A stretch of 64,000 nucleotides of DNA from an uncultured virus (IMG/VR IMGVR_UViG_3300038312_000396) (lineage: Duplodnaviria > Heunggongvirae > Uroviricota > Caudoviricetes). The notes under the pieces were generated by a model. The model searched no databases and was not told the DNA's origin. It saw only the letters and a list, made by a program, of their open reading frames with translations. Made by a program: the position numbers and the translations under genes. This document shows positions 1 to 64,000 of this stretch, piece by piece. The number at the start of each line of letters is the position of its first letter. Position 1 is the stretch's first letter. Where the stretch lies: the IMG/VR virus record IMGVR_UViG_3300038312_000396; one strand, given 5' to 3'.

Positions 1-720
1 TACATTAAAAGCATAGTTAGCAAGCGTGTAGTCATTGATAAATAGAAATTTATCTCCATTTTCCGATATTATGTAGGGATTTAATACTGCGGGTATGACT
101 ACTCTGTTATCTTCTAATAGAATATTCCCAAATGCGTCTAAACATATAGGTGTATCTAAAATTCCCTCGTATGTGATTGAGGATAATACCCCTTTGCCTT
201 TTGCTAATGAAATAAGTAATCCTATATTTGAAATGTCATTATTTGAATTAAATACTGTAAGTTCTTTATTTCCTGTATTAAGTACAATCTCAACATTGTC
301 CTCTAATAAAGTGCCAAATGTAGCCACTATACCGCTACCCTTTTGTACTAAATATTTCCTCTCTCCTGCAATTTGAAATTGTAGCACCTTTTTGAATAAC
401 TTGTCTAAGCTATCTTTATAGTCCGGTTGACCAAAGTATAAGTATTCACTCTTTTCACCTGTGAATATACGATACCCTTGTTTGTCGTCAGAAGCAAAAG
501 GCTCTAAATAATTGCTTAAAAAGAACCCCCATACAAATAACTCCTGATCATCTATGCTGTTTATGTCCCCCAATCCTCTGTTCCCTCTATATAGGTCAAA
601 CATTGCATATTCTGTAGATACCTGTGCATTTACATGTATCGGTGGAATGAATACTACCCCCATTGCCACTGCTATAAGTATAACGCATAACCCTCTTTTA
701 ACTCTCTGTAACTTTCGCAT
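1..720 (-). CDS. Exported/membrane protein, runs off the window edge (missing from ORF track)
   Basis: Manual translation from ATG at 720 is open to position 1: MRKLQRVKRGLCVILIAVAMGVVFIPPIHVNAQ (signal-peptide-like), later LFVWGFFLSNYLEPF and LDAFGNILLEDNRVVIPAVLNP. Confidence 0.8.
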   Translation of the reverse strand, partial: MRKLQRVKRGLCVILIAVAMGVVFIPPIHVNAQVSTEYAMFDLYRGNRGLGDINSIDDQELFVWGFFLSNYLEPFASDDKQGYRIFTGEKSEYLYFGQPDYKDSLDKLFKKVLQFQIAGERKYLVQKGSGIVATFGTLLEDNVEIVLNTGNKELTVFNSNNDISNIGLLISLAKGKGVLSSITYEGILDTPICLDAFGNILLEDNRVVIPAVLNPYIISENGDKFLFINDYTLANYAFNV

Positions 721-725
721 TTCTT

Positions 726-2783
726 CTAGCCCCCAACTATGTTAAAATATAAAGTAATCAAATTTTCTACAACTAATTTGTATAATCCCCCTGTTACACA
801 TAACATACCAATGATCGAACCTAAAATAATTATTGTTAATACCTTTTTACCTGTCTTGTTTTGTTTTTTATTTCCAGTAATATCTCCAATACTATTATAG
901 TCCATTTTAATGTTCTTAAAGCTTATTATAGGAAGTAACTCTACCCCTATTATTCCACCACTCCTGTCAAACGTGTACGCTATGAATAATATGGATATAT
1001 ACAGGAATATGAACGCTCCCAATACTATTAAACTAACTCTTAACCCTTTTAACTTATTGTTAATATTTATTCTCTCAAGTTCTGAACGGATACCCTCTAT
1101 TTTTGCTAACTGTCCATCTGTAAGTTCAAATGTATTTACTGTGTATTCTCCTGATAGTATCTTGCCTATCGACACTACGTCTACTTTATACTTCTCGCTT
1201 ATTTCAGCAGATATGTTTGAGTTTAAATACTCCCGTAATCCACTTTCTCCATAACAGTCCTTATTTAATACTATGCAGTTACCTACTCCCATTTTGTTCT
1301 TTATGTTTATTATGCTGTTTCCGTCTGGATCGGTAGAGGTATAATACCCTAACTTTGTAGAATCTATATCTGCTAATTCGGCATTGTCGTACTTTATTAG
1401 TGAATTATCTGTAAGATTAATATCTCCTAAATTAATTAATCTTCCTGTGTGGTACAGCTCATCATTATATGTGATACATTCCATAAGAGTACTAGAAATT
1501 ATTTCAGGTTGAGTATTCCCCACTAACTTAAATGTCTTATAGTTACCGTAATGCTGTGAATTAAAGCTCTTTGTGTCACCACTGTCTGTTACGTGTATTT
1601 CTTCTGTAAATAGGTTTATTAACCCTACGTCCTCGTATGAAATTGGGTAATACCCCTCACTGTTCTTTATTGAGCCGCTTACTTGCTTAAATGGGTATTC
1701 AACTCTTATGTACTCTTTTTCACTTCTTTGTATATACTTAGGTCTACTTGTTTCACCCTCTGTGTTTTTGAAAACTCCTGCAAATTCTTCATTTACATTT
1801 AATCTGTTGCCTGTGAAATTGATTGCTCTCGATGTGCTACCGTCTATTAGCTTTATTACTTCTCCTGTAGTTAAACTGGAATTTAACATTGTCCTTATAT
1901 TGTTCTTTAATAGCACTCCTGTACCGAATGTATCATACACTAAAGTCTTGTTGTCTTGACACTTTAGGTCTTTTATGGTAACACTTATATCTGAAAATAA
2001 ATTAAAAATATGCTGCGCTAAACACTCCGCACCTTGCGTTATTAATGCAGAAGTTGCTGTGTCTATAACATAGTACGTGTCTGATCGGGATTCAACTCTG
2101 TAGAAAGGCTTGTATAGGCTTGCTCCAATTAACTCTTTTTCAACTCTATTTAATGTCTTGTATTTTTCTGTCCGAAATAATTGCAAACCTGATGGGTACA
2201 TTGATTTATCGAATTGGGATAGGTCTATTTTAAAGGTCTTTTCATAGGTCAAATAATCCATTATTCTAGTGCTCAGGATTGTCGGTAAACCTTTATAACT
2301 TAGAAATGTGACAACATTATTGTTGAAACTGATAGTGGATTTATCTCTGTTTAGATTATATAGACTTCTTGTTGTGTCACAAAGTTGCTTGAATGTATCT
2401 ATTTCATAGTTAACTATTTCTGAAAAATCTGCACTGTTCAAATGTTTAATTCTTGTTAATGAATTGCTGTATGTATACTCCGTTCCAGTACCTACCAAAT
2501 ATGGGGGTATAGATACCCCTTTATGATAACCACTTGCCTCTCCCGTAATTGTGACTAATCGATCTAAAGTGAAATATTCTTTTAAATAATCATCATAAGG
2601 AAATTCAGCATTATTTTCTAAAGTAGTGATTTTTTCATACTGTAACTTAGATACTTCCTTTTCTGTAACTATACTTAACTCATAAGTGTCTATTTTCTTT
2701 TCTGCAACATAAGAATTAAACCCTGTAACCGCTACACCAAACACTATAAAACATACTATTACACTAAATATAAACTTCTTCAC
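726..2783 (-). CDS. Large membrane-anchored protein, function unknown
   Basis: 685 aa; N-terminal hydrophobic signal/TM and two C-terminal TM segments. Confidence 0.75.
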   Translation of the reverse strand: MKKFIFSVIVCFIVFGVAVTGFNSYVAEKKIDTYELSIVTEKEVSKLQYEKITTLENNAEFPYDDYLKEYFTLDRLVTITGEASGYHKGVSIPPYLVGTGTEYTYSNSLTRIKHLNSADFSEIVNYEIDTFKQLCDTTRSLYNLNRDKSTISFNNNVVTFLSYKGLPTILSTRIMDYLTYEKTFKIDLSQFDKSMYPSGLQLFRTEKYKTLNRVEKELIGASLYKPFYRVESRSDTYYVIDTATSALITQGAECLAQHIFNLFSDISVTIKDLKCQDNKTLVYDTFGTGVLLKNNIRTMLNSSLTTGEVIKLIDGSTSRAINFTGNRLNVNEEFAGVFKNTEGETSRPKYIQRSEKEYIRVEYPFKQVSGSIKNSEGYYPISYEDVGLINLFTEEIHVTDSGDTKSFNSQHYGNYKTFKLVGNTQPEIISSTLMECITYNDELYHTGRLINLGDINLTDNSLIKYDNAELADIDSTKLGYYTSTDPDGNSIINIKNKMGVGNCIVLNKDCYGESGLREYLNSNISAEISEKYKVDVVSIGKILSGEYTVNTFELTDGQLAKIEGIRSELERININNKLKGLRVSLIVLGAFIFLYISILFIAYTFDRSGGIIGVELLPIISFKNIKMDYNSIGDITGNKKQNKTGKKVLTIIILGSIIGMLCVTGGLYKLVVENLITLYFNIVGG

Positions 2784-2803
2784 TCTAAGTCCCCCTATAA
2801 TTT

Positions 2804-2841
2804 AAAAAAGTCTTTACCTACTGTTAGCAGGTAAAGACTTT
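2804..2841 (-). terminator. Rho-independent terminator
   Basis: AAAGTCTTTACCT...AGGTAAAGACTTT inverted repeat with T-tract on minus strand, after the 2856-3689 gene. Confidence 0.8.
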
Positions 2842-2855
2842 ATATTTAATACGTA

Positions 2856-3689
2856 TTAACCTATTCCTATTAGTCCAAAAAGACCCTCTAACAAGGAAGA
2901 TACTGCTGTTATTGTAAAGGACATTAATTCTCCAGATACTAACAAGAGTATACATATCACGAAAAACACCACAAATACAATTCTGTTTTTTAAGTAATCT
3001 ACTACTGCTGCCACTTTAGAGCTACCCTCTCTGTTTCCATATGAGCTAACCGATTCTAATGATCTTTTAACTGCGTTAAATGCTTCTACCGATACCCATA
3101 TTGGTTTTTTACGTTTCCCAGTGGAATCCCCTGTCGCCGATCCCTGTAAGGGTGGAAATGTGATAAAAGCCAAGTCTAAAGCCAACACTATTCCAAACCC
3201 TATTAAAGATGCGTATGTAATTATCGCAACCACTATTGCAACTATAGGCTCAACACCCGACATAACACGCCTTGCACCCACAAAGTCCGCTGACGATCCC
3301 GTTAATAAATACCTTACCACAGTAGCGTTATCAGGAAAAGCTTCAATTATAGCTGAATTTAAGTCCCACATTTCATTTGTTGTAAGGGATTCCTGCGGAG
3401 AATTCTCTGCCCTTTTTAACGCATGTAAAGTTCTCTCAATATAAGGTCTCGTATCTTTTGCAGGAATGTTTGGAGAGCTAAAATCCATATGTACAATGGC
3501 ATACCCTTGATAATCTACAAATAGTCCGCCTGTCCCTAGTTTCCCATCTACCTCTGACGGTACATATATTGCATCTGCCGGAAGTCTGTCAAATGCAACA
3601 GGATTTGCTGCAAATATAGGTGTACTCAAACATAGAAGAAATAACATTGTAAATATTAATACGTGATATGGTTTAACTTTTTTATTCAT
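2856..3689 (-). CDS. Signal-peptide membrane protein, paralogue of 4965-5681
   Basis: Signal peptide; TM-DLAFITFP...WVS...YLKNR-TM pattern shared with 4965-5681. Confidence 0.75.
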   Translation of the reverse strand: MNKKVKPYHVLIFTMLFLLCLSTPIFAANPVAFDRLPADAIYVPSEVDGKLGTGGLFVDYQGYAIVHMDFSSPNIPAKDTRPYIERTLHALKRAENSPQESLTTNEMWDLNSAIIEAFPDNATVVRYLLTGSSADFVGARRVMSGVEPIVAIVVAIITYASLIGFGIVLALDLAFITFPPLQGSATGDSTGKRKKPIWVSVEAFNAVKRSLESVSSYGNREGSSKVAAVVDYLKNRIVFVVFFVICILLLVSGELMSFTITAVSSLLEGLFGLIGIG

Positions 3690-3708
3690 GTTGCATCTCT
3701 GCCTTTCA

Positions 3709-4329
3709 CTAATGAATTATATAACTAATGTTATGTACTACTCCAACAATCAATAACATAACATTTAAGGTTCTAATAAAAAATGTAGAATGATTTTTGA
3801 CTACCTTGTCTGGCGTTAAAAAGTTTCCCTGTATAGTAACTGTTTCCCCTGTCACGAACCCACCATCTTTACCGAACAGTTTAAGTCTTACATTAGGCAC
3901 TATATGTATCCCGTCTTTTGTCATTGCATCTAACAATAAGTGTGAGAAGAGTCCAATTAAAAACCCTATAATGCCCCATAAATAAATTACTTCATTTATA
4001 CCCTTAACTTCAAGTTTAAGCAATGATGTTAATAGTATTATACAAGGTAATGGGGTTACTGTTATGCAGTGTGTTTGCCACGATCTATGTGTACAACCAA
4101 TCCAATTAAATACTCTGCTGATGCACCTTTTTATTATATTTTTTCTTCCCTTGTAAAGTTTATAGTCTAAATCCAAATCAGGTGCTACCGTTCCCATCCT
4201 AGAAGTGATAACAACTATTCCCAACGCTATTAAGTAATTAAGGTCTGTTTCTCCAATTAAACTGTATATTGCTGGTGTTGCTACTACACCTAAAGCTATT
4301 GCGTTTGGAATGTGTTCTTTCATTGTCAC
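3709..4329 (-). CDS. Membrane-bound metal-dependent hydrolase (YdjM-like)
   Basis: N-terminal H, APDLD, HRSWQTH and SHLLLD motifs with TM segments. Confidence 0.8.
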   Translation of the reverse strand: MTMKEHIPNAIALGVVATPAIYSLIGETDLNYLIALGIVVITSRMGTVAPDLDLDYKLYKGRKNIIKRCISRVFNWIGCTHRSWQTHCITVTPLPCIILLTSLLKLEVKGINEVIYLWGIIGFLIGLFSHLLLDAMTKDGIHIVPNVRLKLFGKDGGFVTGETVTIQGNFLTPDKVVKNHSTFFIRTLNVMLLIVGVVHNISYIIH

Positions 4330-4351
4330 TGTTATCTCTCCTTACCTTTTG

Positions 4352-4654
4352 TTACTCTAGCACAATTGCCTCGTCAAAATACTTTATCTGGTAATCATCA
4401 ATCTCTGCCACTTTTTCAGCTATCGCACTTGATGTTCTTGCTCTTAAAGTAAATGCGTTCTTTTCAGTGTCATATAGTGGTGTAATTGACACTATTCCAT
4501 GTATGACAGCCCTCTCACCATTTTTTAAATCTTCTTCAAGTGAGTTTAAGTATTCTGATATACAACGATCAACCATATTCTTTGATAACCCAAGCTTATC
4601 TGCTATCTGTGAACACCTAAATTTGTGTGTCTTTGAATATATCTGTTTTACCAT
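4352..4654 (-). CDS. HU/IHF-like DNA-binding protein
   Basis: IADKLGLSKNMVDRCISEYLNSLEEDLKNGERAVIHGIVSI matches the HU helix-helix-beta pattern. Confidence 0.65.
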   Translation of the reverse strand: MVKQIYSKTHKFRCSQIADKLGLSKNMVDRCISEYLNSLEEDLKNGERAVIHGIVSITPLYDTEKNAFTLRARTSSAIAEKVAEIDDYQIKYFDEAIVLE

Positions 4655-4655
4655 T

Positions 4656-4952
4656 TTAAAAGTCTCCTATCTCAATCATTATCGGTCTTACCATAAACTT
4701 TGTCTGATCTATTTGATTTATATTGTAATACTTTGAAAGCTCTGATCGTAAGGTTAAAAAGTCATTTACCCTATCTTGTCTAATGTCTATTACCACAGCA
4801 GTAACATTATCTATGAATGCTCCTTTTAACACTTCCATTGACTGTTTTCTTAAAACTTTTAACAAGTAAGATCGGTTAAGACTTTCCTGTAATAGCTTAT
4901 TTGCTAGTTTTTTTGATTGCTTTTTTTCTATTATAGCCTTAAAAACTTCCAT
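4656..4952 (-). CDS. Hypothetical protein
   Basis: 98-aa ORF tightly packed in operon, GAGG RBS. Confidence 0.6.
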   Translation of the reverse strand: MEVFKAIIEKKQSKKLANKLLQESLNRSYLLKVLRKQSMEVLKGAFIDNVTAVVIDIRQDRVNDFLTLRSELSKYYNINQIDQTKFMVRPIMIEIGDF

Positions 4953-4964
4953 AATAACCTCTTG

Positions 4965-5681
4965 TTAAAACATGCTGCTTAGGTTTATGTTTGAAACCCA
5001 GTTAAACAGCATAAAACCTAATTTGTAAAATAATTGTGAAGTAAGTATAAGAGGCACGAACACAATAAGAATTAATTCAAATGCACGTTTTTTGAAATAT
5101 GTAGCCATCTTATTTTTTGTTGCGGGGGTTGTGGCACTACCAAATCCAGTATTATTAGTTGCAGGTGAACACTCACGTATAGTATCTAATGCTGATTCCG
5201 ATACCCATTGTTTACCTAAAACTGAATTTGAAGTTGTTTGTTGATTGTCATACGGTGCTTGTTGTCCAAAACCACCATAAGGTGATCCGCCTCTATACCC
5301 CCCAAAACCACCAAAACCACCAACTGTAGACGTACCTCTATTGCCCACATGAGGTGCAAGATATTGTCTTGTAAAAGGTAGAGTTAAATACACGATGTCT
5401 ACACAAGTTAATACCCCTGCTGCTAACCACACAATAAGTAAAATTGCGCCTTTTGCCTTTGCTACCCAACTAGAAACTTTGCCAAATTTAGATTGTGCAA
5501 AAGCATAATCAGGTGCGCTGGAAGTTACTATATCATCCAATGCGTCTAAAGCTTCTTCATTTTTCTGTTGTGTTACAGCGTCTTTCAAATCAACGCCATC
5601 ACTCGATGCAAACGCAAATGTCACACCCATTGCAAAAATTAATGATATAATTGCTAAAACGGAAAGAATTCGCTTAACCAT
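4965..5681 (-). CDS. Signal-peptide membrane protein with Gly-rich loop, paralogue of 2856-3689
   Basis: Signal peptide; TM-DIVYLTLP...WVSE...YFKKR-TM; GGFGGFGG insert. Confidence 0.75.
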   Translation of the reverse strand: MVKRILSVLAIISLIFAMGVTFAFASSDGVDLKDAVTQQKNEEALDALDDIVTSSAPDYAFAQSKFGKVSSWVAKAKGAILLIVWLAAGVLTCVDIVYLTLPFTRQYLAPHVGNRGTSTVGGFGGFGGYRGGSPYGGFGQQAPYDNQQTTSNSVLGKQWVSESALDTIRECSPATNNTGFGSATTPATKNKMATYFKKRAFELILIVFVPLILTSQLFYKLGFMLFNWVSNINLSSMF

Positions 5682-5748
5682 GTTTACCCACTCCCAATTA
5701 AATAGTGTGAGAAGCTTACCAACCTCTCAAGTATTCTAATTTATTGTC

Positions 5749-7068
5749 CTAAATTTTAAAATCCGTGTTTACTTCTATACCATTAAATATTTCTAATATG
5801 TCGCCAGGTTCTGCCTCACGTGATAAATCAATTAAATTAGATTCCTGTTTCTTGTGTCTCTTAAAGTAATTTTGATTTGCAATATAGTCTTCAGCTAGTT
5901 TATCCGCCTTATCTGTTTGTATTTCCTCTTCTCTTGTGTCTACTCCAATCCCCATCATTTTCATACCGAACATTAACAGTTTTATTTCATCTGAAACGTT
6001 TTCTCTTTGCATTTCAACTAAGTTACTAAATAGAGTAAAAAACTCCTGTAGTGATACCCCTTTGAATACTGTCGTGTACTCTTTTAACTCATCCCTCGTA
6101 AACAAATCATTCTTACCCACATTATTAACTATATAAAGCCCGTTTTTACAATATTCTAAAAAACTGTTCATGTACAAGGAATGGTCGTTTATTTCCGATA
6201 CCCATCTGATATAAGGTTGAATTTTTTTGTCACGAACGTAAGAAACTACTTTTAAGAAGTCGCTTGTACTGATTATTTCTAAGCAATCCTTTACTGCCTG
6301 TTCGCTTACGTTTCCCTGTTCCTTTACAACCTTATCTAAAAAATTCAGCGCATCCCTTATAATTTGATCAGACTTCTTAGCAATTAAAAAAAGTCCATCT
6401 TTTTCATAAGGTATGTCTTTTATGTCACATATATCCTTTAACCTTTTACACAACTCATTAATGTTGGGCTTCGTTACAGTGTAGATCTCTTGACACCTAT
6501 TTTGTATCGTATCTAATACTAACTTTCTATCAGTAGTACAAAATATAAATATTAGATGTGGTGGTGGTTCTTCTATTAGCTTTAAGAACCTTGTTTGTGC
6601 GTTAGCTTTTACAATGTGAAATTCATCCAGAATATATATTTTATACTTAGTAAAGTCCGGAATTAAAGCGTTTTCAAGTAAATTATCTATTGCCTTTTTA
6701 TTGTCATCAATTGATGAGTCAACCTCATATATTCCACTAGGGGCTACCCCTGTTTCTATGTATTCATCAATGCTCCTACAAGTGTCACATACTCCACACG
6801 CCCCATCTTCTGTGACATGTTCACATAAGTATTCTTTTGTCATCATCCTTGCAAATGTTGTTTTTCCACACCCCGTAATACCCTCTATCATTACTACTTG
6901 CGGTAATGTTTTTTTACGTACACTGTTATAAAAAGAACGTACCATTGCAGCATTACCTATGTAATCTGACACTCTCTTAGGTCTAAATTCCCTTGTTAAC
7001 GGTAAATTATCATGTTCTTCGTACAAAGTAACCACCTCAACCTTTAAAAAATTAATAAGAAAGGACAA
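5749..7068 (-). CDS. dnaX: DNA polymerase III gamma/tau-like clamp-loader ATPase
   Basis: FRPK N-terminus, Walker A GITGCGKTT, zinc module C...CGVCDTC, Walker B ILDEFH, LKLIEEPP, TIQNRC; true start probably downstream of 7068. Confidence 0.9.
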   Translation of the reverse strand: MSFLINFLKVEVVTLYEEHDNLPLTREFRPKRVSDYIGNAAMVRSFYNSVRKKTLPQVVMIEGITGCGKTTFARMMTKEYLCEHVTEDGACGVCDTCRSIDEYIETGVAPSGIYEVDSSIDDNKKAIDNLLENALIPDFTKYKIYILDEFHIVKANAQTRFLKLIEEPPPHLIFIFCTTDRKLVLDTIQNRCQEIYTVTKPNINELCKRLKDICDIKDIPYEKDGLFLIAKKSDQIIRDALNFLDKVVKEQGNVSEQAVKDCLEIISTSDFLKVVSYVRDKKIQPYIRWVSEINDHSLYMNSFLEYCKNGLYIVNNVGKNDLFTRDELKEYTTVFKGVSLQEFFTLFSNLVEMQRENVSDEIKLLMFGMKMMGIGVDTREEEIQTDKADKLAEDYIANQNYFKRHKKQESNLIDLSREAEPGDILEIFNGIEVNTDFKI

Positions 7069-7089
7069 GGTCTTATGAACCCTGTCCTT
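7061..7089 (-). terminator. Rho-independent terminator
   Basis: AAGGACAAGG...CCTGTCCTT hairpin after 7129-7860. Confidence 0.65.
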
Positions 7090-7128
7090 ACTTTATTTAA
7101 AGTTATGCACTTTATGTCGTCTTGCAGA

Positions 7129-7860
7129 TTACTTTGATGCTGAAAACTTCGAGTTGTAGTAGCTTCTGAAACCTGCGGCAATGTTTTTGAGATTGTCTGC
7201 GTCTTTGGTTTTGGAAGAAGTTGAACCAACCCTGCCAAGTCCTGCGCCACGTCTCTTTTCGTATAAGCTGTTGAATTTTTCCTTATACTCAGGTAGACAA
7301 ACCCACGCTTCACCCTCTTTTTTGTCAATGAGTTTCATTTGATGTTTGATTGCAACGTCTGTCATTGAGCTTAGAAGAGGTGTAATTCCGGTTTTCTGGT
7401 TTGAACGGAACTGCAACTTTTTGTCTCCAATTATAAGGGAAACTTCCGGTCTTGAACCAAGTAAGCCGATTTCTGTTCTGGTAAGAATAACAACTTCACC
7501 TGCTTTAACAGGTCTGGCAACTACTTGACCCTCTATAATTTCCTCAACTTCAAAGTCGATTTCACTAGAGGATACTTCATAGCCAACAATTGTTGCTTCC
7601 ATTGTCTTTTCTCCGCCAATGACGGTTTTCTGTGGGAACTTGTTTGCTCCAAGAGGAATAGCGTTAAGTTTATCAGACCAAATGCCCTCTAATGATTTTT
7701 GTTCTTCTGTCAAGTTTGCCCTGATTGTCTTACCTTGTCTTGCCATTCTTTCAGCTAACGACATTTTTTTAGCAGAAACAGCCTCTTCAACTTTTTCTGC
7801 GCTCTGCTCGATTACCTCTTCTGCTACTGGTTGCATAGGTGTTTTAACTTTTACTGCCAT
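7129..7860 (-). CDS. Unknown protein with consensus promoter; shares a domain with the C-terminal half of 30196-31203
   Basis: ATG at 7860 with GAGG RBS; IVGYEV...AGEVVILTRTE...PEV...W...P...F..L pattern. Confidence 0.75.
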   Translation of the reverse strand: MAVKVKTPMQPVAEEVIEQSAEKVEEAVSAKKMSLAERMARQGKTIRANLTEEQKSLEGIWSDKLNAIPLGANKFPQKTVIGGEKTMEATIVGYEVSSSEIDFEVEEIIEGQVVARPVKAGEVVILTRTEIGLLGSRPEVSLIIGDKKLQFRSNQKTGITPLLSSMTDVAIKHQMKLIDKKEGEAWVCLPEYKEKFNSLYEKRRGAGLGRVGSTSSKTKDADNLKNIAAGFRSYYNSKFSASK

Positions 7861-7949
7861 GTTTTTTAACCTCACTCTCACAAATTTTTTATTTAGAACG
7901 GATAGAATAACCTATCCGAATCTATCTTATATATCAACCTCTAAGTATA

Positions 7950-7978
7950 ATTCTACTCTCTTTTTCAAAAAATGTCAA
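7950..7978 (-). promoter_or_regulatory. Sigma-A/70 promoter
   Basis: TTGACA-17 nt-TAGAAT on minus strand; 5' UTR hairpin CGGATAG/CTATCCG at 7899-7918. Confidence 0.8.
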
Positions 7979-7996
7979 GCCTTTTTTAAAAAATAT

Positions 7997-8473
7997 TTAA
8001 TTATTTTTCGCTAAATTAATATAAAACTCCCCTAAAACATCTGACAAAAATATTTGTATATTTAATTTATCCCTAACAGCCGCCCGATCGTAAGATTCTC
8101 TGTCGACTTCTATGTCTAGAATAAAACTCTCTGTACCTAACACCACATTGCCAGATAAATAGTAATGTATTTGTTTTCCTTTCAAATAAACTTCTCTTTT
8201 TGTAACTAAAAACTCAACTTCCCGAAAGTCCTCAATATCAGGTGGTTCACTTAACCTGATACCCTTTTGGGTACTTTGGATTGTACTCTTAATTTGATTG
8301 TCCTTATTTTCATTGGAAGTTATTTGTTGAGTCTGACTGCCTCGCACATCCTCTGTCTCTGGTTTGTACGCTACTTTAACTATAACTAGACTTATTATTA
8401 CAATAACAACGAATATCGCTAAAGTAATCCATTTTATTTTCATGTTACCACCCCACGGATTTGTAAAAGGCAC
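7997..8473 (-). CDS. Membrane-anchored hypothetical protein
   Basis: N-terminal TM from MKIKWITL (likely true start). Confidence 0.65.
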   Translation of the reverse strand: MPFTNPWGGNMKIKWITLAIFVVIVIISLVIVKVAYKPETEDVRGSQTQQITSNENKDNQIKSTIQSTQKGIRLSEPPDIEDFREVEFLVTKREVYLKGKQIHYYLSGNVVLGTESFILDIEVDRESYDRAAVRDKLNIQIFLSDVLGEFYINLAKNN

Positions 8474-8500
8474 TATCCTTACTCCGATAGTGCCTTTTAC
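8463..8500 (-). terminator. Rho-independent terminator
   Basis: GTAAAAGGCACTATC...GATAGTGCCTTTTAC 15-bp inverted repeat. Confidence 0.8.
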
Positions 8501-8517
8501 GTTTGTTAAGTCACATA

Positions 8518-9372
8518 TTAGACCGCAAGTGAAGATGTTTCAGTGTTATAATTGAATACCACTTCGCCATTACGAATAACTTTTATAAAGTCACCCTCAA
8601 TGACATAACCATCTTTGCCGTCTTTTGAAGCTCTGTAAGTCTTCTTAATTAGACTAGGTACTTTCGACAAAACCTTAACGCCAAGCAGCTTATGAACAGC
8701 AATTCTCTTGTAAAGAACATCAACAATTGTCTCTTCCTCATAAAGAGATTTTAATTGGTTAAGCTCTCTGTCAATTTCCATTTCAATTCCAAAATGAATT
8801 TCACCTTGTTGTTCCAACTCACTTTTACGTGCAAGCCATGTACTAGCAAAGTTAATTGCATTTTGCGGTGCTACAATGAAAACAACTTTATTATTTTCAA
8901 GTGCTGCCAAGTCCTTACCGGAGTCATCAACCACATAGCTGATTTCTCTTTTAGGATTGTTTAGTTCTGCCATAATCCCATTAAGTACAACAACATTGGT
9001 CTCTGCCGCTTCTGTGTACATTTTTGCAATTATGAAGTTTTCAATAAAATCACATACCTGGTCGATAACGTTCTTTTCCCAAACGTTAAATATACGCTTT
9101 TCCTTTTTCCCTTTGCAGGTTAAAGTGAGTGTAAGAGAATCTACTTTACCGTTACTGTCCTCATAATACCGGTATGTATACAGGCGAATATCTCCCAACA
9201 CATACAAAGAAAATAGGTAATCCTCAAAGTCCTCAATAACAGTACGATTCTCATAATCAATGACTTTCTTTTCTTTCATGTCCTGCCTCTTATCCTTTGC
9301 GGCAAGCATGAAAACTTGAATGTTTTTGTCTAACATAGATGTGGTTATGATTTCATTACTCAAGTTTCTCAC
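8518..9372 (-). CDS. Hypothetical protein
   Basis: 284-aa ORF, coupled to upstream gene. Confidence 0.7.
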   Translation of the reverse strand: MRNLSNEIITTSMLDKNIQVFMLAAKDKRQDMKEKKVIDYENRTVIEDFEDYLFSLYVLGDIRLYTYRYYEDSNGKVDSLTLTLTCKGKKEKRIFNVWEKNVIDQVCDFIENFIIAKMYTEAAETNVVVLNGIMAELNNPKREISYVVDDSGKDLAALENNKVVFIVAPQNAINFASTWLARKSELEQQGEIHFGIEMEIDRELNQLKSLYEEETIVDVLYKRIAVHKLLGVKVLSKVPSLIKKTYRASKDGKDGYVIEGDFIKVIRNGEVVFNYNTETSSLAV

Positions 9373-10046
9373 TCCTTTATCAATTTAACTAATGTTAATG
9401 TATTACTTAGCTCAAAAAGGAACAGTGTCCCGTTTCGAGAAGTTGTTAATAATGGTTTGTTATCGTATTTGCCAAATAGGTTAAACCCATTTAAATCCTG
9501 TACCCTTGACTTCCCTTTTAAAGATATACACTTTATGTAGTTTTCAGTTTCTACCACTGCAAAATTTCCAAGTATAACTGCTTTTAATAAGTGTAAGTCT
9601 CTTAAATCTATACTGTATAAATCAAATTTAAAAATAAACTTTTCAAGTCTTACTGCATCACAATCCTGTTCGTAATATGGCGCTAAAGGAATAGCCCTTA
9701 AAATAGGTGTCTTTATGTTCATGTTTTCAGCGTAATCCTTAACCAATTTTCCGTTTGCTAGAAATAATAACTTTTTGTCCCTCATTTCAACAGGTGGTTC
9801 ATCTTTATAATCAATATGTATAATATATGCCCCGTTTTCTGTCAAAATCATGTTAGGGTGAACTTCAATAAATGGCTTGTCCTTTGATGATTTTAATTGA
9901 TATAAAATATTGTATTCTACTGTATCTCCCAATGTTTCTTTAGCTTTTTCCCTGTCATCAGAATTATTGGATAAGTCTAAATTTGCTATTTTAGGTAGTA
10001 TATCTAACGAATATGGTTTGTCGCTACCCTCTATTAAAAATTTCAA
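9369..10046 (-). CDS. Hypothetical protein
   Basis: 225-aa ORF, 4-nt overlaps with both neighbours. Confidence 0.7.
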   Translation of the reverse strand: MKFLIEGSDKPYSLDILPKIANLDLSNNSDDREKAKETLGDTVEYNILYQLKSSKDKPFIEVHPNMILTENGAYIIHIDYKDEPPVEMRDKKLLFLANGKLVKDYAENMNIKTPILRAIPLAPYYEQDCDAVRLEKFIFKFDLYSIDLRDLHLLKAVILGNFAVVETENYIKCISLKGKSRVQDLNGFNLFGKYDNKPLLTTSRNGTLFLFELSNTLTLVKLIKE

Positions 10047-10993
10047 CTCTTATCCCCCTTTTTATCTATCTTTTTTATATATGTCGATATTTTATTTGAC
10101 ATGGTCTGTAATACATTAGCCATTGTATCTGCTACCCTGTCTTCAAATATAACAGGCTTTCCAAACGCTTTTAACTCAAAGTCTGGAAAATCTACCGATG
10201 TGTCAAACTCTGATGTGTCTATTGCCACATCCTTTTTAATACCCTCTTTTTTACCACTTTTTTCAGTCTTATGCTTTTCAAGCACGTTTATTGTGTCAAA
10301 GAAACTCCCTATTTCCTCAGGTTCATCCCCCTCTGGTTCTTCTTCCTCAATTATTATGTCACCGAATTCTTCGTATTCTTCATCTTCCTCTACCAATAAG
10401 TCACTATCTTCTATTTCAAGTTCGTCATATTCTTCTTCATATTCTACTACAACGTCACTATCGCCGATAACCTGTTCATCTTCTCCATCACTTATGTCGG
10501 CGAATTCATTGAAATCTTTTGACTTATTAAATAAACTATCAAACTCACTTTCATCATAGGTTTCATCCTCAGAATCTATGTCTTCCTCATATTCATTTTC
10601 GTCAAAAGAATCTGCACTCTCATTATTCTTACCCCTATTGTTTGTACTAAAGAAACTGTCTAACTCGTCACTATCGTATTCTTCGGTATATTCGCCATAA
10701 TCGTCTGTTTCTTCTTCCTCTTCCTCTGTTTCACTGTTTACTTCATATAAGTCTTCTATAAAAAATGGATCTATGTCGTCCTCGTCATCTTCCTCATATT
10801 CTACTTCGCCACCTGCTATTTTATAATACTCAACATATTTGAATAAGTCAGATAAATATTCAAGGGTACAAAGACACTGATCTTTATCGCTGTAAAAACT
10901 TTCTTCTAAAAAATCAAGTATCTTTGATATATCCTCTATGTATCCACTATAATTTATAAGTTTATCCCTCACTATTTCAAACATATAAACCAC
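10043..10993 (-). CDS. Highly acidic (D/E-rich) protein
   Basis: Long central Asp/Glu/Tyr-rich low-complexity region. Confidence 0.75.
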   Translation of the reverse strand: MVYMFEIVRDKLINYSGYIEDISKILDFLEESFYSDKDQCLCTLEYLSDLFKYVEYYKIAGGEVEYEEDDEDDIDPFFIEDLYEVNSETEEEEEETDDYGEYTEEYDSDELDSFFSTNNRGKNNESADSFDENEYEEDIDSEDETYDESEFDSLFNKSKDFNEFADISDGEDEQVIGDSDVVVEYEEEYDELEIEDSDLLVEEDEEYEEFGDIIIEEEEPEGDEPEEIGSFFDTINVLEKHKTEKSGKKEGIKKDVAIDTSEFDTSVDFPDFELKAFGKPVIFEDRVADTMANVLQTMSNKISTYIKKIDKKGDKS

Positions 10994-11069
10994 TCTCGCC
11001 TACCTCTATTAAAAAATTGTCCTTATTTTTTCTTTATTATCCCACCCATACTAACTTTTTGTGACAGAA

Positions 11070-11095
11070 AAATACCCTATGTTTATAGGGTATTT
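11070..11095 (-). terminator. Rho-independent terminator
   Basis: AAATACCCTAT...ATAGGGTATTT. Confidence 0.75.
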
Positions 11096-11145
11096 AAAAT
11101 AAAATTAAAAGAGAAATTTATGTAAATGGAGAATCTCAAAAATAC

Positions 11146-12972
11146 TTAAACCGCTTTTGTGTATATCGCTTGTATGCCTAACGGTTTATACGACCTAAAC
11201 AGTGTTGCCTTTCCAGATTCCATCACTTCTGGTGTTATTGTTAACGTGAAGCCTGAAATGTTTCCAGAGTCCTTACGCTTCTTAACAGCAGGTCTTGACA
11301 CCTCAAACCTATCTTTCAATTCTTGTAACATGTGATTTAAGGCTCTTTGCAAGTTCGTCTTTGCTTCAACTAGTGTCTTACACTGCCTAATGCTAATGCC
11401 CGCTTCTTTTGCAATGTGCCCGTAAATTGACATGTCCTCTGTCTTTAACAATTCCAGGTAATTTTCAAGTATGCTAATGTTTTTTGAAAGCAATGTGTTA
11501 GCTTGTACTGATCTCCATGTTAAGCCGTATACTTTATCTACAATGGAGCTATTTTTAGTAAATGCCGTTCTCTCAAATGTTCCGTCTACTTTTCTGTAAT
11601 CTATGACGACACAATTTTCTCTTGCTAAAGCATTAACAAATTCCAGCTTGTCCTCAATCTGTTTAAACTCTTTAGTGTAGTCCACTAAATCAGTAGTCAT
11701 ATTCACTCCCCTACCCGACATTAAGTCATCTGCAACACTTTCTGTTAATACTGTTGCTATAACTCTGTATGCCTTTGTATCCAGAATGATTGCAGATTCC
11801 TCTGTTGATCCGAAATACTCATTTAGTTTCTTGCCTATGATTGTAGGTATTATTCGCTTGTCATTAACAGAATTTATAAATCCTTGCATAACTCCCACTT
11901 GTTCTGGATATTCTTTTCCTAGTACTTCAACCAGCTTTAATTGTGTGTCAAGGGCATTTTCTTCTTCATCAAGTAACAAATTAACAAGCACATACCTTGC
12001 ACCCGAAATTCTTTTTGTGACTACTGATGCCTTACTGTTTTGAGATACCTCTCTTGGATTTAATATTGAAAACTCTAAAATTTTAGTAATGTTTACTGCA
12101 CGCACTCCTTGATCGTCAGCAGGTAAATCAATCTCGGGAAGTTTAATGTAACCTCTGTGGTAGATCCGCTTCTCTTTTATGTAAGATTCAGCAACCCTGT
12201 CAACTCTATCTTTGTCGTTAAATAATCCCATTAAAATGTCTTTGTTTACAGTCATACGTGCTACACGTACCGAACAATCCCTTTTAAGGTATACAAAGTT
12301 AACTAAATATTTTTCAGCAATAGCCTGGTAAAGACTTGCTACGCTTAAAAATGTTTTATAAGGACATATCGCTGTAAATAGCATGTTCTCTACACCACCA
12401 TTATCAATTTCCAAAGTGTACTCTATCTGATTAAATCTAAATGTGTACCTTGTTGTAGGATCGGCATTTACCCTGTTTCCTTTGTAATCTACTGACGGAT
12501 TTAGTTTGTCTGCGGGGTAAGTGTAGTTTATTAATTTTTCTTGCAAATCTTTTCTTGCTTTAACGGTGTCAAACTCTTTCAAACTTTTACCCCTTATCAC
12601 ACAACTAGTAAAGCCTTTTACTGTTCTTTCTTCAATGTAGCATTGTACTACTGAAAGCATGTAGCAACAGGCTAAAAACTTAAAACCTGTGTTGTTGCAC
12701 ATGTTTAATGGTATTGTTATGCCCAAGCTTTTCTGTAGCTTCATTGCAAACAAAATTCCTAGCCCAAGATGCATAGGATAGTTTGGCTTAATGCGGAACA
12801 CAGCTTTTGGGTTAGGATAAAACACTACGTCTGAATATTCTTTTTCTGACAAAAAATCCGATACTGGCAAATGTAAGCAATCAAAAAACTCTGTAGGAAC
12901 ACGATGCCGTATGCTTTCCACAATCATTTTGTCTACTTTTAGGTTTATGTCTGAAAATTTAAACACTCTCAA
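11146..12972 (-). CDS. Protein with two WYL/Sm-like (DUF2693-type) motifs
   Basis: VNFVYLKRDCSVRVARMTVN and VIDYRKVDGTFERTAFTKN resemble the F.Y.K.DG..R.A..T.N signature. Confidence 0.55.
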   Translation of the reverse strand: MRVFKFSDINLKVDKMIVESIRHRVPTEFFDCLHLPVSDFLSEKEYSDVVFYPNPKAVFRIKPNYPMHLGLGILFAMKLQKSLGITIPLNMCNNTGFKFLACCYMLSVVQCYIEERTVKGFTSCVIRGKSLKEFDTVKARKDLQEKLINYTYPADKLNPSVDYKGNRVNADPTTRYTFRFNQIEYTLEIDNGGVENMLFTAICPYKTFLSVASLYQAIAEKYLVNFVYLKRDCSVRVARMTVNKDILMGLFNDKDRVDRVAESYIKEKRIYHRGYIKLPEIDLPADDQGVRAVNITKILEFSILNPREVSQNSKASVVTKRISGARYVLVNLLLDEEENALDTQLKLVEVLGKEYPEQVGVMQGFINSVNDKRIIPTIIGKKLNEYFGSTEESAIILDTKAYRVIATVLTESVADDLMSGRGVNMTTDLVDYTKEFKQIEDKLEFVNALARENCVVIDYRKVDGTFERTAFTKNSSIVDKVYGLTWRSVQANTLLSKNISILENYLELLKTEDMSIYGHIAKEAGISIRQCKTLVEAKTNLQRALNHMLQELKDRFEVSRPAVKKRKDSGNISGFTLTITPEVMESGKATLFRSYKPLGIQAIYTKAV

Positions 12973-13028
12973 TCACCGCCATTTCTTTTTTATGTTTTTT
13001 ATAAATGTTAGTCGCTATTTTAAATTAC

Positions 13029-13074
13029 AAAAATAGTGCGAAAGTCCCTCTATGTGAACCAACGCACTATTTTT
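13029..13074 (-). terminator. Rho-independent terminator
   Basis: AAAAATAGTGCG...CGCACTATTTTT. Confidence 0.7.
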
Positions 13075-13090
13075 TAGGCTAAAATTTCGG

Positions 13091-16000
13091 TTAGTAATCA
13101 CTTGTTGTCGTGTCAGGTATAACAAATCTTCTATAAAAACCCGTGTCATTTACTGTCATTCCTATACTGAATGGTTTGCCCATTATATAGAATGTCTGTG
13201 CTGGCACTATGTCATAATAAAACTCCGCAGGATATCCCTCTGCAAATTGATTTGTGTATTTACCTGTGTCAGGTCCAAAATCAAAAGGTATTATCCCGGC
13301 GGCAAAAGGTTTCGATAGCCTTACTTCTGATGTGTAACGAACAATCTCTAATACCTCTGTGGTTTGCTCATTATACCAATTTCCCTCTCCACTATTTTTC
13401 TGTAGAGCATTTAGTAGTCTACTGTTAGCTCCCGTTAATTCCATTGCATCTAAAATTGATGTTGAAAGTCCCGCAGGTTTAGCTAAACTATTAGTAAAAT
13501 TAAGAGTATATGTTTGTGTTGATTCAGCACTTTGTGTGACATTAACCCCTGAGTTAAATTTAAACAACGAAGCAAAGTTATTAAGTATATGCCCATTCAT
13601 CTTAAATTTTAAATTTCTTGGAATTGCCGATGAAAATGAGTCAACAAATCTTCTATGTAATTCCCTTGAGTTGTCTGCTGTGTTTCCCCACAAACTTGCA
13701 TATTGCGGCTTAACCCTTACAAAGTACGATGTTAACGTAAATACCTTATCTGAAATACTATTAAGTGAAAAAGCACTACCAGCAGGTATGACACCATCAT
13801 ACCCTGCAATTCTATCGTCTAAGGCTTTTGCTTTAGCGTCCCTTGCATAAGGTGCATTAAGTACTAAATTTTCGTTATGTATAGCAGTAGTACTGATAGA
13901 ATGTACAGTAACAGGTGTTAACACTCTCTTGACTTCCCCCACAACATAAGCTGTACCCTCTGATCCTGATGTAGTGTAATACTTCATAGGTACTTCGGGA
14001 TAAAAGTATATAGGTGTAGGTGAAGTTATCCTATAAGTTGTGGTACTTCCACTTTTACTTGAATCGTACACAGGTGTGCTAATAACTGACTTTGTTGTAG
14101 GCACAAACGTCTTCACAGCCAAATTAATATTCTGTCTAGGTAATGTTGGCACTGAAAATGATGTGTACAGATTGAATACATTGGAAAATAGTCCTCTATC
14201 AAAAATTCGTTTCCATCTTATTTTATTGTCTTGCGTCACTAAGTCAATGTAACTTGTAGTAGAGCCTGATGGTTTACGAACATTAACAGGTCTATTATCG
14301 CAAGGAAACAGGTTTAATGGAAAAGAAGCTCCAGAACCTTTCCAACTTGCTAGTGTAGGTAAATCCCCATATCCACTCCTTGAAAAGAGTAACGTAGTAT
14401 CTATGCCTGACATTGTTAAGTCTGTAAAACTTGTACTCGACTTAAATTTTTCTGTGTTTAAGGCATTATGTATTAATTCAGGCATGCTCTCTGTTGACCG
14501 TACCCCATACTCTTCATAATTGTCGAATAGATTATTGTAAGTATCTTTAAACGTATATGTATGAGTATAATCTCTTATTTCTGAAAAGTCTAAATAATCT
14601 ATACGATTCCAACGCTTGTCAGTTCCCGCATACGGAGTGGATGTAGGCAAATCCCCATGCCTGTCAGAACCAGACGGTGAACATGTCTCAACGTAATCTC
14701 CCTGGTCTACCCAACCGTATTTTGCTGCTATCTTCGATCGTGTTTCTACCTCATACCTGTCATAATATGAGTTATATGATTCTACATAAGTGTACCTGCG
14801 ATAATCACTATCCGTAGGCGATGACGATGACGACCATAAAGTAGTTCCTATATATTCCCAATCAGACCATTTTTCATCCTCTATTTTCTCCCATGCCTGT
14901 AACTCATACTCTTCCCACGTGTAATAATTATAATTAGTTACATAACTATGAGAATCTCCTTTTGACGAATCCCACGATACCCCATTGTATGACTTAGGTA
15001 AATTCATGGAAGTTGTGTCAGTTGTCTCACTTATAGATGCTGTTCTTGAACCTGATGCAGGTGAGTACGAATTTTTGCTAACCGTAAACGTATTAAAATT
15101 ACCGCCAGTTAATTGAGGATAATACCTTGTAAGCATATTTTCTTCTATTGTATAATCCCCTGACACTATAGGTGTGCTCGGCATATCTTGTTGATATGAA
15201 ACAACTATAGTTCCAACATTATTCCTGTAATTATTCACTTCTGACACGCTCTCAAACGTAAATATATGTTTGCCATTTTGATTTACCCAGTAAGGTCTAG
15301 CTGATGTATGAAAGAAATCTCTATCTCCTGTATCCGATATGTAATTCTCATAAGTCGACACTGTTACTTCTGAACCGTTTGGAGATTCAGCTATAATTGC
15401 AACAGGTGAATACCCTGTTCTGTAACTATACCCTTTTATTGCTTCAACAACGCTGTTACTTCCTGATTCATGTGTATCAGAGATTACTGATTGTTTTAAT
15501 ACATGCTCTATACCACCAAAGTTATACAATGTCGATTTTGTTACAGAGCCTATACTTGCAATCAGTTCTCTTTGTTTAGTACCGTCTAGTAAATTGTATT
15601 CAGCAACAACTTTCATTGTTAAGTCCATAACATCCATTGTCTCAAATTCAAATTCTATTACCAAAGGATTGTCGCTGTTTAACGCATGTGCTCCTCCCCA
15701 TAAACCAGATACATGAGATAAACTTTCATTTATATCCGCACCATATAAAGGTGCATAAACTTCATCTGCTGTAGTTGGATTATAAAATCTGAATCTCATA
15801 GAGGATAAACTCAAGTGAAATTCTTCCATCCATGTAGGTGAAGATGCGGATTTTACCCTTACTTTTAGTGACTTTGTAAAGGACATATTGTCAGAAGAAT
15901 TTATGAACGGTGAGCCTAAATAATATGGAATACATAATGCCCCTTTTAAAGTCTTATCTTGTAATTTGAAATGATTCCTTGTTAATGCTGTTGACGCACC

Positions 16001-17464
16001 TATCTCTTCCTGTTCATCACTAGCTAAACCTCTAAAAACAGACATGTCGACAAACATTGGTTCTGCTACACCATATTTAACATCGTCATCTAACAAATAA
16101 AATCCTGCCGATATCGCATCAGTGTAAGTTATCTCCTGCCTTGATGTAAAGTTTCTGCCATTCTTAACATCCATAGCTATAAGCAAGGTTGTTAGCTCTC
16201 TTAGATCGCTAGGAAAACCCTCTACATTATAATTATAATTGAAATACCCCACATTTGCTAACGGATAGTTTATTAACGCATACATACCTGCTATGTCACC
16301 TAATGTTTTAATTGTCCCGCCAGAGTCATAGTCTTTTATTTTTACAGAAGTGTTTAAAGGTATTTCTGTCTTACTTTTTACTTCTTGGTATCCTACTCCA
16401 AGTGCTTGTTCATAGTTTGGTTGGAGATGGAGTTTTTCATATGTTCCAGTATCAGGCTGTAAAACAGATACAAATAACGTGTCCATAGCTCCGTCAGGGT
16501 AGGACGGTGTTAGATACTTACCCAATATTGCTTTTTTAATATAGTTCGCACCTAACCAATTGTTGAGTACAGCATTGTTCCACCTAACATCAGTTCCATC
16601 TGTATAGGCGGAATTATGAAGTCCATTGTATTTCTTTAAAGCTTCTACATACTGTCCACCTGACGAAAATTCATCTTTCGCTGAGTAACTGCCCCATTCA
16701 TCCATGTCTGTGTACGCCGTGGCTATATATTGCCCCTCTCCTACCTTTATGAATGGCTTTATTCCTACTTGAAAGAATATGTAAACATTTTCTCCATTGT
16801 TCACCGCACTTAATTTATTTAATGCTTCCAACGCAGTGTATGTCATGCTCTCAGGCTTTAATGTACCATTACTATTATATATCTGATAATCTGGTGAGTA
16901 TGTTTTATTCTGCTGTGATGCGGGTAACGCAGGAATTGGGTAACCTGCATAAACTGTCTTTTTCTTATCTAATCCATACTGTCCACTTGCAATTCCTCTG
17001 TACCATCCTGGAAATCCATTTGCGGCTACCCCCTCATTCGGTACTAATTTTGAAAGTCTTTCACAGTTAGCAAAAGATGATCCTGTTGGCGATGATGGGG
17101 TGAATAATTTTACTGTACCTATTCCGCTTGAATTGTTACCGTATACTGAGATGAAAGGTAGAGATGCGTAGTCCCAGTATTGTAAATATTCTTTAATTAA
17201 TCTGTCTTTTGTAATGTTTGTTAAATCTACAGACGGTGCATCTATGCTTAAACAGTTTTTTATTTCCGCTTCTGTAACAGCATACACCCTTGTTGCATTT
17301 GTCCTTAACGGATCAATTATCGCCCATGTGCCCTCTGATATTAACCTTGATGAATACCCTGTGCCACTTAAATCTGTTTCTGTGGCACTTACTGTCAGCA
17401 TGAGAGAACATATAATTATCCCTATTATTGTAAGTGCCAGTTTAAACTTTGACTTGTTCAACAA
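13091..17464 (-). CDS. Very large secreted protein (1457 aa), possible adhesin/surface protein
   Basis: Sec-type signal peptide; S/T/Y/G-rich composition; W/Y-rich segment in the C-terminal half. Confidence 0.7.
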   Translation of the reverse strand: MLNKSKFKLALTIIGIIICSLMLTVSATETDLSGTGYSSRLISEGTWAIIDPLRTNATRVYAVTEAEIKNCLSIDAPSVDLTNITKDRLIKEYLQYWDYASLPFISVYGNNSSGIGTVKLFTPSSPTGSSFANCERLSKLVPNEGVAANGFPGWYRGIASGQYGLDKKKTVYAGYPIPALPASQQNKTYSPDYQIYNSNGTLKPESMTYTALEALNKLSAVNNGENVYIFFQVGIKPFIKVGEGQYIATAYTDMDEWGSYSAKDEFSSGGQYVEALKKYNGLHNSAYTDGTDVRWNNAVLNNWLGANYIKKAILGKYLTPSYPDGAMDTLFVSVLQPDTGTYEKLHLQPNYEQALGVGYQEVKSKTEIPLNTSVKIKDYDSGGTIKTLGDIAGMYALINYPLANVGYFNYNYNVEGFPSDLRELTTLLIAMDVKNGRNFTSRQEITYTDAISAGFYLLDDDVKYGVAEPMFVDMSVFRGLASDEQEEIGASTALTRNHFKLQDKTLKGALCIPYYLGSPFINSSDNMSFTKSLKVRVKSASSPTWMEEFHLSLSSMRFRFYNPTTADEVYAPLYGADINESLSHVSGLWGGAHALNSDNPLVIEFEFETMDVMDLTMKVVAEYNLLDGTKQRELIASIGSVTKSTLYNFGGIEHVLKQSVISDTHESGSNSVVEAIKGYSYRTGYSPVAIIAESPNGSEVTVSTYENYISDTGDRDFFHTSARPYWVNQNGKHIFTFESVSEVNNYRNNVGTIVVSYQQDMPSTPIVSGDYTIEENMLTRYYPQLTGGNFNTFTVSKNSYSPASGSRTASISETTDTTSMNLPKSYNGVSWDSSKGDSHSYVTNYNYYTWEEYELQAWEKIEDEKWSDWEYIGTTLWSSSSSPTDSDYRRYTYVESYNSYYDRYEVETRSKIAAKYGWVDQGDYVETCSPSGSDRHGDLPTSTPYAGTDKRWNRIDYLDFSEIRDYTHTYTFKDTYNNLFDNYEEYGVRSTESMPELIHNALNTEKFKSSTSFTDLTMSGIDTTLLFSRSGYGDLPTLASWKGSGASFPLNLFPCDNRPVNVRKPSGSTTSYIDLVTQDNKIRWKRIFDRGLFSNVFNLYTSFSVPTLPRQNINLAVKTFVPTTKSVISTPVYDSSKSGSTTTYRITSPTPIYFYPEVPMKYYTTSGSEGTAYVVGEVKRVLTPVTVHSISTTAIHNENLVLNAPYARDAKAKALDDRIAGYDGVIPAGSAFSLNSISDKVFTLTSYFVRVKPQYASLWGNTADNSRELHRRFVDSFSSAIPRNLKFKMNGHILNNFASLFKFNSGVNVTQSAESTQTYTLNFTNSLAKPAGLSTSILDAMELTGANSRLLNALQKNSGEGNWYNEQTTEVLEIVRYTSEVRLSKPFAAGIIPFDFGPDTGKYTNQFAEGYPAEFYYDIVPAQTFYIMGKPFSIGMTVNDTGFYRRFVIPDTTTSDY

Positions 17465-17498
17465 AAATCACTCCTAACTCTAAATTTTCCATTAGTAA

Positions 17499-19043
17499 CT
17501 ATTCTACTATTAAAGGTATTTTGTTAGCTTCACAATAAGTCACGTACGCAAAAACTCCTGCTGACGAAAATTCAATCCCTAAGTCCTCATTGATAAACTT
17601 ATGCCAATTCTCCCTTTTTGCTTCAAATGTATCTCCTGTAATACCTAATAATGTCATGTGATTGCCTAATCGTGTCTCGTACGATTCTAAGAATTCAAAT
17701 TTAAACCCTAAACTTTCCTCAAACCATAACTTTTTACGTGTCATGTCCCAATCCTCATTGTACGTTTCTACGAGTTCACCGATAAGCATTGATCCACTTT
17801 CTACACCACTATTGTTTGAACCTATATCTTTGTTTACTTCTTGATACGCTACAGGGTTATATTCTCCTGCATTAAAGTTTAAACCAGACAAGTCTTTTTG
17901 TCTTTTCGATACTGGAAGTCTCTGAGCAGGTCTAAATGCTCTTGCAAGTGTAGCTATAGCTTCTGCTCTTGTTAGCTGTTTATTCCATCCAGATGAACCA
18001 TCTGGCATACCACACATAATGCCAAAATAATTAAGTCCATTAATTACTCTTAATGTTGCTTCTGTCATAGGTTCTGTACCTGCTACTACCCTTTGGAATG
18101 GGGGATAGTAATAAGGTAAAGATACCCCAAATTCTTGCATAAGTCTTCCTGCTTCAGGAGAATCCCATTGACATTCACTTGACGGTTTAACTGTTAATGG
18201 TGTATCATTAAAGTATTTAACTTTTGCCATCATGTTGCCTAGTTCGTGAGTATACTCGTTAACTATTGCTCTTGAAACCAAGCTTGCTATTTCCCCTCTA
18301 TAACAAGGTAACTTCATTTCTTCACGTGAGTATGTTCCTACAGGTATGCCGTCAAGGTGCATAAAATACGAAAACCACCATTCGTCTTGCATACCTTTGA
18401 ATCTTTCATTATATTTCAACTTATCGCCAAATCCTCTACCCAATATAAAGTCTATTTCCTTTTGTTCCATTTCTTTATACCCTTGTAATCTCCCAATCAT
18501 AGCCCAAAACTCTGCCCTTGTAACAGTGTTAGCTCCTGCAAATATTAAACCCTCTGAACCCATTCCGTTAATGATACCCTTAGAGGTCATTAATGCTAAG
18601 TCTTTTATATACCATTCTGTTCCTGTTATGTCTGAAAATCTATAAGGCATTAGCTCAACTATTTTTGTAATCTCTTCATCAGTATAAAGTTCGGCTTTCT
18701 TAGTCCTGTCAATTCCCATAGCTTCTACTTTTGCATAAAACTGTTCTTGTGTCAATCTCTCTTCTTGATTTATGGTGTTCTCATATGCAGGTGTATTAGC
18801 CGCCATTAAGATGTGTAATTCTTTTTCTGGTTCTAAGTTAATTACATATACATCTGGTGTCTTATCTATTACATTATTTACGTATGAAACTATAGAAGTC
18901 TTTTCACTACCAAACCTGTCAAAATAACTGTCACCATCCCTTAGACTGTTAAGCGTAAATCCTGGCAATGTGTTCGCCAATATCATTACAGCTACGATTC
19001 CACCGTTTATTACCTTTGTACATATATTGCCTTTAAATGCCAT
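17499..19043 (-). CDS. SLH (S-layer homology) domain protein
   Basis: FSDITGTEWY...KGIING...VTRAEF and G+MCGMPDG...LTRAEA SLH-type repeats; signal peptide. Confidence 0.8.
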   Translation of the reverse strand: MAFKGNICTKVINGGIVAVMILANTLPGFTLNSLRDGDSYFDRFGSEKTSIVSYVNNVIDKTPDVYVINLEPEKELHILMAANTPAYENTINQEERLTQEQFYAKVEAMGIDRTKKAELYTDEEITKIVELMPYRFSDITGTEWYIKDLALMTSKGIINGMGSEGLIFAGANTVTRAEFWAMIGRLQGYKEMEQKEIDFILGRGFGDKLKYNERFKGMQDEWWFSYFMHLDGIPVGTYSREEMKLPCYRGEIASLVSRAIVNEYTHELGNMMAKVKYFNDTPLTVKPSSECQWDSPEAGRLMQEFGVSLPYYYPPFQRVVAGTEPMTEATLRVINGLNYFGIMCGMPDGSSGWNKQLTRAEAIATLARAFRPAQRLPVSKRQKDLSGLNFNAGEYNPVAYQEVNKDIGSNNSGVESGSMLIGELVETYNEDWDMTRKKLWFEESLGFKFEFLESYETRLGNHMTLLGITGDTFEAKRENWHKFINEDLGIEFSSAGVFAYVTYCEANKIPLIVE

Positions 19044-19120
19044 GTTAAAAACCTCCCGATTCTTTACTTATACCCTCTATAAGATTACGTACTTAAATTT
19101 TAAGTAAAAGGTAAAATAAA

Positions 19121-19149
19121 AAATAAGATGTATTTATATACATCTTATT
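19121..19149 (-). terminator. Rho-independent terminator
   Basis: AATAAGATGTA...TACATCTTATT. Confidence 0.7.
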
Positions 19150-19181
19150 CATGTTAATATATGCAGTTATTTACTTTAACT

Positions 19182-19892
19182 TTAAACTTCCATTTCGCTG
19201 CCGTCATCTAAAATAGCAACTCTACGTCTCCCGATTTTTTGCCCGTAATCATTTATTTCAGCCACTTCTTTCAATTCCATTATGCTTGTCCTTTTGTAAA
19301 AACCTGATTCGGAAATACCCAACAAATAGTATCCCTCTTTATTCTTACATAATGCACTGCCATTTTTAAAAGGTTCACCGTAAACAGCCTCGTGATCAAA
19401 TCTACCGTTATATGTCAAATACCAAGCTTTTAAATCGGAATCAAGTCCCGTCACAACTTTACTCTCGTTATCAAGTTCGAATCTCTGGGCTTCTTTTACC
19501 GCTATTAGCATGGTGTTGTCATCTGGAAACTCCAACCATGTAAAAATGTTAATCGGTGGCTTGTCTTTAAATTTACAAGTGTAAAGGCTCAACAGCATTC
19601 CTTTTGGAATCTCTTTGTGAATGTTTAACTCCACAGTATCTGGATGAAGTTCACTTATCCGATTTATGAAAATCCCCTCAATTTCAAGACACATATCCCA
19701 GACAGTACTCCCGCCCTGTTTCTTTGTTTTTTTAACTCTCTCGAGAAATTCAAAGTCACCCTCTCTTTTTGCTTGTTCAATTAAATCCTTTTCCGCTTCT
19801 CTCGTTTTCTTAAGAAATTCAGAGTCGCTGTTCGACTTTTTAAATTGCCTGACAAAGTCTCTATTAGACTTTTTCTTCGCCAACCTCTCCAA
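19182..19892 (-). CDS. Hypothetical protein, paralogue of 20281-21117
   Basis: Shared FKNG/FRNG...EV...N..G.KIG C-terminal module. Confidence 0.7.
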   Translation of the reverse strand: MERLAKKKSNRDFVRQFKKSNSDSEFLKKTREAEKDLIEQAKREGDFEFLERVKKTKKQGGSTVWDMCLEIEGIFINRISELHPDTVELNIHKEIPKGMLLSLYTCKFKDKPPINIFTWLEFPDDNTMLIAVKEAQRFELDNESKVVTGLDSDLKAWYLTYNGRFDHEAVYGEPFKNGSALCKNKEGYYLLGISESGFYKRTSIMELKEVAEINDYGQKIGRRRVAILDDGSEMEV

Positions 19893-20280
19893 CCCCTCTC
19901 TTTTTACTAACTTTTTTTAATACTTCGACTACTACTTACGTTTAAATTGACTTTCAGTGTCTAATTACTCACTATTACCTCTTTGGATTTATGTGCTTGA
20001 ATTTTAAATAAAAAGTAAAAAAATAAGAGATAATCATATACCTCTTATAGTGTTGATTATCTCTTTAATGTATACAACAAAAACACCGCTTTGTTGCTAT
20101 TGTTTAAGTTTTAGAAGATATGTGCAATTCTCTTTTAGCCATTCTTCAACTTCTAAATCAGTAAGATACCACGTGTCTGTGAACCAAAAACCAAATTGTA
20201 AAACAAAAAAAATCGGGAAGTGTTTAATAACTAATTATGAATTTAATATATTCGATTTATGCCGATTGAATCGTTTAAAG

Positions 20281-21117
20281 TCATGCCCTCATAACTTGAT
20301 TGAATGGAATATCTATTCCTTTTGTTTTGAAGTAAGGATTGCCGTCAACATCATATCTGATTTTTGCGTGACTTTTCTTACCGTTGTTCCAGCTAAAAAT
20401 AACCTTGTCCTCTGTACCGTGAAGTATGCAATAAATATTTACTGATGTATTGTTTGAAACTACATATGAGCCAATTACTTTCATAGTGTTATCTTCCTTT
20501 CCACCATCATAAAATTCTATAGTTTCCCCTCTGCTTGTGGTCAAGAGTTTAATCTTTCCAATCTTCCTACCATTACTATCAAGTTTATCAACTTCTTCAA
20601 TCTTCACAATAGTCGCTAAAAGCTCCAGTTTATCAGAAACTACAAATGTACTCCCCTGAGCCTTGACTAGTGCCATTCCGTTTCTAAACTTAGAAACATA
20701 GTCACACTTCCGTACGCTCTGGTCTTTAATACCTATTAAATAGTACAGATTAGATTCAACTCCCCGTACCCACAAAGTATCATTGTGAGTCTCATACCCT
20801 GCCATTTGAAGAGAGTGAATTTGTCTACGATCTTTGTTAAACCAACAAACATGATATTCCGCAGGTTTTGTTTCAAAATTACACTTAACTATGGATAGTA
20901 AGTTCTTAACGTTTAAACGTTCAATTACCTCAACACTTGTACAATCGGGATTTTGCTTTTTTATATGGTTAACTATTCCCTCATGTATCTCAGCCAAATG
21001 TGATCCAGTTTGATTAAGATCGTTCTGTACATTCTTAACAAACCGTGATTCCTCACGTTTAAACTTCGAGTTTAATATCGCTTTGTCTAGACTTCTAAAA
21101 AATGTTCTAATACCCAT
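20281..21117 (-). CDS. Hypothetical protein, probably an in-frame fusion of two genes
   Basis: Paralogue module ends near TIEFY; an internal AAAGGAAG RBS precedes MKVIGSY. Confidence 0.65.
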   Translation of the reverse strand: MGIRTFFRSLDKAILNSKFKREESRFVKNVQNDLNQTGSHLAEIHEGIVNHIKKQNPDCTSVEVIERLNVKNLLSIVKCNFETKPAEYHVCWFNKDRRQIHSLQMAGYETHNDTLWVRGVESNLYYLIGIKDQSVRKCDYVSKFRNGMALVKAQGSTFVVSDKLELLATIVKIEEVDKLDSNGRKIGKIKLLTTSRGETIEFYDGGKEDNTMKVIGSYVVSNNTSVNIYCILHGTEDKVIFSWNNGKKSHAKIRYDVDGNPYFKTKGIDIPFNQVMRA

Positions 21118-21156
21118 CTCTTTATTCTCCTTTATGAAAGTATTGTTTTAAAATTC

Positions 21157-21305
21157 TTATACTTCACCATTACATGTCGTCAACAATTTTACTGTTCCTA
21201 TTTTTAGTCCGTAATCATTGACCTTGTCTACTTCTTCAACCTTTACTATTTCTTATAGCACTTCTATGCATCTTTCAACACAGCTCTGTTAACTTTCCTT
21301 ATCCC
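21157..21305 (-). pseudogene. Remnant of a third copy of the 19182/20281 family
   Basis: Translates to IVKVEEVDKVNDYGLKIGTVKLLTTCNGEV*, preceded by an in-frame stop; compare IVKIEEVDKLDSNGRKIGKIKLLTTSRGE. Confidence 0.75.
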
Positions 21306-21559
21306 GTTCCGTGTTTTCCTGTCCTACATTACTTCACAACCGCTTTTTATTTACTCTAAATATACTGAAACGAACTTATCACTTCTTTTATTTACTATGT
21401 GCTTGAAATTATTCCCGTTAAAATACTTAGCTTATGTAAAACAGTTGTGTTTTGGCTCTTGATACCCTCTTCTCATTCCCTTTGATCGCTGTCTACCATA
21501 CTTTTGTAACAAAATAAGTAGCTCTTTCGGATCGTCCCAAGTTAGATTTTAAATCCTTT

Positions 21560-21802
21560 TCACATCATGTTCATGTTAAACCCATTCATCTCCACAAGTT
21601 GATTACCGCATTTCTTACAGATAAAGTCCCACTCACTTCGTTTAGTATGCTCTGTACGCTTATTGCAGTATGTGCATAGCTTTATGACAATCGATTGATC
21701 CGATATTTCCGATACCTTTAAGTTACCGCAAACCGTACATATTTGATTTCCTGATTTTAGTCTGTAAAACTTATTTTCGGATTTACACTTTTTACACGGC
21801 AT
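21560..21802 (-). CDS. Small double zinc-ribbon protein
   Basis: Four CxxC pairs; GGAGG RBS. Confidence 0.7.
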   Translation of the reverse strand: MPCKKCKSENKFYRLKSGNQICTVCGNLKVSEISDQSIVIKLCTYCNKRTEHTKRSEWDFICKKCGNQLVEMNGFNMNMM

Positions 21803-21827
21803 GTTAATACCCTCCTTTACTCATGTA

Positions 21828-22058
21828 CTATTTTGGAAGATAACCTGTTAGGGATTGCTTACATCTATAAATGTAAGCATTTTTGCTTTCTGCTCTAATG
21901 TATCTTTTGACCGATTCGTTTTGTTTTAGCTCTTCAAGTTCATTCAAGAATGGTTCTGCAAGCTCATCAAGTTCTTTTTTAATTTCGGAAATCCCTTTAA
22001 TGTCATACATAATCGCCTTGTCTATTAATCGCTCGACTTGTTTGATTAATTTTTCCAT
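21828..22058 (-). CDS. Small hypothetical protein
   Basis: 76 aa with GGGAG RBS. Confidence 0.6.
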   Translation of the reverse strand: MEKLIKQVERLIDKAIMYDIKGISEIKKELDELAEPFLNELEELKQNESVKRYIRAESKNAYIYRCKQSLTGYLPK

Positions 22059-22155
22059 AAAATCACTCCCTCACAGTAGACTTATTGCGTTCCGGAGTCC
22101 TTTCTGCTGTCATGACAAGGCGTCTAACAAGCCAGCAATAACCAGTTCTAGGCGC

Positions 22156-22317
22156 TTACTTCCTGTTATCAGTTACTATAGCCATGTATTTACACTTAGG
22201 ACAAAAAGCATTTCCTGTTTCTTCATCTATATTACAGGTCTTTATAATATCTTGATCTGTTGTGCAAAAACCACAGTTTATACATTCTAATTCAAATTGT
22301 TCACTTTCATTTTTCAT
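22156..22317 (-). CDS. 53-aa zinc-ribbon protein (below ORF-track cutoff)
   Basis: MKNESEQFELECINCGFC...AFCPKCKYMAIVTDNRK*, two CxxC. Confidence 0.6.
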   Translation of the reverse strand: MKNESEQFELECINCGFCTTDQDIIKTCNIDEETGNAFCPKCKYMAIVTDNRK

Positions 22318-22480
22318 TTTAGTGCATCCGCCGCTACTGAAAACTTATAAAAAGCTATAAAACTTTTATGTTCCATTACTCTTTCAACGTGTCCGCTTTC
22401 GGAAAACCTACTTACGTTTGATGTAACACTCCAGAATCTTAAATTCCCGACTAGCGTATCGGTACACAAACCTACTTTAC
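22311..22480 (-). ncRNA. Predicted TnpB omegaRNA (right-end scaffold plus flanking guide)
   Basis: Non-coding right end after tnpB (GTACCGATACGCTAGTCGGGAATTTAAG...CGGACACG...CAGTAGCGG); guide would be the flank CGGATGCACTAAAATG; boundaries approximate. Confidence 0.65.
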
Positions 22481-22481
22481 G

Positions 22482-23657
22482 TTATGTGTAAAGTATAGCC
22501 TTTCCGTAATTTCTCAAATTAACACTTGCCTGAAAATCCCTATCAATGTTATTACTACACTTCGAGCATACATATGTACGCTCTGATAAACTTAAATTAT
22601 GCTTTATGTTTCCACACACACAACATTTCTTACTTGAGGGGAATCTTCTATTAGCAATTATAAGTTCTGAACCATAGTATAAACACTTATACTCAATCTG
22701 TCGTCTGAATTCTCTGAACATACTATCCTGTATACTTTTAGCTAAGTGTTTGTTTTTCATCATGCCAGATACCGCTAAATCCTCTAATACTACAAAACTT
22801 GGATTTCGTTTCATAATATCAAAGGTTGTCTGATGTAAATAATTTGTTCTTAAATTTTTTAGCTTTCTATTAATTATTAGTAATCTCCTTTCTTCCTTTT
22901 TTATATTATTAGTCTTATGGTACTTTTCCCCGTCTTTATTCATTTCGTACTTTCTTGACACTTTCCTTTGAATCCTTGTTTTCTTCTTTTCAAGTTTCTT
23001 TACCTTTGCAGACTTATTTATATTATTATATGTAACCCCATCTGAACAAACAGCTAACTTCTTAATTCCCAAGTCTATTCCAATACCCTCGTTATTGTTT
23101 ATCTTGTCTTCAGGTAAAGCTTCACAACTAACTGTTATGTACCAGTTAATTCCGTCAAATTTAACACGTGGATTATAGTACTTCACTCCACTTCTAGGTA
23201 TTCTATCTTTTTCTGCTAGCTTTATGTAGTTTAAATGTCGATCTTTCTGTTTTTTTGATAACGAAATTTTTTCCATAATAACATGAGTGTCTGTAAAACT
23301 AATTACACAAGGATCGATATAAAATGAGGGTGTAGACTTTTTCTTTGATTTAAACCGAGGAAATTTATGTGTCTGTCTAAAGAAATTTTGATATGCTCTG
23401 TCTGCATCTTTTATAGCCTGTTTTAACACATTATTAGAAATTGTGTTTAACCAAAAATATTCTTCTTCACATTTTAACTGTGTAAACTCTTTACGTAAAT
23501 CATACACACTAATAGATTGTCCAAAATCTTCATACAAATACTTACGTCTGCCGATTGCCCAATTGTACGCAAACCTCGATGCTCCCGCAAACTGACGAAA
23601 TCTCGATTCTTGCACTTTATTCGGATGTAAAATAACTTTGAAAGTTGTCATTAACAT
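22482..23657 (-). CDS. tnpB: RNA-guided endonuclease TnpB
   Basis: RuvC residues intact: IGIDLG, VVLEDL, IDRDFQA; zinc finger CCVC...CSKC; N-terminal HTH. Confidence 0.95.
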   Translation of the reverse strand: MLMTTFKVILHPNKVQESRFRQFAGASRFAYNWAIGRRKYLYEDFGQSISVYDLRKEFTQLKCEEEYFWLNTISNNVLKQAIKDADRAYQNFFRQTHKFPRFKSKKKSTPSFYIDPCVISFTDTHVIMEKISLSKKQKDRHLNYIKLAEKDRIPRSGVKYYNPRVKFDGINWYITVSCEALPEDKINNNEGIGIDLGIKKLAVCSDGVTYNNINKSAKVKKLEKKKTRIQRKVSRKYEMNKDGEKYHKTNNIKKEERRLLIINRKLKNLRTNYLHQTTFDIMKRNPSFVVLEDLAVSGMMKNKHLAKSIQDSMFREFRRQIEYKCLYYGSELIIANRRFPSSKKCCVCGNIKHNLSLSERTYVCSKCSNNIDRDFQASVNLRNYGKAILYT

Positions 23658-24268
23658 TGTGATTCACCTTCCGATATCAAATCTTCAACAAGTTTACGTG
23701 TTTTATGTGCCCTTTTACCTTGTAGTTTACAGCTAAACACAGTGACTATTTGAATCAAATCTTCCACTAATTCCTGCTGTTCAGTTTTTTCTGTACTATC
23801 TAAAACTTCAATTTCACAACCATTTATGTTAGCAAAATATTCAACAAGTTCAAAACCGAAACGTAATAACCTATCTTTATAAAAAACACAAACTTTTGAA
23901 ACTTCCCGATTGTTTATTCTCCGTATAAGATCACGCAATCCTTTTTTTGTGTAATTAATACCACTACCTATATCTTGTATAATTTCATACCTTTCACCTT
24001 TACTTGTCAGATACTTATTCATATATTCAACTTGTCGTTCAAGATCATCTTTTTGGTTATTGCTCGATACTCTGCAATAACCTATTACTTTTTTTATCTC
24101 TTGCTCCTTTATTCCAAGAACAAGATTTAATTGTTTTTGCGAATAATACCTGTAACCCCCTGCACCTAAATGATCTGGTTTTAATTTGCCACTCTTATCC
24201 CAATTCCTTAATGTTTGTGAAGTTCTTCCTATAAGTTTTGAAAATTCATGTATACTGTAATATTTCAT
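23651..24268 (-). CDS. tnpA: IS607 TnpA serine recombinase
   Basis: MerR-like HTH (TLRNWD), catalytic YCRVSS, DIGSG, DRLLRFG; start reassigned to ATG 24268. Confidence 0.95.
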   Translation of the reverse strand: MKYYSIHEFSKLIGRTSQTLRNWDKSGKLKPDHLGAGGYRYYSQKQLNLVLGIKEQEIKKVIGYCRVSSNNQKDDLERQVEYMNKYLTSKGERYEIIQDIGSGINYTKKGLRDLIRRINNREVSKVCVFYKDRLLRFGFELVEYFANINGCEIEVLDSTEKTEQQELVEDLIQIVTVFSCKLQGKRAHKTRKLVEDLISEGESQC

Positions 24269-24424
24269 AAAATTACCATCCTTTATAACTATAATAACAT
24301 AATTCACATATTAAATCAAGTCCTATTTTATAACTTTTTATAACTTTTTCATAGACTGATCAAAGCCCTAATTCCTTAATTATACTATTATTTTACATTT
24401 GATCCTACTGTTAAATAGCCCCTC

Positions 24425-24820
24425 TTACACTCTATCTAATGTGTTCGCTGTTGTAAATATATTTCTCATTCTAAACTCAAATGGAGATTCAGCTAGTAAT
24501 ACTAGTCTTAACTCATTTTGAGCGTCTAACGCAAAATAAGGATATGTTAAGAAATATTTCTCTTTAAATACCCACTCAGGTATCTCCACTTCATAGTCAG
24601 AACATATTTTTTGTACTGCTCCAGATATAAAAGCGTAATCTCTTTCCTCTATGTTTTCAAATTGTTCCGGCTCTTCTCTAACCAGTTCAAATCTCTCTTT
24701 TGTTGTTCTGCTCTCAGAATAGAAATGATCTAAAAAGTCCCCAAAGTATATCCACATATTTACTTTAGGGTTAGTATTTTTTGCTGTAAGTTCAATTACT
24801 TCTTTTATTGTGTACCGCAT
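24425..24820 (-). CDS. Partner of nucleotidyltransferase (putative TA component)
   Basis: FLDHFY...PEWV...YF...AESP.EF..RNIF; coupled to the upstream NTase. Confidence 0.65.
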   Translation of the reverse strand: MRYTIKEVIELTAKNTNPKVNMWIYFGDFLDHFYSESRTTKERFELVREEPEQFENIEERDYAFISGAVQKICSDYEVEIPEWVFKEKYFLTYPYFALDAQNELRLVLLAESPFEFRMRNIFTTANTLDRV

Positions 24821-24821
24821 T

Positions 24822-25331
24822 TCATTCTCCCAGTAACTCCATTAACATGTAAAATGTCTTAGGTAAAATTCTGTTCTTAGGGTAGTAGGCATATAATATT
24901 TCCTCTGCCTGTGCAACTGACCGTATATTCAAATATTTAATTAAAAACTTAATGTCTTCAATCTCGGTTTTGTTAGTCATTCTGCAAGATAAGCATTTCA
25001 TTGCAAACATGTATAAAGGCGATGCTGCATAAATATTAAGATTAGATAATTTCTGAAAAGGTATTAGATCATTATTTTTAGATGTAAATCCCTTTACCCC
25101 GTCATTTAGCCAACCGGCATCTAAGTTATATTCCTTACTGATTTCTTTGATTGCAACCGCAATATCACGTTTCGGTTCAAATATAGCGTCTATGTCGTGT
25201 GTAGCGTCTCTTGCGTTAAGAGCTAAACACATCACAATGCCGCCGTATAAGGCTATTTCCCCCAAAATACCTCTCTGTCTTAATTTTTCATTTAAAATAA
25301 ATAAATACTCTAGTAACTGCACTTTATCCAT
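24822..25331 (-). CDS. Nucleotidyltransferase (DUF6036/AbiEii-like)
   Basis: LYGG...RDATHDID motif, WLND, AMK. Confidence 0.75.
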   Translation of the reverse strand: MDKVQLLEYLFILNEKLRQRGILGEIALYGGIVMCLALNARDATHDIDAIFEPKRDIAVAIKEISKEYNLDAGWLNDGVKGFTSKNNDLIPFQKLSNLNIYAASPLYMFAMKCLSCRMTNKTEIEDIKFLIKYLNIRSVAQAEEILYAYYPKNRILPKTFYMLMELLGE

Positions 25332-25404
25332 CTATATCTCCTTTAGACTTCTCTTTTAAGTAAGCTAAATGCAAATCTTAGGTTAGTAAACGTGTCATCA
25401 TCTT

Positions 25405-25623
25405 TCATTCAATCCACTCCCCTTTTCTTTCTGCGTCACGCAAAGTATTGCAGAGTAAGATCGACCTTACCATTACAACTACTGCTGTAACTAACAGCGT
25501 CACAGATAAGAATACACTCCGTACCGTTATTGTATTTAAGAGTGTAATTATTCCTATGAATACTGCTAAATACCTACAAAGTAATGCTTTTTCAATTACG
25601 GTCTTATTTTTCATCATATTCAC
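25405..25623 (-). CDS. Small two-TM membrane protein
   Basis: Two hydrophobic helices, basic termini. Confidence 0.6.
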   Translation of the reverse strand: MNMMKNKTVIEKALLCRYLAVFIGIITLLNTITVRSVFLSVTLLVTAVVVMVRSILLCNTLRDAERKGEWIE

Positions 25624-25675
25624 CGCCTCAATGTCTTCATTTTATTTTTTCCCTCTCTAAGTGACATGTAGGGTA

Positions 25676-25885
25676 TTATTTCTCCCTGTGTTTTATATGC
25701 CAAATTAAGTTCAACACAAGCATACATACTAAGGTTAGAGTGTACGCAATAATCTCATAGTCAACACTTCTTATCAATGCTGCTACTAATAAAGTAAGCA
25801 CTAAAAATGATACCCTGTCTAACCACTTGATATAATTCAACTTTATTTTTTTCGTGTAGTATAACTCTTTAAGCTTTTGCTTCAC
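25676..25885 (-). CDS. Small two-TM membrane protein
   Basis: Two hydrophobic helices; YEIIAY motif shared with next gene. Confidence 0.6.
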   Translation of the reverse strand: MKQKLKELYYTKKIKLNYIKWLDRVSFLVLTLLVAALIRSVDYEIIAYTLTLVCMLVLNLIWHIKHREK

Positions 25886-26082
25886 TCCGCATCAACCTTT
25901 TCCCCAATTTTCTTTTTCTGTTCTTTACAGTACAATAAGTCCATTACAATTACCGCCAATAAACATATGCTGTACGCTAATATTTCATAAAATGAACCGT
26001 TTAGCACCCCTATAGCTATTCTTGTGGCAATGAAAAAGTAAATTAAGCCAATCCAATAACCAAATCCTAATTTTTTCTTCAT
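25882..26082 (-). CDS. Small two-TM membrane protein
   Basis: Two hydrophobic helices; YEILAY. Confidence 0.6.
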   Translation of the reverse strand: MKKKLGFGYWIGLIYFFIATRIAIGVLNGSFYEILAYSICLLAVIVMDLLYCKEQKKKIGEKVDAE

Positions 26083-26196
26083 TTAAAATATCCTCTTTTT
26101 CAATTTATACATTTATACTCAACCTGTGGCTAACAAGTTAGCAAGTAATACCGCCACTAACTAAAAAGCCACATAATACTCTATGTGGTGTTATAC

Positions 26197-26613
26197 TTAA
26201 ATTAGTTCGCCTGTGATTTCTTTTCTATATACAACTTTCTGTCCCACATCCCCCTTAGTTACGTATAGTCGTATATTATTTAGATTGTTCGACTTTAACT
26301 TGTTTACATAATCAGTATAAAGCATAACCCTAGGAACACACATTAAGTCTATAACAATTTTAACACCATTAAATTTTGTTACGCACACAGTGTGATAGTA
26401 GTATTTTTCAGATACGCCCACAGGTAAGTTAAAAGTAGCTGTGTTTCCCGCTAATGTCTTTGCAAAAAACGTCACTAAATACCCCCTACCAATTGTCCTC
26501 ACTACACGTTCAGCCATTTCAGAACAGTCTTCATTTGGATGCATAATGTTCATACCCTGTACCTTTTTAATAACACTTAAATACCTATCATTCACACTTA
26601 CTTTTCTTTTCAT
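26197..26613 (-). CDS. Papain/transglutaminase-like fold protein (Tox-PL-like) with Cys-His-Asp triad
   Basis: EDCSEMA...YYYHTVC...IVIDL ordering. Confidence 0.55.
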   Translation of the reverse strand: MKRKVSVNDRYLSVIKKVQGMNIMHPNEDCSEMAERVVRTIGRGYLVTFFAKTLAGNTATFNLPVGVSEKYYYHTVCVTKFNGVKIVIDLMCVPRVMLYTDYVNKLKSNNLNNIRLYVTKGDVGQKVVYRKEITGELI

Positions 26614-26627
26614 TTCATTTTCCTTCC

Positions 26628-27236
26628 TTATGTCAAACCGTATAGGAACGGTCTTACATCAACGTACTTTGAAGCGTTATCTATATAATAGTTAGCATCA
26701 TCAAACGCAGTTACCCTTAATACCCCTTTGCCTTTAATTCCCTCTGTTGATTGTCCTGCTATTAATGCAAAACCTGTTCTGTCCCTCATTAACGCAATCG
26801 AATACTTCTCTTTGCCGTAAGCATTTAAACTACTCATAACATTGAATTGTGTGGTAGTGTTTATCGCCACTGCACCTATTTCTGTTATTGCCGAACGTTG
26901 ATTTTTTATTACAAGGTTAAATACCCCTTTTATCCCTAAGTATATACTCAACCCATCTATTCCTTGCTTACACACTATGTTTCTAACCCCTGTAAATATA
27001 GGTAAAGTTACGTCAGGTTGTTTAGAACAATCAATTATTTTTCTACCCGATAATATAGTCTTATAGACCTCATTGTAAGCCCTTTTTGCCCCGCTTTTTT
27101 CGTTAGCTTCGATGTCGTTTAGCATAGCATATGATGCACGTCTCATGACAGTTGCAGCTTCATTAAAATACTCCCCCATGTGTGGGAATGATAAATATGA
27201 GTATTTAATTGTGTTTGTTATTTTACCTAAATTCAT
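26628..27236 (-). CDS. Hypothetical protein
   Basis: 202 aa with GGAGAGG RBS. Confidence 0.65.
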   Translation of the reverse strand: MNLGKITNTIKYSYLSFPHMGEYFNEAATVMRRASYAMLNDIEANEKSGAKRAYNEVYKTILSGRKIIDCSKQPDVTLPIFTGVRNIVCKQGIDGLSIYLGIKGVFNLVIKNQRSAITEIGAVAINTTTQFNVMSSLNAYGKEKYSIALMRDRTGFALIAGQSTEGIKGKGVLRVTAFDDANYYIDNASKYVDVRPFLYGLT

Positions 27237-27300
27237 TTGTTCGCCTCTCCTTTGTTCATGTTATTTGCCGCTACTTTTCTCTATCAATTAAAGCGTACAG

Positions 27301-27675
27301 TTAAGCTAACCTCTGTCCGCAGTTCCTACAAAACTTATCGTCTTTTGCCACCCTACTGTCGCACCTTGTGCAACAATAGTATTTTCTTCCATCATATGTT
27401 CTACAAGCTGCAAGCTTAACATCAGAAAAGTTATTTCCCATTGTTACTAAAGCTTTCGACGGTGATAGCCTAAACTGTCCTTGTTCCCAATCAAATCCTA
27501 ATCCTGCATGTTTTACTTGACTTGAAGCTCTTGCACCTATTGATGCGTCTGAAAGTGTGATAAGCACTTCAATGTCTTCTGCTTTTTGATAGTCTCTAAG
27601 CCTCGATATTGTCAAGTCTACTATGATTTTTAGCATACTTAGTTTCATGTTAATACCCTCTACTCTTGTACACAT
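27301..27675 (-). CDS. Zinc-ribbon protein, phage-type
   Basis: C-terminal CTRC...FCRNCGQRL; likely start MKLSML. Confidence 0.65.
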   Translation of the reverse strand: MCTRVEGINMKLSMLKIIVDLTISRLRDYQKAEDIEVLITLSDASIGARASSQVKHAGLGFDWEQGQFRLSPSKALVTMGNNFSDVKLAACRTYDGRKYYCCTRCDSRVAKDDKFCRNCGQRLA

Positions 27676-27932
27676 TCCATTACTGGAAAACTACCCCTGA
27701 CGTGTTTCGTTAACAACACCATTCTCCTGTTAGGCAGTACCTTGTACCATCCCTTACGAAATGAAGTATATTTTGACACTTCGCTTTCGTATTCATTTTT
27801 TAAGTACTCTGTAGCAACGCCTTTCCACTGTTCCATATCAATGTGTCCTCTGTAAAAGAAACCTATAACACCACAGTCCCCAAAATTTAAAGGTTCTATT
27901 TTGAAATAAATATCATCTGACACTAACAACAA
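27660..27932 (-). CDS. Hypothetical protein
   Basis: 90-aa ORF with AGGGG RBS. Confidence 0.5.
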   Translation of the reverse strand: MLLVSDDIYFKIEPLNFGDCGVIGFFYRGHIDMEQWKGVATEYLKNEYESEVSKYTSFRKGWYKVLPNRRMVLLTKHVRGSFPVMECVQE

Positions 27933-28219
27933 CCCCTTGTCAATAAAATTATAAGGGAAAGGCGGCTTTTTCCCCCTTTAACAAGATGTGATACTTAGAA
28001 AGTACTCTCACTTCCCCTGTTTATATTTTATGCCGCCATTGTAAACCTTATTTAAGTGTATTGTTGACACTATCAAAGCTGTACAACACCCAGTACCAGT
28101 CCTTACCTGTATTTAACCGCTTATTCCGCTACAGCATTTCCAATTTCATTTAATCCCTTATAGCTTTTGTTATAATTAGTTGACCAGTGCAACTCCTTAC
28201 AAGATTAAATTTAAACTTG

Positions 28220-28915
28220 TCAAGGTGTACCTATTAATGTAATTCCGAATTTATCTAACACCCACACAGCCTCTCTTACTGACTTTATACCTAAGCCTTT
28301 GACTTCTCTTAGTTCGACATAAGTCAGGTTTGCTAAATCTCTAATAGTTTTGATTCTTGCTCTGTTTAAAGTGTTAAATAGTCTACCACTTAAATCTAAG
28401 TCACGAAGTGTTATGTTCAACACTTCTTCACTTACCATGTCAAGTGTTCCCTTACACTGCTGTTCAGGTCTCTTTAAATTGTCGTAATGTTCCCGTAAAA
28501 CTCTGTTTGTGATTTTTAACTCGTCATATTTATGCTTTATTATCCCCAACTCGTGTACTGTTCGTCTATACTTATCTTTAAACTCCCGATAATCCTCTTC
28601 ATTATACACACTCATGTATAAACTTTTGTTTCTCTGTAATTTTGTGAAAACACTTCTCACAAGATTATCGAATTTACGTACAGAACCGTCAACCAAGTTT
28701 AAACTACTTTCAACACTTTCACAGTAAATGTATCTTTGTGCAATAAGCTTCTTTTCGGTTTCATTCAATTGATCAACTTCTTTTAAAAATTGATATATGT
28801 TCACCGACATTATTTTAGCCCTTGATTCAGAATTTATTACATGTCCTATCAAATTGAATGGATACGTTCTAAGCAAATTCTCACAGCTTAATGCCCTGTC
28901 TATGTTGTTTTCCAT
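28220..28915 (-). CDS. Degenerate sigma-region-4-like / coiled-coil / RNA polymerase alpha-CTD-like protein
   Basis: C-terminal LRDLDLSGRLFNTLNRARIKTIRDL...LREVKGLGIKSVRE; YPFNLI motif; start reassigned to ATG 28915. Confidence 0.8.
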   Translation of the reverse strand: MENNIDRALSCENLLRTYPFNLIGHVINSESRAKIMSVNIYQFLKEVDQLNETEKKLIAQRYIYCESVESSLNLVDGSVRKFDNLVRSVFTKLQRNKSLYMSVYNEEDYREFKDKYRRTVHELGIIKHKYDELKITNRVLREHYDNLKRPEQQCKGTLDMVSEEVLNITLRDLDLSGRLFNTLNRARIKTIRDLANLTYVELREVKGLGIKSVREAVWVLDKFGITLIGTP

Positions 28916-28932
28916 GTTTACTGTCCCCCTTT

Positions 28933-29988
28933 TTAATCTTTTATTGTGAAGCCGTAAGATGCCAAACATTCAATTATTTCATCTGCTGTCTTAACTCCCA
29001 AATTACGTAACCTCAACAACCCACTTCGTGTCATTCCTATCACGTCAGAAACATACCTTTTATTTGCGTTTCTTAATACCTTACACGCTTTGTTACTCAA
29101 TCCTATATCTGTAAGCTTCGTTAAAGCTGTATCCACCGTACTTACATCTATACTGTCCCTTTTCTTTTCATTCTGTGAACACATCTTGACGTATTCGTTT
29201 GTTAAGTATGAATTTTTATCTTTTAGTTGATTGATTTCTCTTTTTTGGTTTAAACTCAACTCTACAGCCTCTCTCAATTTATTTTTAAGTATATCTATTC
29301 TGTCTACAGCAGTAAAATACTCCCTATGCTGTATTCTTATTGCACGTATCATTTCTTTCTCTCTTTGTTGTACAGTCGATTTTGTTACTTTTAAATATTT
29401 CCCACATGCCTCAAATGTCAACTTGCGAATATACCTAAGTTCTATAATTTCTTTGTACTTCTCTTTAAGCCCCTCAACTACAGCTAAAAACTCCTTTAAG
29501 TTAAACTGCAATACTTCTGAGGCAATACTAGCAACACGTAATCTAAGAATTAAATTGTAGGGATACCTATATAAATAGTTATATTTATTCACCTCTTTTG
29601 GTTCAGTTCGAATTAACTTATCTATCACATCATATACACTACCTAACTGCTTATGTAATGTTCTCGATTGACCCATTCCCTCTCCAGCATTAACAGATGT
29701 CCATAAAAATAAATCCAAAGCGAATACCAGTTCAAAAAGTTTTGAAATAAAGATTTCTTCTACTTTTTTTGTAGTCCGGTTGTTCCAGTCAAAATATATA
29801 TGTATTCCTTTCGTATCAACATGCCCTCTTACAATACTATTGTACCATAAATAAGTACGGGTTTCCATCCATCCCCGTGCTTTAAACCAATCTAAGTGAT
29901 TCCTAATCTCTTTATTTTCGCAAATATGAAGCACATTGTCTACTATTGCAAACAATGTTATTTGATTCTCCTTTAAACTGTCTGGCAC
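28933..29988 (-). CDS. Sigma-70 region 4 HTH / coiled-coil / alpha-CTD-like protein
   Basis: LKEKYKEIIELRY...LTFEACGKYLKVTKSTVQQREKEMIRAIR; C-terminal IGLSNKACKVLRNA...LLRLRNLGVKTADEI; YPYNLI. Confidence 0.8.
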   Translation of the reverse strand: MPDSLKENQITLFAIVDNVLHICENKEIRNHLDWFKARGWMETRTYLWYNSIVRGHVDTKGIHIYFDWNNRTTKKVEEIFISKLFELVFALDLFLWTSVNAGEGMGQSRTLHKQLGSVYDVIDKLIRTEPKEVNKYNYLYRYPYNLILRLRVASIASEVLQFNLKEFLAVVEGLKEKYKEIIELRYIRKLTFEACGKYLKVTKSTVQQREKEMIRAIRIQHREYFTAVDRIDILKNKLREAVELSLNQKREINQLKDKNSYLTNEYVKMCSQNEKKRDSIDVSTVDTALTKLTDIGLSNKACKVLRNANKRYVSDVIGMTRSGLLRLRNLGVKTADEIIECLASYGFTIKD

Positions 29989-30195
29989 TTTAATACCCGC
30001 TTTCTTCTGTGGTTTTCTTTAGGTTCTCACTTGCAGCCGCTTTTTATCAACTCTATAGCTTTATTAGTGTGTGAAAAGACAAAACTGTGTTAGGTACTAA
30101 ACCAACACAGTGTAGCCTATCCCTCTATTAATGTCAGTTACTTTATCTACTAATTTAACCATTGTTTATGACCTTGACTTTTGGGTTTGCCCGAC

Positions 30196-31203
30196 CTATA
30201 AAAATCGGTTTTCAAGATAACCAAATACACTTAATAAATTCGGCATTACTCTCCATTTTCCATCTTGATCTTGCTGTGCTATCTGTATTCTATCTATCTC
30301 AGATTCAAGGATAAACTTTAAACTATTAAGCTTTAATGCAGTTTTGTTTGGTGGATATGGAATCCAACCGTTTCTTACTCTACCCTTGAACTCAGGTGTA
30401 TTTAACCATAGCTTTGTGTCGCTAACACTTAAACACGTTACCTGTCCAGGATTCAATATCTTCCTACTATCTACCCCTGCCCATTTTCTTCGATTTTCGT
30501 CAAAAGAGTATACTTTTGTACTGTATTCTATTCTCTCGTTGCCTACATTCTTAAAAGAGTACCCTACTGTTCGTGCTATGGGTACGTTGATGTATGCTGC
30601 GCCTTTGTCTCCATATACAAGTCTGGCAAGCATTACAATAGAAGCACTGTGTCTTCCAAATTTAGATGTATCCTGTACAGGGCTTATGATGTTTACCCTT
30701 TCAGTGTTAAGTTCACCTTTTATAGCTGAAAGATTGACACTATTACCTCTCCGTACTACCTTTGCGTTTATAGCTCCACATCTGTCTATAGCCTCTATAG
30801 CTTGGGCTATACCTACCTTTGCTTCCATACCTTTCCCGTTTAAAAGGACACAACCTATAATGTTTCCGTTGGGTTGCGATATAGTTTTAAGAACCGCCAC
30901 TTTATTGTCGATTCTTTGTCCTTGTAGGCTAAATTCCATTAAATTGTCTTTACCGCCGTCTGTTCGTATAAGTTCTTCTCCCGATATGATCGCATTTTCA
31001 CAAAACCCGTTCGCAACAACTTGAATTGTTTTAATCAAATCTACAGGCATAAGACTTTTTGACTCCCTGTCATAAAATACATAGCCGACAACCTCTGTGC
31101 GATCTAAAATCTTACCTACTAGCATTGCTTTCATGTTACTTTTACCCCCTATACTGATTATTTCAAAATCTTTTAATTTATTGTAATAGAATTGGGTAAC
31201 CAC
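30196..31203 (-). CDS. Two-domain hypothetical protein; C-half homologous to 7129-7860
   Basis: TVGYSF...PGQVTCLS...PEFKG...WRVMP...FGYL; likely start MKAMLVG. Confidence 0.7.
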   Translation of the reverse strand: MVTQFYYNKLKDFEIISIGGKSNMKAMLVGKILDRTEVVGYVFYDRESKSLMPVDLIKTIQVVANGFCENAIISGEELIRTDGGKDNLMEFSLQGQRIDNKVAVLKTISQPNGNIIGCVLLNGKGMEAKVGIAQAIEAIDRCGAINAKVVRRGNSVNLSAIKGELNTERVNIISPVQDTSKFGRHSASIVMLARLVYGDKGAAYINVPIARTVGYSFKNVGNERIEYSTKVYSFDENRRKWAGVDSRKILNPGQVTCLSVSDTKLWLNTPEFKGRVRNGWIPYPPNKTALKLNSLKFILESEIDRIQIAQQDQDGKWRVMPNLLSVFGYLENRFL

Positions 31204-31228
31204 TTCTCTTTTTGATTTTATTAATAAG

Positions 31229-31420
31229 TCAAACCCTGTCTAATATGTTAGCAGTCGTAAATGTGTTTCTTATTCTGCAAGGAACAGGAGATTCCGCTAA
31301 CAGTATTAGTCTTAACTCGTTCTTTGCGTCTAACGCAAAATAAGGTTCTTTTAAAAAGTATTTTTTTTGAATACTCTTTTGAGAGATTCCGTGCTTTTCA
31401 CCGCATATATGATTAAGGTT
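31229..31420 (-). pseudogene. Decayed copy of the NTase partner gene 24425-24820
   Basis: Translates to KKYFLKEPYFALDAKNELRLILLAESPVPCRIRNTFTTANILDRV*, close to the 24425 C-terminus; upstream disrupted. Confidence 0.8.
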
Positions 31421-31662
31421 GTCGTTTTACGCTAGGTATTGAAGTATTAATCACTTTTTGCTTTTATTGTCCCTATGAGATAACTCGGGTAATGCGCTTA
31501 AAAAGTCAAAAAAACTAACAGTTAAAAGTCCCGACCCTATTTTAAGTTATTGCCCTACTTGCATTTCTTTTATTTTATTACCGATACCTCTGCCATGTAA
31601 CTGCCCCTTTGAATTGCTCATTTTTTCAATGTCAAGATCAACAACAGATTCAACTTTTCAAA

Positions 31663-31977
31663 CTAAAAGTTTTCTAAATCTTGAACAGTCATTCCACCCA
31701 ATCCGGGCGATTCCGATAAGTCATTGAAATGCGCCTTTTCGTGCTGTGAATACATAAATTCAATCATTGCGAAGTTTGCTACATCAGTAAGATATTCTGT
31801 ATTCCCTGTCTCTTCATATAACACAAGTCGCTTCTTTAAATTATCTAAGGCACTAATTAAATGCTCACCGTAATTGGCTGCAATCGTGCCATACTTGTAA
31901 AAGCTAACTACCATACGGTTTTTTCTCAATTCGTCAAACTTAGTCGAGTACTCTGTTTTTAATATTTTTTCAACCAT
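31663..31977 (-). CDS. Phage-type helical protein, possible MazG-fold nucleotide pyrophosphohydrolase
   Basis: YKYG...YEETGNTEYLTDVANFAMIEF. Confidence 0.5.
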   Translation of the reverse strand: MVEKILKTEYSTKFDELRKNRMVVSFYKYGTIAANYGEHLISALDNLKKRLVLYEETGNTEYLTDVANFAMIEFMYSQHEKAHFNDLSESPGLGGMTVQDLENF

Positions 31978-32139
31978 CTCAATACCCCTTTAGGGAAGTG
32001 TTTCCGTACCTATTAAAGTGATTCCTAATTTCTTACTTCAAAAAACACTTAACATGTCGCTAGAACCGATTACACCCCGTATTAAATTAAAAGGAAAGTC
32101 ATTTAAAAGATACCGATAACTAAACTTTATTATCCTTAC

Positions 32140-33615
32140 CTATTCCGCATTTGTTTGTTGAGCTTTTAAACTTTCACTCGAATTTTTTATGTCTTGCATT
32201 AAATCATTTAATTCCTTGATCTTACAATTCTGTTCCTCAATTGTAGCTGCCATTTCCTGTGTTGAAGCGGAATGTTGTTCAGAAATCCCTGCAATGCTCT
32301 CCGTGTCTTCATTTATTCTTGTAAATAATTTATTTATGTTATCGATGACTTCTAGCTCTTGAACCACACATTCACCTAACTTGTCAAAAGAAACTTTCAT
32401 CACATTGAACCTTTCTTTAGTTAGGTTAGAAATATCTCTACCAACCTGTACCGCATTGTCTCCACGCTGTACTTTTTCATATACCACCCGTGTCTTTTCA
32501 ACTATTTTTTCTGTAATGGTATTTATCCCAAATACTAATTCAGCAGATTCGTCTGCTAGTTTTCTAACCTGCTCCGCAACAACAGCAAAACCTCTACCTG
32601 CGTCACCTGCATGTGCTGCTTCTATAGCTGCGTTTAGAGCTAATAGATTGGTTTCTTCCGATATCCTTTTGATGCCTTTTAATAGTTTGTTTATGTCTTC
32701 CGTATTTCTGTTTAACTCTTCCACAGTCAACAAAGACTCTCTAACCGCTTCATCTATTATCTCTATTTGTTTATTCAAATATTCCATCTGTTTTGCCGTA
32801 TCCTTAACAACTTCTGCTTCCGCTTTCGAGGTCTCTGCCATTGTTACCGTGAATTTATATGCGTCTGCTACCTTTTGACCTGCTACGTTCATTTTTTCAC
32901 TTATAGAGTATATGCTCTCAGCTTCAGTGGCAACGCCTTGTGCTGTTTCTTCTACCGCTATAGATATATCTTTTCCCGCTACATCTAACATGTTTATATT
33001 TTCTTTACACAGTCTAATCCTGCTGTCTAAATCCTCTGTGTTCACTTTAATTATTTCCGCAGTTTGCTTTAATTTGTTAAACAACTCCCTCATTTCGTTT
33101 TCTTTCTTACTGGCGGTTAAAATCATTTCACTTCCCCATTTTGTTACAAAGTATGAAAGTAATGCTACCATATTTATAACTGTAAACACATTCATAAAAG
33201 TCGAAAAATCCATCATGCGAAAAACAATATTCATTATAATTAATACAATGTTAACCGCTCCTGTAACACCAAAAAACTTAACTTTGTCTAAGTATAACGT
33301 AATAAACGATATTGAGATTATAAACGAAAATGAAGCCAAATCCATGTCAGACTTATCCATCTGTAATGTAACGTAAAAAGCTGTGAATATTGTGCAAAAT
33401 GAAAAAATGTAAGCGATGTACTTCTCAAATAGATGTTTAGATATTAAGTACTTTGCTATTCCTGCCATAACTGCAATAACTAATGCAGGTATGAAAAACA
33501 TATACTGTCCTGTAACTACTGCCAATAACATAAGTAATCCTGAAATTACTAAAAATACTTTTATGCAAATAGTGTTAACTTTTTGCATGTGAATGCCTAA
33601 TACCGAATTGTTCAA
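32140..33615 (-). CDS. Methyl-accepting chemotaxis protein
   Basis: [33 protein letters not shown] hairpin tip; multi-TM N-terminus. Confidence 0.95.
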
Positions 33616-33648
33616 TTTTTTACCCCCCGTTTTTTATTAGCTATAAAG

Positions 33649-33810
33649 TTAATAGCCTCTTCTTATAGCGTCTTGTAGTTCTCTAATTTCTTTAATCACT
33701 TGATACATTAACTTGCTGTCTTCTTCATGCGCACGTGCTATCGCCACCTTGATGTCGTATAATTCATTTACCAGTCCCTTAACAATACCCCTGATTTCAT
33801 TATCTTGCAT
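33649..33810 (-). CDS. 53-aa helical protein (below ORF-track cutoff)
   Basis: AAAGGAG RBS; MQDNEIRGIVKGLVNELYDIKVAIARAHEEDSKLMYQVIKEIRELQDAIRRGY*. Confidence 0.6.
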   Translation of the reverse strand: MQDNEIRGIVKGLVNELYDIKVAIARAHEEDSKLMYQVIKEIRELQDAIRRGY

Positions 33811-33928
33811 AATTTGTCTCCTTTCAGTTCCTGTCTATAAGACAGTATCATGTCCCCTAATTAAGATTTAAGTATACCTAAGCTATTTATTAAACTTTTT
33901 AATATCCGCTTTTTTCATAATTACATGC

Positions 33929-34660
33929 TTAACCTCTGTTTCCTTTCTTAAAATGAGGTAGATATGTAGATGACTTAAACTGCTTATTTTCGCCTTTCCT
34001 GTAAGGTCTTACAAATATCTGTCTACCATCTTTTAATGTCCTGTGATGTCCCCTTACTGTCCAACTTGTGGTGTATTTCCGTTTTGTCTCATTTTCAGTA
34101 CCTGTAGTGTTATCCCTGTTGACCAATTTTACCTTTACCCTGCCAATGTACAACTCTCTCTTTTCTCTTTGCTTTTGATCTTGACTGCGTATATCGGAAT
34201 TCAATCTATTTGTGTTAACTTTGTTTTTTGTGATTTCTTTGACTTGTGTTGACTTGTAAGTAAGGTAAGATAAAGTAAATACAATATGTCCCTGTACCCA
34301 TGCCGCAAATTCATTTATGCCCGTGTACCGCTCATTAAGATAGGTGATTCGTGGCATCGCATTCATGTTTTTAACATTAAATGTGCAATTTAATATGTAA
34401 TGAAAATCGCCATTATGTCTGTAATGATAATAAACGTATGCCTCAATGTTAAGGTCATTATCTACGTTGAAAACCATGTATATTATTTTGTCTTTCTCAA
34501 TGAAACTGATTACCGCTGTATTGAAAATTACCTCGAAAGGTAACAACCAAGCACTCCCTTTCTCCCGTACAACAGCATCCATTTCCTCTTGAATTTTTCT
34601 GCGTACTCCCTCTGTAAGCACTATTGTATCCATTTCCTTAATCTGGTCTACAGTAAACAT
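33929..34660 (-). CDS. Phage-type protein with C-terminal VRGH.R motif
   Basis: WTVRGHHRTLKDGRQIFVRPYRKG. Confidence 0.65.
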   Translation of the reverse strand: MFTVDQIKEMDTIVLTEGVRRKIQEEMDAVVREKGSAWLLPFEVIFNTAVISFIEKDKIIYMVFNVDNDLNIEAYVYYHYRHNGDFHYILNCTFNVKNMNAMPRITYLNERYTGINEFAAWVQGHIVFTLSYLTYKSTQVKEITKNKVNTNRLNSDIRSQDQKQREKRELYIGRVKVKLVNRDNTTGTENETKRKYTTSWTVRGHHRTLKDGRQIFVRPYRKGENKQFKSSTYLPHFKKGNRG

Positions 34661-34785
34661 TTGATACCCCTTTTTTTCCTATTCTCTGTATTTGATGCAA
34701 GTAGATTTTAATGTTCTTTATAACGAAATAAGGTTCGCCGCTCTTTAACTTTCGTACCCTTTCTTTCATTATGAGATTTTATTGT

Positions 34786-35136
34786 TTAGCTTATTTGTGT
34801 TATGAAATAAGTATCTCTAACCGATCTTCCCAAATATCTCTTAAATAATTCCCATTGGTTATACTCCCTAAGTTCTAGCTCTTTTAGAATGTCATTAATG
34901 TCCTGTCTATATGGTGGTGGTACTCTGTCATTAATCCAGTTATCCACGATTTCGCCTTTGATTACTCTACGTCCTGCCATATATTCTACTGTAAAATCAA
35001 AAGGTATGTGCTCAACAGGTATGTTATCTTGAAGAATAAGCACTTTTGAATCATTGTCTTTGATAAGTACACCTATTTCCAGATCAGTTCTATTTTTTAA
35101 CTTCTTGAAAATGACAAATTTCTCTTGCATGTTCAT
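34786..35136 (-). CDS. HipA N-terminal-like (HipS-like) protein
   Basis: WINDRVPPPYRQDINDILKEL...GRSVRDTY; overlaps kinase gene. Confidence 0.6.
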   Translation of the reverse strand: MNMQEKFVIFKKLKNRTDLEIGVLIKDNDSKVLILQDNIPVEHIPFDFTVEYMAGRRVIKGEIVDNWINDRVPPPYRQDINDILKELELREYNQWELFKRYLGRSVRDTYFITQIS

Positions 35137-35884
35137 ATCTCCTAACTATATGTCTCCATATTGTATCTCTTCGGTCTCTTGAAATTACATTACTTAAATC
35201 CTTAAATAGTGTCTGTCTGTGTTTTTGACATAGTTTGTTTATTCCTATTTCCAGGTCTATTTCTTTTAAGTTATTAAGTAAACTTCTGCTTCCAATAAAG
35301 TTGTTTACATTCATGCTGTCTCCATAATAGTAATTCTTAATTCTTTCTTCATCTGTAGAAGAGTATAAGCTATTACCATTATCAAATAAAGGTAAAAACT
35401 TTAAGTTATTCTTACATAGCTCTATGTTTGCTCCGTGTCTGTCCATATTATTAATGATGTAATCGAATATAAACATTCTGTAAACGCCATATGTGTTCCC
35501 TGTTCTTTTCACAAACTCTAAAGGCGTTTCATGTTCCAGCTTTAATAGCTTGTATGCCTTTTCAAAAGAAATAGATTCTCGTCCGCCTGTGAAGTCCTTG
35601 CTAATACATAAATATGTCCAAAACTGTTTGCCGCCCTTACTAACACATGCATTATACAGTTTATAGTCCGCACAATCAATGCCTAATATTCTAGCAAGCC
35701 TACTGGCAATAACTTCTGAAATTGATTCTATACCATATACCCCGTGTATCTCATTATAAGACGACATTTTAACATGATATGTTACCTCACCCTTTTTTAT
35801 TGTGGATTTAGATAACATGCCCTGTGAGCTGCCTAAATTGCTGCTAGACCATTTTATATTAGATAAGTATATACAAGGTATCAT
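35090..35884 (-). CDS. HipA-like Ser/Thr kinase
   Basis: SSQGMLSK, SEVIAS, FDYIINNMDRHGANI, PLFDNG. Confidence 0.85.
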   Translation of the reverse strand: MIPCIYLSNIKWSSSNLGSSQGMLSKSTIKKGEVTYHVKMSSYNEIHGVYGIESISEVIASRLARILGIDCADYKLYNACVSKGGKQFWTYLCISKDFTGGRESISFEKAYKLLKLEHETPLEFVKRTGNTYGVYRMFIFDYIINNMDRHGANIELCKNNLKFLPLFDNGNSLYSSTDEERIKNYYYGDSMNVNNFIGSRSLLNNLKEIDLEIGINKLCQKHRQTLFKDLSNVISRDRRDTIWRHIVRRYEHAREICHFQEVKK

Positions 35885-36028
35885 AATGCCCTCTATTCTT
35901 GTGTTGCGACTTCAATACCCATTATTAAAAAGTTATTTCGTGCAATAGCTCTCCAGATAACCCTAAGTACGCAGAGTTGAAATTGTTTTCTATCTGTGTG
36001 CCACCTTTCTTACTAATACTTATGCCAG

Positions 36029-36955
36029 TTATTCCTTAGACTTCGCTCTTTTCTCTACAGGTAATCTATTTTCAATTCTAAACGCTCTTGCAAGTATCGC
36101 AACTGCTTCTGCACGTGTTAAAGGTTTGTTCCACCCAGATGATCCATCAGGTAAACCACAAATTATTCCAGAATAATTGTTCCAATTAATTGCTACTACT
36201 GTATCATGCAACATGTCCTTTTCACCAGATACAACTTTATCAAAGTTAGGATAATAATAAGGTAATGATAACCCTAATTCTTGTTCCTGTTCCTTGTGAA
36301 GCTCTGTGTTATGTTGGCTTTTATAAATAGGGATTGTTTTACTAGGTAAATCAGCAAAATATCTCTTGTCTGCCATAGACAGTATGATACCCTCTGTAGA
36401 TTCTATCTCAGCTAAATACTTATATATTAATGTAGCAACTTCTCCCCTATAAATAGGTTTATTCATATCTTTATCGCTATACAAACCAAAAGGAATGTCA
36501 TTAATGTGATAATAATATGAAATGTACCAACTATCCGTTATTTTATTTTCCATTGTAGATCCTTGTAATATTTCTGTCATTTTAGCTTTTGAATCACTGT
36601 CTAGTTTGCTATCTATGCCTTTTAATCTCCCTAACATTGTCCAAAACTCTGCTCTTGTTGTCTCTCTTGAACCTGCAAAAATGTCGCCTTTCGATCCTGA
36701 TCCATTTATGATACCCTTTGAAACCATTAATGCTAAATCTTTTTTATACCACTCTGTGCCGCTTATGTCACTAAATCTTTTAGGAAGTAATTCCATTATT
36801 TTTTCTAATTCGCTGTCTGAATATTCTGTAGCAGGTTTACCCCTCTCCCCGTCAACAATCTTGTCCACTTCCTTATAAAATTGTTCCTGTGTAAACCCCG
36901 ATAATATCAGCACTAATGCCAATAACACTATAGCGTATATTGTCCCTCTATTCAT
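36029..36955 (-). CDS. SLH domain protein, paralogue of 17499-19043
   Basis: FSDISGTEWYKKDLALMVSKGIING, SLPYYYP, PDGSSGWNKPLTRAEA shared. Confidence 0.8.
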   Translation of the reverse strand: MNRGTIYAIVLLALVLILSGFTQEQFYKEVDKIVDGERGKPATEYSDSELEKIMELLPKRFSDISGTEWYKKDLALMVSKGIINGSGSKGDIFAGSRETTRAEFWTMLGRLKGIDSKLDSDSKAKMTEILQGSTMENKITDSWYISYYYHINDIPFGLYSDKDMNKPIYRGEVATLIYKYLAEIESTEGIILSMADKRYFADLPSKTIPIYKSQHNTELHKEQEQELGLSLPYYYPNFDKVVSGEKDMLHDTVVAINWNNYSGIICGLPDGSSGWNKPLTRAEAVAILARAFRIENRLPVEKRAKSKE

Positions 36956-36981
36956 TTTTTAACAACACTCTCCTATTCTGT

Positions 36982-37278
36982 TTATTCTGCAACCTCTACA
37001 ACGCTGCAAACAAGCCACTTATTAGTATCTATATCCAATTCCTTTGCTCGTTGTCTTCCCCTATCAACCGCATCTTCTCTTGAAGTTGCTCTTACTGTGA
37101 CAGATTTAAATTCCAATATTCTTTCCGGATTAAAACACCAGTTGTTCTCATTGTCAGTAAAGTATACGTAATAATCTCGATTACGTACGGGATTACTTAA
37201 TTTGTATATAGCTTGTTCTTCCATCAGTATACCCCCTAATTGTTTAATTAAATTTGAACATATTCTGTCTTTAGCCAT
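36982..37278 (-). CDS. Hypothetical protein
   Basis: Likely start MEEQ after GGGGG RBS. Confidence 0.55.
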   Translation of the reverse strand: MAKDRICSNLIKQLGGILMEEQAIYKLSNPVRNRDYYVYFTDNENNWCFNPERILEFKSVTVRATSREDAVDRGRQRAKELDIDTNKWLVCSVVEVAE

Positions 37279-37508
37279 TTGCTACCGTCAGCGCAAGTCC
37301 ACTTTTCTATTATCTCTTTTGCTTCTTTAACTTTTAAAATATCCCTTGTTGTTATCGTAATACAGTTACGGTTTCCTTTTCTGCTATTCTTTCTTGCAGT
37401 ACACCCTGCACAGGTACAATCACCGTGAAATTCATAAAGCTTTTGGCCTGTTTTAGTATTCCCATTTTCATAACATACCCTAGATAGTGCCTCAATATAC
37501 TTTGCCAT
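37248..37508 (-). CDS. Small Cys-containing hypothetical protein
   Basis: HGDCTCAGC; AGGGG RBS. Confidence 0.55.
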   Translation of the reverse strand: MAKYIEALSRVCYENGNTKTGQKLYEFHGDCTCAGCTARKNSRKGNRNCITITTRDILKVKEAKEIIEKWTCADGSKWLKTEYVQI

Positions 37509-37522
37509 GTGAAAACCCCTTT

Positions 37523-38290
37523 CTACTCTTCATCTTCTTTATCGTCAAGTTCAAGTATTTCAAGCATATTGTCAATAGCTTCTTTAACCGATAGTCTAAA
37601 ACTATTGAATACGTTTACCTTGTCTGCAAATTCTGTTTCAAGCTTTTCTTCCTGTGTTTGATACGTAATTACTTTGTTAGAATGTGCTAACTCCAATTCT
37701 TTTATTTTTTGTTCGTATTCTGCTTGACACTCAACCGCTCTATTAGAGTACTTTAACTCTAATTCCTGCATTGCCTGATCGTGCTTTTCTCGGTTATTCG
37801 CAATAATAGCATCTTGTTCCGCTTTAAATCGATCAGACAAAGCTTTTTCGTCATTAGTCAACTTTTCTATTTCTTCTCTGATACCCTTTTCCTCTTGCTT
37901 TGCCTGATTTAGTAATTCTTGTCCGTCTAATGCCGCCTGTTCTAATAGCTCTTTTGACTTCTTTTCTGCATCAGTAATAAGGTCTTGAGCCACAAGCTTT
38001 GCATTATTTTCAAGTGCGTTAGCTTGCTCCTTTGCCTGATTAATTATACCCTCTGTTGTTTCATTAGCTTTTAATAAAGTGTCAGTAATCAAAATTTTTC
38101 TGTTTAAGAATTCATCCAGCTTTGATTTCAAATCACACACGTTGTTATTTGCAAGTTCCAAACTCTCTTTCAAAGTCTTTATTTCCGAATCTTTTTCTTC
38201 GACGTTATGTTCAAACTCTTGTATGAGTCTTAAAATGAAGTCATCAACGTCTTTTTTCTTGTAGCTCTGTAGCATATTCTCCGGTTTCAC
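37523..38290 (-). CDS. DivIVA-like coiled-coil protein
   Basis: N-terminal SYKKKDVDDFI (cf. GY...EVD.FL), then ITDTLLKA...II.QA...A coiled coil. Confidence 0.65.
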   Translation of the reverse strand: MKPENMLQSYKKKDVDDFILRLIQEFEHNVEEKDSEIKTLKESLELANNNVCDLKSKLDEFLNRKILITDTLLKANETTEGIINQAKEQANALENNAKLVAQDLITDAEKKSKELLEQAALDGQELLNQAKQEEKGIREEIEKLTNDEKALSDRFKAEQDAIIANNREKHDQAMQELELKYSNRAVECQAEYEQKIKELELAHSNKVITYQTQEEKLETEFADKVNVFNSFRLSVKEAIDNMLEILELDDKEDEE

Positions 38291-38313
38291 GCTAAAATCC
38301 CCCTTTTAACAAG

Positions 38314-38748
38314 CTATTGGTTATTCCTCGATTCTACTGTCTCGGCAACACTAGATTCAGTTGTATCGTCTGTCACCGCAGTCTCAATAGTTTCCTGTTC
38401 GCTTATTTCTTTCTGAATTTCTTTTTCTAATTGCTGTATCAGATACTTTAAGGCTTCATCTTTCGCCTTTCCTGCAAGGTCTTTAGATTTAACCTGTATC
38501 TCCTGATATATTCCCTGTATTTCGGGGCTGTTCTCTATATACTCTTTATAAGTGCTGTACCGGTTACGAATTATATTTTCCCACTCAATATCTGATTGAC
38601 CCCCTACTATACTTATAAGTCCTATTACTATTGCACCAAATAAAACAACTACAACCGCAAATTTAATTACTTTTTTCGCTACTGTCAATAAAATAACAAT
38701 CGCTACTACTGCCACAACCGCAAGTAATATGTAGTTAATATTGTCCAT
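38314..38748 (-). CDS. Membrane protein
   Basis: Two N-terminal TM helices. Confidence 0.65.
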   Translation of the reverse strand: MDNINYILLAVVAVVAIVILLTVAKKVIKFAVVVVLFGAIVIGLISIVGGQSDIEWENIIRNRYSTYKEYIENSPEIQGIYQEIQVKSKDLAGKAKDEALKYLIQQLEKEIQKEISEQETIETAVTDDTTESSVAETVESRNNQ

Positions 38749-38803
38749 CTCCTGTTTGCCCTCTTTAACCTTTCTTTTTAATTATACTCGTCTATACTTA
38801 TCT

Positions 38804-39205
38804 TTACCTACTGTCTGCACAATTCATGTCTATTTTGATAACTTCAACCGTCTCAATCTGCAAAGCACTGTTAATTTGCTTAATACCCTCTGTGTATGTC
38901 TTAAACGGTATTACTTTTCCATTTATTAATGTACCATCAATGACATAGGTATGACTGTTAACTTTAGTGATCACAACAAACTTGCCTTTGACACGAATAT
39001 TACTGCACGGATCAGATCTAAATCGAATACTTTCACCTTGTTTGCTTCTACAGGTTACAAGTCCAACCCAACCTCTTCGTAAAGTGTCCTTAACTTTAAA
39101 GGCTACATTATAACTGTCAGTAACAGTACCGTTTTGATTCGACAGTGACTTTTCTACAGAATATATGATCTTATTCAACAAACTTATTTCCTCTGCCTGT
39201 GTCAT
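38804..39205 (-). CDS. Paralogue of 26197-26613 lacking catalytic Cys/His
   Basis: DSYNVA...RRGW...FVVITKVN...YVIDG...Y...I..IN. Confidence 0.6.
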   Translation of the reverse strand: MTQAEEISLLNKIIYSVEKSLSNQNGTVTDSYNVAFKVKDTLRRGWVGLVTCRSKQGESIRFRSDPCSNIRVKGKFVVITKVNSHTYVIDGTLINGKVIPFKTYTEGIKQINSALQIETVEVIKIDMNCADSR

Positions 39206-39209
39206 TTAT

Positions 39210-39569
39210 TCACCCCGCATACTTCAAAGAGTTAACTACAAATTCCCCATTGCCTCTGTTTATTGCTTGAATATGCTTTTTGTATGCATCATAAGCCCAT
39301 ACTTTATAACGCTCCTTAGTTGCGTCAATGACATACAACTGATTATCTACTTTCGTGACTACTACTGTCTTTGAATCTTCGCTATTCTTTTGAGTTACGT
39401 CTGTTTTGAAATTAACCCGATCACCGCCAATATCAGTATAGACAAAGGTCTCTAACCAACCACGTTTAATCTCATCCTTAACTGTGTTGGCGATTTCTAC
39501 ACTATCTGCATACTTATTTATCTTTACACTGTTTACTTTACTTATTAATTCACTAAGTTTGTTGCCCAT
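39210..39569 (-). CDS. Paralogue of 26197-26613 lacking catalytic Cys/His
   Basis: DSVEIA...KRGW...TVVVTKVD...YVIDA...Y...I..IN. Confidence 0.6.
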   Translation of the reverse strand: MGNKLSELISKVNSVKINKYADSVEIANTVKDEIKRGWLETFVYTDIGGDRVNFKTDVTQKNSEDSKTVVVTKVDNQLYVIDATKERYKVWAYDAYKKHIQAINRGNGEFVVNSLKYAG

Positions 39570-39634
39570 GTGATACCCCTTTCCCTATTTGCTCTCACAA
39601 TTTTGAAAATTTATCTCTTTTACTCTTTATGTCC

Positions 39635-40636
39635 TTATTCGTCACCAGAGTTCAATTCTGATTGTGCTTCGTCAATAGTGTACTTTAGTATGTAAGCTTT
39701 AGCCCTCTCCGATGTGGATGCTGCTTTTATTAACATGTCTGGATTTTCTTCTAACGCTCTTTTCCACTCCTGAATGTAAGCAACGCTATTATCTACAACA
39801 CTAGGTTGGTACGCATATATCCCTGTTTCTGCACATAACATTGATGCTCCAAAGTTCGCCACAAGTTCTTCAAATGAAAAAGCACCATAACTCCTGTCAT
39901 TAGGTGTGACATTCCTTGTAACCCTACCTTTTTTACATGTAGAATGGATTAACTCATGAAATAAGGTAGAATAATAAGATTCAACACTGTTAAACTTATT
40001 TTCATCAGGCATATTAATTATGTCTAACTTGTCATTGTAATACGGATCTGTACTTCCGTGCTGTACTGTAATATCTTCCATTTCGCAATAATTCCCTGCA
40101 ACGTCTTGAGGTAAGCCTAGAGGTGAAAACTCTATGTCCCCCGATTCGAGCCTTGTTTTCACAGGATTCCCATCCTTGTCAATCATATACTTTACATTAA
40201 ATACAGTGTAATACCTTACTGTTCCATATGTTCTAAGAAGTTGACCGTCAGGTTTTCTTTTTAACAACCTGTGATCTATAGCATATTTAATTAAGTCATT
40301 CCTACTTTGATTGCCTATTAATGATTTTACATAGTCAAGAATCTTTTCCATACCCTCTTGACTTACAGGGTAATCCTTATCAATTTTACGTATTATAATT
40401 TCAGATGGGGTGTTTTTTGGGATATTAAACTTAAATCCCAACGCCTGTTTAAATGTTAAATACTCTCCCTCAGGTATTAAAAACCTATTAATCCCTGTGT
40501 ACTCTTTACATGACTTCCAGTTAATTGCCACTGTGCTACTCCAAGGTCTTAACCAAGGTAGTCTTTGTTCTTCAAGTGCTCGTGTCATTATCCTGTCAAC
40601 AATAATTTCACCGACCGTTTTCTTTCCATCTCCCAT
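39635..40636 (-). CDS. ardC: ArdC-like antirestriction protein (ssDNA-binding + zincin metallopeptidase)
   Basis: PWLRPW, YTGIN, YLTFKQA, YYTVFNV, YYSTLFHELIHST, FEELVA. Confidence 0.85.
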   Translation of the reverse strand: MGDGKKTVGEIIVDRIMTRALEEQRLPWLRPWSSTVAINWKSCKEYTGINRFLIPEGEYLTFKQALGFKFNIPKNTPSEIIIRKIDKDYPVSQEGMEKILDYVKSLIGNQSRNDLIKYAIDHRLLKRKPDGQLLRTYGTVRYYTVFNVKYMIDKDGNPVKTRLESGDIEFSPLGLPQDVAGNYCEMEDITVQHGSTDPYYNDKLDIINMPDENKFNSVESYYSTLFHELIHSTCKKGRVTRNVTPNDRSYGAFSFEELVANFGASMLCAETGIYAYQPSVVDNSVAYIQEWKRALEENPDMLIKAASTSERAKAYILKYTIDEAQSELNSGDE

Positions 40637-40731
40637 GTTAAATGCCCCCTTGTTCTTCGCCTGTTTAAATTTTAAAACCTACTATATATAAAAAATTGTC
40701 TTTAGTTGTGTTGCAGTAGAAAAATAAACAT

Positions 40732-40827
40732 AAAAAAATAGATGTCGGAGGGCAAATCCAACATCTACTTTACGGTTGTGAGAGTAAACTTAACTCATAA
40801 ACAGACAATCACAAGCATTTAACTCGC
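40732..40827 (-). ncRNA. Candidate small RNA (~95 nt)
   Basis: No ORF between a strong promoter (40834-40862) and terminator TAGATGTTGGA/TCCGACATCTA + T-tract. Confidence 0.6.
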
Positions 40828-40833
40828 ACCTTT

Positions 40834-40862
40834 ATTATAGCATATTTCCTGCAATTTGACAA
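40834..40862 (-). promoter_or_regulatory. Sigma-A promoter with extended -10
   Basis: TTGTCA-17 nt-TATAAT with TGn before -10. Confidence 0.75.
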
Positions 40863-41168
40863 GATGCAAGTCACTAAAATTTTTCTACTGTACAAAATAT
40901 TATTACTAGGTACTATAACTTGTCATACAACTGAAACATACGATATTGCCTGTGTGTCCACAACCCAAAGTATAAACTATCCCAAGTTTATTTTAAATCA
41001 CCCTTAAAAAACATATACGACCTTTTACTTGTTCTATGACCTTAAAGTCCTTTTTATTTGATTCGTTCCCTGAATTTTCTCTTGTTAACTGTTTCTGTAG
41101 CATACCTAATCCCTTTATAGTATACCTATAATACATCTTTTTAGACACGTAAATTGTCAGGATTTTTA

Positions 41169-41912
41169 CTAAAAAATGTCCATAGCGATGGTTTTTTGAC
41201 TATTTATTAATATGCTTTTAAAGAATTTTATCTGTATGTTGGATGCATCCCATATACCAAAATGCAATCCTTTATACAGAGTTATTCTTTTTAACGGGGT
41301 ACTCTTGTGTATTTTATAGATGTCATAATACCCCTCTTCTTTTGTGTTAGCCCAGTACATTAACCCATAAAACCCTTTTACCGACCTCAAATACTGACTA
41401 TCTACAGATAGTACATTCTTGTCAGAATCAGTACTATCACGTCTAAATAAAATAAAATCAGTAGTGTTAATATTTTTCAGAAACTCGTTATGCTCCAGAG
41501 TCTCATTGATTGTGTCAACAAATAAGTACCCTTGATTTCTTTCTATTTTTTCAATATCTAATTCTTCCTCACCATGTACTATCGTCAGTATGGTAGCGTT
41601 TTCAGATACAGTAACATTACCTTTTTCTGTAATAATTACAGAATCACCATGTCCGTAAGCTCTACCCCCTTTTTCAACAAAACAAATACTACTGTCTAAT
41701 GCAACAACGGTACTACCCTGTTTTGCAATTCCAATAGACTTGTCCATTAATACCCCTTTACTTTTATCTTTGAAAGTACAAATAGAGTTGCCTTTTACCT
41801 TTATGTTAGCTCCTTTTATAGCTTCAATATCTGAAACACCGCTAACTGTTAAGGTAGAACCAGCAACTCTTGCACAAAGGTCAAAAACTTCAGTCTCTCT
41901 AAAGGATGTCAC
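41169..41912 (-). CDS. Hypothetical protein with beta-helix-like repeats
   Basis: Approx. 8-residue periodic S/T-V-x-A pattern in the N-terminal half. Confidence 0.6.
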   Translation of the reverse strand: MTSFRETEVFDLCARVAGSTLTVSGVSDIEAIKGANIKVKGNSICTFKDKSKGVLMDKSIGIAKQGSTVVALDSSICFVEKGGRAYGHGDSVIITEKGNVTVSENATILTIVHGEEELDIEKIERNQGYLFVDTINETLEHNEFLKNINTTDFILFRRDSTDSDKNVLSVDSQYLRSVKGFYGLMYWANTKEEGYYDIYKIHKSTPLKRITLYKGLHFGIWDASNIQIKFFKSILINSQKTIAMDIF

Positions 41913-41950
41913 AAGTATTTTCTTTTCCCTTTTAATGTTAAGCCCCTCTT

Positions 41951-43201
41951 TCAGTCGAATTTAGTTATTTTCATAGGTAATAATACTTCCCCGTTAACGT
42001 AATAAGTAATTTCTTGTCTTAATTCTTCAATAAGGCTTTCGATCATAGTCTCGCTAAACGCTTGCTTTTTATACAAGAATTTAATAGAGTCAAATGCAGT
42101 ATAGTAAATCATTATATCTTTGTCAAATAACCCCGTTAATGAATTCCAACCATACCCCTTTTTCTTTAACGCATTACTTAAATCTTCTATCGCCAATGTA
42201 AGTATATCGGACGTACTCCCTTGTATTTTCCATGAAACTTTTACTTTCTTGTTGTTAACATTCCTCGAATTGTCTACATCCCTTATTTCTGTACCGAACA
42301 AAGTATAAACTGACTTCAAGGTTTCATCTGATAATTCGTCCCACAGTGCTTTAACTGTATTATTTTCTGCAAATAAGTCGTATATCTTTTCACCAACCAC
42401 CCCTTTGCTTATTTGCTTTATCTTTGCTTTTGAAGCTCCATACAATGAAGCGTTCCAACAAGCTTTTATTACGTCTCTCTGTTCTGTAGTTATTGTTTGC
42501 ATACCTAATACAGTTTTTGCAACACTACTATAAAAGTCCGAATCATTGCAGAAGATGCCAAACTCTTTGATGTCAAACACATAAGCCGATATTCGAGGCT
42601 CTATCTGATTGTAGTCTAGTTCATATATCCCGTATCCCTCAGGTGTGAATAAATTCTTATAGGTGTTTATATCAAAACCACTTACACAAGGGTTATTTGT
42701 GTAGGCTCTGTTCGTTATAGCATAAGTGTGTTCTGGATGAACGATACTGTTACTATCTGCAAGCTCTATTAGTTTACTTAAAGATGAAACTGTCCTATTT
42801 GTGGACGAATACTGCACAATAACCTCTGCTACAGGATCATCCGCAAATCTATTAAATTCCTCTATAAGTTCAGATTTAAAGGAGTAGTCCATCTGTCTCT
42901 TTCTTGTATTATACACGTAAAAGTATTTTTTCAACAATTCTTCTGAATAGTTTGAAATAAAATAACCTTTAACTTGTAACGGTGAGTTTGGATTGAGTCC
43001 TGCATACCCGTAATTAGAAAGTAATTGCCTCATTTCATCCAACATTCTACTGTTTATCCTGATATGCTCTTTAGCCACTTCCTGATTTACATAAATCCCT
43101 CGATGTGTTACATAGTCATAATACTCCTTTGCTATTTCAAAATCAGGTACATGGAAATAATCATTTTTACTGTTAAATTCCTCTGTGTAAATTGTCTGCA
43201 T
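41951..43201 (-). CDS. Family A DNA polymerase, polymerase domain only
   Basis: Motif A LDYNQIEPRI, motif B RDVIKACWNASLYG, IQGSTSDI, motif C variant AFDS. Confidence 0.85.
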   Translation of the reverse strand: MQTIYTEEFNSKNDYFHVPDFEIAKEYYDYVTHRGIYVNQEVAKEHIRINSRMLDEMRQLLSNYGYAGLNPNSPLQVKGYFISNYSEELLKKYFYVYNTRKRQMDYSFKSELIEEFNRFADDPVAEVIVQYSSTNRTVSSLSKLIELADSNSIVHPEHTYAITNRAYTNNPCVSGFDINTYKNLFTPEGYGIYELDYNQIEPRISAYVFDIKEFGIFCNDSDFYSSVAKTVLGMQTITTEQRDVIKACWNASLYGASKAKIKQISKGVVGEKIYDLFAENNTVKALWDELSDETLKSVYTLFGTEIRDVDNSRNVNNKKVKVSWKIQGSTSDILTLAIEDLSNALKKKGYGWNSLTGLFDKDIMIYYTAFDSIKFLYKKQAFSETMIESLIEELRQEITYYVNGEVLLPMKITKFD

Positions 43202-43586
43202 GTAATAGCCCCCATTTCTTTAAGTAGTTTCTTATACTTTTCATTGCCCCAGGTAAGTAAATAAATACATTGTAATCATACCAATCACGATTCAAATCAA
43301 AGTGCATTAATCCCTGTCTAAACTTTTCAACTAACATGTTGTAATCCTGTTTGCTCACGTTATAAATACGCTTTGCATAAACAATACGGTCATCACTCTC
43401 TAAACAAATTTCTAAAGTAGCCCTATTTGTTAGTAATAGCCCTAACCCTATAACTTGTTTCCGAAACAAGAATATGCTTTCTATAGGTAGCTCTTCAATC
43501 TTGTTTAGTTCCCCATACTCAAATGTATAAACGTGTTTATTTGTATAAATATACCCGTTATGGTCATTATTTGATAGTACCCACAT
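43173..43586 (-). CDS. Hypothetical protein coupled to the polymerase gene
   Basis: 137 aa, overlaps polymerase start. Confidence 0.6.
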   Translation of the reverse strand: MWVLSNNDHNGYIYTNKHVYTFEYGELNKIEELPIESIFLFRKQVIGLGLLLTNRATLEICLESDDRIVYAKRIYNVSKQDYNMLVEKFRQGLMHFDLNRDWYDYNVFIYLPGAMKSIRNYLKKWGLLHADNLHRGI

Positions 43587-43653
43587 GTCTTTATCTTTTC
43601 CCCCAATTTCTTTTATTTTATATACACTTTGTTTTTAAATGTTTTTAAGTATA

Positions 43654-43683
43654 AAAAATACCGATTGTCAAATCGGTATTTTA
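43654..43683 (-). terminator. Rho-independent terminator
   Basis: AAAATACCGATT...AATCGGTATTTT. Confidence 0.75.
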
Positions 43684-43708
43684 AAGTAATTTATTTATTT
43701 GTAATATT

Positions 43709-44443
43709 TTATAACCACGCTACAGCCTGTAACTCATCTTCCCTTTCACTCTCAACTGAAAGCTTATTGTACTTATAGAATGGCTCTCCCTCTTCCTCGT
43801 CAATAAATCCCATACCAAGTACAATGTCGTTGTCTATGAAAAATTGAACAATCTCTCCCATTCTTTTCTGTCCCAATGCTAAACTTTCGTGTATAGCAAC
43901 TATCTTCTTAGAGTATTCCGCACGTTTAGAATAGTTTATTAGATGTAAATAAATGTAATCTCCGTCAACACATAAAAGTCTAACTAAGAAGTTATATTTC
44001 TTTGGTTTAATACCCTTTGATATCGCTAATGCACAAAGGTTTTGCCTGAAAACACACTGTTTAGGTATTACGTATTTAAACACATTTCCTGTTTGTGACT
44101 TTACAACAGATTCATAACCGTAATCCGGTTCACTAGGCTTATACTTGTAAGGTAATTTTATGTTTATTTTTGAGTATATCCTTACATTGTCTCTGCCTAC
44201 ATGGGAAATTATAGCTTTTGAACCGTTTAATCTTTTGAACAGTGGTTCGGTAACCCCCTCTATCTTTGCTAAGTCAGGGATATTGTTTACGTTTTTTAGA
44301 GATTGAAAAAAAGAGTTAACGTCAATTGACATACCTGTAGCTACTGCAAATTGCTTTAACATTCTTCTGATGCTGTCTATGTTAGCATTTTCTGAATTTT
44401 CTTTCAATATTCCCCTACTTATCAAATTTTCTACAGTCACCAT
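43709..44443 (-). CDS. Hypothetical protein
   Basis: 244 aa with GAGGTG RBS. Confidence 0.7.
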   Translation of the reverse strand: MVTVENLISRGILKENSENANIDSIRRMLKQFAVATGMSIDVNSFFQSLKNVNNIPDLAKIEGVTEPLFKRLNGSKAIISHVGRDNVRIYSKINIKLPYKYKPSEPDYGYESVVKSQTGNVFKYVIPKQCVFRQNLCALAISKGIKPKKYNFLVRLLCVDGDYIYLHLINYSKRAEYSKKIVAIHESLALGQKRMGEIVQFFIDNDIVLGMGFIDEEEGEPFYKYNKLSVESEREDELQAVAWL

Positions 44444-44596
44444 TTCATTTCACCTCACTTAACATATATAAAACTATGTCTTTAATTTACTTAGTTAAGT
44501 GCAAAAATAGGGTAATAATGTGAAATAGTTTATATTGGCACTACTAATTCAAATAAAAGTTAGTTTAAATCAACAAAGTCTATTCCCGTTATTAAA

Positions 44597-44667
44597 TAAA
44601 AAAAATTGCCATACGGAAACCCGTACAGCAATTTAAGAGGAAAGAATACAAAACGAAAACTAACCTT
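44597..44667 (-). ncRNA. Candidate anti-RBS small RNA A (~70 nt)
   Basis: TATAAT at 44673-44678, U-rich body with UUUCCUCUU, 14-bp terminator stem + U8. Confidence 0.55.
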
Positions 44668-44711
44668 ATATTATTATAGTCGCTAATGTGATAATACGTT
44701 AAACTTACTTA

Positions 44712-44756
44712 CAAAAATTCCGTACAAGCAATGCCATCAGCGTGTGCGGAATTTTT
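44712..44756. terminator. Hairpin related to the flanking sRNA terminators
   Basis: AAAAATTCCGTACA...TGTGCGGAATTTTT; shares CCGYACA with neighbouring stems. Confidence 0.6.
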
Positions 44757-44781
44757 AATTATCTATAGCACACACTATGTT

Positions 44782-44858
44782 AAAAAAGAACCGCACAGTT
44801 CCCTGTGCGGTGTTCATGGAGAAACAAATATGAAACTACTATGTACCTAATAATCTCG
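44782..44858 (-). ncRNA. Candidate anti-RBS small RNA B (~75 nt)
   Basis: TATAAT at 44864-44869, body UUUCAUAUUUGUUUCUCC, terminator ACCGCACAG/CTGTGCGGT + U-tract. Confidence 0.55.
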
Positions 44859-44990
44859 GATTAATTATACTAATTTTTAGTCACTATTTTTAAATTGCCT
44901 GTAAAAATTTGTTGATTGCCCGTTATGCTAACTCCATAGAGGTAAAACATAACACTTATTATTGTATTCGATACGTACGCCTATCACTCT

Positions 44991-45866
44991 CTAATACAAC
45001 TCACTGTCATTAAACATTCTTATAAAGTTTTCAACAATTTCTCTATCATACAAAATATCTTTTTTCTGGTCAATGTAGTTTAAAGCATCTTCTTTAGATG
45101 TCTCTACCCTGTAAATTCTTTTAGTAGTGATTGCATCAAATGTATCTACTACTGCCAAAAGTCTACCCGCAAACGATATTGAACATTCCCCTTTACCTGA
45201 CGGATACCCTGTTTGGTTTATCCTTTCATGATGGTCTAGTATTCCAAGTAGGTGTTCTGACTTTTTTAGAGTAACCATTTCATAATACCCTATCGTGGAA
45301 TGCTCCTTTATTTTTTCAAACTCACCATCTGTTACCTTGCCTTTTTTGCCTAGTATGTCATGAGGTATCTCTACCTTGCCAATATCGTGCAATAAAGCTA
45401 CGTCAACTACTTCTTTATATCTGTCCAACATACCTGTATACTGCAAGTACATATATGTTAATATAGCTACGCTTATCGAATGTGATAGTACTCCTACTGT
45501 TTTTGCTACTTGATCGTATTCTCTCATTCTGGTTACATTATTGTACAATACTCTGTCTGTCCTTATTCTATCGCAAATGTCCTTTATAGCTACATCTAGC
45601 CCCTTAAAATCCTTTACACTTTCATTTACATAGCTCTTTACTTTGCTTTCACACAATAAGTTCCCGCTTTTTTCTTCTGTGTGCAATTCAACAAATATAG
45701 TATCTATAATTCCACTGTAATTACTTAATAGGTTAGAAATAGCTTCCTTAGTTAACTTTTCTCCCTTTCGTAATAACAGTATTCCTGTACGCTTATCCTT
45801 TATAGGTTTCATAACTCTCATGCCTTGTCTCATATCTGCCAGTCCAATGTACACCCCGTTAGTCAC
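44991..45866 (-). CDS. HD-GYP phosphodiesterase
   Basis: HSISVA, LLHDIGK, HHERINQTGYP, VDTFDAIT. Confidence 0.9.
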   Translation of the reverse strand: MTNGVYIGLADMRQGMRVMKPIKDKRTGILLLRKGEKLTKEAISNLLSNYSGIIDTIFVELHTEEKSGNLLCESKVKSYVNESVKDFKGLDVAIKDICDRIRTDRVLYNNVTRMREYDQVAKTVGVLSHSISVAILTYMYLQYTGMLDRYKEVVDVALLHDIGKVEIPHDILGKKGKVTDGEFEKIKEHSTIGYYEMVTLKKSEHLLGILDHHERINQTGYPSGKGECSISFAGRLLAVVDTFDAITTKRIYRVETSKEDALNYIDQKKDILYDREIVENFIRMFNDSELY

Positions 45867-45930
45867 ACTATCACTCCTGCCTCAATGTAATCTTTTGTTT
45901 CTCTGACTACATTTAATTTATTGTCTTAAT

Positions 45931-46851
45931 TTATTTCCATTGAGGTAGAGTGATCCTATATCTTGAACACTCAATCTGTAGCTTAGTCCAATCATACCTT
46001 GTCGGGTTACTTAACTCCAGTGCTTCAAATTCCATGACATAGTGCATTTTTTTAACATGTTCTACTAGTCCAGAGTCTGTACCATCATATTCAAACTGTT
46101 CAAGGCACTCAAGTATGTAATCAAAATTTTCAGGTCTAAATTTTTTAAAATCAGTTGCACAAGAAGCAAGTGTCCACATAAAATCATTATATTTTGCTTG
46201 TCCGTAACCTTTAAATGCAGGTAAGTTATCTGCTTTATCTCCACGTAACAGCTTAAAAAAGTATATTGAATTGTAAGGAATATAATACCCCTTTGTGGCT
46301 GAGAATTCATTTACATATTCTTCAAAGTTATCCCTATCAATTCGTATGTAATTTTTAAACTCACCTAATGTTTTCTTTCCTCTGAAATAAACGGTTATGT
46401 CAGCATTAACTAAACATAGTAGATCTGAATCATTAGTAAATATTTCAACCTTATACCCCTGACTTTCTTTCTCTCTTGCCAAATTATATATTATGTCATC
46501 TGCCTCTATACCTTTTTCACGATATACAGAAACCCCACCCAAACGTAAAATTTCTTCTGTCAGGTTTATTCCTGCATAAAAAGACGGCATTTGTGATTTT
46601 CTTCCCTCTTTGTATACTTGTCCAAAGGCTTCAACTAATTTTTCCGATCTCTCTATTGGCTTTCCCATGTCCATGACTACGGCTAATTCATTATCACCAT
46701 ATCCCGATAGGCGTACAATTTCTTTAATTGTATATGCAGGAATAGTAGTGTTTATAGCTACACCATTTACAGTGTGCCAAAGTTGAGGTGCGCCCCCATA
46801 AATGTACCTGTAAGGCATCCCGTTATAGTCAATTATTACTATTTTCTTCAT
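45931..46851 (-). CDS. Stand-alone 5'-3' exonuclease / flap endonuclease (PolA N-terminal type)
   Basis: IIDYN, YKEGR, EADDII, NDSDL, LRGDKADNLP..KGYG. Confidence 0.9.
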   Translation of the reverse strand: MKKIVIIDYNGMPYRYIYGGAPQLWHTVNGVAINTTIPAYTIKEIVRLSGYGDNELAVVMDMGKPIERSEKLVEAFGQVYKEGRKSQMPSFYAGINLTEEILRLGGVSVYREKGIEADDIIYNLAREKESQGYKVEIFTNDSDLLCLVNADITVYFRGKKTLGEFKNYIRIDRDNFEEYVNEFSATKGYYIPYNSIYFFKLLRGDKADNLPAFKGYGQAKYNDFMWTLASCATDFKKFRPENFDYILECLEQFEYDGTDSGLVEHVKKMHYVMEFEALELSNPTRYDWTKLQIECSRYRITLPQWK

Positions 46852-46865
46852 AAAAACTCTCCCCC

Positions 46866-47666
46866 TTATATCCCCATTGAATTTATAATGTCTGTCAAAC
46901 CATCAAAATTACTCTCTGTGATTGATTCTTTAACGCCCTCTGTCCCAAGACCAAAATCATCATCTACTTCGATTATGTCATTTTGTTTAATTAGTGTTTC
47001 AATTACAGAAGTCTTTTTAGGCGATTCATTCAGCTCTTTTGACACTTCGTAATTTTTAGTGTAACACCCAAATTCTTCTACGTCTTCAATTTTAGCCTCA
47101 CTAAGTGAAGTCTGCTGTATTTCAGATGCAACTTCATGTGATGCTACTGCTATACTCTCTTTTAGGGCTTGCATATCAGATTGTAAACTCAATTTTATAA
47201 GCTTAATCTGCCTCTCAATCTCCCCACTAATCAAAGCTTTAATCTTTTCTTCTATGTCATCAGCCTTTTCGCCTGTCTGGGTAACTTCTTCACTCTCTGT
47301 ATTCATGTTAGTAAGCTCATACAGAACACCGTAAATAAGGCTTTCATCTTTGGTGTTTATTGCATTTTTAGCCTCTTCCTGCATTAACCTTAACTTGTCT
47401 AAAACAGTATTAGCACTTCTCACAGTTTCTTCAAGCTTTAATTGTTCTGTTAATATCTCATTGTCTCCACTAAAAGATGTAAAATTTTGAAAATCGGTTA
47501 AGTTGTTAAAAACATAATTAAGTGAATCTTGAATCAACTTAGTCAAACACCTATCATTTTTTGCAGGATTTAATAGCCCATTAACTAACTTCTCACTCTC
47601 TTGTGTGAAATAAATTTGCACGTTTGATTTAAATATTACTTCGGGTACATATGAAAAATCATCCAC
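46866..47666 (-). CDS. Acidic coiled-coil protein, possible partition adaptor
   Basis: Downstream of the ParM-like locus; N-terminal beta-alpha-alpha-like pattern; function inferred only. Confidence 0.55.
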   Translation of the reverse strand: MDDFSYVPEVIFKSNVQIYFTQESEKLVNGLLNPAKNDRCLTKLIQDSLNYVFNNLTDFQNFTSFSGDNEILTEQLKLEETVRSANTVLDKLRLMQEEAKNAINTKDESLIYGVLYELTNMNTESEEVTQTGEKADDIEEKIKALISGEIERQIKLIKLSLQSDMQALKESIAVASHEVASEIQQTSLSEAKIEDVEEFGCYTKNYEVSKELNESPKKTSVIETLIKQNDIIEVDDDFGLGTEGVKESITESNFDGLTDIINSMGI

Positions 47667-48633
47667 AAGTAAACCCCCTCAACCCCACCGTGTCGGTTAC
47701 ACTTAATTTAGGTATTTGATTTAAAGCTTTTTTCATAGCATCTGTATCAGTTACGACCGTAATTTTCTTAAACCAGTCTACCGCCTTTAATTTTAAAAGT
47801 AACTCCCTTATAGTGGCTTTTTCATTGTTAACAAACACTATCGACTTGCCTTTTTTTAAAAATGCATTAAACAATGACGAAAAGTTGTTCTCTAAACTCA
47901 TTAGTACAACTATCTTTACATTGTCTAATACCCCTTTCTGTTTCCACTCTTGAAAAACTCTATTCCAATCGTAACATAAAATATCACACCAAGCACCAAC
48001 ATTTGTAGAGCCTTGCACGTATAATATATTATACTCAAGTCTAGTCGGTTCAACATCCCAAGCTTCTTTCAAATTATCTAAGTTCATTAAATTGTTTAGC
48101 TTATGCTTAAATATATCAGCAAAAGTAGGGTTAACATCCAGATCGATTACAATAAACTGTTCATCTTGTTCTTTTAAGTAGTCTGCAACTTTTTTTGAAA
48201 ACTCTAAACTACCTACGTTCAACCTAGCAAAAACATTCACGTACTCATTGACTGTCTCGTTGAAATACTTCTTTTCAACTTCAACAACTTCATCAACAGT
48301 ATCGTTATTTATGCTTGTTAAACTCTCAATACGAATAGGGCAATTATACTCACTTGCAGTGACAGTTAAGCCTAACACAAGCAATAATTCATCTCCTACA
48401 GTATTGTTATACTCTTCACTTATTATAATGTAATCGTCATCTAAATGGAAACTATCTTTAATTAAGGCGTACTCATTTTGAGTAATAATAAATGTTGTTT
48501 TATCGTGAGTGTATTCCGCATACTTCTCCAGTTTTTCATCCTTTAATACCAACATTTTCTTATTCAAAAATAAGTAGAAATACCCTTTTTTAAACCACTC
48601 TATGGTTAAACAATTGTTACCTACAACAAACAT
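47659..48633 (-). CDS. Protein with degenerate ParA/MinD-like domain
   Basis: NVFARLNVGSLEFSKKVA...FIVIDLD resembles P-loop/IDLD region but lacks GKT. Confidence 0.5.
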   Translation of the reverse strand: MFVVGNNCLTIEWFKKGYFYLFLNKKMLVLKDEKLEKYAEYTHDKTTFIITQNEYALIKDSFHLDDDYIIISEEYNNTVGDELLLVLGLTVTASEYNCPIRIESLTSINNDTVDEVVEVEKKYFNETVNEYVNVFARLNVGSLEFSKKVADYLKEQDEQFIVIDLDVNPTFADIFKHKLNNLMNLDNLKEAWDVEPTRLEYNILYVQGSTNVGAWCDILCYDWNRVFQEWKQKGVLDNVKIVVLMSLENNFSSLFNAFLKKGKSIVFVNNEKATIRELLLKLKAVDWFKKITVVTDTDAMKKALNQIPKLSVTDTVGLRGFTCG

Positions 48634-48657
48634 TTGTTAATCCCTCTCTGTAAATTA

Positions 48658-48694
48658 AGCGAGGTAGTCTACCTTGTTAAGTAGGCTACCTTGC
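48658..48694 (-). terminator. Terminator hairpin after ParM-like gene
   Basis: GCGAGGTAGTCTAC...GTAGGCTACCTTGC. Confidence 0.65.
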
Positions 48695-48707
48695 CTATTT
48701 TAATGAA

Positions 48708-49892
48708 TTATTTGTTAGTTGTTTTTTCTTTAGTACACAGCACTATCCAACACCCGTCTGCATCTGCAAATCTCGGTTTGCTATGTACTAGAACCTCTGT
48801 AAACGGAGCATTAACTTTAACGTAATCAGATAAGTATGATGTTGTACTTAGTATAATACGTTCTTCTTCCTCTTTAACGTATTTACCCTCTAGTGCCCCA
48901 CCACCTACACAAACTACTGCGGTCAATTCAGGTAAAGCCTGTGAAATTTGTGTCAAATATCTCTTAATTGTATCCATTAACTGCAAAGAGAATTTACGCT
49001 TGACTTCCTCTACAAGTTCAGGTACACTGACAATCTTTGATCCTATGTCTACTTTACCTGTCTTTATGGCTTGTTCTGCGGCATTAACGCTTATTCTGAA
49101 TCTGTAACGTTTGTACAACTCTGAAATTAATAATTCTCTTATCGTGTTTCCACCGATCGGGAATGTGTCTTTTGATCCTTTAACAAATTGCATGTTATTA
49201 AACAAGGCAACGTCAGTAGTTCCTGCACCGATGTTTACAACTAAGTATTTACCCTTGCTTAAAAACCCTGCAATGTCTTTGCGACTTCCATTCATCCCAA
49301 ATGTCATTGAAATTGAAGAAGCAAAACACTCACCAACAGGATAGTTTTTCATTATGTTCACCTTAACATCATTACCTAACATGTGGCAACCAATCAAACA
49401 TTCGTCAAGTGCATCCTTATCCAGCTCAACGTCAGCTAAAGGTAAGCATGTTCCTAATACTACTTCAAGTTCAGATGCCCCTGTTATTTTTGCTATTCTG
49501 TACAGCAATGAAAAAATAGAATAGTATGTGGTTGCTTGTTCGGCTTTTGAACCTGTTGTAGGTCTTACTACATCATGTTCGTGCTGAATTACTACGTCTG
49601 AACCCCCGTGTACCCTCACAGGTAACCCTAAAAATTCTTTCAAACTATCATTTTCTGAATCCAGAGTGAATACCACCGATTTAGGTATTCCGGCAGTATT
49701 GATGTCTATTACCTCTGTGTCCGGTATAATAATGTCTTCTTCTCCATACCCATCTTTTAAATTCTTTGAAATATAAAATTCGTTGTTCTGCTCCATTGGA
49801 TTATGCGCTGATACTGTCCCCCAGTTTGCCTTTGTCATGCTATTCCCCGTGTCTACTGCAAGTAAAATTCTTTTTCTAACGCCCATTCTCAC
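48708..49892 (-). CDS. ParM/StbA-like actin ATPase
   Basis: Phosphate-1 LAVDTGNSMTK, phosphate-2 VNIGAGTTD, adenosine VGGGA, PRFADADG. Confidence 0.85.
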   Translation of the reverse strand: MRMGVRKRILLAVDTGNSMTKANWGTVSAHNPMEQNNEFYISKNLKDGYGEEDIIIPDTEVIDINTAGIPKSVVFTLDSENDSLKEFLGLPVRVHGGSDVVIQHEHDVVRPTTGSKAEQATTYYSIFSLLYRIAKITGASELEVVLGTCLPLADVELDKDALDECLIGCHMLGNDVKVNIMKNYPVGECFASSISMTFGMNGSRKDIAGFLSKGKYLVVNIGAGTTDVALFNNMQFVKGSKDTFPIGGNTIRELLISELYKRYRFRISVNAAEQAIKTGKVDIGSKIVSVPELVEEVKRKFSLQLMDTIKRYLTQISQALPELTAVVCVGGGALEGKYVKEEEERIILSTTSYLSDYVKVNAPFTEVLVHSKPRFADADGCWIVLCTKEKTTNK

Positions 49893-50015
49893 AACACCCC
49901 TTTTAATTTAACTTATTATAATGCGTCAAAACTTATTTCCTTACTACCACTGTCTTTATTCTTCTACAGGTACTGAAAATACTTAGTTCAGTCCAGGAAT
50001 ATTCTTAACAAAGTG

Positions 50016-50050
50016 AAACAACTACCCTTTTATTTTAAAGGTAGTTGTTT
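50016..50050 (-). terminator. Rho-independent terminator
   Basis: AAACAACTACC...GGTAGTTGTTT. Confidence 0.7.
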
Positions 50051-50073
50051 ATTCTAATAAAATGTAGAAAACC

Positions 50074-51105
50074 CTATTTAACTTTGTCTAATATCTCCTT
50101 AACAGTATCTGAATACCCCTCTTCCAATTCCTTTAAAACTCTATCCTTTACCTTATTTGTCCTTGCTTTCACCCTATTTGCTTTTTGATTTTTCAGTCGC
50201 CTTGCAGTCTCTTTTTTAGCTATACGTCTCTGTTTACGAGTCATTTTCCTGTCGGCATTTTCTATTCTGCGTAATAGCGAATCTATATTTATGTATTTAT
50301 CGTTCAGGTATTCTTCATCTTCATCTTCATCTTCAAAGGTATTTTCTACAGTTGTTTTACCTCTGTAGTGTACTTGTTCGTTACCCTTTTTTATATTTAT
50401 TACAACTTTTTTCCCAAAGTCAATATCTCCAACTTCATTACCTTTTTCCATTTCTTCTGTGACATCCTCTACTGCGGCATGAGTAGTTATAAATTGATCG
50501 GGGTAATTGATTTCATTTTTATTTTCTTCCTCACCTTTATACTTGTCTAGTGTTATCCTAAAACTCCCAGCCTCTTTATCGTAAACAAAATCTGTCTTAA
50601 TAAAATTAAACTTCTGTATATACTCATTTAGAAGTTTAGTAGATTCTGTGTTATCACTCTCTGCCTTTAATTCAAAATCTAACCCCAAATCCACATTCTC
50701 ACAACTTATTAATATCTCTCTTAACTCAGAATCTAATTCTTCTATCGGATCATATTCAAAAGTGCTGAAATAGTTTTCTGTTGCGTACTTCTGTCTTATT
50801 TTACTGTCTTCGATATATTCCATAGCCGAGGTTGAAACCATTGTGACTATATCTGTATTATAGGTTGACACTATACTCTTTAGCTGTCTTTGAAAAAAAT
50901 CTTCTAACCCCTTAACCGCTACCCCTGCTGTCCCGAATAATACTATGTAAATAACAACCTTTTCCTCTACACCCTCTTGTGCCACAGACTTAATTTTGTT
51001 GTGCAATAACTTAAACTTATTTGTTACATAGTTAGGTACTACATAATTTTTGTTTAATAGCTGGCTTATCTTCATTTCAGTGTTTTCAACATACATCAAT
51101 ATCAT
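50074..51105 (-). CDS. Hypothetical protein, last gene of Tad operon
   Basis: 343 aa, acidic middle, basic C-terminus. Confidence 0.65.
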   Translation of the reverse strand: MILMYVENTEMKISQLLNKNYVVPNYVTNKFKLLHNKIKSVAQEGVEEKVVIYIVLFGTAGVAVKGLEDFFQRQLKSIVSTYNTDIVTMVSTSAMEYIEDSKIRQKYATENYFSTFEYDPIEELDSELREILISCENVDLGLDFELKAESDNTESTKLLNEYIQKFNFIKTDFVYDKEAGSFRITLDKYKGEEENKNEINYPDQFITTHAAVEDVTEEMEKGNEVGDIDFGKKVVINIKKGNEQVHYRGKTTVENTFEDEDEDEEYLNDKYINIDSLLRRIENADRKMTRKQRRIAKKETARRLKNQKANRVKARTNKVKDRVLKELEEGYSDTVKEILDKVK

Positions 51106-51116
51106 AGTAACTCACC

Positions 51117-51911
51117 TTACCTTGCTGTATAATAAAGATTTGAATACTCAAACACGCCTGACGCCCCATAACTCCCTGTAAAAAACCTTGTTAAGTTGTG
51201 TGAAAACGGAATTATATAATTTAATTTAATTTTTATATTATAAACTACAATAGTCCTCGGTGCATTTGCAAACCCATGTATAGTGTCTAATGTATTGCCT
51301 GATGTCCCATCCCCAGATAAAAATTTCTTATAGAAATCACTTGTCTGACCGTATACTTTTCTGCTTATTATTAAATTAGAACCCTCTATAAGCGGTGTTT
51401 TTATAACCTCTATATATGAATTTGCTAATTTGTTTTGTGAAGTGTAATTTGTATACCCTGAGTATCTCGATTCATTTATATAATGTCCTGTTCCATCCTT
51501 TACCGTACCTAATGAATTGTACTGCATTGTAAACTTTAATTTAGGGTAAAACCGCCCCTTAAACTGTTCTTTAGGTAAAAAAGAAAGACCTAATTGTTGT
51601 GGAGCGGGTTTAACTGTAGTGATATTATCAAAAGTGTCAAATACACTCTCCCAATCACTTGTACTACCCTCTATGTACCCTCTTAAAGCAATAAAATCAG
51701 TTTTCGCTATCGTGTTTGCGTACCAATTAGTATCCTCTAACCACTGTTCACACTCTAATATAGCACTCTCAAACGCCATATCAGTAGATATATCAAGCAT
51801 ACTTATACTTAGTCTTAAATGAATGTACTCTGTGATTCCTAAATATCCCGCTAAAAAGAATGTCGCTAACAACATCCCCACTATTATTCTCTTTAAAATG
51901 TCATACACCAT
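51117..51911 (-). CDS. TadE/TadG-like minor pilin
   Basis: Single N-terminal TM then amphipathic helix; position in Tad operon. Confidence 0.55.
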   Translation of the reverse strand: MVYDILKRIIVGMLLATFFLAGYLGITEYIHLRLSISMLDISTDMAFESAILECEQWLEDTNWYANTIAKTDFIALRGYIEGSTSDWESVFDTFDNITTVKPAPQQLGLSFLPKEQFKGRFYPKLKFTMQYNSLGTVKDGTGHYINESRYSGYTNYTSQNKLANSYIEVIKTPLIEGSNLIISRKVYGQTSDFYKKFLSGDGTSGNTLDTIHGFANAPRTIVVYNIKIKLNYIIPFSHNLTRFFTGSYGASGVFEYSNLYYTAR

Positions 51912-51926
51912 ACTCTACCACCCACC

Positions 51927-52382
51927 TCAATTCTTAAATCTTCTTAGGCAAGGTACAACCCTATCAAATCTTAAGTTAAATGTTTTAGAGAATGTACCGA
52001 ATGTGGTAAATACATTTGTTTTAAAAGGCACTACAAAAGTATAACTACAAGTACTGCCGTAATTTCTCCCATTTCTGCCTGTAAGTAATGCAGGATTCTC
52101 AAAATAAAATCCTGCTATGCCTAAAGTGTCTAAATTATCGAATACACATGTTGATGAAGATAAGTAATCTAAGTTAGCTCTGCCAGTAAAAGAAATCGCA
52201 ACATCTCTTTCTATATAATTCATAGACGAAAGTGCCCTGTCAAATAACTGTAGATTCGTGGCTACAGTAAATTCACAATATAACCACATCCCTAAATAAA
52301 ATAAAATAGACACTAATACCCCTAATATGTTTAATTTTAAGATGATTGATACTACTGTCCAAGGTAGTTTTGAAATACGCAA
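51927..52382 (-). CDS. TadE-like minor pilin
   Basis: TTG start at 52382 after GGGGTG RBS; N-terminal TM; C-terminal beta strands. Confidence 0.55.
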   Translation of the reverse strand: MRISKLPWTVVSIILKLNILGVLVSILFYLGMWLYCEFTVATNLQLFDRALSSMNYIERDVAISFTGRANLDYLSSSTCVFDNLDTLGIAGFYFENPALLTGRNGRNYGSTCSYTFVVPFKTNVFTTFGTFSKTFNLRFDRVVPCLRRFKN

Positions 52383-52405
52383 GTTATCACCCCATGTTAA
52401 AAAAA

Positions 52406-52426
52406 TAGGGAAGTTTGACTTCCCTA
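52406..52426 (-). terminator. Terminator after pilin gene
   Basis: TAGGGAAG/CTTCCCTA + T-tract. Confidence 0.7.
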
Positions 52427-52452
52427 ACTGCAAATTATACTATATTATGTCT

Positions 52453-52647
52453 TTACCAAGTGTCAAAGAAGTTTGCCGTGCCTGTCAAACTTTGTATCTT
52501 GTCGTTAATAAAGTCTATCACGGCATTAATCCCATTTTGTAACAAGCCACCTGTACCATCACCTGCTGATCCTAAAACAAGTATCCCCAAAAACCCTACG
52601 GCAGCAATGACTACAACTGCAATAATAATTTTTCCGAATTTACCCAT
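52453..52647 (-). CDS. Putative major (Flp-like) pilin, 64 aa
   Basis: AAGGAG RBS; MGKFGKIIIAVVVIAAVGFLGILVLG hydrophobic helix + amphipathic tail; directly after tadC. Confidence 0.6.
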   Translation of the reverse strand: MGKFGKIIIAVVVIAAVGFLGILVLGSAGDGTGGLLQNGINAVIDFINDKIQSLTGTANFFDTW

Positions 52648-52728
52648 GTTTAAATACTCCTTTCTCTGGTGTGATCTCACATCCATACTCTCTATACTTT
52701 TTTGTCTTAATTTATAACTCTTTTAATG

Positions 52729-53694
52729 CTATTTGTTAATATAGTCATACATAAAAGGTAGGTTGGAAAATGCGGTAAGTAGTGCCAACTCCACAAGAAT
52801 TAAGTAAACAAGTTTTACCGCTATTTCTCCCCTTTCTAATATTTTTTCTGACTTATTTTTTATGTTCTGTTTTTTACGCTGTAATAACTCTTCTTTAAAC
52901 GAAGCTAAACGATCTAAATTGTTAATTCCCATTAATCTCTGTTCTACTAACGCTGCAAAGTTCACGACTAAGGACGAGGTATTATACCTACTCTTTAAAT
53001 ACCTTGTTGCCAACAACTCACCATACTGTGTTAAAAAAGTTAAGTACGTACGTACAAAATGTGCCATTTCATTTAGTTCAGGATTATTTTTCTTTGTAAC
53101 CTGTATTCGATCTTCTAACACTGTTAGATATGTTCCAACAACGTCTTTTAACACCGATCCAGTTGGTGACACAATAGCAGAATAAACCATCAAATAGAAG
53201 TCTGAAAATTGATTCGCTAGTGCTTTATCTTTAGTGTCCATTAACACATCAAATATTGATTGGTATGCAAAAAAACATACAAGTCCAGCCCCAAGTATAA
53301 AAGGCATAAAAACCCTAAATAGTCCTATTGTCTCTAAAAACAATACCAACATTATTGATACAGCTAACAGTACAACAGTTAGCCCCTTAAACTCATAGAC
53401 ATCCAATATCTTTCCAAACGCTTCTATTTGAAGTCTTTTTAACGAGTTTTCAGCAATATCGTATTTTACTGTTCCCTCTTTTATATTACTATGTCTACCC
53501 AACCAAGCAAAAACTTCAATAACTTTTTCTTGCTTCTTCTTCCTTTTTTCTTCACGTACCCTTGCGGAAACCTTATTTTTTAATATAGTCCCTGTTTTGT
53601 CACTCTTAAACAAGCCTGCAAGCCTTAAAAAGAGATATAATGTGTATAACACAACAAGTATCATTATAAATTTAATTAACCCCACATTCGTCAC
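52729..53694 (-). CDS. tadC: TadC-like assembly platform protein
   Basis: TM - soluble - 2 TM - T2SSF-like helical domain - TM; follows TadB-like gene. Confidence 0.6.
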   Translation of the reverse strand: MTNVGLIKFIMILVVLYTLYLFLRLAGLFKSDKTGTILKNKVSARVREEKRKKKQEKVIEVFAWLGRHSNIKEGTVKYDIAENSLKRLQIEAFGKILDVYEFKGLTVVLLAVSIMLVLFLETIGLFRVFMPFILGAGLVCFFAYQSIFDVLMDTKDKALANQFSDFYLMVYSAIVSPTGSVLKDVVGTYLTVLEDRIQVTKKNNPELNEMAHFVRTYLTFLTQYGELLATRYLKSRYNTSSLVVNFAALVEQRLMGINNLDRLASFKEELLQRKKQNIKNKSEKILERGEIAVKLVYLILVELALLTAFSNLPFMYDYINK

Positions 53695-53707
53695 AAAACC
53701 ACCACCC

Positions 53708-54664
53708 TTATAAATCTGTTGACTTAATTATTGCAAGGTATGACATTACAAAAGTAATTATTGCTATATCAAATATCACTAAAATCTTTCCTATTACAGT
53801 GTTTACCATAAACTTTCCAATTGCAGGATTTCCAAGTATAAGTATAAAACCACCACCAATTATTACTGCTGTTGCCACTATAAACTCCATACGTAACTTG
53901 TTAAATACAGCGTTTATCTCTCCCCTTAATTCTCTTTTAATCGCATGTAACACAACTATCTCTGAAAATAGTTCCACCATTCCCTGTTTTTCCGATATTT
54001 CATAATGTAGGGCTTTTTCTGCAAAGTCATCAAACGTACTACCTAAAGCATAATTCAGTTCAAGTAGCGCCTCAGCAAAAGGCATGTTCTTTTCCCTTTT
54101 CATCAAAAAATCAACAAACTCCGATTTGATTGATCTGTCAAATGAATTATAATAAGTTCTAATTGAATTCTCTACCCCGCTTTTTATATCTGATACTATT
54201 AAGTCAATGGCGTTCATTATTGAGTTTTCTCTTTTCTCCTTTAAAGATGAAGCACTAACTTTAAGTAACAAAAATAACATCTTTTTAATTAACCAAAACA
54301 ACGGAAGTGCTAACACTAAGCTCATATCCAATAGTATACAGATGCCAATTGATGTAAATAAGGAAAATAGGTTATGTAAGAATTTAAAAGATGAAACTGT
54401 AATGCCTTTTTTCTTCCAACCTAATACAGTCAATATATCGTCATATTTTCTGTATTTCGCAATAGTCTTTTTATTCTGATAAATAAGCATATCACGCTGT
54501 ATTTTCTTTTCAGCCCTATAGTTGTATTCTCCAACCTTTGTTAACATACCGCCCCAAGACGGTAATTTAACGTTTTCTTTAAACAGAAAAATTATACAAC
54601 TACCAGTTACTAGCACCATTAAAGCCCGTATAATGTTATATTCTAACATCGACATGTTTAACAC
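53708..54664 (-). CDS. tadB: TadB-like assembly platform protein
   Basis: AIDLIVSDIKSG...EF...PFAEAL.EL; C-terminal NTVIGKI TM pair. Confidence 0.7.
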   Translation of the reverse strand: MLNMSMLEYNIIRALMVLVTGSCIIFLFKENVKLPSWGGMLTKVGEYNYRAEKKIQRDMLIYQNKKTIAKYRKYDDILTVLGWKKKGITVSSFKFLHNLFSLFTSIGICILLDMSLVLALPLFWLIKKMLFLLLKVSASSLKEKRENSIMNAIDLIVSDIKSGVENSIRTYYNSFDRSIKSEFVDFLMKREKNMPFAEALLELNYALGSTFDDFAEKALHYEISEKQGMVELFSEIVVLHAIKRELRGEINAVFNKLRMEFIVATAVIIGGGFILILGNPAIGKFMVNTVIGKILVIFDIAIITFVMSYLAIIKSTDL

Positions 54665-54830
54665 TCCCTAATTTACTTGTTAATTGTTTCTTTAAGCATT
54701 TTCCACACAAATTAACTTTCTCTAATTCAACTTCACTCTGTATGCTTGTGTACACTATGTTGCCACAACAAGTACATTTCTTCTTTTGCCGTGTTTTATG
54801 GTTTTCTTTATATATCGTCTGTCCACTCAT
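54636..54830 (-). CDS. Small zinc-finger protein within Tad operon
   Basis: CTCC...CGKC; bridges tadA and tadB with overlaps. Confidence 0.45.
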   Translation of the reverse strand: MSGQTIYKENHKTRQKKKCTCCGNIVYTSIQSEVELEKVNLCGKCLKKQLTSKLGSVKHVDVRI

Positions 54831-56325
54831 AAGACTCTTCCTTGTTTTCGTCTAATTTTAAATATGTTTCCAATTTAACTCTCGGTACACCAGCAAGAAA
54901 TAGTTCATCCCTCATTTCATCAGATATTACCCCGCACTGTTTATGTACACCACAAATTTCTTTAATTCCAATACCGTCTTCCTCGAATATTGTAACTCCG
55001 CTTGGTACAAACCTAAATATTGTGTTCATTAGCGGTTTATTAGTTGTAACATCATACCCTTTCACTTCTGTAATACTCATGATCTTACGTGTACCATCTC
55101 TTAATTTCTTCTGAATTATTATAAAGTCTAATGCGTCACAAACCTGATCCATTGCCCTTGATATATCCATGTTTGATGCTGTAGCAACTTCACTTGCAAA
55201 TCTCTTCATAGCTTCTGCTTCTGTGTCTGCGTGGAAACTACTCCAAACCAAGTGTCCCGTTGACATTTCCCTAAGTAATTCCGCAAATTCTTCTGGTCTT
55301 CTTGCTTCACCAACAATAATAAGCTCTGGTGTGAAACGTAAACTATGAGAATTAAGATTTTTCATTAAAGGATAACTGTCTGTAGTTCCTGCTACGGTGT
55401 CTTTTGCTTCCCATAATACCGTATTATTTATTATGTTCCCTGCTTCATCCCTTATTCGGTTATCTATTTCAGTAGGGTTCTGAATTATCAATGTCCTACA
55501 ACGTACTTCTTTCGCCATAATATCTAAATTTACAGTTTTACCTGATCCTGTGCTGCCTACGCAAAATATTTTATTTTCTGATCCTGCAATTATCTTTAAA
55601 AATCTAACCATGTCAACGGATAACGATTTATACCTCACTAATGTTTTAAATGTTAGTTTTGATTTTTTTACTTTTCTTATAACTGCGGTGTACGTACTGT
55701 TATCGTACGGTGGTAAACTTGGTGGGCATACGCTTTTATCTGTAACGGCAATACGATATCCTTGTGGTGTCCTACTGTTAACAAGTGCATTACTAGGTGT
55801 TATACGTGTTTCAGCATAACTTCCAGCAAGTTTATTAAGTATAGTCAACATTTCTTCATCATTTGCAAACCCATAGGGTACGCCATTCTTATCTACGTAC
55901 CGTTTAAATACCCCTTTACCGTTCTCTTGTGCTTCATAAAATATAGCATTAAGATCGTTTAGTTGAATTTCCCCAACACTTTCATCCCTTAATAATGCAG
56001 TTAAAACACCATATTCAGTTAAGTCAATAATTAAATCTTCTACTAACTTAGCAACATTTCTTACACCAAATTGCACATATCCTTTTACAGAATAGTCGGT
56101 TATTGTCACAAAGTCAGTTATGATAGATGCGTCTATGTCCCTTTTTTCTTGAACAGACTTATTGTAGTAGTCGGTTGACATTTCTGATGTACGCTTCAAA
56201 AGATATTCTCTGCACTTTCTTGAATATTCTAAATATTCAATCATATCTATGTTATCAGTAGTTAACCCCATATCTGCAACACCATATTTTTGTTGGTTTT
56301 GTAACACCTTGTTAAGATTTAACAT
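54808..56325 (-). CDS. tadA: CpaF/TadA pilus assembly ATPase
   Basis: YGVLTALL.D..V.EI, Walker A GSTGSGKT, LRFTPELIIVGEAR, TGH...SFHA, DGTRKIMSITEV. Confidence 0.92.
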   Translation of the reverse strand: MLNLNKVLQNQQKYGVADMGLTTDNIDMIEYLEYSRKCREYLLKRTSEMSTDYYNKSVQEKRDIDASIITDFVTITDYSVKGYVQFGVRNVAKLVEDLIIDLTEYGVLTALLRDESVGEIQLNDLNAIFYEAQENGKGVFKRYVDKNGVPYGFANDEEMLTILNKLAGSYAETRITPSNALVNSRTPQGYRIAVTDKSVCPPSLPPYDNSTYTAVIRKVKKSKLTFKTLVRYKSLSVDMVRFLKIIAGSENKIFCVGSTGSGKTVNLDIMAKEVRCRTLIIQNPTEIDNRIRDEAGNIINNTVLWEAKDTVAGTTDSYPLMKNLNSHSLRFTPELIIVGEARRPEEFAELLREMSTGHLVWSSFHADTEAEAMKRFASEVATASNMDISRAMDQVCDALDFIIIQKKLRDGTRKIMSITEVKGYDVTTNKPLMNTIFRFVPSGVTIFEEDGIGIKEICGVHKQCGVISDEMRDELFLAGVPRVKLETYLKLDENKEESYEWTDDI

Positions 56326-57233
56326 CTACTTAATACCCCGCTTTTTTCTTTATTTTTATTTTTCTTTTCTTTCTTCTCTTTCTTTTCTTTCCTAACTTCA
56401 TTCACTTCTTTTATGTCTTGTTTTTTAGCAGTGTCTTCTGAATTACTTATTCCTACCATATCTTGAACGATAGCATTTATGCCTTGCGCTACCATAGTGT
56501 CAATCTTTTTCACAGATTCTATTTCCCCTATTACTTTCCCTCTCCATGCTCCTTTAAGTACGGTTTCACTAAAAGGTATAGACGTGATTAATCTTAAAGA
56601 TTTATTGTTAAACAATTTAATAGGTAACTCAATGTTCGTTCTCTTGTTAATTACAACCTTTAATATTTTTGATGGTAAAGTGCCTAACTCCATCATGTAA
56701 GACATAAAATTTGTACAGTTCGATACACATATAGGATTTTCATCCCATATTTGATAAATCGAATCACAACCTATAAAAGCAGCAGCGTTTAACTCTGTAG
56801 GTACTGTATTAACGTCTAAAATAACAAAATCAAATGCTGACTTACACTTTTCAAGTAAATACCGCATTTGTTTTTGTGAATCTCTTGGAGATATCATGTC
56901 TATTATTTTCCTACCTTTTGCCGATAATACAAACAAGTTCTCGAAACGTGATTTAAGTATGATATCCTTAATCTCAACTTCACTCATAGAAAGTAAATCA
57001 TACTTTGCAGACTTATATACCCTCTGATCTAACAAGTATAAATACCCAGATGGGAAAACTATATTAGTATCTATGTAACACACACTGTATCCGCTTTTTG
57101 CTAACGTAACCGCTACTGATGCGGCTATAGTTGTAGTCCCAGTTCCCCCTGTTGGAGATATAAAGCCGATAACCGATCTTAGTACAATTTCCCTTTTTGC
57201 ACTTGTACCCGATATTTCTTGCAATATTGCCAT
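56319..57233 (-). CDS. CpaE/TadZ MinD-like ATPase
   Basis: FISPTGGTGTTTIA, FDFVILD, VVINK; upstream of tadA. Confidence 0.8.
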   Translation of the reverse strand: MAILQEISGTSAKREIVLRSVIGFISPTGGTGTTTIAASVAVTLAKSGYSVCYIDTNIVFPSGYLYLLDQRVYKSAKYDLLSMSEVEIKDIILKSRFENLFVLSAKGRKIIDMISPRDSQKQMRYLLEKCKSAFDFVILDVNTVPTELNAAAFIGCDSIYQIWDENPICVSNCTNFMSYMMELGTLPSKILKVVINKRTNIELPIKLFNNKSLRLITSIPFSETVLKGAWRGKVIGEIESVKKIDTMVAQGINAIVQDMVGISNSEDTAKKQDIKEVNEVRKEKKEKKEKKNKNKEKSGVLSRC

Positions 57234-57244
57234 GTAATCACCTC

Positions 57245-58156
57245 TTATTGATCTACGTCTACATTAAGAACCTCATTCTGTACAGCTTTTACACGCTCTA
57301 CAATATCAGATAGATACTCTAGTATTATAGAGTCTGTACGAGGAAGTAATGTGATTGTGTACTCCGGACTTTTTGCTTTTATTAAAGTGTATTTCTCTAT
57401 CTCTTCTGCTGTCAAACTAAATAAGAACGAGTCAGGTGTGATACTAGACTTAAACTCTGATGATTGTATTATTTTTTCCCTCTCCGCTTCTGGTTTCGAC
57501 ATTAATTCGTAAAACACATCAAATATAGATTCTCCAGAACCATTCAACATGTCAATGACAACAATCTCATTAAATAACATATCTGAAACAGTGATCTTTG
57601 GGGGTGTGTACCCACTTGTTAAGAGTACCAATTCTTCTGGTGGTAAGTTAAGATCATCTTCTTGATATGTAGCTCTGACATTAATTATGTCTCCCGGAAT
57701 CAATATCTCTCCAAACAGTCCTGCATCAGCGTCAAATTTTAATAATTCTTTGTTATTCATTTTATACAAATATGGATTACGGTTTTCTTTATTCTGTACT
57801 AAACTGTCCCAAAACAATACCGTCTTTTCCCTTAAATAGTAAGCCGCATAATTTCCTATTACTTGATCCCGTTCTTCCCACAATGCAACCGCTCTTTTTG
57901 TTTCTCCGTTTAACTCAAATGTGCCGTATTGATTAAATTCTTTTAAATACATATCATAAGGTTCAATTGTTTTATCAGTTATTAACTCCGATACCCCTAC
58001 TGCATTTTTTACTCTAACAACTTTTACAGTCTTCTGTATTTCCTTATCAGCTTTTGTCAACCACGATCCCAGTATAAATAAAACAACTATAGACAATAAA
58101 ACTGACAGTATCCTTATGAATGGTTTACTCTGCGGATTTAAAGATTTTACTTTCAT
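57245..58156 (-). CDS. CpaB/RcpC-like SAF-domain protein
   Basis: N-terminal TM, VKVVRVK...LIT SAF pattern, LIPGDIINV; first gene of Tad operon. Confidence 0.75.
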   Translation of the reverse strand: MKVKSLNPQSKPFIRILSVLLSIVVLFILGSWLTKADKEIQKTVKVVRVKNAVGVSELITDKTIEPYDMYLKEFNQYGTFELNGETKRAVALWEERDQVIGNYAAYYLREKTVLFWDSLVQNKENRNPYLYKMNNKELLKFDADAGLFGEILIPGDIINVRATYQEDDLNLPPEELVLLTSGYTPPKITVSDMLFNEIVVIDMLNGSGESIFDVFYELMSKPEAEREKIIQSSEFKSSITPDSFLFSLTAEEIEKYTLIKAKSPEYTITLLPRTDSIILEYLSDIVERVKAVQNEVLNVDVDQ

Positions 58157-58178
58157 GTGATCCCCCTCAAATACATTT

Positions 58179-59732
58179 TTATTCTAAAACCAATTGTAAG
58201 TAACCAGACGTTAATATAGGATGTACATATTTAAAGTCACTTGTAAATGCTGTTGCACTTACTCCGTCTACTAAATATTCCTCTGCGATACCCCTTTTAT
58301 ATTTTAATGTTGCACTCCGACCTTTGTATTCTATAAGTATTTGTCTATCATTTTTGAGATACATGTTAATGTATGCCATCTTTTTTACATCATGCTGCAT
58401 TAAAAATGTTCTAAGATTTGTAGTTTCAAAATTGGGATAGTTAATTACTTTTTTATCATACTTAGTCAAGTCTTCATTTAACTTAGCTACGTCAATAAAC
58501 TTACTTGAGTAAGTACCAAACGCCATTTTATGCCCGTTAGCTATTGTATACTGCCTAAATATACTTAAATAATCAAAGTTAGAGTCAATTCCTCTAACGC
58601 TACCCCTCTTTAAATCTTTGTTTGAATCTGATATAACCCAAGCGGTGTTCCTGTAATGCTCTTTTGCCCTAGAGGCTATCAAACCAACAAAATTGTCAAT
58701 GTTTGCCGATATTCCTAATTCTTCTTCATGTTTTAAACTGTTAACATTTAATAAACCCCTTACAATCTTTTCATAAACCCTGTAGTCGGTATGCTGATAC
58801 AAATAATCCACTAATTTTCTCTGTTTCTGCTTGTACCCCAACAATTCTGATGTTATCTCCTTTTCGTTAAAGGCTCTTATTATTTCTAATCCTTTGTTAA
58901 ACCTAAACAAGCTGTTTATTACAGGTGAGAACTCAAAGTCGATGAAGTTTCTTTCTATTTTAGGTAACCCAAACACATAGTCATTGGTTTTAAATGAAAG
59001 TATAAATTCCACATGCTCAGAGTCATTCCAATACTTATATGTAGTATATAGAAAATACCTACATATCTCATTTTCTATATCTCTTGAATCTGATAACAGG
59101 GTAATTCCTACCCATATTTTATTTTCTATACTCTCTATCCATTGTTTAGCTTCTTTTTCAAATCCCATCCCCTTTAGTATCCAATATAAAGCATAGTATA
59201 CAACTCCTGCACCCGATAAAGTCACTATCGAATCAGGTACGTCATCTTGTTTATACTGATTATTGATTAAAGTATACAAATCTTTTTCTTTAAGTATATC
59301 TTGAGGTATATGGTGATCTATGCAAACCACTTTTATATTTTCCTTATTTAGCCGATCTATGTAATCAGCTTCTATTGTAAAGTCTACGCACAAGCACAAA
59401 TCTATCCTGTTTTTCTTACATGTACTTATGACCCTTTTTTCAAACCCATGCTTGCGGTCGCTGTTCACAAACTGGAAATACTTCTTACCAGTTATTCTAC
59501 AAAAGTTGCTTGCCATTTCGCCTGCAAGTAAGCCGTCAACATCAGGATCATAATAAACTAATACCCTGTTTGCTTGACCTATTAACCTACTCGCACTTTC
59601 AACGCCTATAGGTTTATACATAAAAAATTCGGGGGTATTATCCTCTAGTACCCCTGTCTTGAACCCCATATCGTCTGTCCGTTCTGAAATTAAAGTATCC
59701 CAATCTAAATCTAACTTTGTAAACTTTATCAT
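58179..59732 (-). CDS. RecJ-like DHH exonuclease
   Basis: YYDPDVDG, LCVD, IDHH, LSGAGV, GSVRG, GHKMAFG. Confidence 0.88.
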   Translation of the reverse strand: MIKFTKLDLDWDTLISERTDDMGFKTGVLEDNTPEFFMYKPIGVESASRLIGQANRVLVYYDPDVDGLLAGEMASNFCRITGKKYFQFVNSDRKHGFEKRVISTCKKNRIDLCLCVDFTIEADYIDRLNKENIKVVCIDHHIPQDILKEKDLYTLINNQYKQDDVPDSIVTLSGAGVVYYALYWILKGMGFEKEAKQWIESIENKIWVGITLLSDSRDIENEICRYFLYTTYKYWNDSEHVEFILSFKTNDYVFGLPKIERNFIDFEFSPVINSLFRFNKGLEIIRAFNEKEITSELLGYKQKQRKLVDYLYQHTDYRVYEKIVRGLLNVNSLKHEEELGISANIDNFVGLIASRAKEHYRNTAWVISDSNKDLKRGSVRGIDSNFDYLSIFRQYTIANGHKMAFGTYSSKFIDVAKLNEDLTKYDKKVINYPNFETTNLRTFLMQHDVKKMAYINMYLKNDRQILIEYKGRSATLKYKRGIAEEYLVDGVSATAFTSDFKYVHPILTSGYLQLVLE

Positions 59733-59736
59733 ATCG

Positions 59737-60621
59737 TTAGTCCTTTATCTTTTTTCGTATTTTATCGGCAATTATAGATTCTAAGCAATAACCATCAGAA
59801 TGGTTTAAAGAGTCAAAAATAACGAACGGATCTTTAAAAAAGACGTTTTCATAGTTACGCATATCTCCTACGGTGACCGTACCACCCTCGCTTAGTTTTA
59901 TTATATCATGATCTACATAGTGACTTAACCGTGTATCTCCTAATTCAGCAATCACTGCCGATACAGGTACGCTCATTTCTTTTGATAGGTTGTTTAGTGT
60001 ATTAAAATATAACTTTAAAGAATCCCTGTTATATACCCCTTTTCCTATCACTCCTGATGTAACTTTGCCATCTTCCCAATGTTTAGCACATACTCCCGTG
60101 AATGCATAATCTTCTTCGCCTGTTAACTCTCTTATTATTGTGTTATCTAAACTATTTATGCAAGCGTTCATAGATGCTCTTTTGTTACACCAACACATCC
60201 CTTTTATCTCTACAATTCTATCGGCAATTCCCAGTATGTTCTTAGTTCCAATATACAAGTTACCTGTATAGTCACTTCGTAATGCAAATACCACTACAGG
60301 TAAGCCCCTATTTGCTATTTTACGTAATCCTAAAATAGCTGCATTACTCAAATACTGTCCGTTATCTACAAGTACAATATCTATTTTTTCAGAAACCGCT
60401 AAAAGTAATACCCGTCTGTATATATCATAGTCAGGTAAAACAGGCTCTGCCGGGCAATTCAACCCCATGTCATTAACTATCATGTTCCGTTTATCTTCTA
60501 TATTCGTGTACACATTAAAAGCAACAGGTTTCATGCCTTTTTTTCTATAATTGTTGTATATTTTTATTAAGTCACTTGACTTACCGCAATTGTAAGTTCC
60601 ATAATTCAAAATAAAACTCAT
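59737..60621 (-). CDS. tdk: Thymidine kinase-like protein with C-terminal extension
   Basis: YGTYNCGKS, LVDNGQYL (canonical DEAQF), LRSDY, CWC...CAKHW zinc lasso. Confidence 0.8.
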   Translation of the reverse strand: MSFILNYGTYNCGKSSDLIKIYNNYRKKGMKPVAFNVYTNIEDKRNMIVNDMGLNCPAEPVLPDYDIYRRVLLLAVSEKIDIVLVDNGQYLSNAAILGLRKIANRGLPVVVFALRSDYTGNLYIGTKNILGIADRIVEIKGMCWCNKRASMNACINSLDNTIIRELTGEEDYAFTGVCAKHWEDGKVTSGVIGKGVYNRDSLKLYFNTLNNLSKEMSVPVSAVIAELGDTRLSHYVDHDIIKLSEGGTVTVGDMRNYENVFFKDPFVIFDSLNHSDGYCLESIIADKIRKKIKD

Positions 60622-60644
60622 ACCTTTACCGCCTTTTCTTTAGT

Positions 60645-62597
60645 TTATACTTCTTCTACGCATGAAAAGTCACATTCTTTTAGAAAATCCCCCATATTGT
60701 TATCAGCCGTTACAATTGTTAAATTTTCTACTGCCCTTGTGCAAGCAACATAATGTAATCTTCTTTCTTCTTCATATATTGCAACTGCACACATAGAGTC
60801 AGGTGGAAAAGATTTTTCTGTATCTGCAAACAATATTACATTGTCCCAGCCTTTACCCTTTGCGCTATGCACAGTAGACAAAATAACCCCTGTCTTCGCA
60901 TTTTTACACAGTATCATTTCGTCATTTATCATTGAAATAGCTTCATTTAAAGAGGCTAAATTATACTTATCCTCTGTAATAAAGTATTTTCTAATGTAAT
61001 CAATACAGTTACCTGCATATATAATTGCTTCGCCGTAAAGTTTATTATAGTCGTATACAAGCGAACCAAATCGAGTGCAAGCGTTAAACACTAAAGCATC
61101 AAAGTCTTTATCTACTTTGTACTGTTTTGCAAGTGAATGAAAGTAATATAACGGCTCAGCCAATAATCTAACGTCATTCTCATCTAAGTCTAGTAGCTTT
61201 TCTGCTATTGTTTTAATTTTATCCGCCCTGTAACCTAAGATACTTTTTAATACCCCACCACATTCTGCCAGTGTTTTGCTGTTTGTACACATTTTAATCA
61301 GGTCTAAAACACTGCAAAATGCCTTATCTGCCGTCAACGTCATTAGATCACTGGAAGTAATAAAACTAATCTTATTCTTTAATAAAACCAACATAATAGG
61401 TATTGCATGTCTATTAATTCTCATGAGTATTGCTGTGTTGTTTTGTTCTTTTAAAGATAAGCTATTTATTTCATCCTCTAGTGCGGTTGCCATGTCTAAT
61501 AGTGACATTGACTTTGCACTAATTATATTTATTTTACCCCCTGTGGAATACGCTTTTAATTCTTTTTCAAACCTTACCTTATTCTTTACAATAGACTTTT
61601 TGACAAAATTAACAATGTTGGATTTACAACGGTAGTTATACTCCAGTTTCTTAACAGTGAATCCAAAATCCTCTTGAAATTTCTTTGTTATTATGTCTAC
61701 ATCCCCACCCCGCCATGAGTAAATGGCTTGATCATCATCCCCAATAGCAAATAGATCTTTGTTATCCCCTTTAAAGTAATGTTTGAGTACCTCATATTGA
61801 ATTGTCGACAAGTCTTGGCATTCATCTATATAGAGTGAAGTATAGAGCTTTGAAATGTATTTACTTAAATTCTCATTCGCAAGCAGCCCCCTGTATAGGT
61901 ATGTCTGAATATCATCAAAATCCAATACTTTCAAATTACTTTTTAAGTCTGTAAACCTCTCATATATAGCGATTACCTCGTTTGGCAACAAGTCTAAACT
62001 ACTTTCATTTTCAAGTAACACCTGATTTATCGGCTTTAACGAGTTACTGAATAAAGTAAATAATGTACTTAAATTAACCAGTTCTTCCTGCGATTTTAAA
62101 ACGGTAATACCTTTTGTTGCTGAACGAATTAAACCCATTCGCTTAGATTCACTAATTATTTCCCAGTTAACACCTGCGTATCTAAGTACCTCTAAGAATA
62201 CGGAGTGTACTGTACCAAACCTAATAGCGTTATATACTGCTGAATTAATGTTTAGTTTAGAACACAGCTTTGTAAACTCTGATCTTAGTTTCTCTGCATC
62301 CGATTTTAAAAAAGAAAAAACCGCTGTCTTAGCAGGATTAATCTCATTATTCCTTAACTTATATGCAAGTCTCAGTAACAAAACAGTTGTTTTACCTGAT
62401 CCTGCGCATGAAATAACACACAAAGGTGAATCTTTATACGCTATAATGTCGGATATCACTTCCCAGTTAAAGATTTCATACCCTTGTTTTTTCTCTAAAA
62501 TTTCACGGTATTTCTTTAAACTAATTTTTGTATTATTTTCTTTATTTACGTCTGCCATTAAGTCTATGAATTCTTTTTCTTCCAATGTAAAGTTCAC
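60645..62597 (-). CDS. UvrD/PcrA-like SF1 helicase
   Basis: AGSGKTT, IDECQD, GDDDQAIYSWRG, NYRC, STVHSAKG, EERRLHYVACTRA. Confidence 0.95.
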   Translation of the reverse strand: MNFTLEEKEFIDLMADVNKENNTKISLKKYREILEKKQGYEIFNWEVISDIIAYKDSPLCVISCAGSGKTTVLLLRLAYKLRNNEINPAKTAVFSFLKSDAEKLRSEFTKLCSKLNINSAVYNAIRFGTVHSVFLEVLRYAGVNWEIISESKRMGLIRSATKGITVLKSQEELVNLSTLFTLFSNSLKPINQVLLENESSLDLLPNEVIAIYERFTDLKSNLKVLDFDDIQTYLYRGLLANENLSKYISKLYTSLYIDECQDLSTIQYEVLKHYFKGDNKDLFAIGDDDQAIYSWRGGDVDIITKKFQEDFGFTVKKLEYNYRCKSNIVNFVKKSIVKNKVRFEKELKAYSTGGKINIISAKSMSLLDMATALEDEINSLSLKEQNNTAILMRINRHAIPIMLVLLKNKISFITSSDLMTLTADKAFCSVLDLIKMCTNSKTLAECGGVLKSILGYRADKIKTIAEKLLDLDENDVRLLAEPLYYFHSLAKQYKVDKDFDALVFNACTRFGSLVYDYNKLYGEAIIYAGNCIDYIRKYFITEDKYNLASLNEAISMINDEMILCKNAKTGVILSTVHSAKGKGWDNVILFADTEKSFPPDSMCAVAIYEEERRLHYVACTRAVENLTIVTADNNMGDFLKECDFSCVEEV

Positions 62598-62656
62598 GCC
62601 GATTCTCCTTTTTCTTTTTGAATCTTTACGGCTTCTGTCGCTATAACTATATGTTG

Positions 62657-63991
62657 TTATAGCCCCAAGTTAATTTCTTCCTCATTGAGTCCATATCTCT
62701 CAATATAGTCTTCTTCACAAAAATGTAGTTTCTGCGCTTTCAAAGCATGGTATATATATACAGGATACCTCACTTTGTAAGTTCTGTATGCTCCCTCTCC
62801 GCAATATCTGTCGCTTCTTGAGTAAAGTGTCAAATCTACTTCCTTATTGCTGTCAAGCGGATATACTCTATTTGTGTCCCTTAAAAAGACCGAATCTTTT
62901 GCAATCTTGCTACGTTTTCTATTTGTTTTATTTCCCGTTTCATTAAAAAGATCAATAGTATGCTTATCTATGCACAAGTGCAATATCCCTAACCCTTTTA
63001 AAGGTAGGGTATCATTCCTTAGAGTGATTCTTTTTAACATGTACTCTTCCTTTAAAAACTTCGCATATTCCTCTGGTGATGAGTCATACAGTTTTTCAAA
63101 TCCAGCCCTCGTATTTAAAGGTTTAGGAACAATTCTAACAAGTATCGAATCACTATTTTTTAAGTATTCCTTGAATATAATAATTGTTTCATCATCTATT
63201 TTTGGATTTAATACATCACATATAGTAACTTGACTTAGTACAGTACCGTCTTTCATTGACATTAATATTTCTTTTTTCTTTTCTAACAGACACCTTTCAA
63301 CCAGTCTAAATGCTTTCCTGCTGTCATACCCCTTTTTCTTTGCCACTCCCATCAAGCCGCTAATATACTTATAATGCTGTAACTCCATAGTTTTTAAGAA
63401 TACATAACGCCTATATTTTTCTTGTATGTCCTCTCTGTCTGACGGTTTAGGCATTAATATTAAATGTACTTTACTTGATAAATATGTATCATCCCATAGG
63501 GAACAAAGTAAAGTACCGAACATTTCAGGTCTATACTGTAAATCAACCTCGATTTGAATTTTACTACTTTTAAATAAGCTACTGCCTTTTTCTATGTACT
63601 GCTCAAATAACAATCCGGCTATCATTCTTAGTGTCGCTAATTCCTTATCCGTGTCAAGTCCTACTTGCAATATTTTAGAGATATCTAATAACCAAAAGTT
63701 ATCCCGATATACATACGAACCGTTCACCCCTAAAAACACTGTAGACAACTTTAATGAAGTCGGATTTTTTAACTTCTTACATATTATATTACTTTGCCCT
63801 AAGTTAACTGCAAACAAATGATCAAAGTTTATACTTTGCGTAACCTTTTTCGAGTAGGTTAAATCCGTAACATCCAACTTATACCCTTTGTTGCTTAAAT
63901 ACAATGCCATTTGTCCTATTAGCTTAATTTCTGTTATGTCCTCAACTCTATCTGTCCCATATATGCCCGAAAACTTAACCACTTCACTCAT
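62657..63991 (-). CDS. Hypothetical protein
   Basis: 444-aa ORF; start near window edge so may extend further. Confidence 0.7.
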   Translation of the reverse strand: MSEVVKFSGIYGTDRVEDITEIKLIGQMALYLSNKGYKLDVTDLTYSKKVTQSINFDHLFAVNLGQSNIICKKLKNPTSLKLSTVFLGVNGSYVYRDNFWLLDISKILQVGLDTDKELATLRMIAGLLFEQYIEKGSSLFKSSKIQIEVDLQYRPEMFGTLLCSLWDDTYLSSKVHLILMPKPSDREDIQEKYRRYVFLKTMELQHYKYISGLMGVAKKKGYDSRKAFRLVERCLLEKKKEILMSMKDGTVLSQVTICDVLNPKIDDETIIIFKEYLKNSDSILVRIVPKPLNTRAGFEKLYDSSPEEYAKFLKEEYMLKRITLRNDTLPLKGLGILHLCIDKHTIDLFNETGNKTNRKRSKIAKDSVFLRDTNRVYPLDSNKEVDLTLYSRSDRYCGEGAYRTYKVRYPVYIYHALKAQKLHFCEEDYIERYGLNEEEINLGL

Positions 63992-64000
63992 TGTCTTGCC

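Follow-up and report, generated by a model that had tools for sequence, protein, structure and literature searches.

In Gram-positive bacteria, C-rich or CU-rich small RNAs (sRNAs) of the RsaE/RoxS type mask Shine-Dalgarno sequences. They carry several conserved C-rich loop motifs and are themselves conserved across genera. Among phage RNAs, sar of P22 covers the ant ribosome-binding site, and the OOP RNA of lambda is ~77 nt long. P22 sar and P1/P7 c4 are both described as phage RNAs that mask a ribosome-binding site, c4 pairing around that of the ant mRNA (PMC12197685). In the giant phage 201phi2-1, 11 sRNAs are described as units of <250 bp in which termination follows closely after the start site; three of them are intergenic and eight arise via premature termination in the 5'UTR (PMC11512511). 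Furthermore, ncRNA candidates derived from 5'UTRs and 3'UTRs are reported for phiKZ, PAK_P3 and other phages (PMC10914365). PeSL elements of T4-type phages are described as a conserved family of ~100-bp repeats that flank small genes and occur in many copies per genome (PMC2839356, PMC4122927). The original prediction for the locus analysed here held that no named system has such a layout, a view that these accounts contradict, since they describe both short TSS-to-terminator sRNAs (PMC11512511) and RBS-masking phage RNAs (PMC12197685).

The locus lies in a 64,000-nt stretch of DNA from an uncultured element, which was analysed as a whole (the window). The window has a G+C content of 34% and a strand bias that is constant throughout, and the minus strand carries all 73 called genes, whose Shine-Dalgarno sequences are strong and G-rich. 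Its replication and takeover products include a family-A DNA polymerase, a 5'-3' exonuclease and an HD-GYP-type HD protein, and further products are a clamp loader, a RecJ-like nuclease and a helicase. Also encoded are an ArdC-like protein, an actin-like protein, an IS607-type recombinase/TnpB pair (22.5-24.3 kb) and a protein that joins sigma-70 region 4 to the RNA-polymerase alpha C-terminal domain. In a metagenome scan, two contigs from fermentation metagenomes (155.7 and 156.2 kb) proved to contain the same DNA, and the element is likely large and virulent-phage-like, at ~156 kb; its virulent-phage-like nature is likely rather than shown because structural genes are absent from the window. 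Relatives are few. No match was found by blastn against 50,697 phage records, and none by searching GTDB genomes or by scanning IMG/VR with the 244-aa protein described below, the HD protein and alignment A1. The polymerase found six records by tblastn, all at <28% identity, and the exonuclease alignment found two IMG/VR loci at 25% identity. Besides L001 and L002, which are copies of the same element, the metagenome scan yielded one true relative, L003.

The region of interest is a 547-bp gap (44444-44990) between two minus-strand genes. The upstream gene (44991-45866) encodes a 291-aa HD-GYP-type HD-domain protein (Pfam HD_5, 5.4e-22; HD, 4.3e-11) and ends in a TAG stop at 44993-44991; the HHE...GYP motif was seen when the protein was aligned to its L003 homologue (36% identity). 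The downstream gene (43709-44443), with the Shine-Dalgarno sequence GAGGTG, encodes a 244-aa protein that has three relatives at 45-47% identity and matched no Pfam or PHROG family. Its AlphaFold model (pLDDT 50.2) was too poor for structure searching.

Read along the minus strand, the gap opens with a featureless stretch of 94 nt between the HD stop and the first promoter-like site (44990-44897), which holds one extra CCTC at 44942 and no terminator. Two short candidate transcription units follow. In unit B (44893-44783), a promoter-like site at 44893-44864 combines TTAAAA, an 18-nt spacer and an exact TATAAT at 44869-44864 (10/12 matches), with a putative start near 44857. It precedes a candidate RNA body (44858-44812) and a terminator (44811-44783) with a perfect 9-bp stem, ACCGCACAG/CTGTGCGGT, loop GGAA and tail TCTTTTTT. 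In unit A (44702-44597), the promoter-like site at 44702-44673 combines TTAACG, again an 18-nt spacer, and an exact TATAAT at 44678-44673 (10/12), the putative start lies near 44666 and the candidate body spans 44666-44635. Its terminator (44634-44597) has a 14-bp stem that includes two G-U pairs, loop GUUU and a U8 tail. The -35 boxes of both units are poor. Between the units lies hairpin H2 (44708-44762, stem 44713-44756), which has a 10-nt loop and A5 and T5 flanks and resembles a bidirectional terminator; promoter A begins 10 nt past it. Between the -10 hexamer and the stem, unit B has 52 nt and unit A 38 nt. The two hairpins said to be preceded on the minus strand by TATAAT and a short body are indeed arranged in this way.

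A terminator scan of 44300-45100 found two minus-strand terminators, compared with 0.3 +/- 0.7 in shuffled sequences. The scanned stems are 44811-44790, with tail TCTTTTTT, and 44634-44603, with tail TTTTT in the scan and a T run of eight; each hairpin has a dG of -16.2, and the tails are T6 (B) and T8 (A). Intrinsic terminators with discrete 3' ends are predicted for both units. The stretch of terminator A folds at -19.1 kcal/mol on the minus strand vs -13.2 kcal/mol on the + strand, where it is weaker because the two minus-strand G-U pairs turn into C-A mismatches. H2 shows the reverse, being more stable on the + strand (-19.0 vs -15.7 kcal/mol). Overall, we tentatively read the gap as holding two independent, non-homologous short minus-strand units that yield small non-coding RNAs of ~70-80 nt, a reading to which we assign somewhat less than an even chance. 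In each unit, a host-type (sigma-70/sigma-A-like) promoter would drive transcription that halts at a strong intrinsic terminator ~70-80 nt further on, so that a small non-coding RNA is released. The sequence itself establishes the hairpins, tails and hexamers, their non-random coupling and an absence of coding potential; transcription, RNA ends and any target of units A and B are inferred.

One reason to regard the units as more than fortuitous is the position of their terminators and promoters. A relaxed scan for a hairpin followed by a T run gave 30 candidates in the window, 14 of them distinct and intergenic. Eight of the 14 sit 15-84 nt past a stop codon. By contrast, the three hairpins of the gap lie 179 (terminator B), 237 and 357 nt past the preceding stop and can be regarded as orphans. 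The other three of the six far hairpins are one at 20065 (215 nt), one at the window edge and one at 40769, whose distance is 223 nt to a doubtful 51-codon ORF but 398 nt to the last solid gene. Promoter-like matches as such occur at chance density in the AT-rich window (78 vs 78.0, 78 vs 78.8 and 80 vs 85.8 in shuffles), and those of units A and B, at 10/12, belong to this class, yet they are placed before orphan terminators. Taking the 10 strong minus-strand terminators and asking for a promoter of at least 10/12 matches whose -10 ends 35-110 nt upstream, we found a coupled promoter at all three orphan terminators (44811, 44634 and 40771) and at none of the seven gene-proximal ones. By comparison, a position chosen at random has such a promoter with a frequency of 0.041, and an intergenic one that lies in neither of the two gaps with 0.037. 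The nominal probabilities of the coupling and motif tests are optimistic because the windows and thresholds were picked after seeing the data. The position of the promoter matches relative to orphan terminators is non-random. The units are also free of ORFs with a ribosome-binding site. Of the original prediction, the presence of two self-contained minus-strand promoter-to-terminator units, here of ~70-80 nt, is supported.

The main competing explanation is a passive operon boundary, in which stacked terminators end the exonuclease/HD-GYP transcript, stray or internal promoters serve the 244-aa and polymerase genes, and the sequence between is spacer or indel debris. We regard this as unlikely on balance, though it is a real contender. 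Terminator B must serve the HD transcript in any case, since none occurs earlier after the HD stop, and without one HD transcripts would continue to terminator B. The chance density of promoter-like matches fits such a boundary as well, as do the unstructured bodies, the absence of a target preference and the dissimilarity of units A and B, which are detailed below. The relative L003 is also in line with it. L003 keeps the order exonuclease (65% identity), HD protein (36%) and 244-aa homologue (47%), and its HD/244-aa gap is only 99 bp long, with one weak hairpin and no unit; the ~450 extra bases here are therefore lineage-specific, as judged from one syntenic relative. The similarity between the two gaps is not significant (p = 0.16). 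A 14-nt motif that is common to the L003 gap (AATAATAAGTGTTA) was considered as a conserved promoter and rejected, as its count in the window (33 vs 33.3 expected) shows no enrichment. Against a passive boundary stand the distances of the gap hairpins from the stop (179-357 nt, whereas 8 of 14 lie within 84 nt), the promoters before 3/3 orphan terminators and 0/7 others, which are unlikely by chance, and the rare CCUC/CUCC tracts in both bodies.

Strain variants do not help to choose between these readings. The L001 copy is 98.5% identical, and four DNA runs gave low-coverage, fragmentary, near-identical contigs. Within the gap, the only difference is 1 nt in the T run of terminator A (an indel at 44598). 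Substitutions among strains number zero in the gap and also zero in the adjoining 44711-46990, which gives no signal of constraint; with 2.3 kb of neighbouring coding sequence just as free of variation, the variants are uninformative. The DNA is contained in 17 sequencing runs, none of which is on record as RNA.

Returning to the reading as two sRNA units, the predicted RNAs have a feature in common. RNA B is predicted to fold into a 10-bp 5' hairpin, an unpaired linker AUAUUUGUUUCUCCAUGAAC that holds CUCC (at 44821) and then the terminator. The body of RNA A, which contains UUCUUUCCUCUU with CCTC at 44640, is predicted to be essentially unstructured, its unpaired U-rich tract with UUUCCUCUU (CCUC) lying ahead of the terminator. 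An unpaired Shine-Dalgarno-complementary tract is thus present in the predicted folds of both RNAs. Over the 64,000 nt of the minus strand, CCTC and CTCC together number only 53, and the chance of finding either in a random segment is 0.022 for the 32 nt of body A and 0.036 for the 47 nt of body B; three occurrences fall in this 547-nt gap vs four in 4546 nt of other gaps. Without their terminators, the bodies are not unusually structured (z = -1.60 for B, -1.54 for A and -0.91 for the third unit described below), and 13 of 200 shuffles fold as well as body B. Taken together, position, coupling and CU tracts suggest that real short transcription units are the most likely reading.

Searches for other functions in the gap were negative. 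No ORF of at least 20 codons with a Shine-Dalgarno sequence was found inside the units; eight ORFs of at least 20 codons overlap the gap, none of them behind a Shine-Dalgarno sequence and none membrane-peptide-like. A type I toxin-antitoxin system (Fst/par-like) was rejected on the ground that the gap has no small hydrophobic toxin ORF with a ribosome-binding site. Rfam 15 gave 11 matches at E <=10, all far below threshold (best in the gap, 22.7 bits vs a gathering score of 49). Those over the units are NmsRb (20.4 vs 52), rli38 (22.7 vs 49), trpB (21 vs 59) and MIR6288 (18.1 vs 74). No tandem repeats or iterons were found as an origin-like feature.

The CU tracts bear on the proposed function, namely, silencing by pairing with ribosome-binding sites. 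Should the RNAs function in trans, they would most likely pair with G-rich Shine-Dalgarno regions through their unpaired CU-rich tract, which is CUCC in B and CCUC in A, and masking of ribosome-binding sites by this tract would be the most natural trans function. The complement of body B had been said to read as a ribosome-binding site followed by ATG, and the letters are as claimed: the + strand at 44819-44836 is GGAGAAACAAATATGAAA, followed by the six-codon ORF MKLLCT (44831-44851, + strand, behind GGAG), which is probably no gene. However, the Shine-Dalgarno look of the + strand is the necessary complement of any CU-rich tract, and the ATG eight bases past the Shine-Dalgarno-like tract opens only these six codons. 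For body A, the complement (+ strand, 44635-44658) is AAGAGGAAAGAATACAAAACGAAA. The ACG that the original prediction noted there is present, but its argument that the RNA pairs with AUG through a G-U pair can be upheld only by special pleading, as no + strand start codon lies opposite unit A. Masking of a ribosome-binding site in cis, of the sar type, was rejected on the same observations, with only a six-codon ORF opposite B and no start codon opposite A.

For trans pairing, both bodies were compared with positions -30 to +20 of the 73 window genes, using 60 shuffled bodies as background. Body A gave a mean duplex energy of -13.56 (shuffles, -13.07 +/- 0.61; 15/60 as low) and a best duplex of -21.3 (32/60 as low), and body B a mean of -10.81 (shuffles, -9.88 +/- 0.74; 7/60 as low) and a best duplex of -17.9 (23/60 as low). 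These energies are within the shuffle range and thus reveal no preferred target among the 73 window genes. Pairing with the 73 initiation regions being no better than that of shuffled bodies, the claim that the RNAs silence chosen mRNAs is not supported. A broader proposal goes beyond the two units: at least three unrelated mini-RNAs of 70-100 nt with anti-Shine-Dalgarno-like tracts, transcribed early and independently by the host polymerase, would mask the G-rich ribosome-binding sites of selected mRNAs of host or element and form a fast-evolving, lineage-specific tool-kit of RNAs for taking over translation. We consider this unlikely. Candidate small-RNA genes are plausible and credible, the anti-RBS silencing array unproven.

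The third member of such a set would be another orphan promoter-to-terminator unit at 40862-40735 (minus strand), which combines TTGTCA, a 17-nt spacer and TG-n-TATAAT (11/12) with a 15-bp terminator that has a U7 tail and lies 102 nt ahead of the next gene. This orphan unit is unrelated to A and B.

Both this unit and unit A precede genes, which raises the alternative of leader attenuation. Here unit A and the 40.8-kb unit would each be a promoter with a 5' leader and a conditional attenuator that is overcome by an element or host factor, the short RNA being a by-product. The 153 nt between terminator A and the ATG at 44443 (44596-44444) hold no sigma-70-like promoter match, and the 244-aa gene may therefore need read-through of terminator A or an unrecognised promoter type. 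There is likewise no promoter match between the terminator at 40735 and the start at 40636. Moreover, several window terminators sit just 23-26 nt ahead of the next start codon, which implies that read-through is common in the window, and in the account of 201phi2-1, 8 of 11 sRNAs come from premature termination in the 5'UTR (PMC11512511). On the other hand, no antiterminator pairing is predicted, body A being unstructured and the terminator forming in every fold; a 14-bp stem and a U8 tail make terminator A very strong; and no riboswitch or leader family was matched in Rfam. The encoded protein with sigma-70 region 4 means that unrecognised promoters may exist, and unit B is left unexplained because H2 and a new promoter come after it. 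Attenuation as the primary role is thus quite unlikely. A leader role can, however, be accommodated in the reading as two sRNA units. Unit A is the only recognisable promoter upstream of the 244-aa and DNA-polymerase genes and, since no promoter match follows it, is in the position of their 5' leader; it may double as a promoter-proximal leader whose terminator limits read-through. Unit B, which no terminator precedes, would also lie within the 3' untranslated part of the HD-GYP transcript, backed by the bidirectional H2.

The relationship between the units was claimed to be one of duplication, based on three related hairpins with a CCGYACA arm. All three are present: on the + strand, CCGTACA occurs at 44621 and 44720 and CCGCACA at 44791, with reverse-strand copies at 44743-44749 and 44804-44810. 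Five of the eight copies in the window fall within 190 bp (44621-44810), and the whole-window count is ordinary (8 vs 5.23 +/- 2.01 in shuffles, 12 of 100 of which reach 8). The arm order of hairpin A, however, is opposite to that of B and H2. On the minus strand, B and H2 have CCGCACA in the 5' arm and TGTRCGG in the 3' arm, whereas A has CTGTACGG and then CCGTATGG. Hairpin A thus has the complementary TGTACGG in its leading arm and is no simple copy of B or H2, and the only common part of the hairpins is the 7-nt core CCGYACA. When unit A is aligned locally with unit B, the score is 10 vs 8.99 +/- 1.48 in shuffles (p = 0.30), and aligning body A with body B gives p = 0.085. A blastn search of the gap against the 64-kb window returned only the gap itself, its own palindromes and chance matches (the best at E = 0.031, 40 nt at 72.5%), with no A-to-B match. 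With no detectable homology between the units, promoters that differ beyond the hexamers and swapped arms in hairpin A, the idea of a duplicated modular array is not supported; the units would instead be lineage-specific additions. The IS607-type pair at 22.5-24.3 kb was the reason to consider IS200/IS605-type end hairpins or a miniature element. These were rejected, as the gap has no similarity to the IS607-type region; terminator-type A or T runs at all three hairpins contradict them as well.

The same hairpins could be viewed as emptied mobile regulatory cassettes of the PeSL type, each a terminator stem-loop with an early promoter, whose flanked genes were lost by recombination. With promoter A starting 10 nt after it, H2 forms a terminator/promoter composite that resembles a PeSL as described (PMC2839356, PMC4122927), the stretch is an indel relative to L003, and the CCGYACA core is common to the gap hairpins and occurs in no other listed window terminator. 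Nevertheless, blastn against the 64-kb window found no further copy of the gap (best other E = 0.031), and such an origin appears very improbable. Least probable of all, to the point of being negligible, is a functional + strand on which GGAG-N8-ATG starts the micro-ORF MKLLCT or a type-I-toxin-like peptide, with the minus RNA as a cis-antisense regulator like P22 sar: the Shine-Dalgarno sequence is canonical, well spaced and followed by ATG (44819-44833) and H2 is more stable on this strand, with T5 after it, but the ORF has just six codons, an in-frame 39-aa ORF begins inside the H2 loop without a Shine-Dalgarno sequence, the gap holds no + promoter match ahead of the ORF, which no + terminator follows, the minus strand carries 73/73 called genes and a start codon is missing from the + strand of unit A.

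Negative results count here too: the array does not hold, and any CU-rich tract has a complement that resembles a textbook initiation region. The practical value of the analysis is a target list for transcript mapping, predicted from the sequence of an uncultured element. If the RNAs are made, they would be Gram-positive-type, host-promoter-driven sRNAs that join the short list of ncRNAs of large virulent phages, and would offer a simple test case for anti-ribosome-binding-site RNAs during phage takeover.

Compared with known systems, the units resemble PeSL in joining a terminator stem-loop to a sigma-70-like promoter within a variable region where relatives are set apart by an indel, and differ from it in forming no repeat family within the 64-kb window and in having no genes between them. 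Whereas sar has a real gene as its antisense partner on the opposite strand and c4 targets the ant mRNA of its own operon, no complementary gene start in the window is conspicuous for units A and B. Lambda OOP RNA is likewise a very short phage promoter-to-terminator unit of similar size; it is described as antisense to the cII gene (PMC12197685), whereas the units here have no convergent gene. RsaE/RoxS-type RNAs are comparable in design: like them, the units here would have a promoter of their own and an intrinsic terminator, and their pyrimidine tract, unpaired in the predicted folds, could base-pair with G-rich ribosome-binding sites; each RNA here, however, has a single CCUC/CUCC and shows no conservation, Rfam match or target enrichment. 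The sRNAs of 201phi2-1 are, as described, derived from primary-transcript sequencing, whereas ours are predictions; their hosts are Gram-negative Pseudomonas, and likeness in sequence or structure to the units here is not expected. One of them is reported to be conserved among genera (PMC11512511), whereas our units are absent from L003, the sole available relative. In their general make-up, however, the units are like the sRNAs described for large virulent phages, that is, shorter than 250 nt, with a terminator near the start, in an intergenic, 5'UTR or 3'UTR position and mostly of unknown function (PMC11512511, PMC10914365). By this analogy, it is plausible that units A and B are new examples of a kind of sRNA already known from large virulent phages.

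A third orphan promoter-to-terminator unit of the window, besides candidate sRNA units A and B, lies on the minus strand at 40735-40862. Its promoter (TTGTCA and TG-n-TATAAT, spacing 17 nt) agrees with the consensus at 11 of 12 positions, its terminator combines a 15-bp stem with a U7 tail, and an ArdC-like gene begins 102 nt past this terminator. The predicted RNA contains a 7-codon ORF, MLVIVCL, preceded by AGGTG, and also the single copy of CCTCC found on the whole minus strand of the window, which falls largely within the terminator stem. Another orphan terminator (20023-20065, minus strand; dG -13.7, T7) is 215 nt away from the nearest upstream stop codon, and no promoter-like match was found upstream of it.

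Comparison of window positions 37754-50444 with the strain variant L001 (98.5% identity) revealed 190 mismatches. Since these are clustered, for example at 37.75-38.1 kb and 42.2-43.25 kb, the pair suggests a recombination mosaic. The T runs of terminator A (at 44598) and of the 40.7-kb terminator each display a one-base length change.

The minus-strand gene at 44991-45866, located in the replication module of this phage-like element, encodes a predicted HD-GYP-type phosphohydrolase, which might degrade cyclic-nucleotide signals and is retained, at 36% identity, in the syntenic relative L003 (2174-3043). Plasmids often carry ArdC-N/zincin-peptidase and actin-like (MreB/ParM-type) proteins. Both are encoded here on the minus strand (39635-40636 and 48708-49892, respectively), and structural phage genes are absent from the 64,000-nt window; thus, judged from the window, the element could be either a phage or plasmid-like.

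An IS607-type pair (22059-24307, minus strand) comprises a serine recombinase that carries an HTH of the MerR type (23651-24307, minus strand) and TnpB (OrfB_IS605, Cas12f1-like TNB; 22482-23657, minus strand). The 423 nt directly downstream of tnpB are devoid of genes and could harbor its guide (omega) RNA. Finally, a 351-aa protein (28933-29988, minus strand), which may redirect the host polymerase, joins sigma-70 region 4 to an RNA-polymerase alpha C-terminal domain, an unusual fusion.
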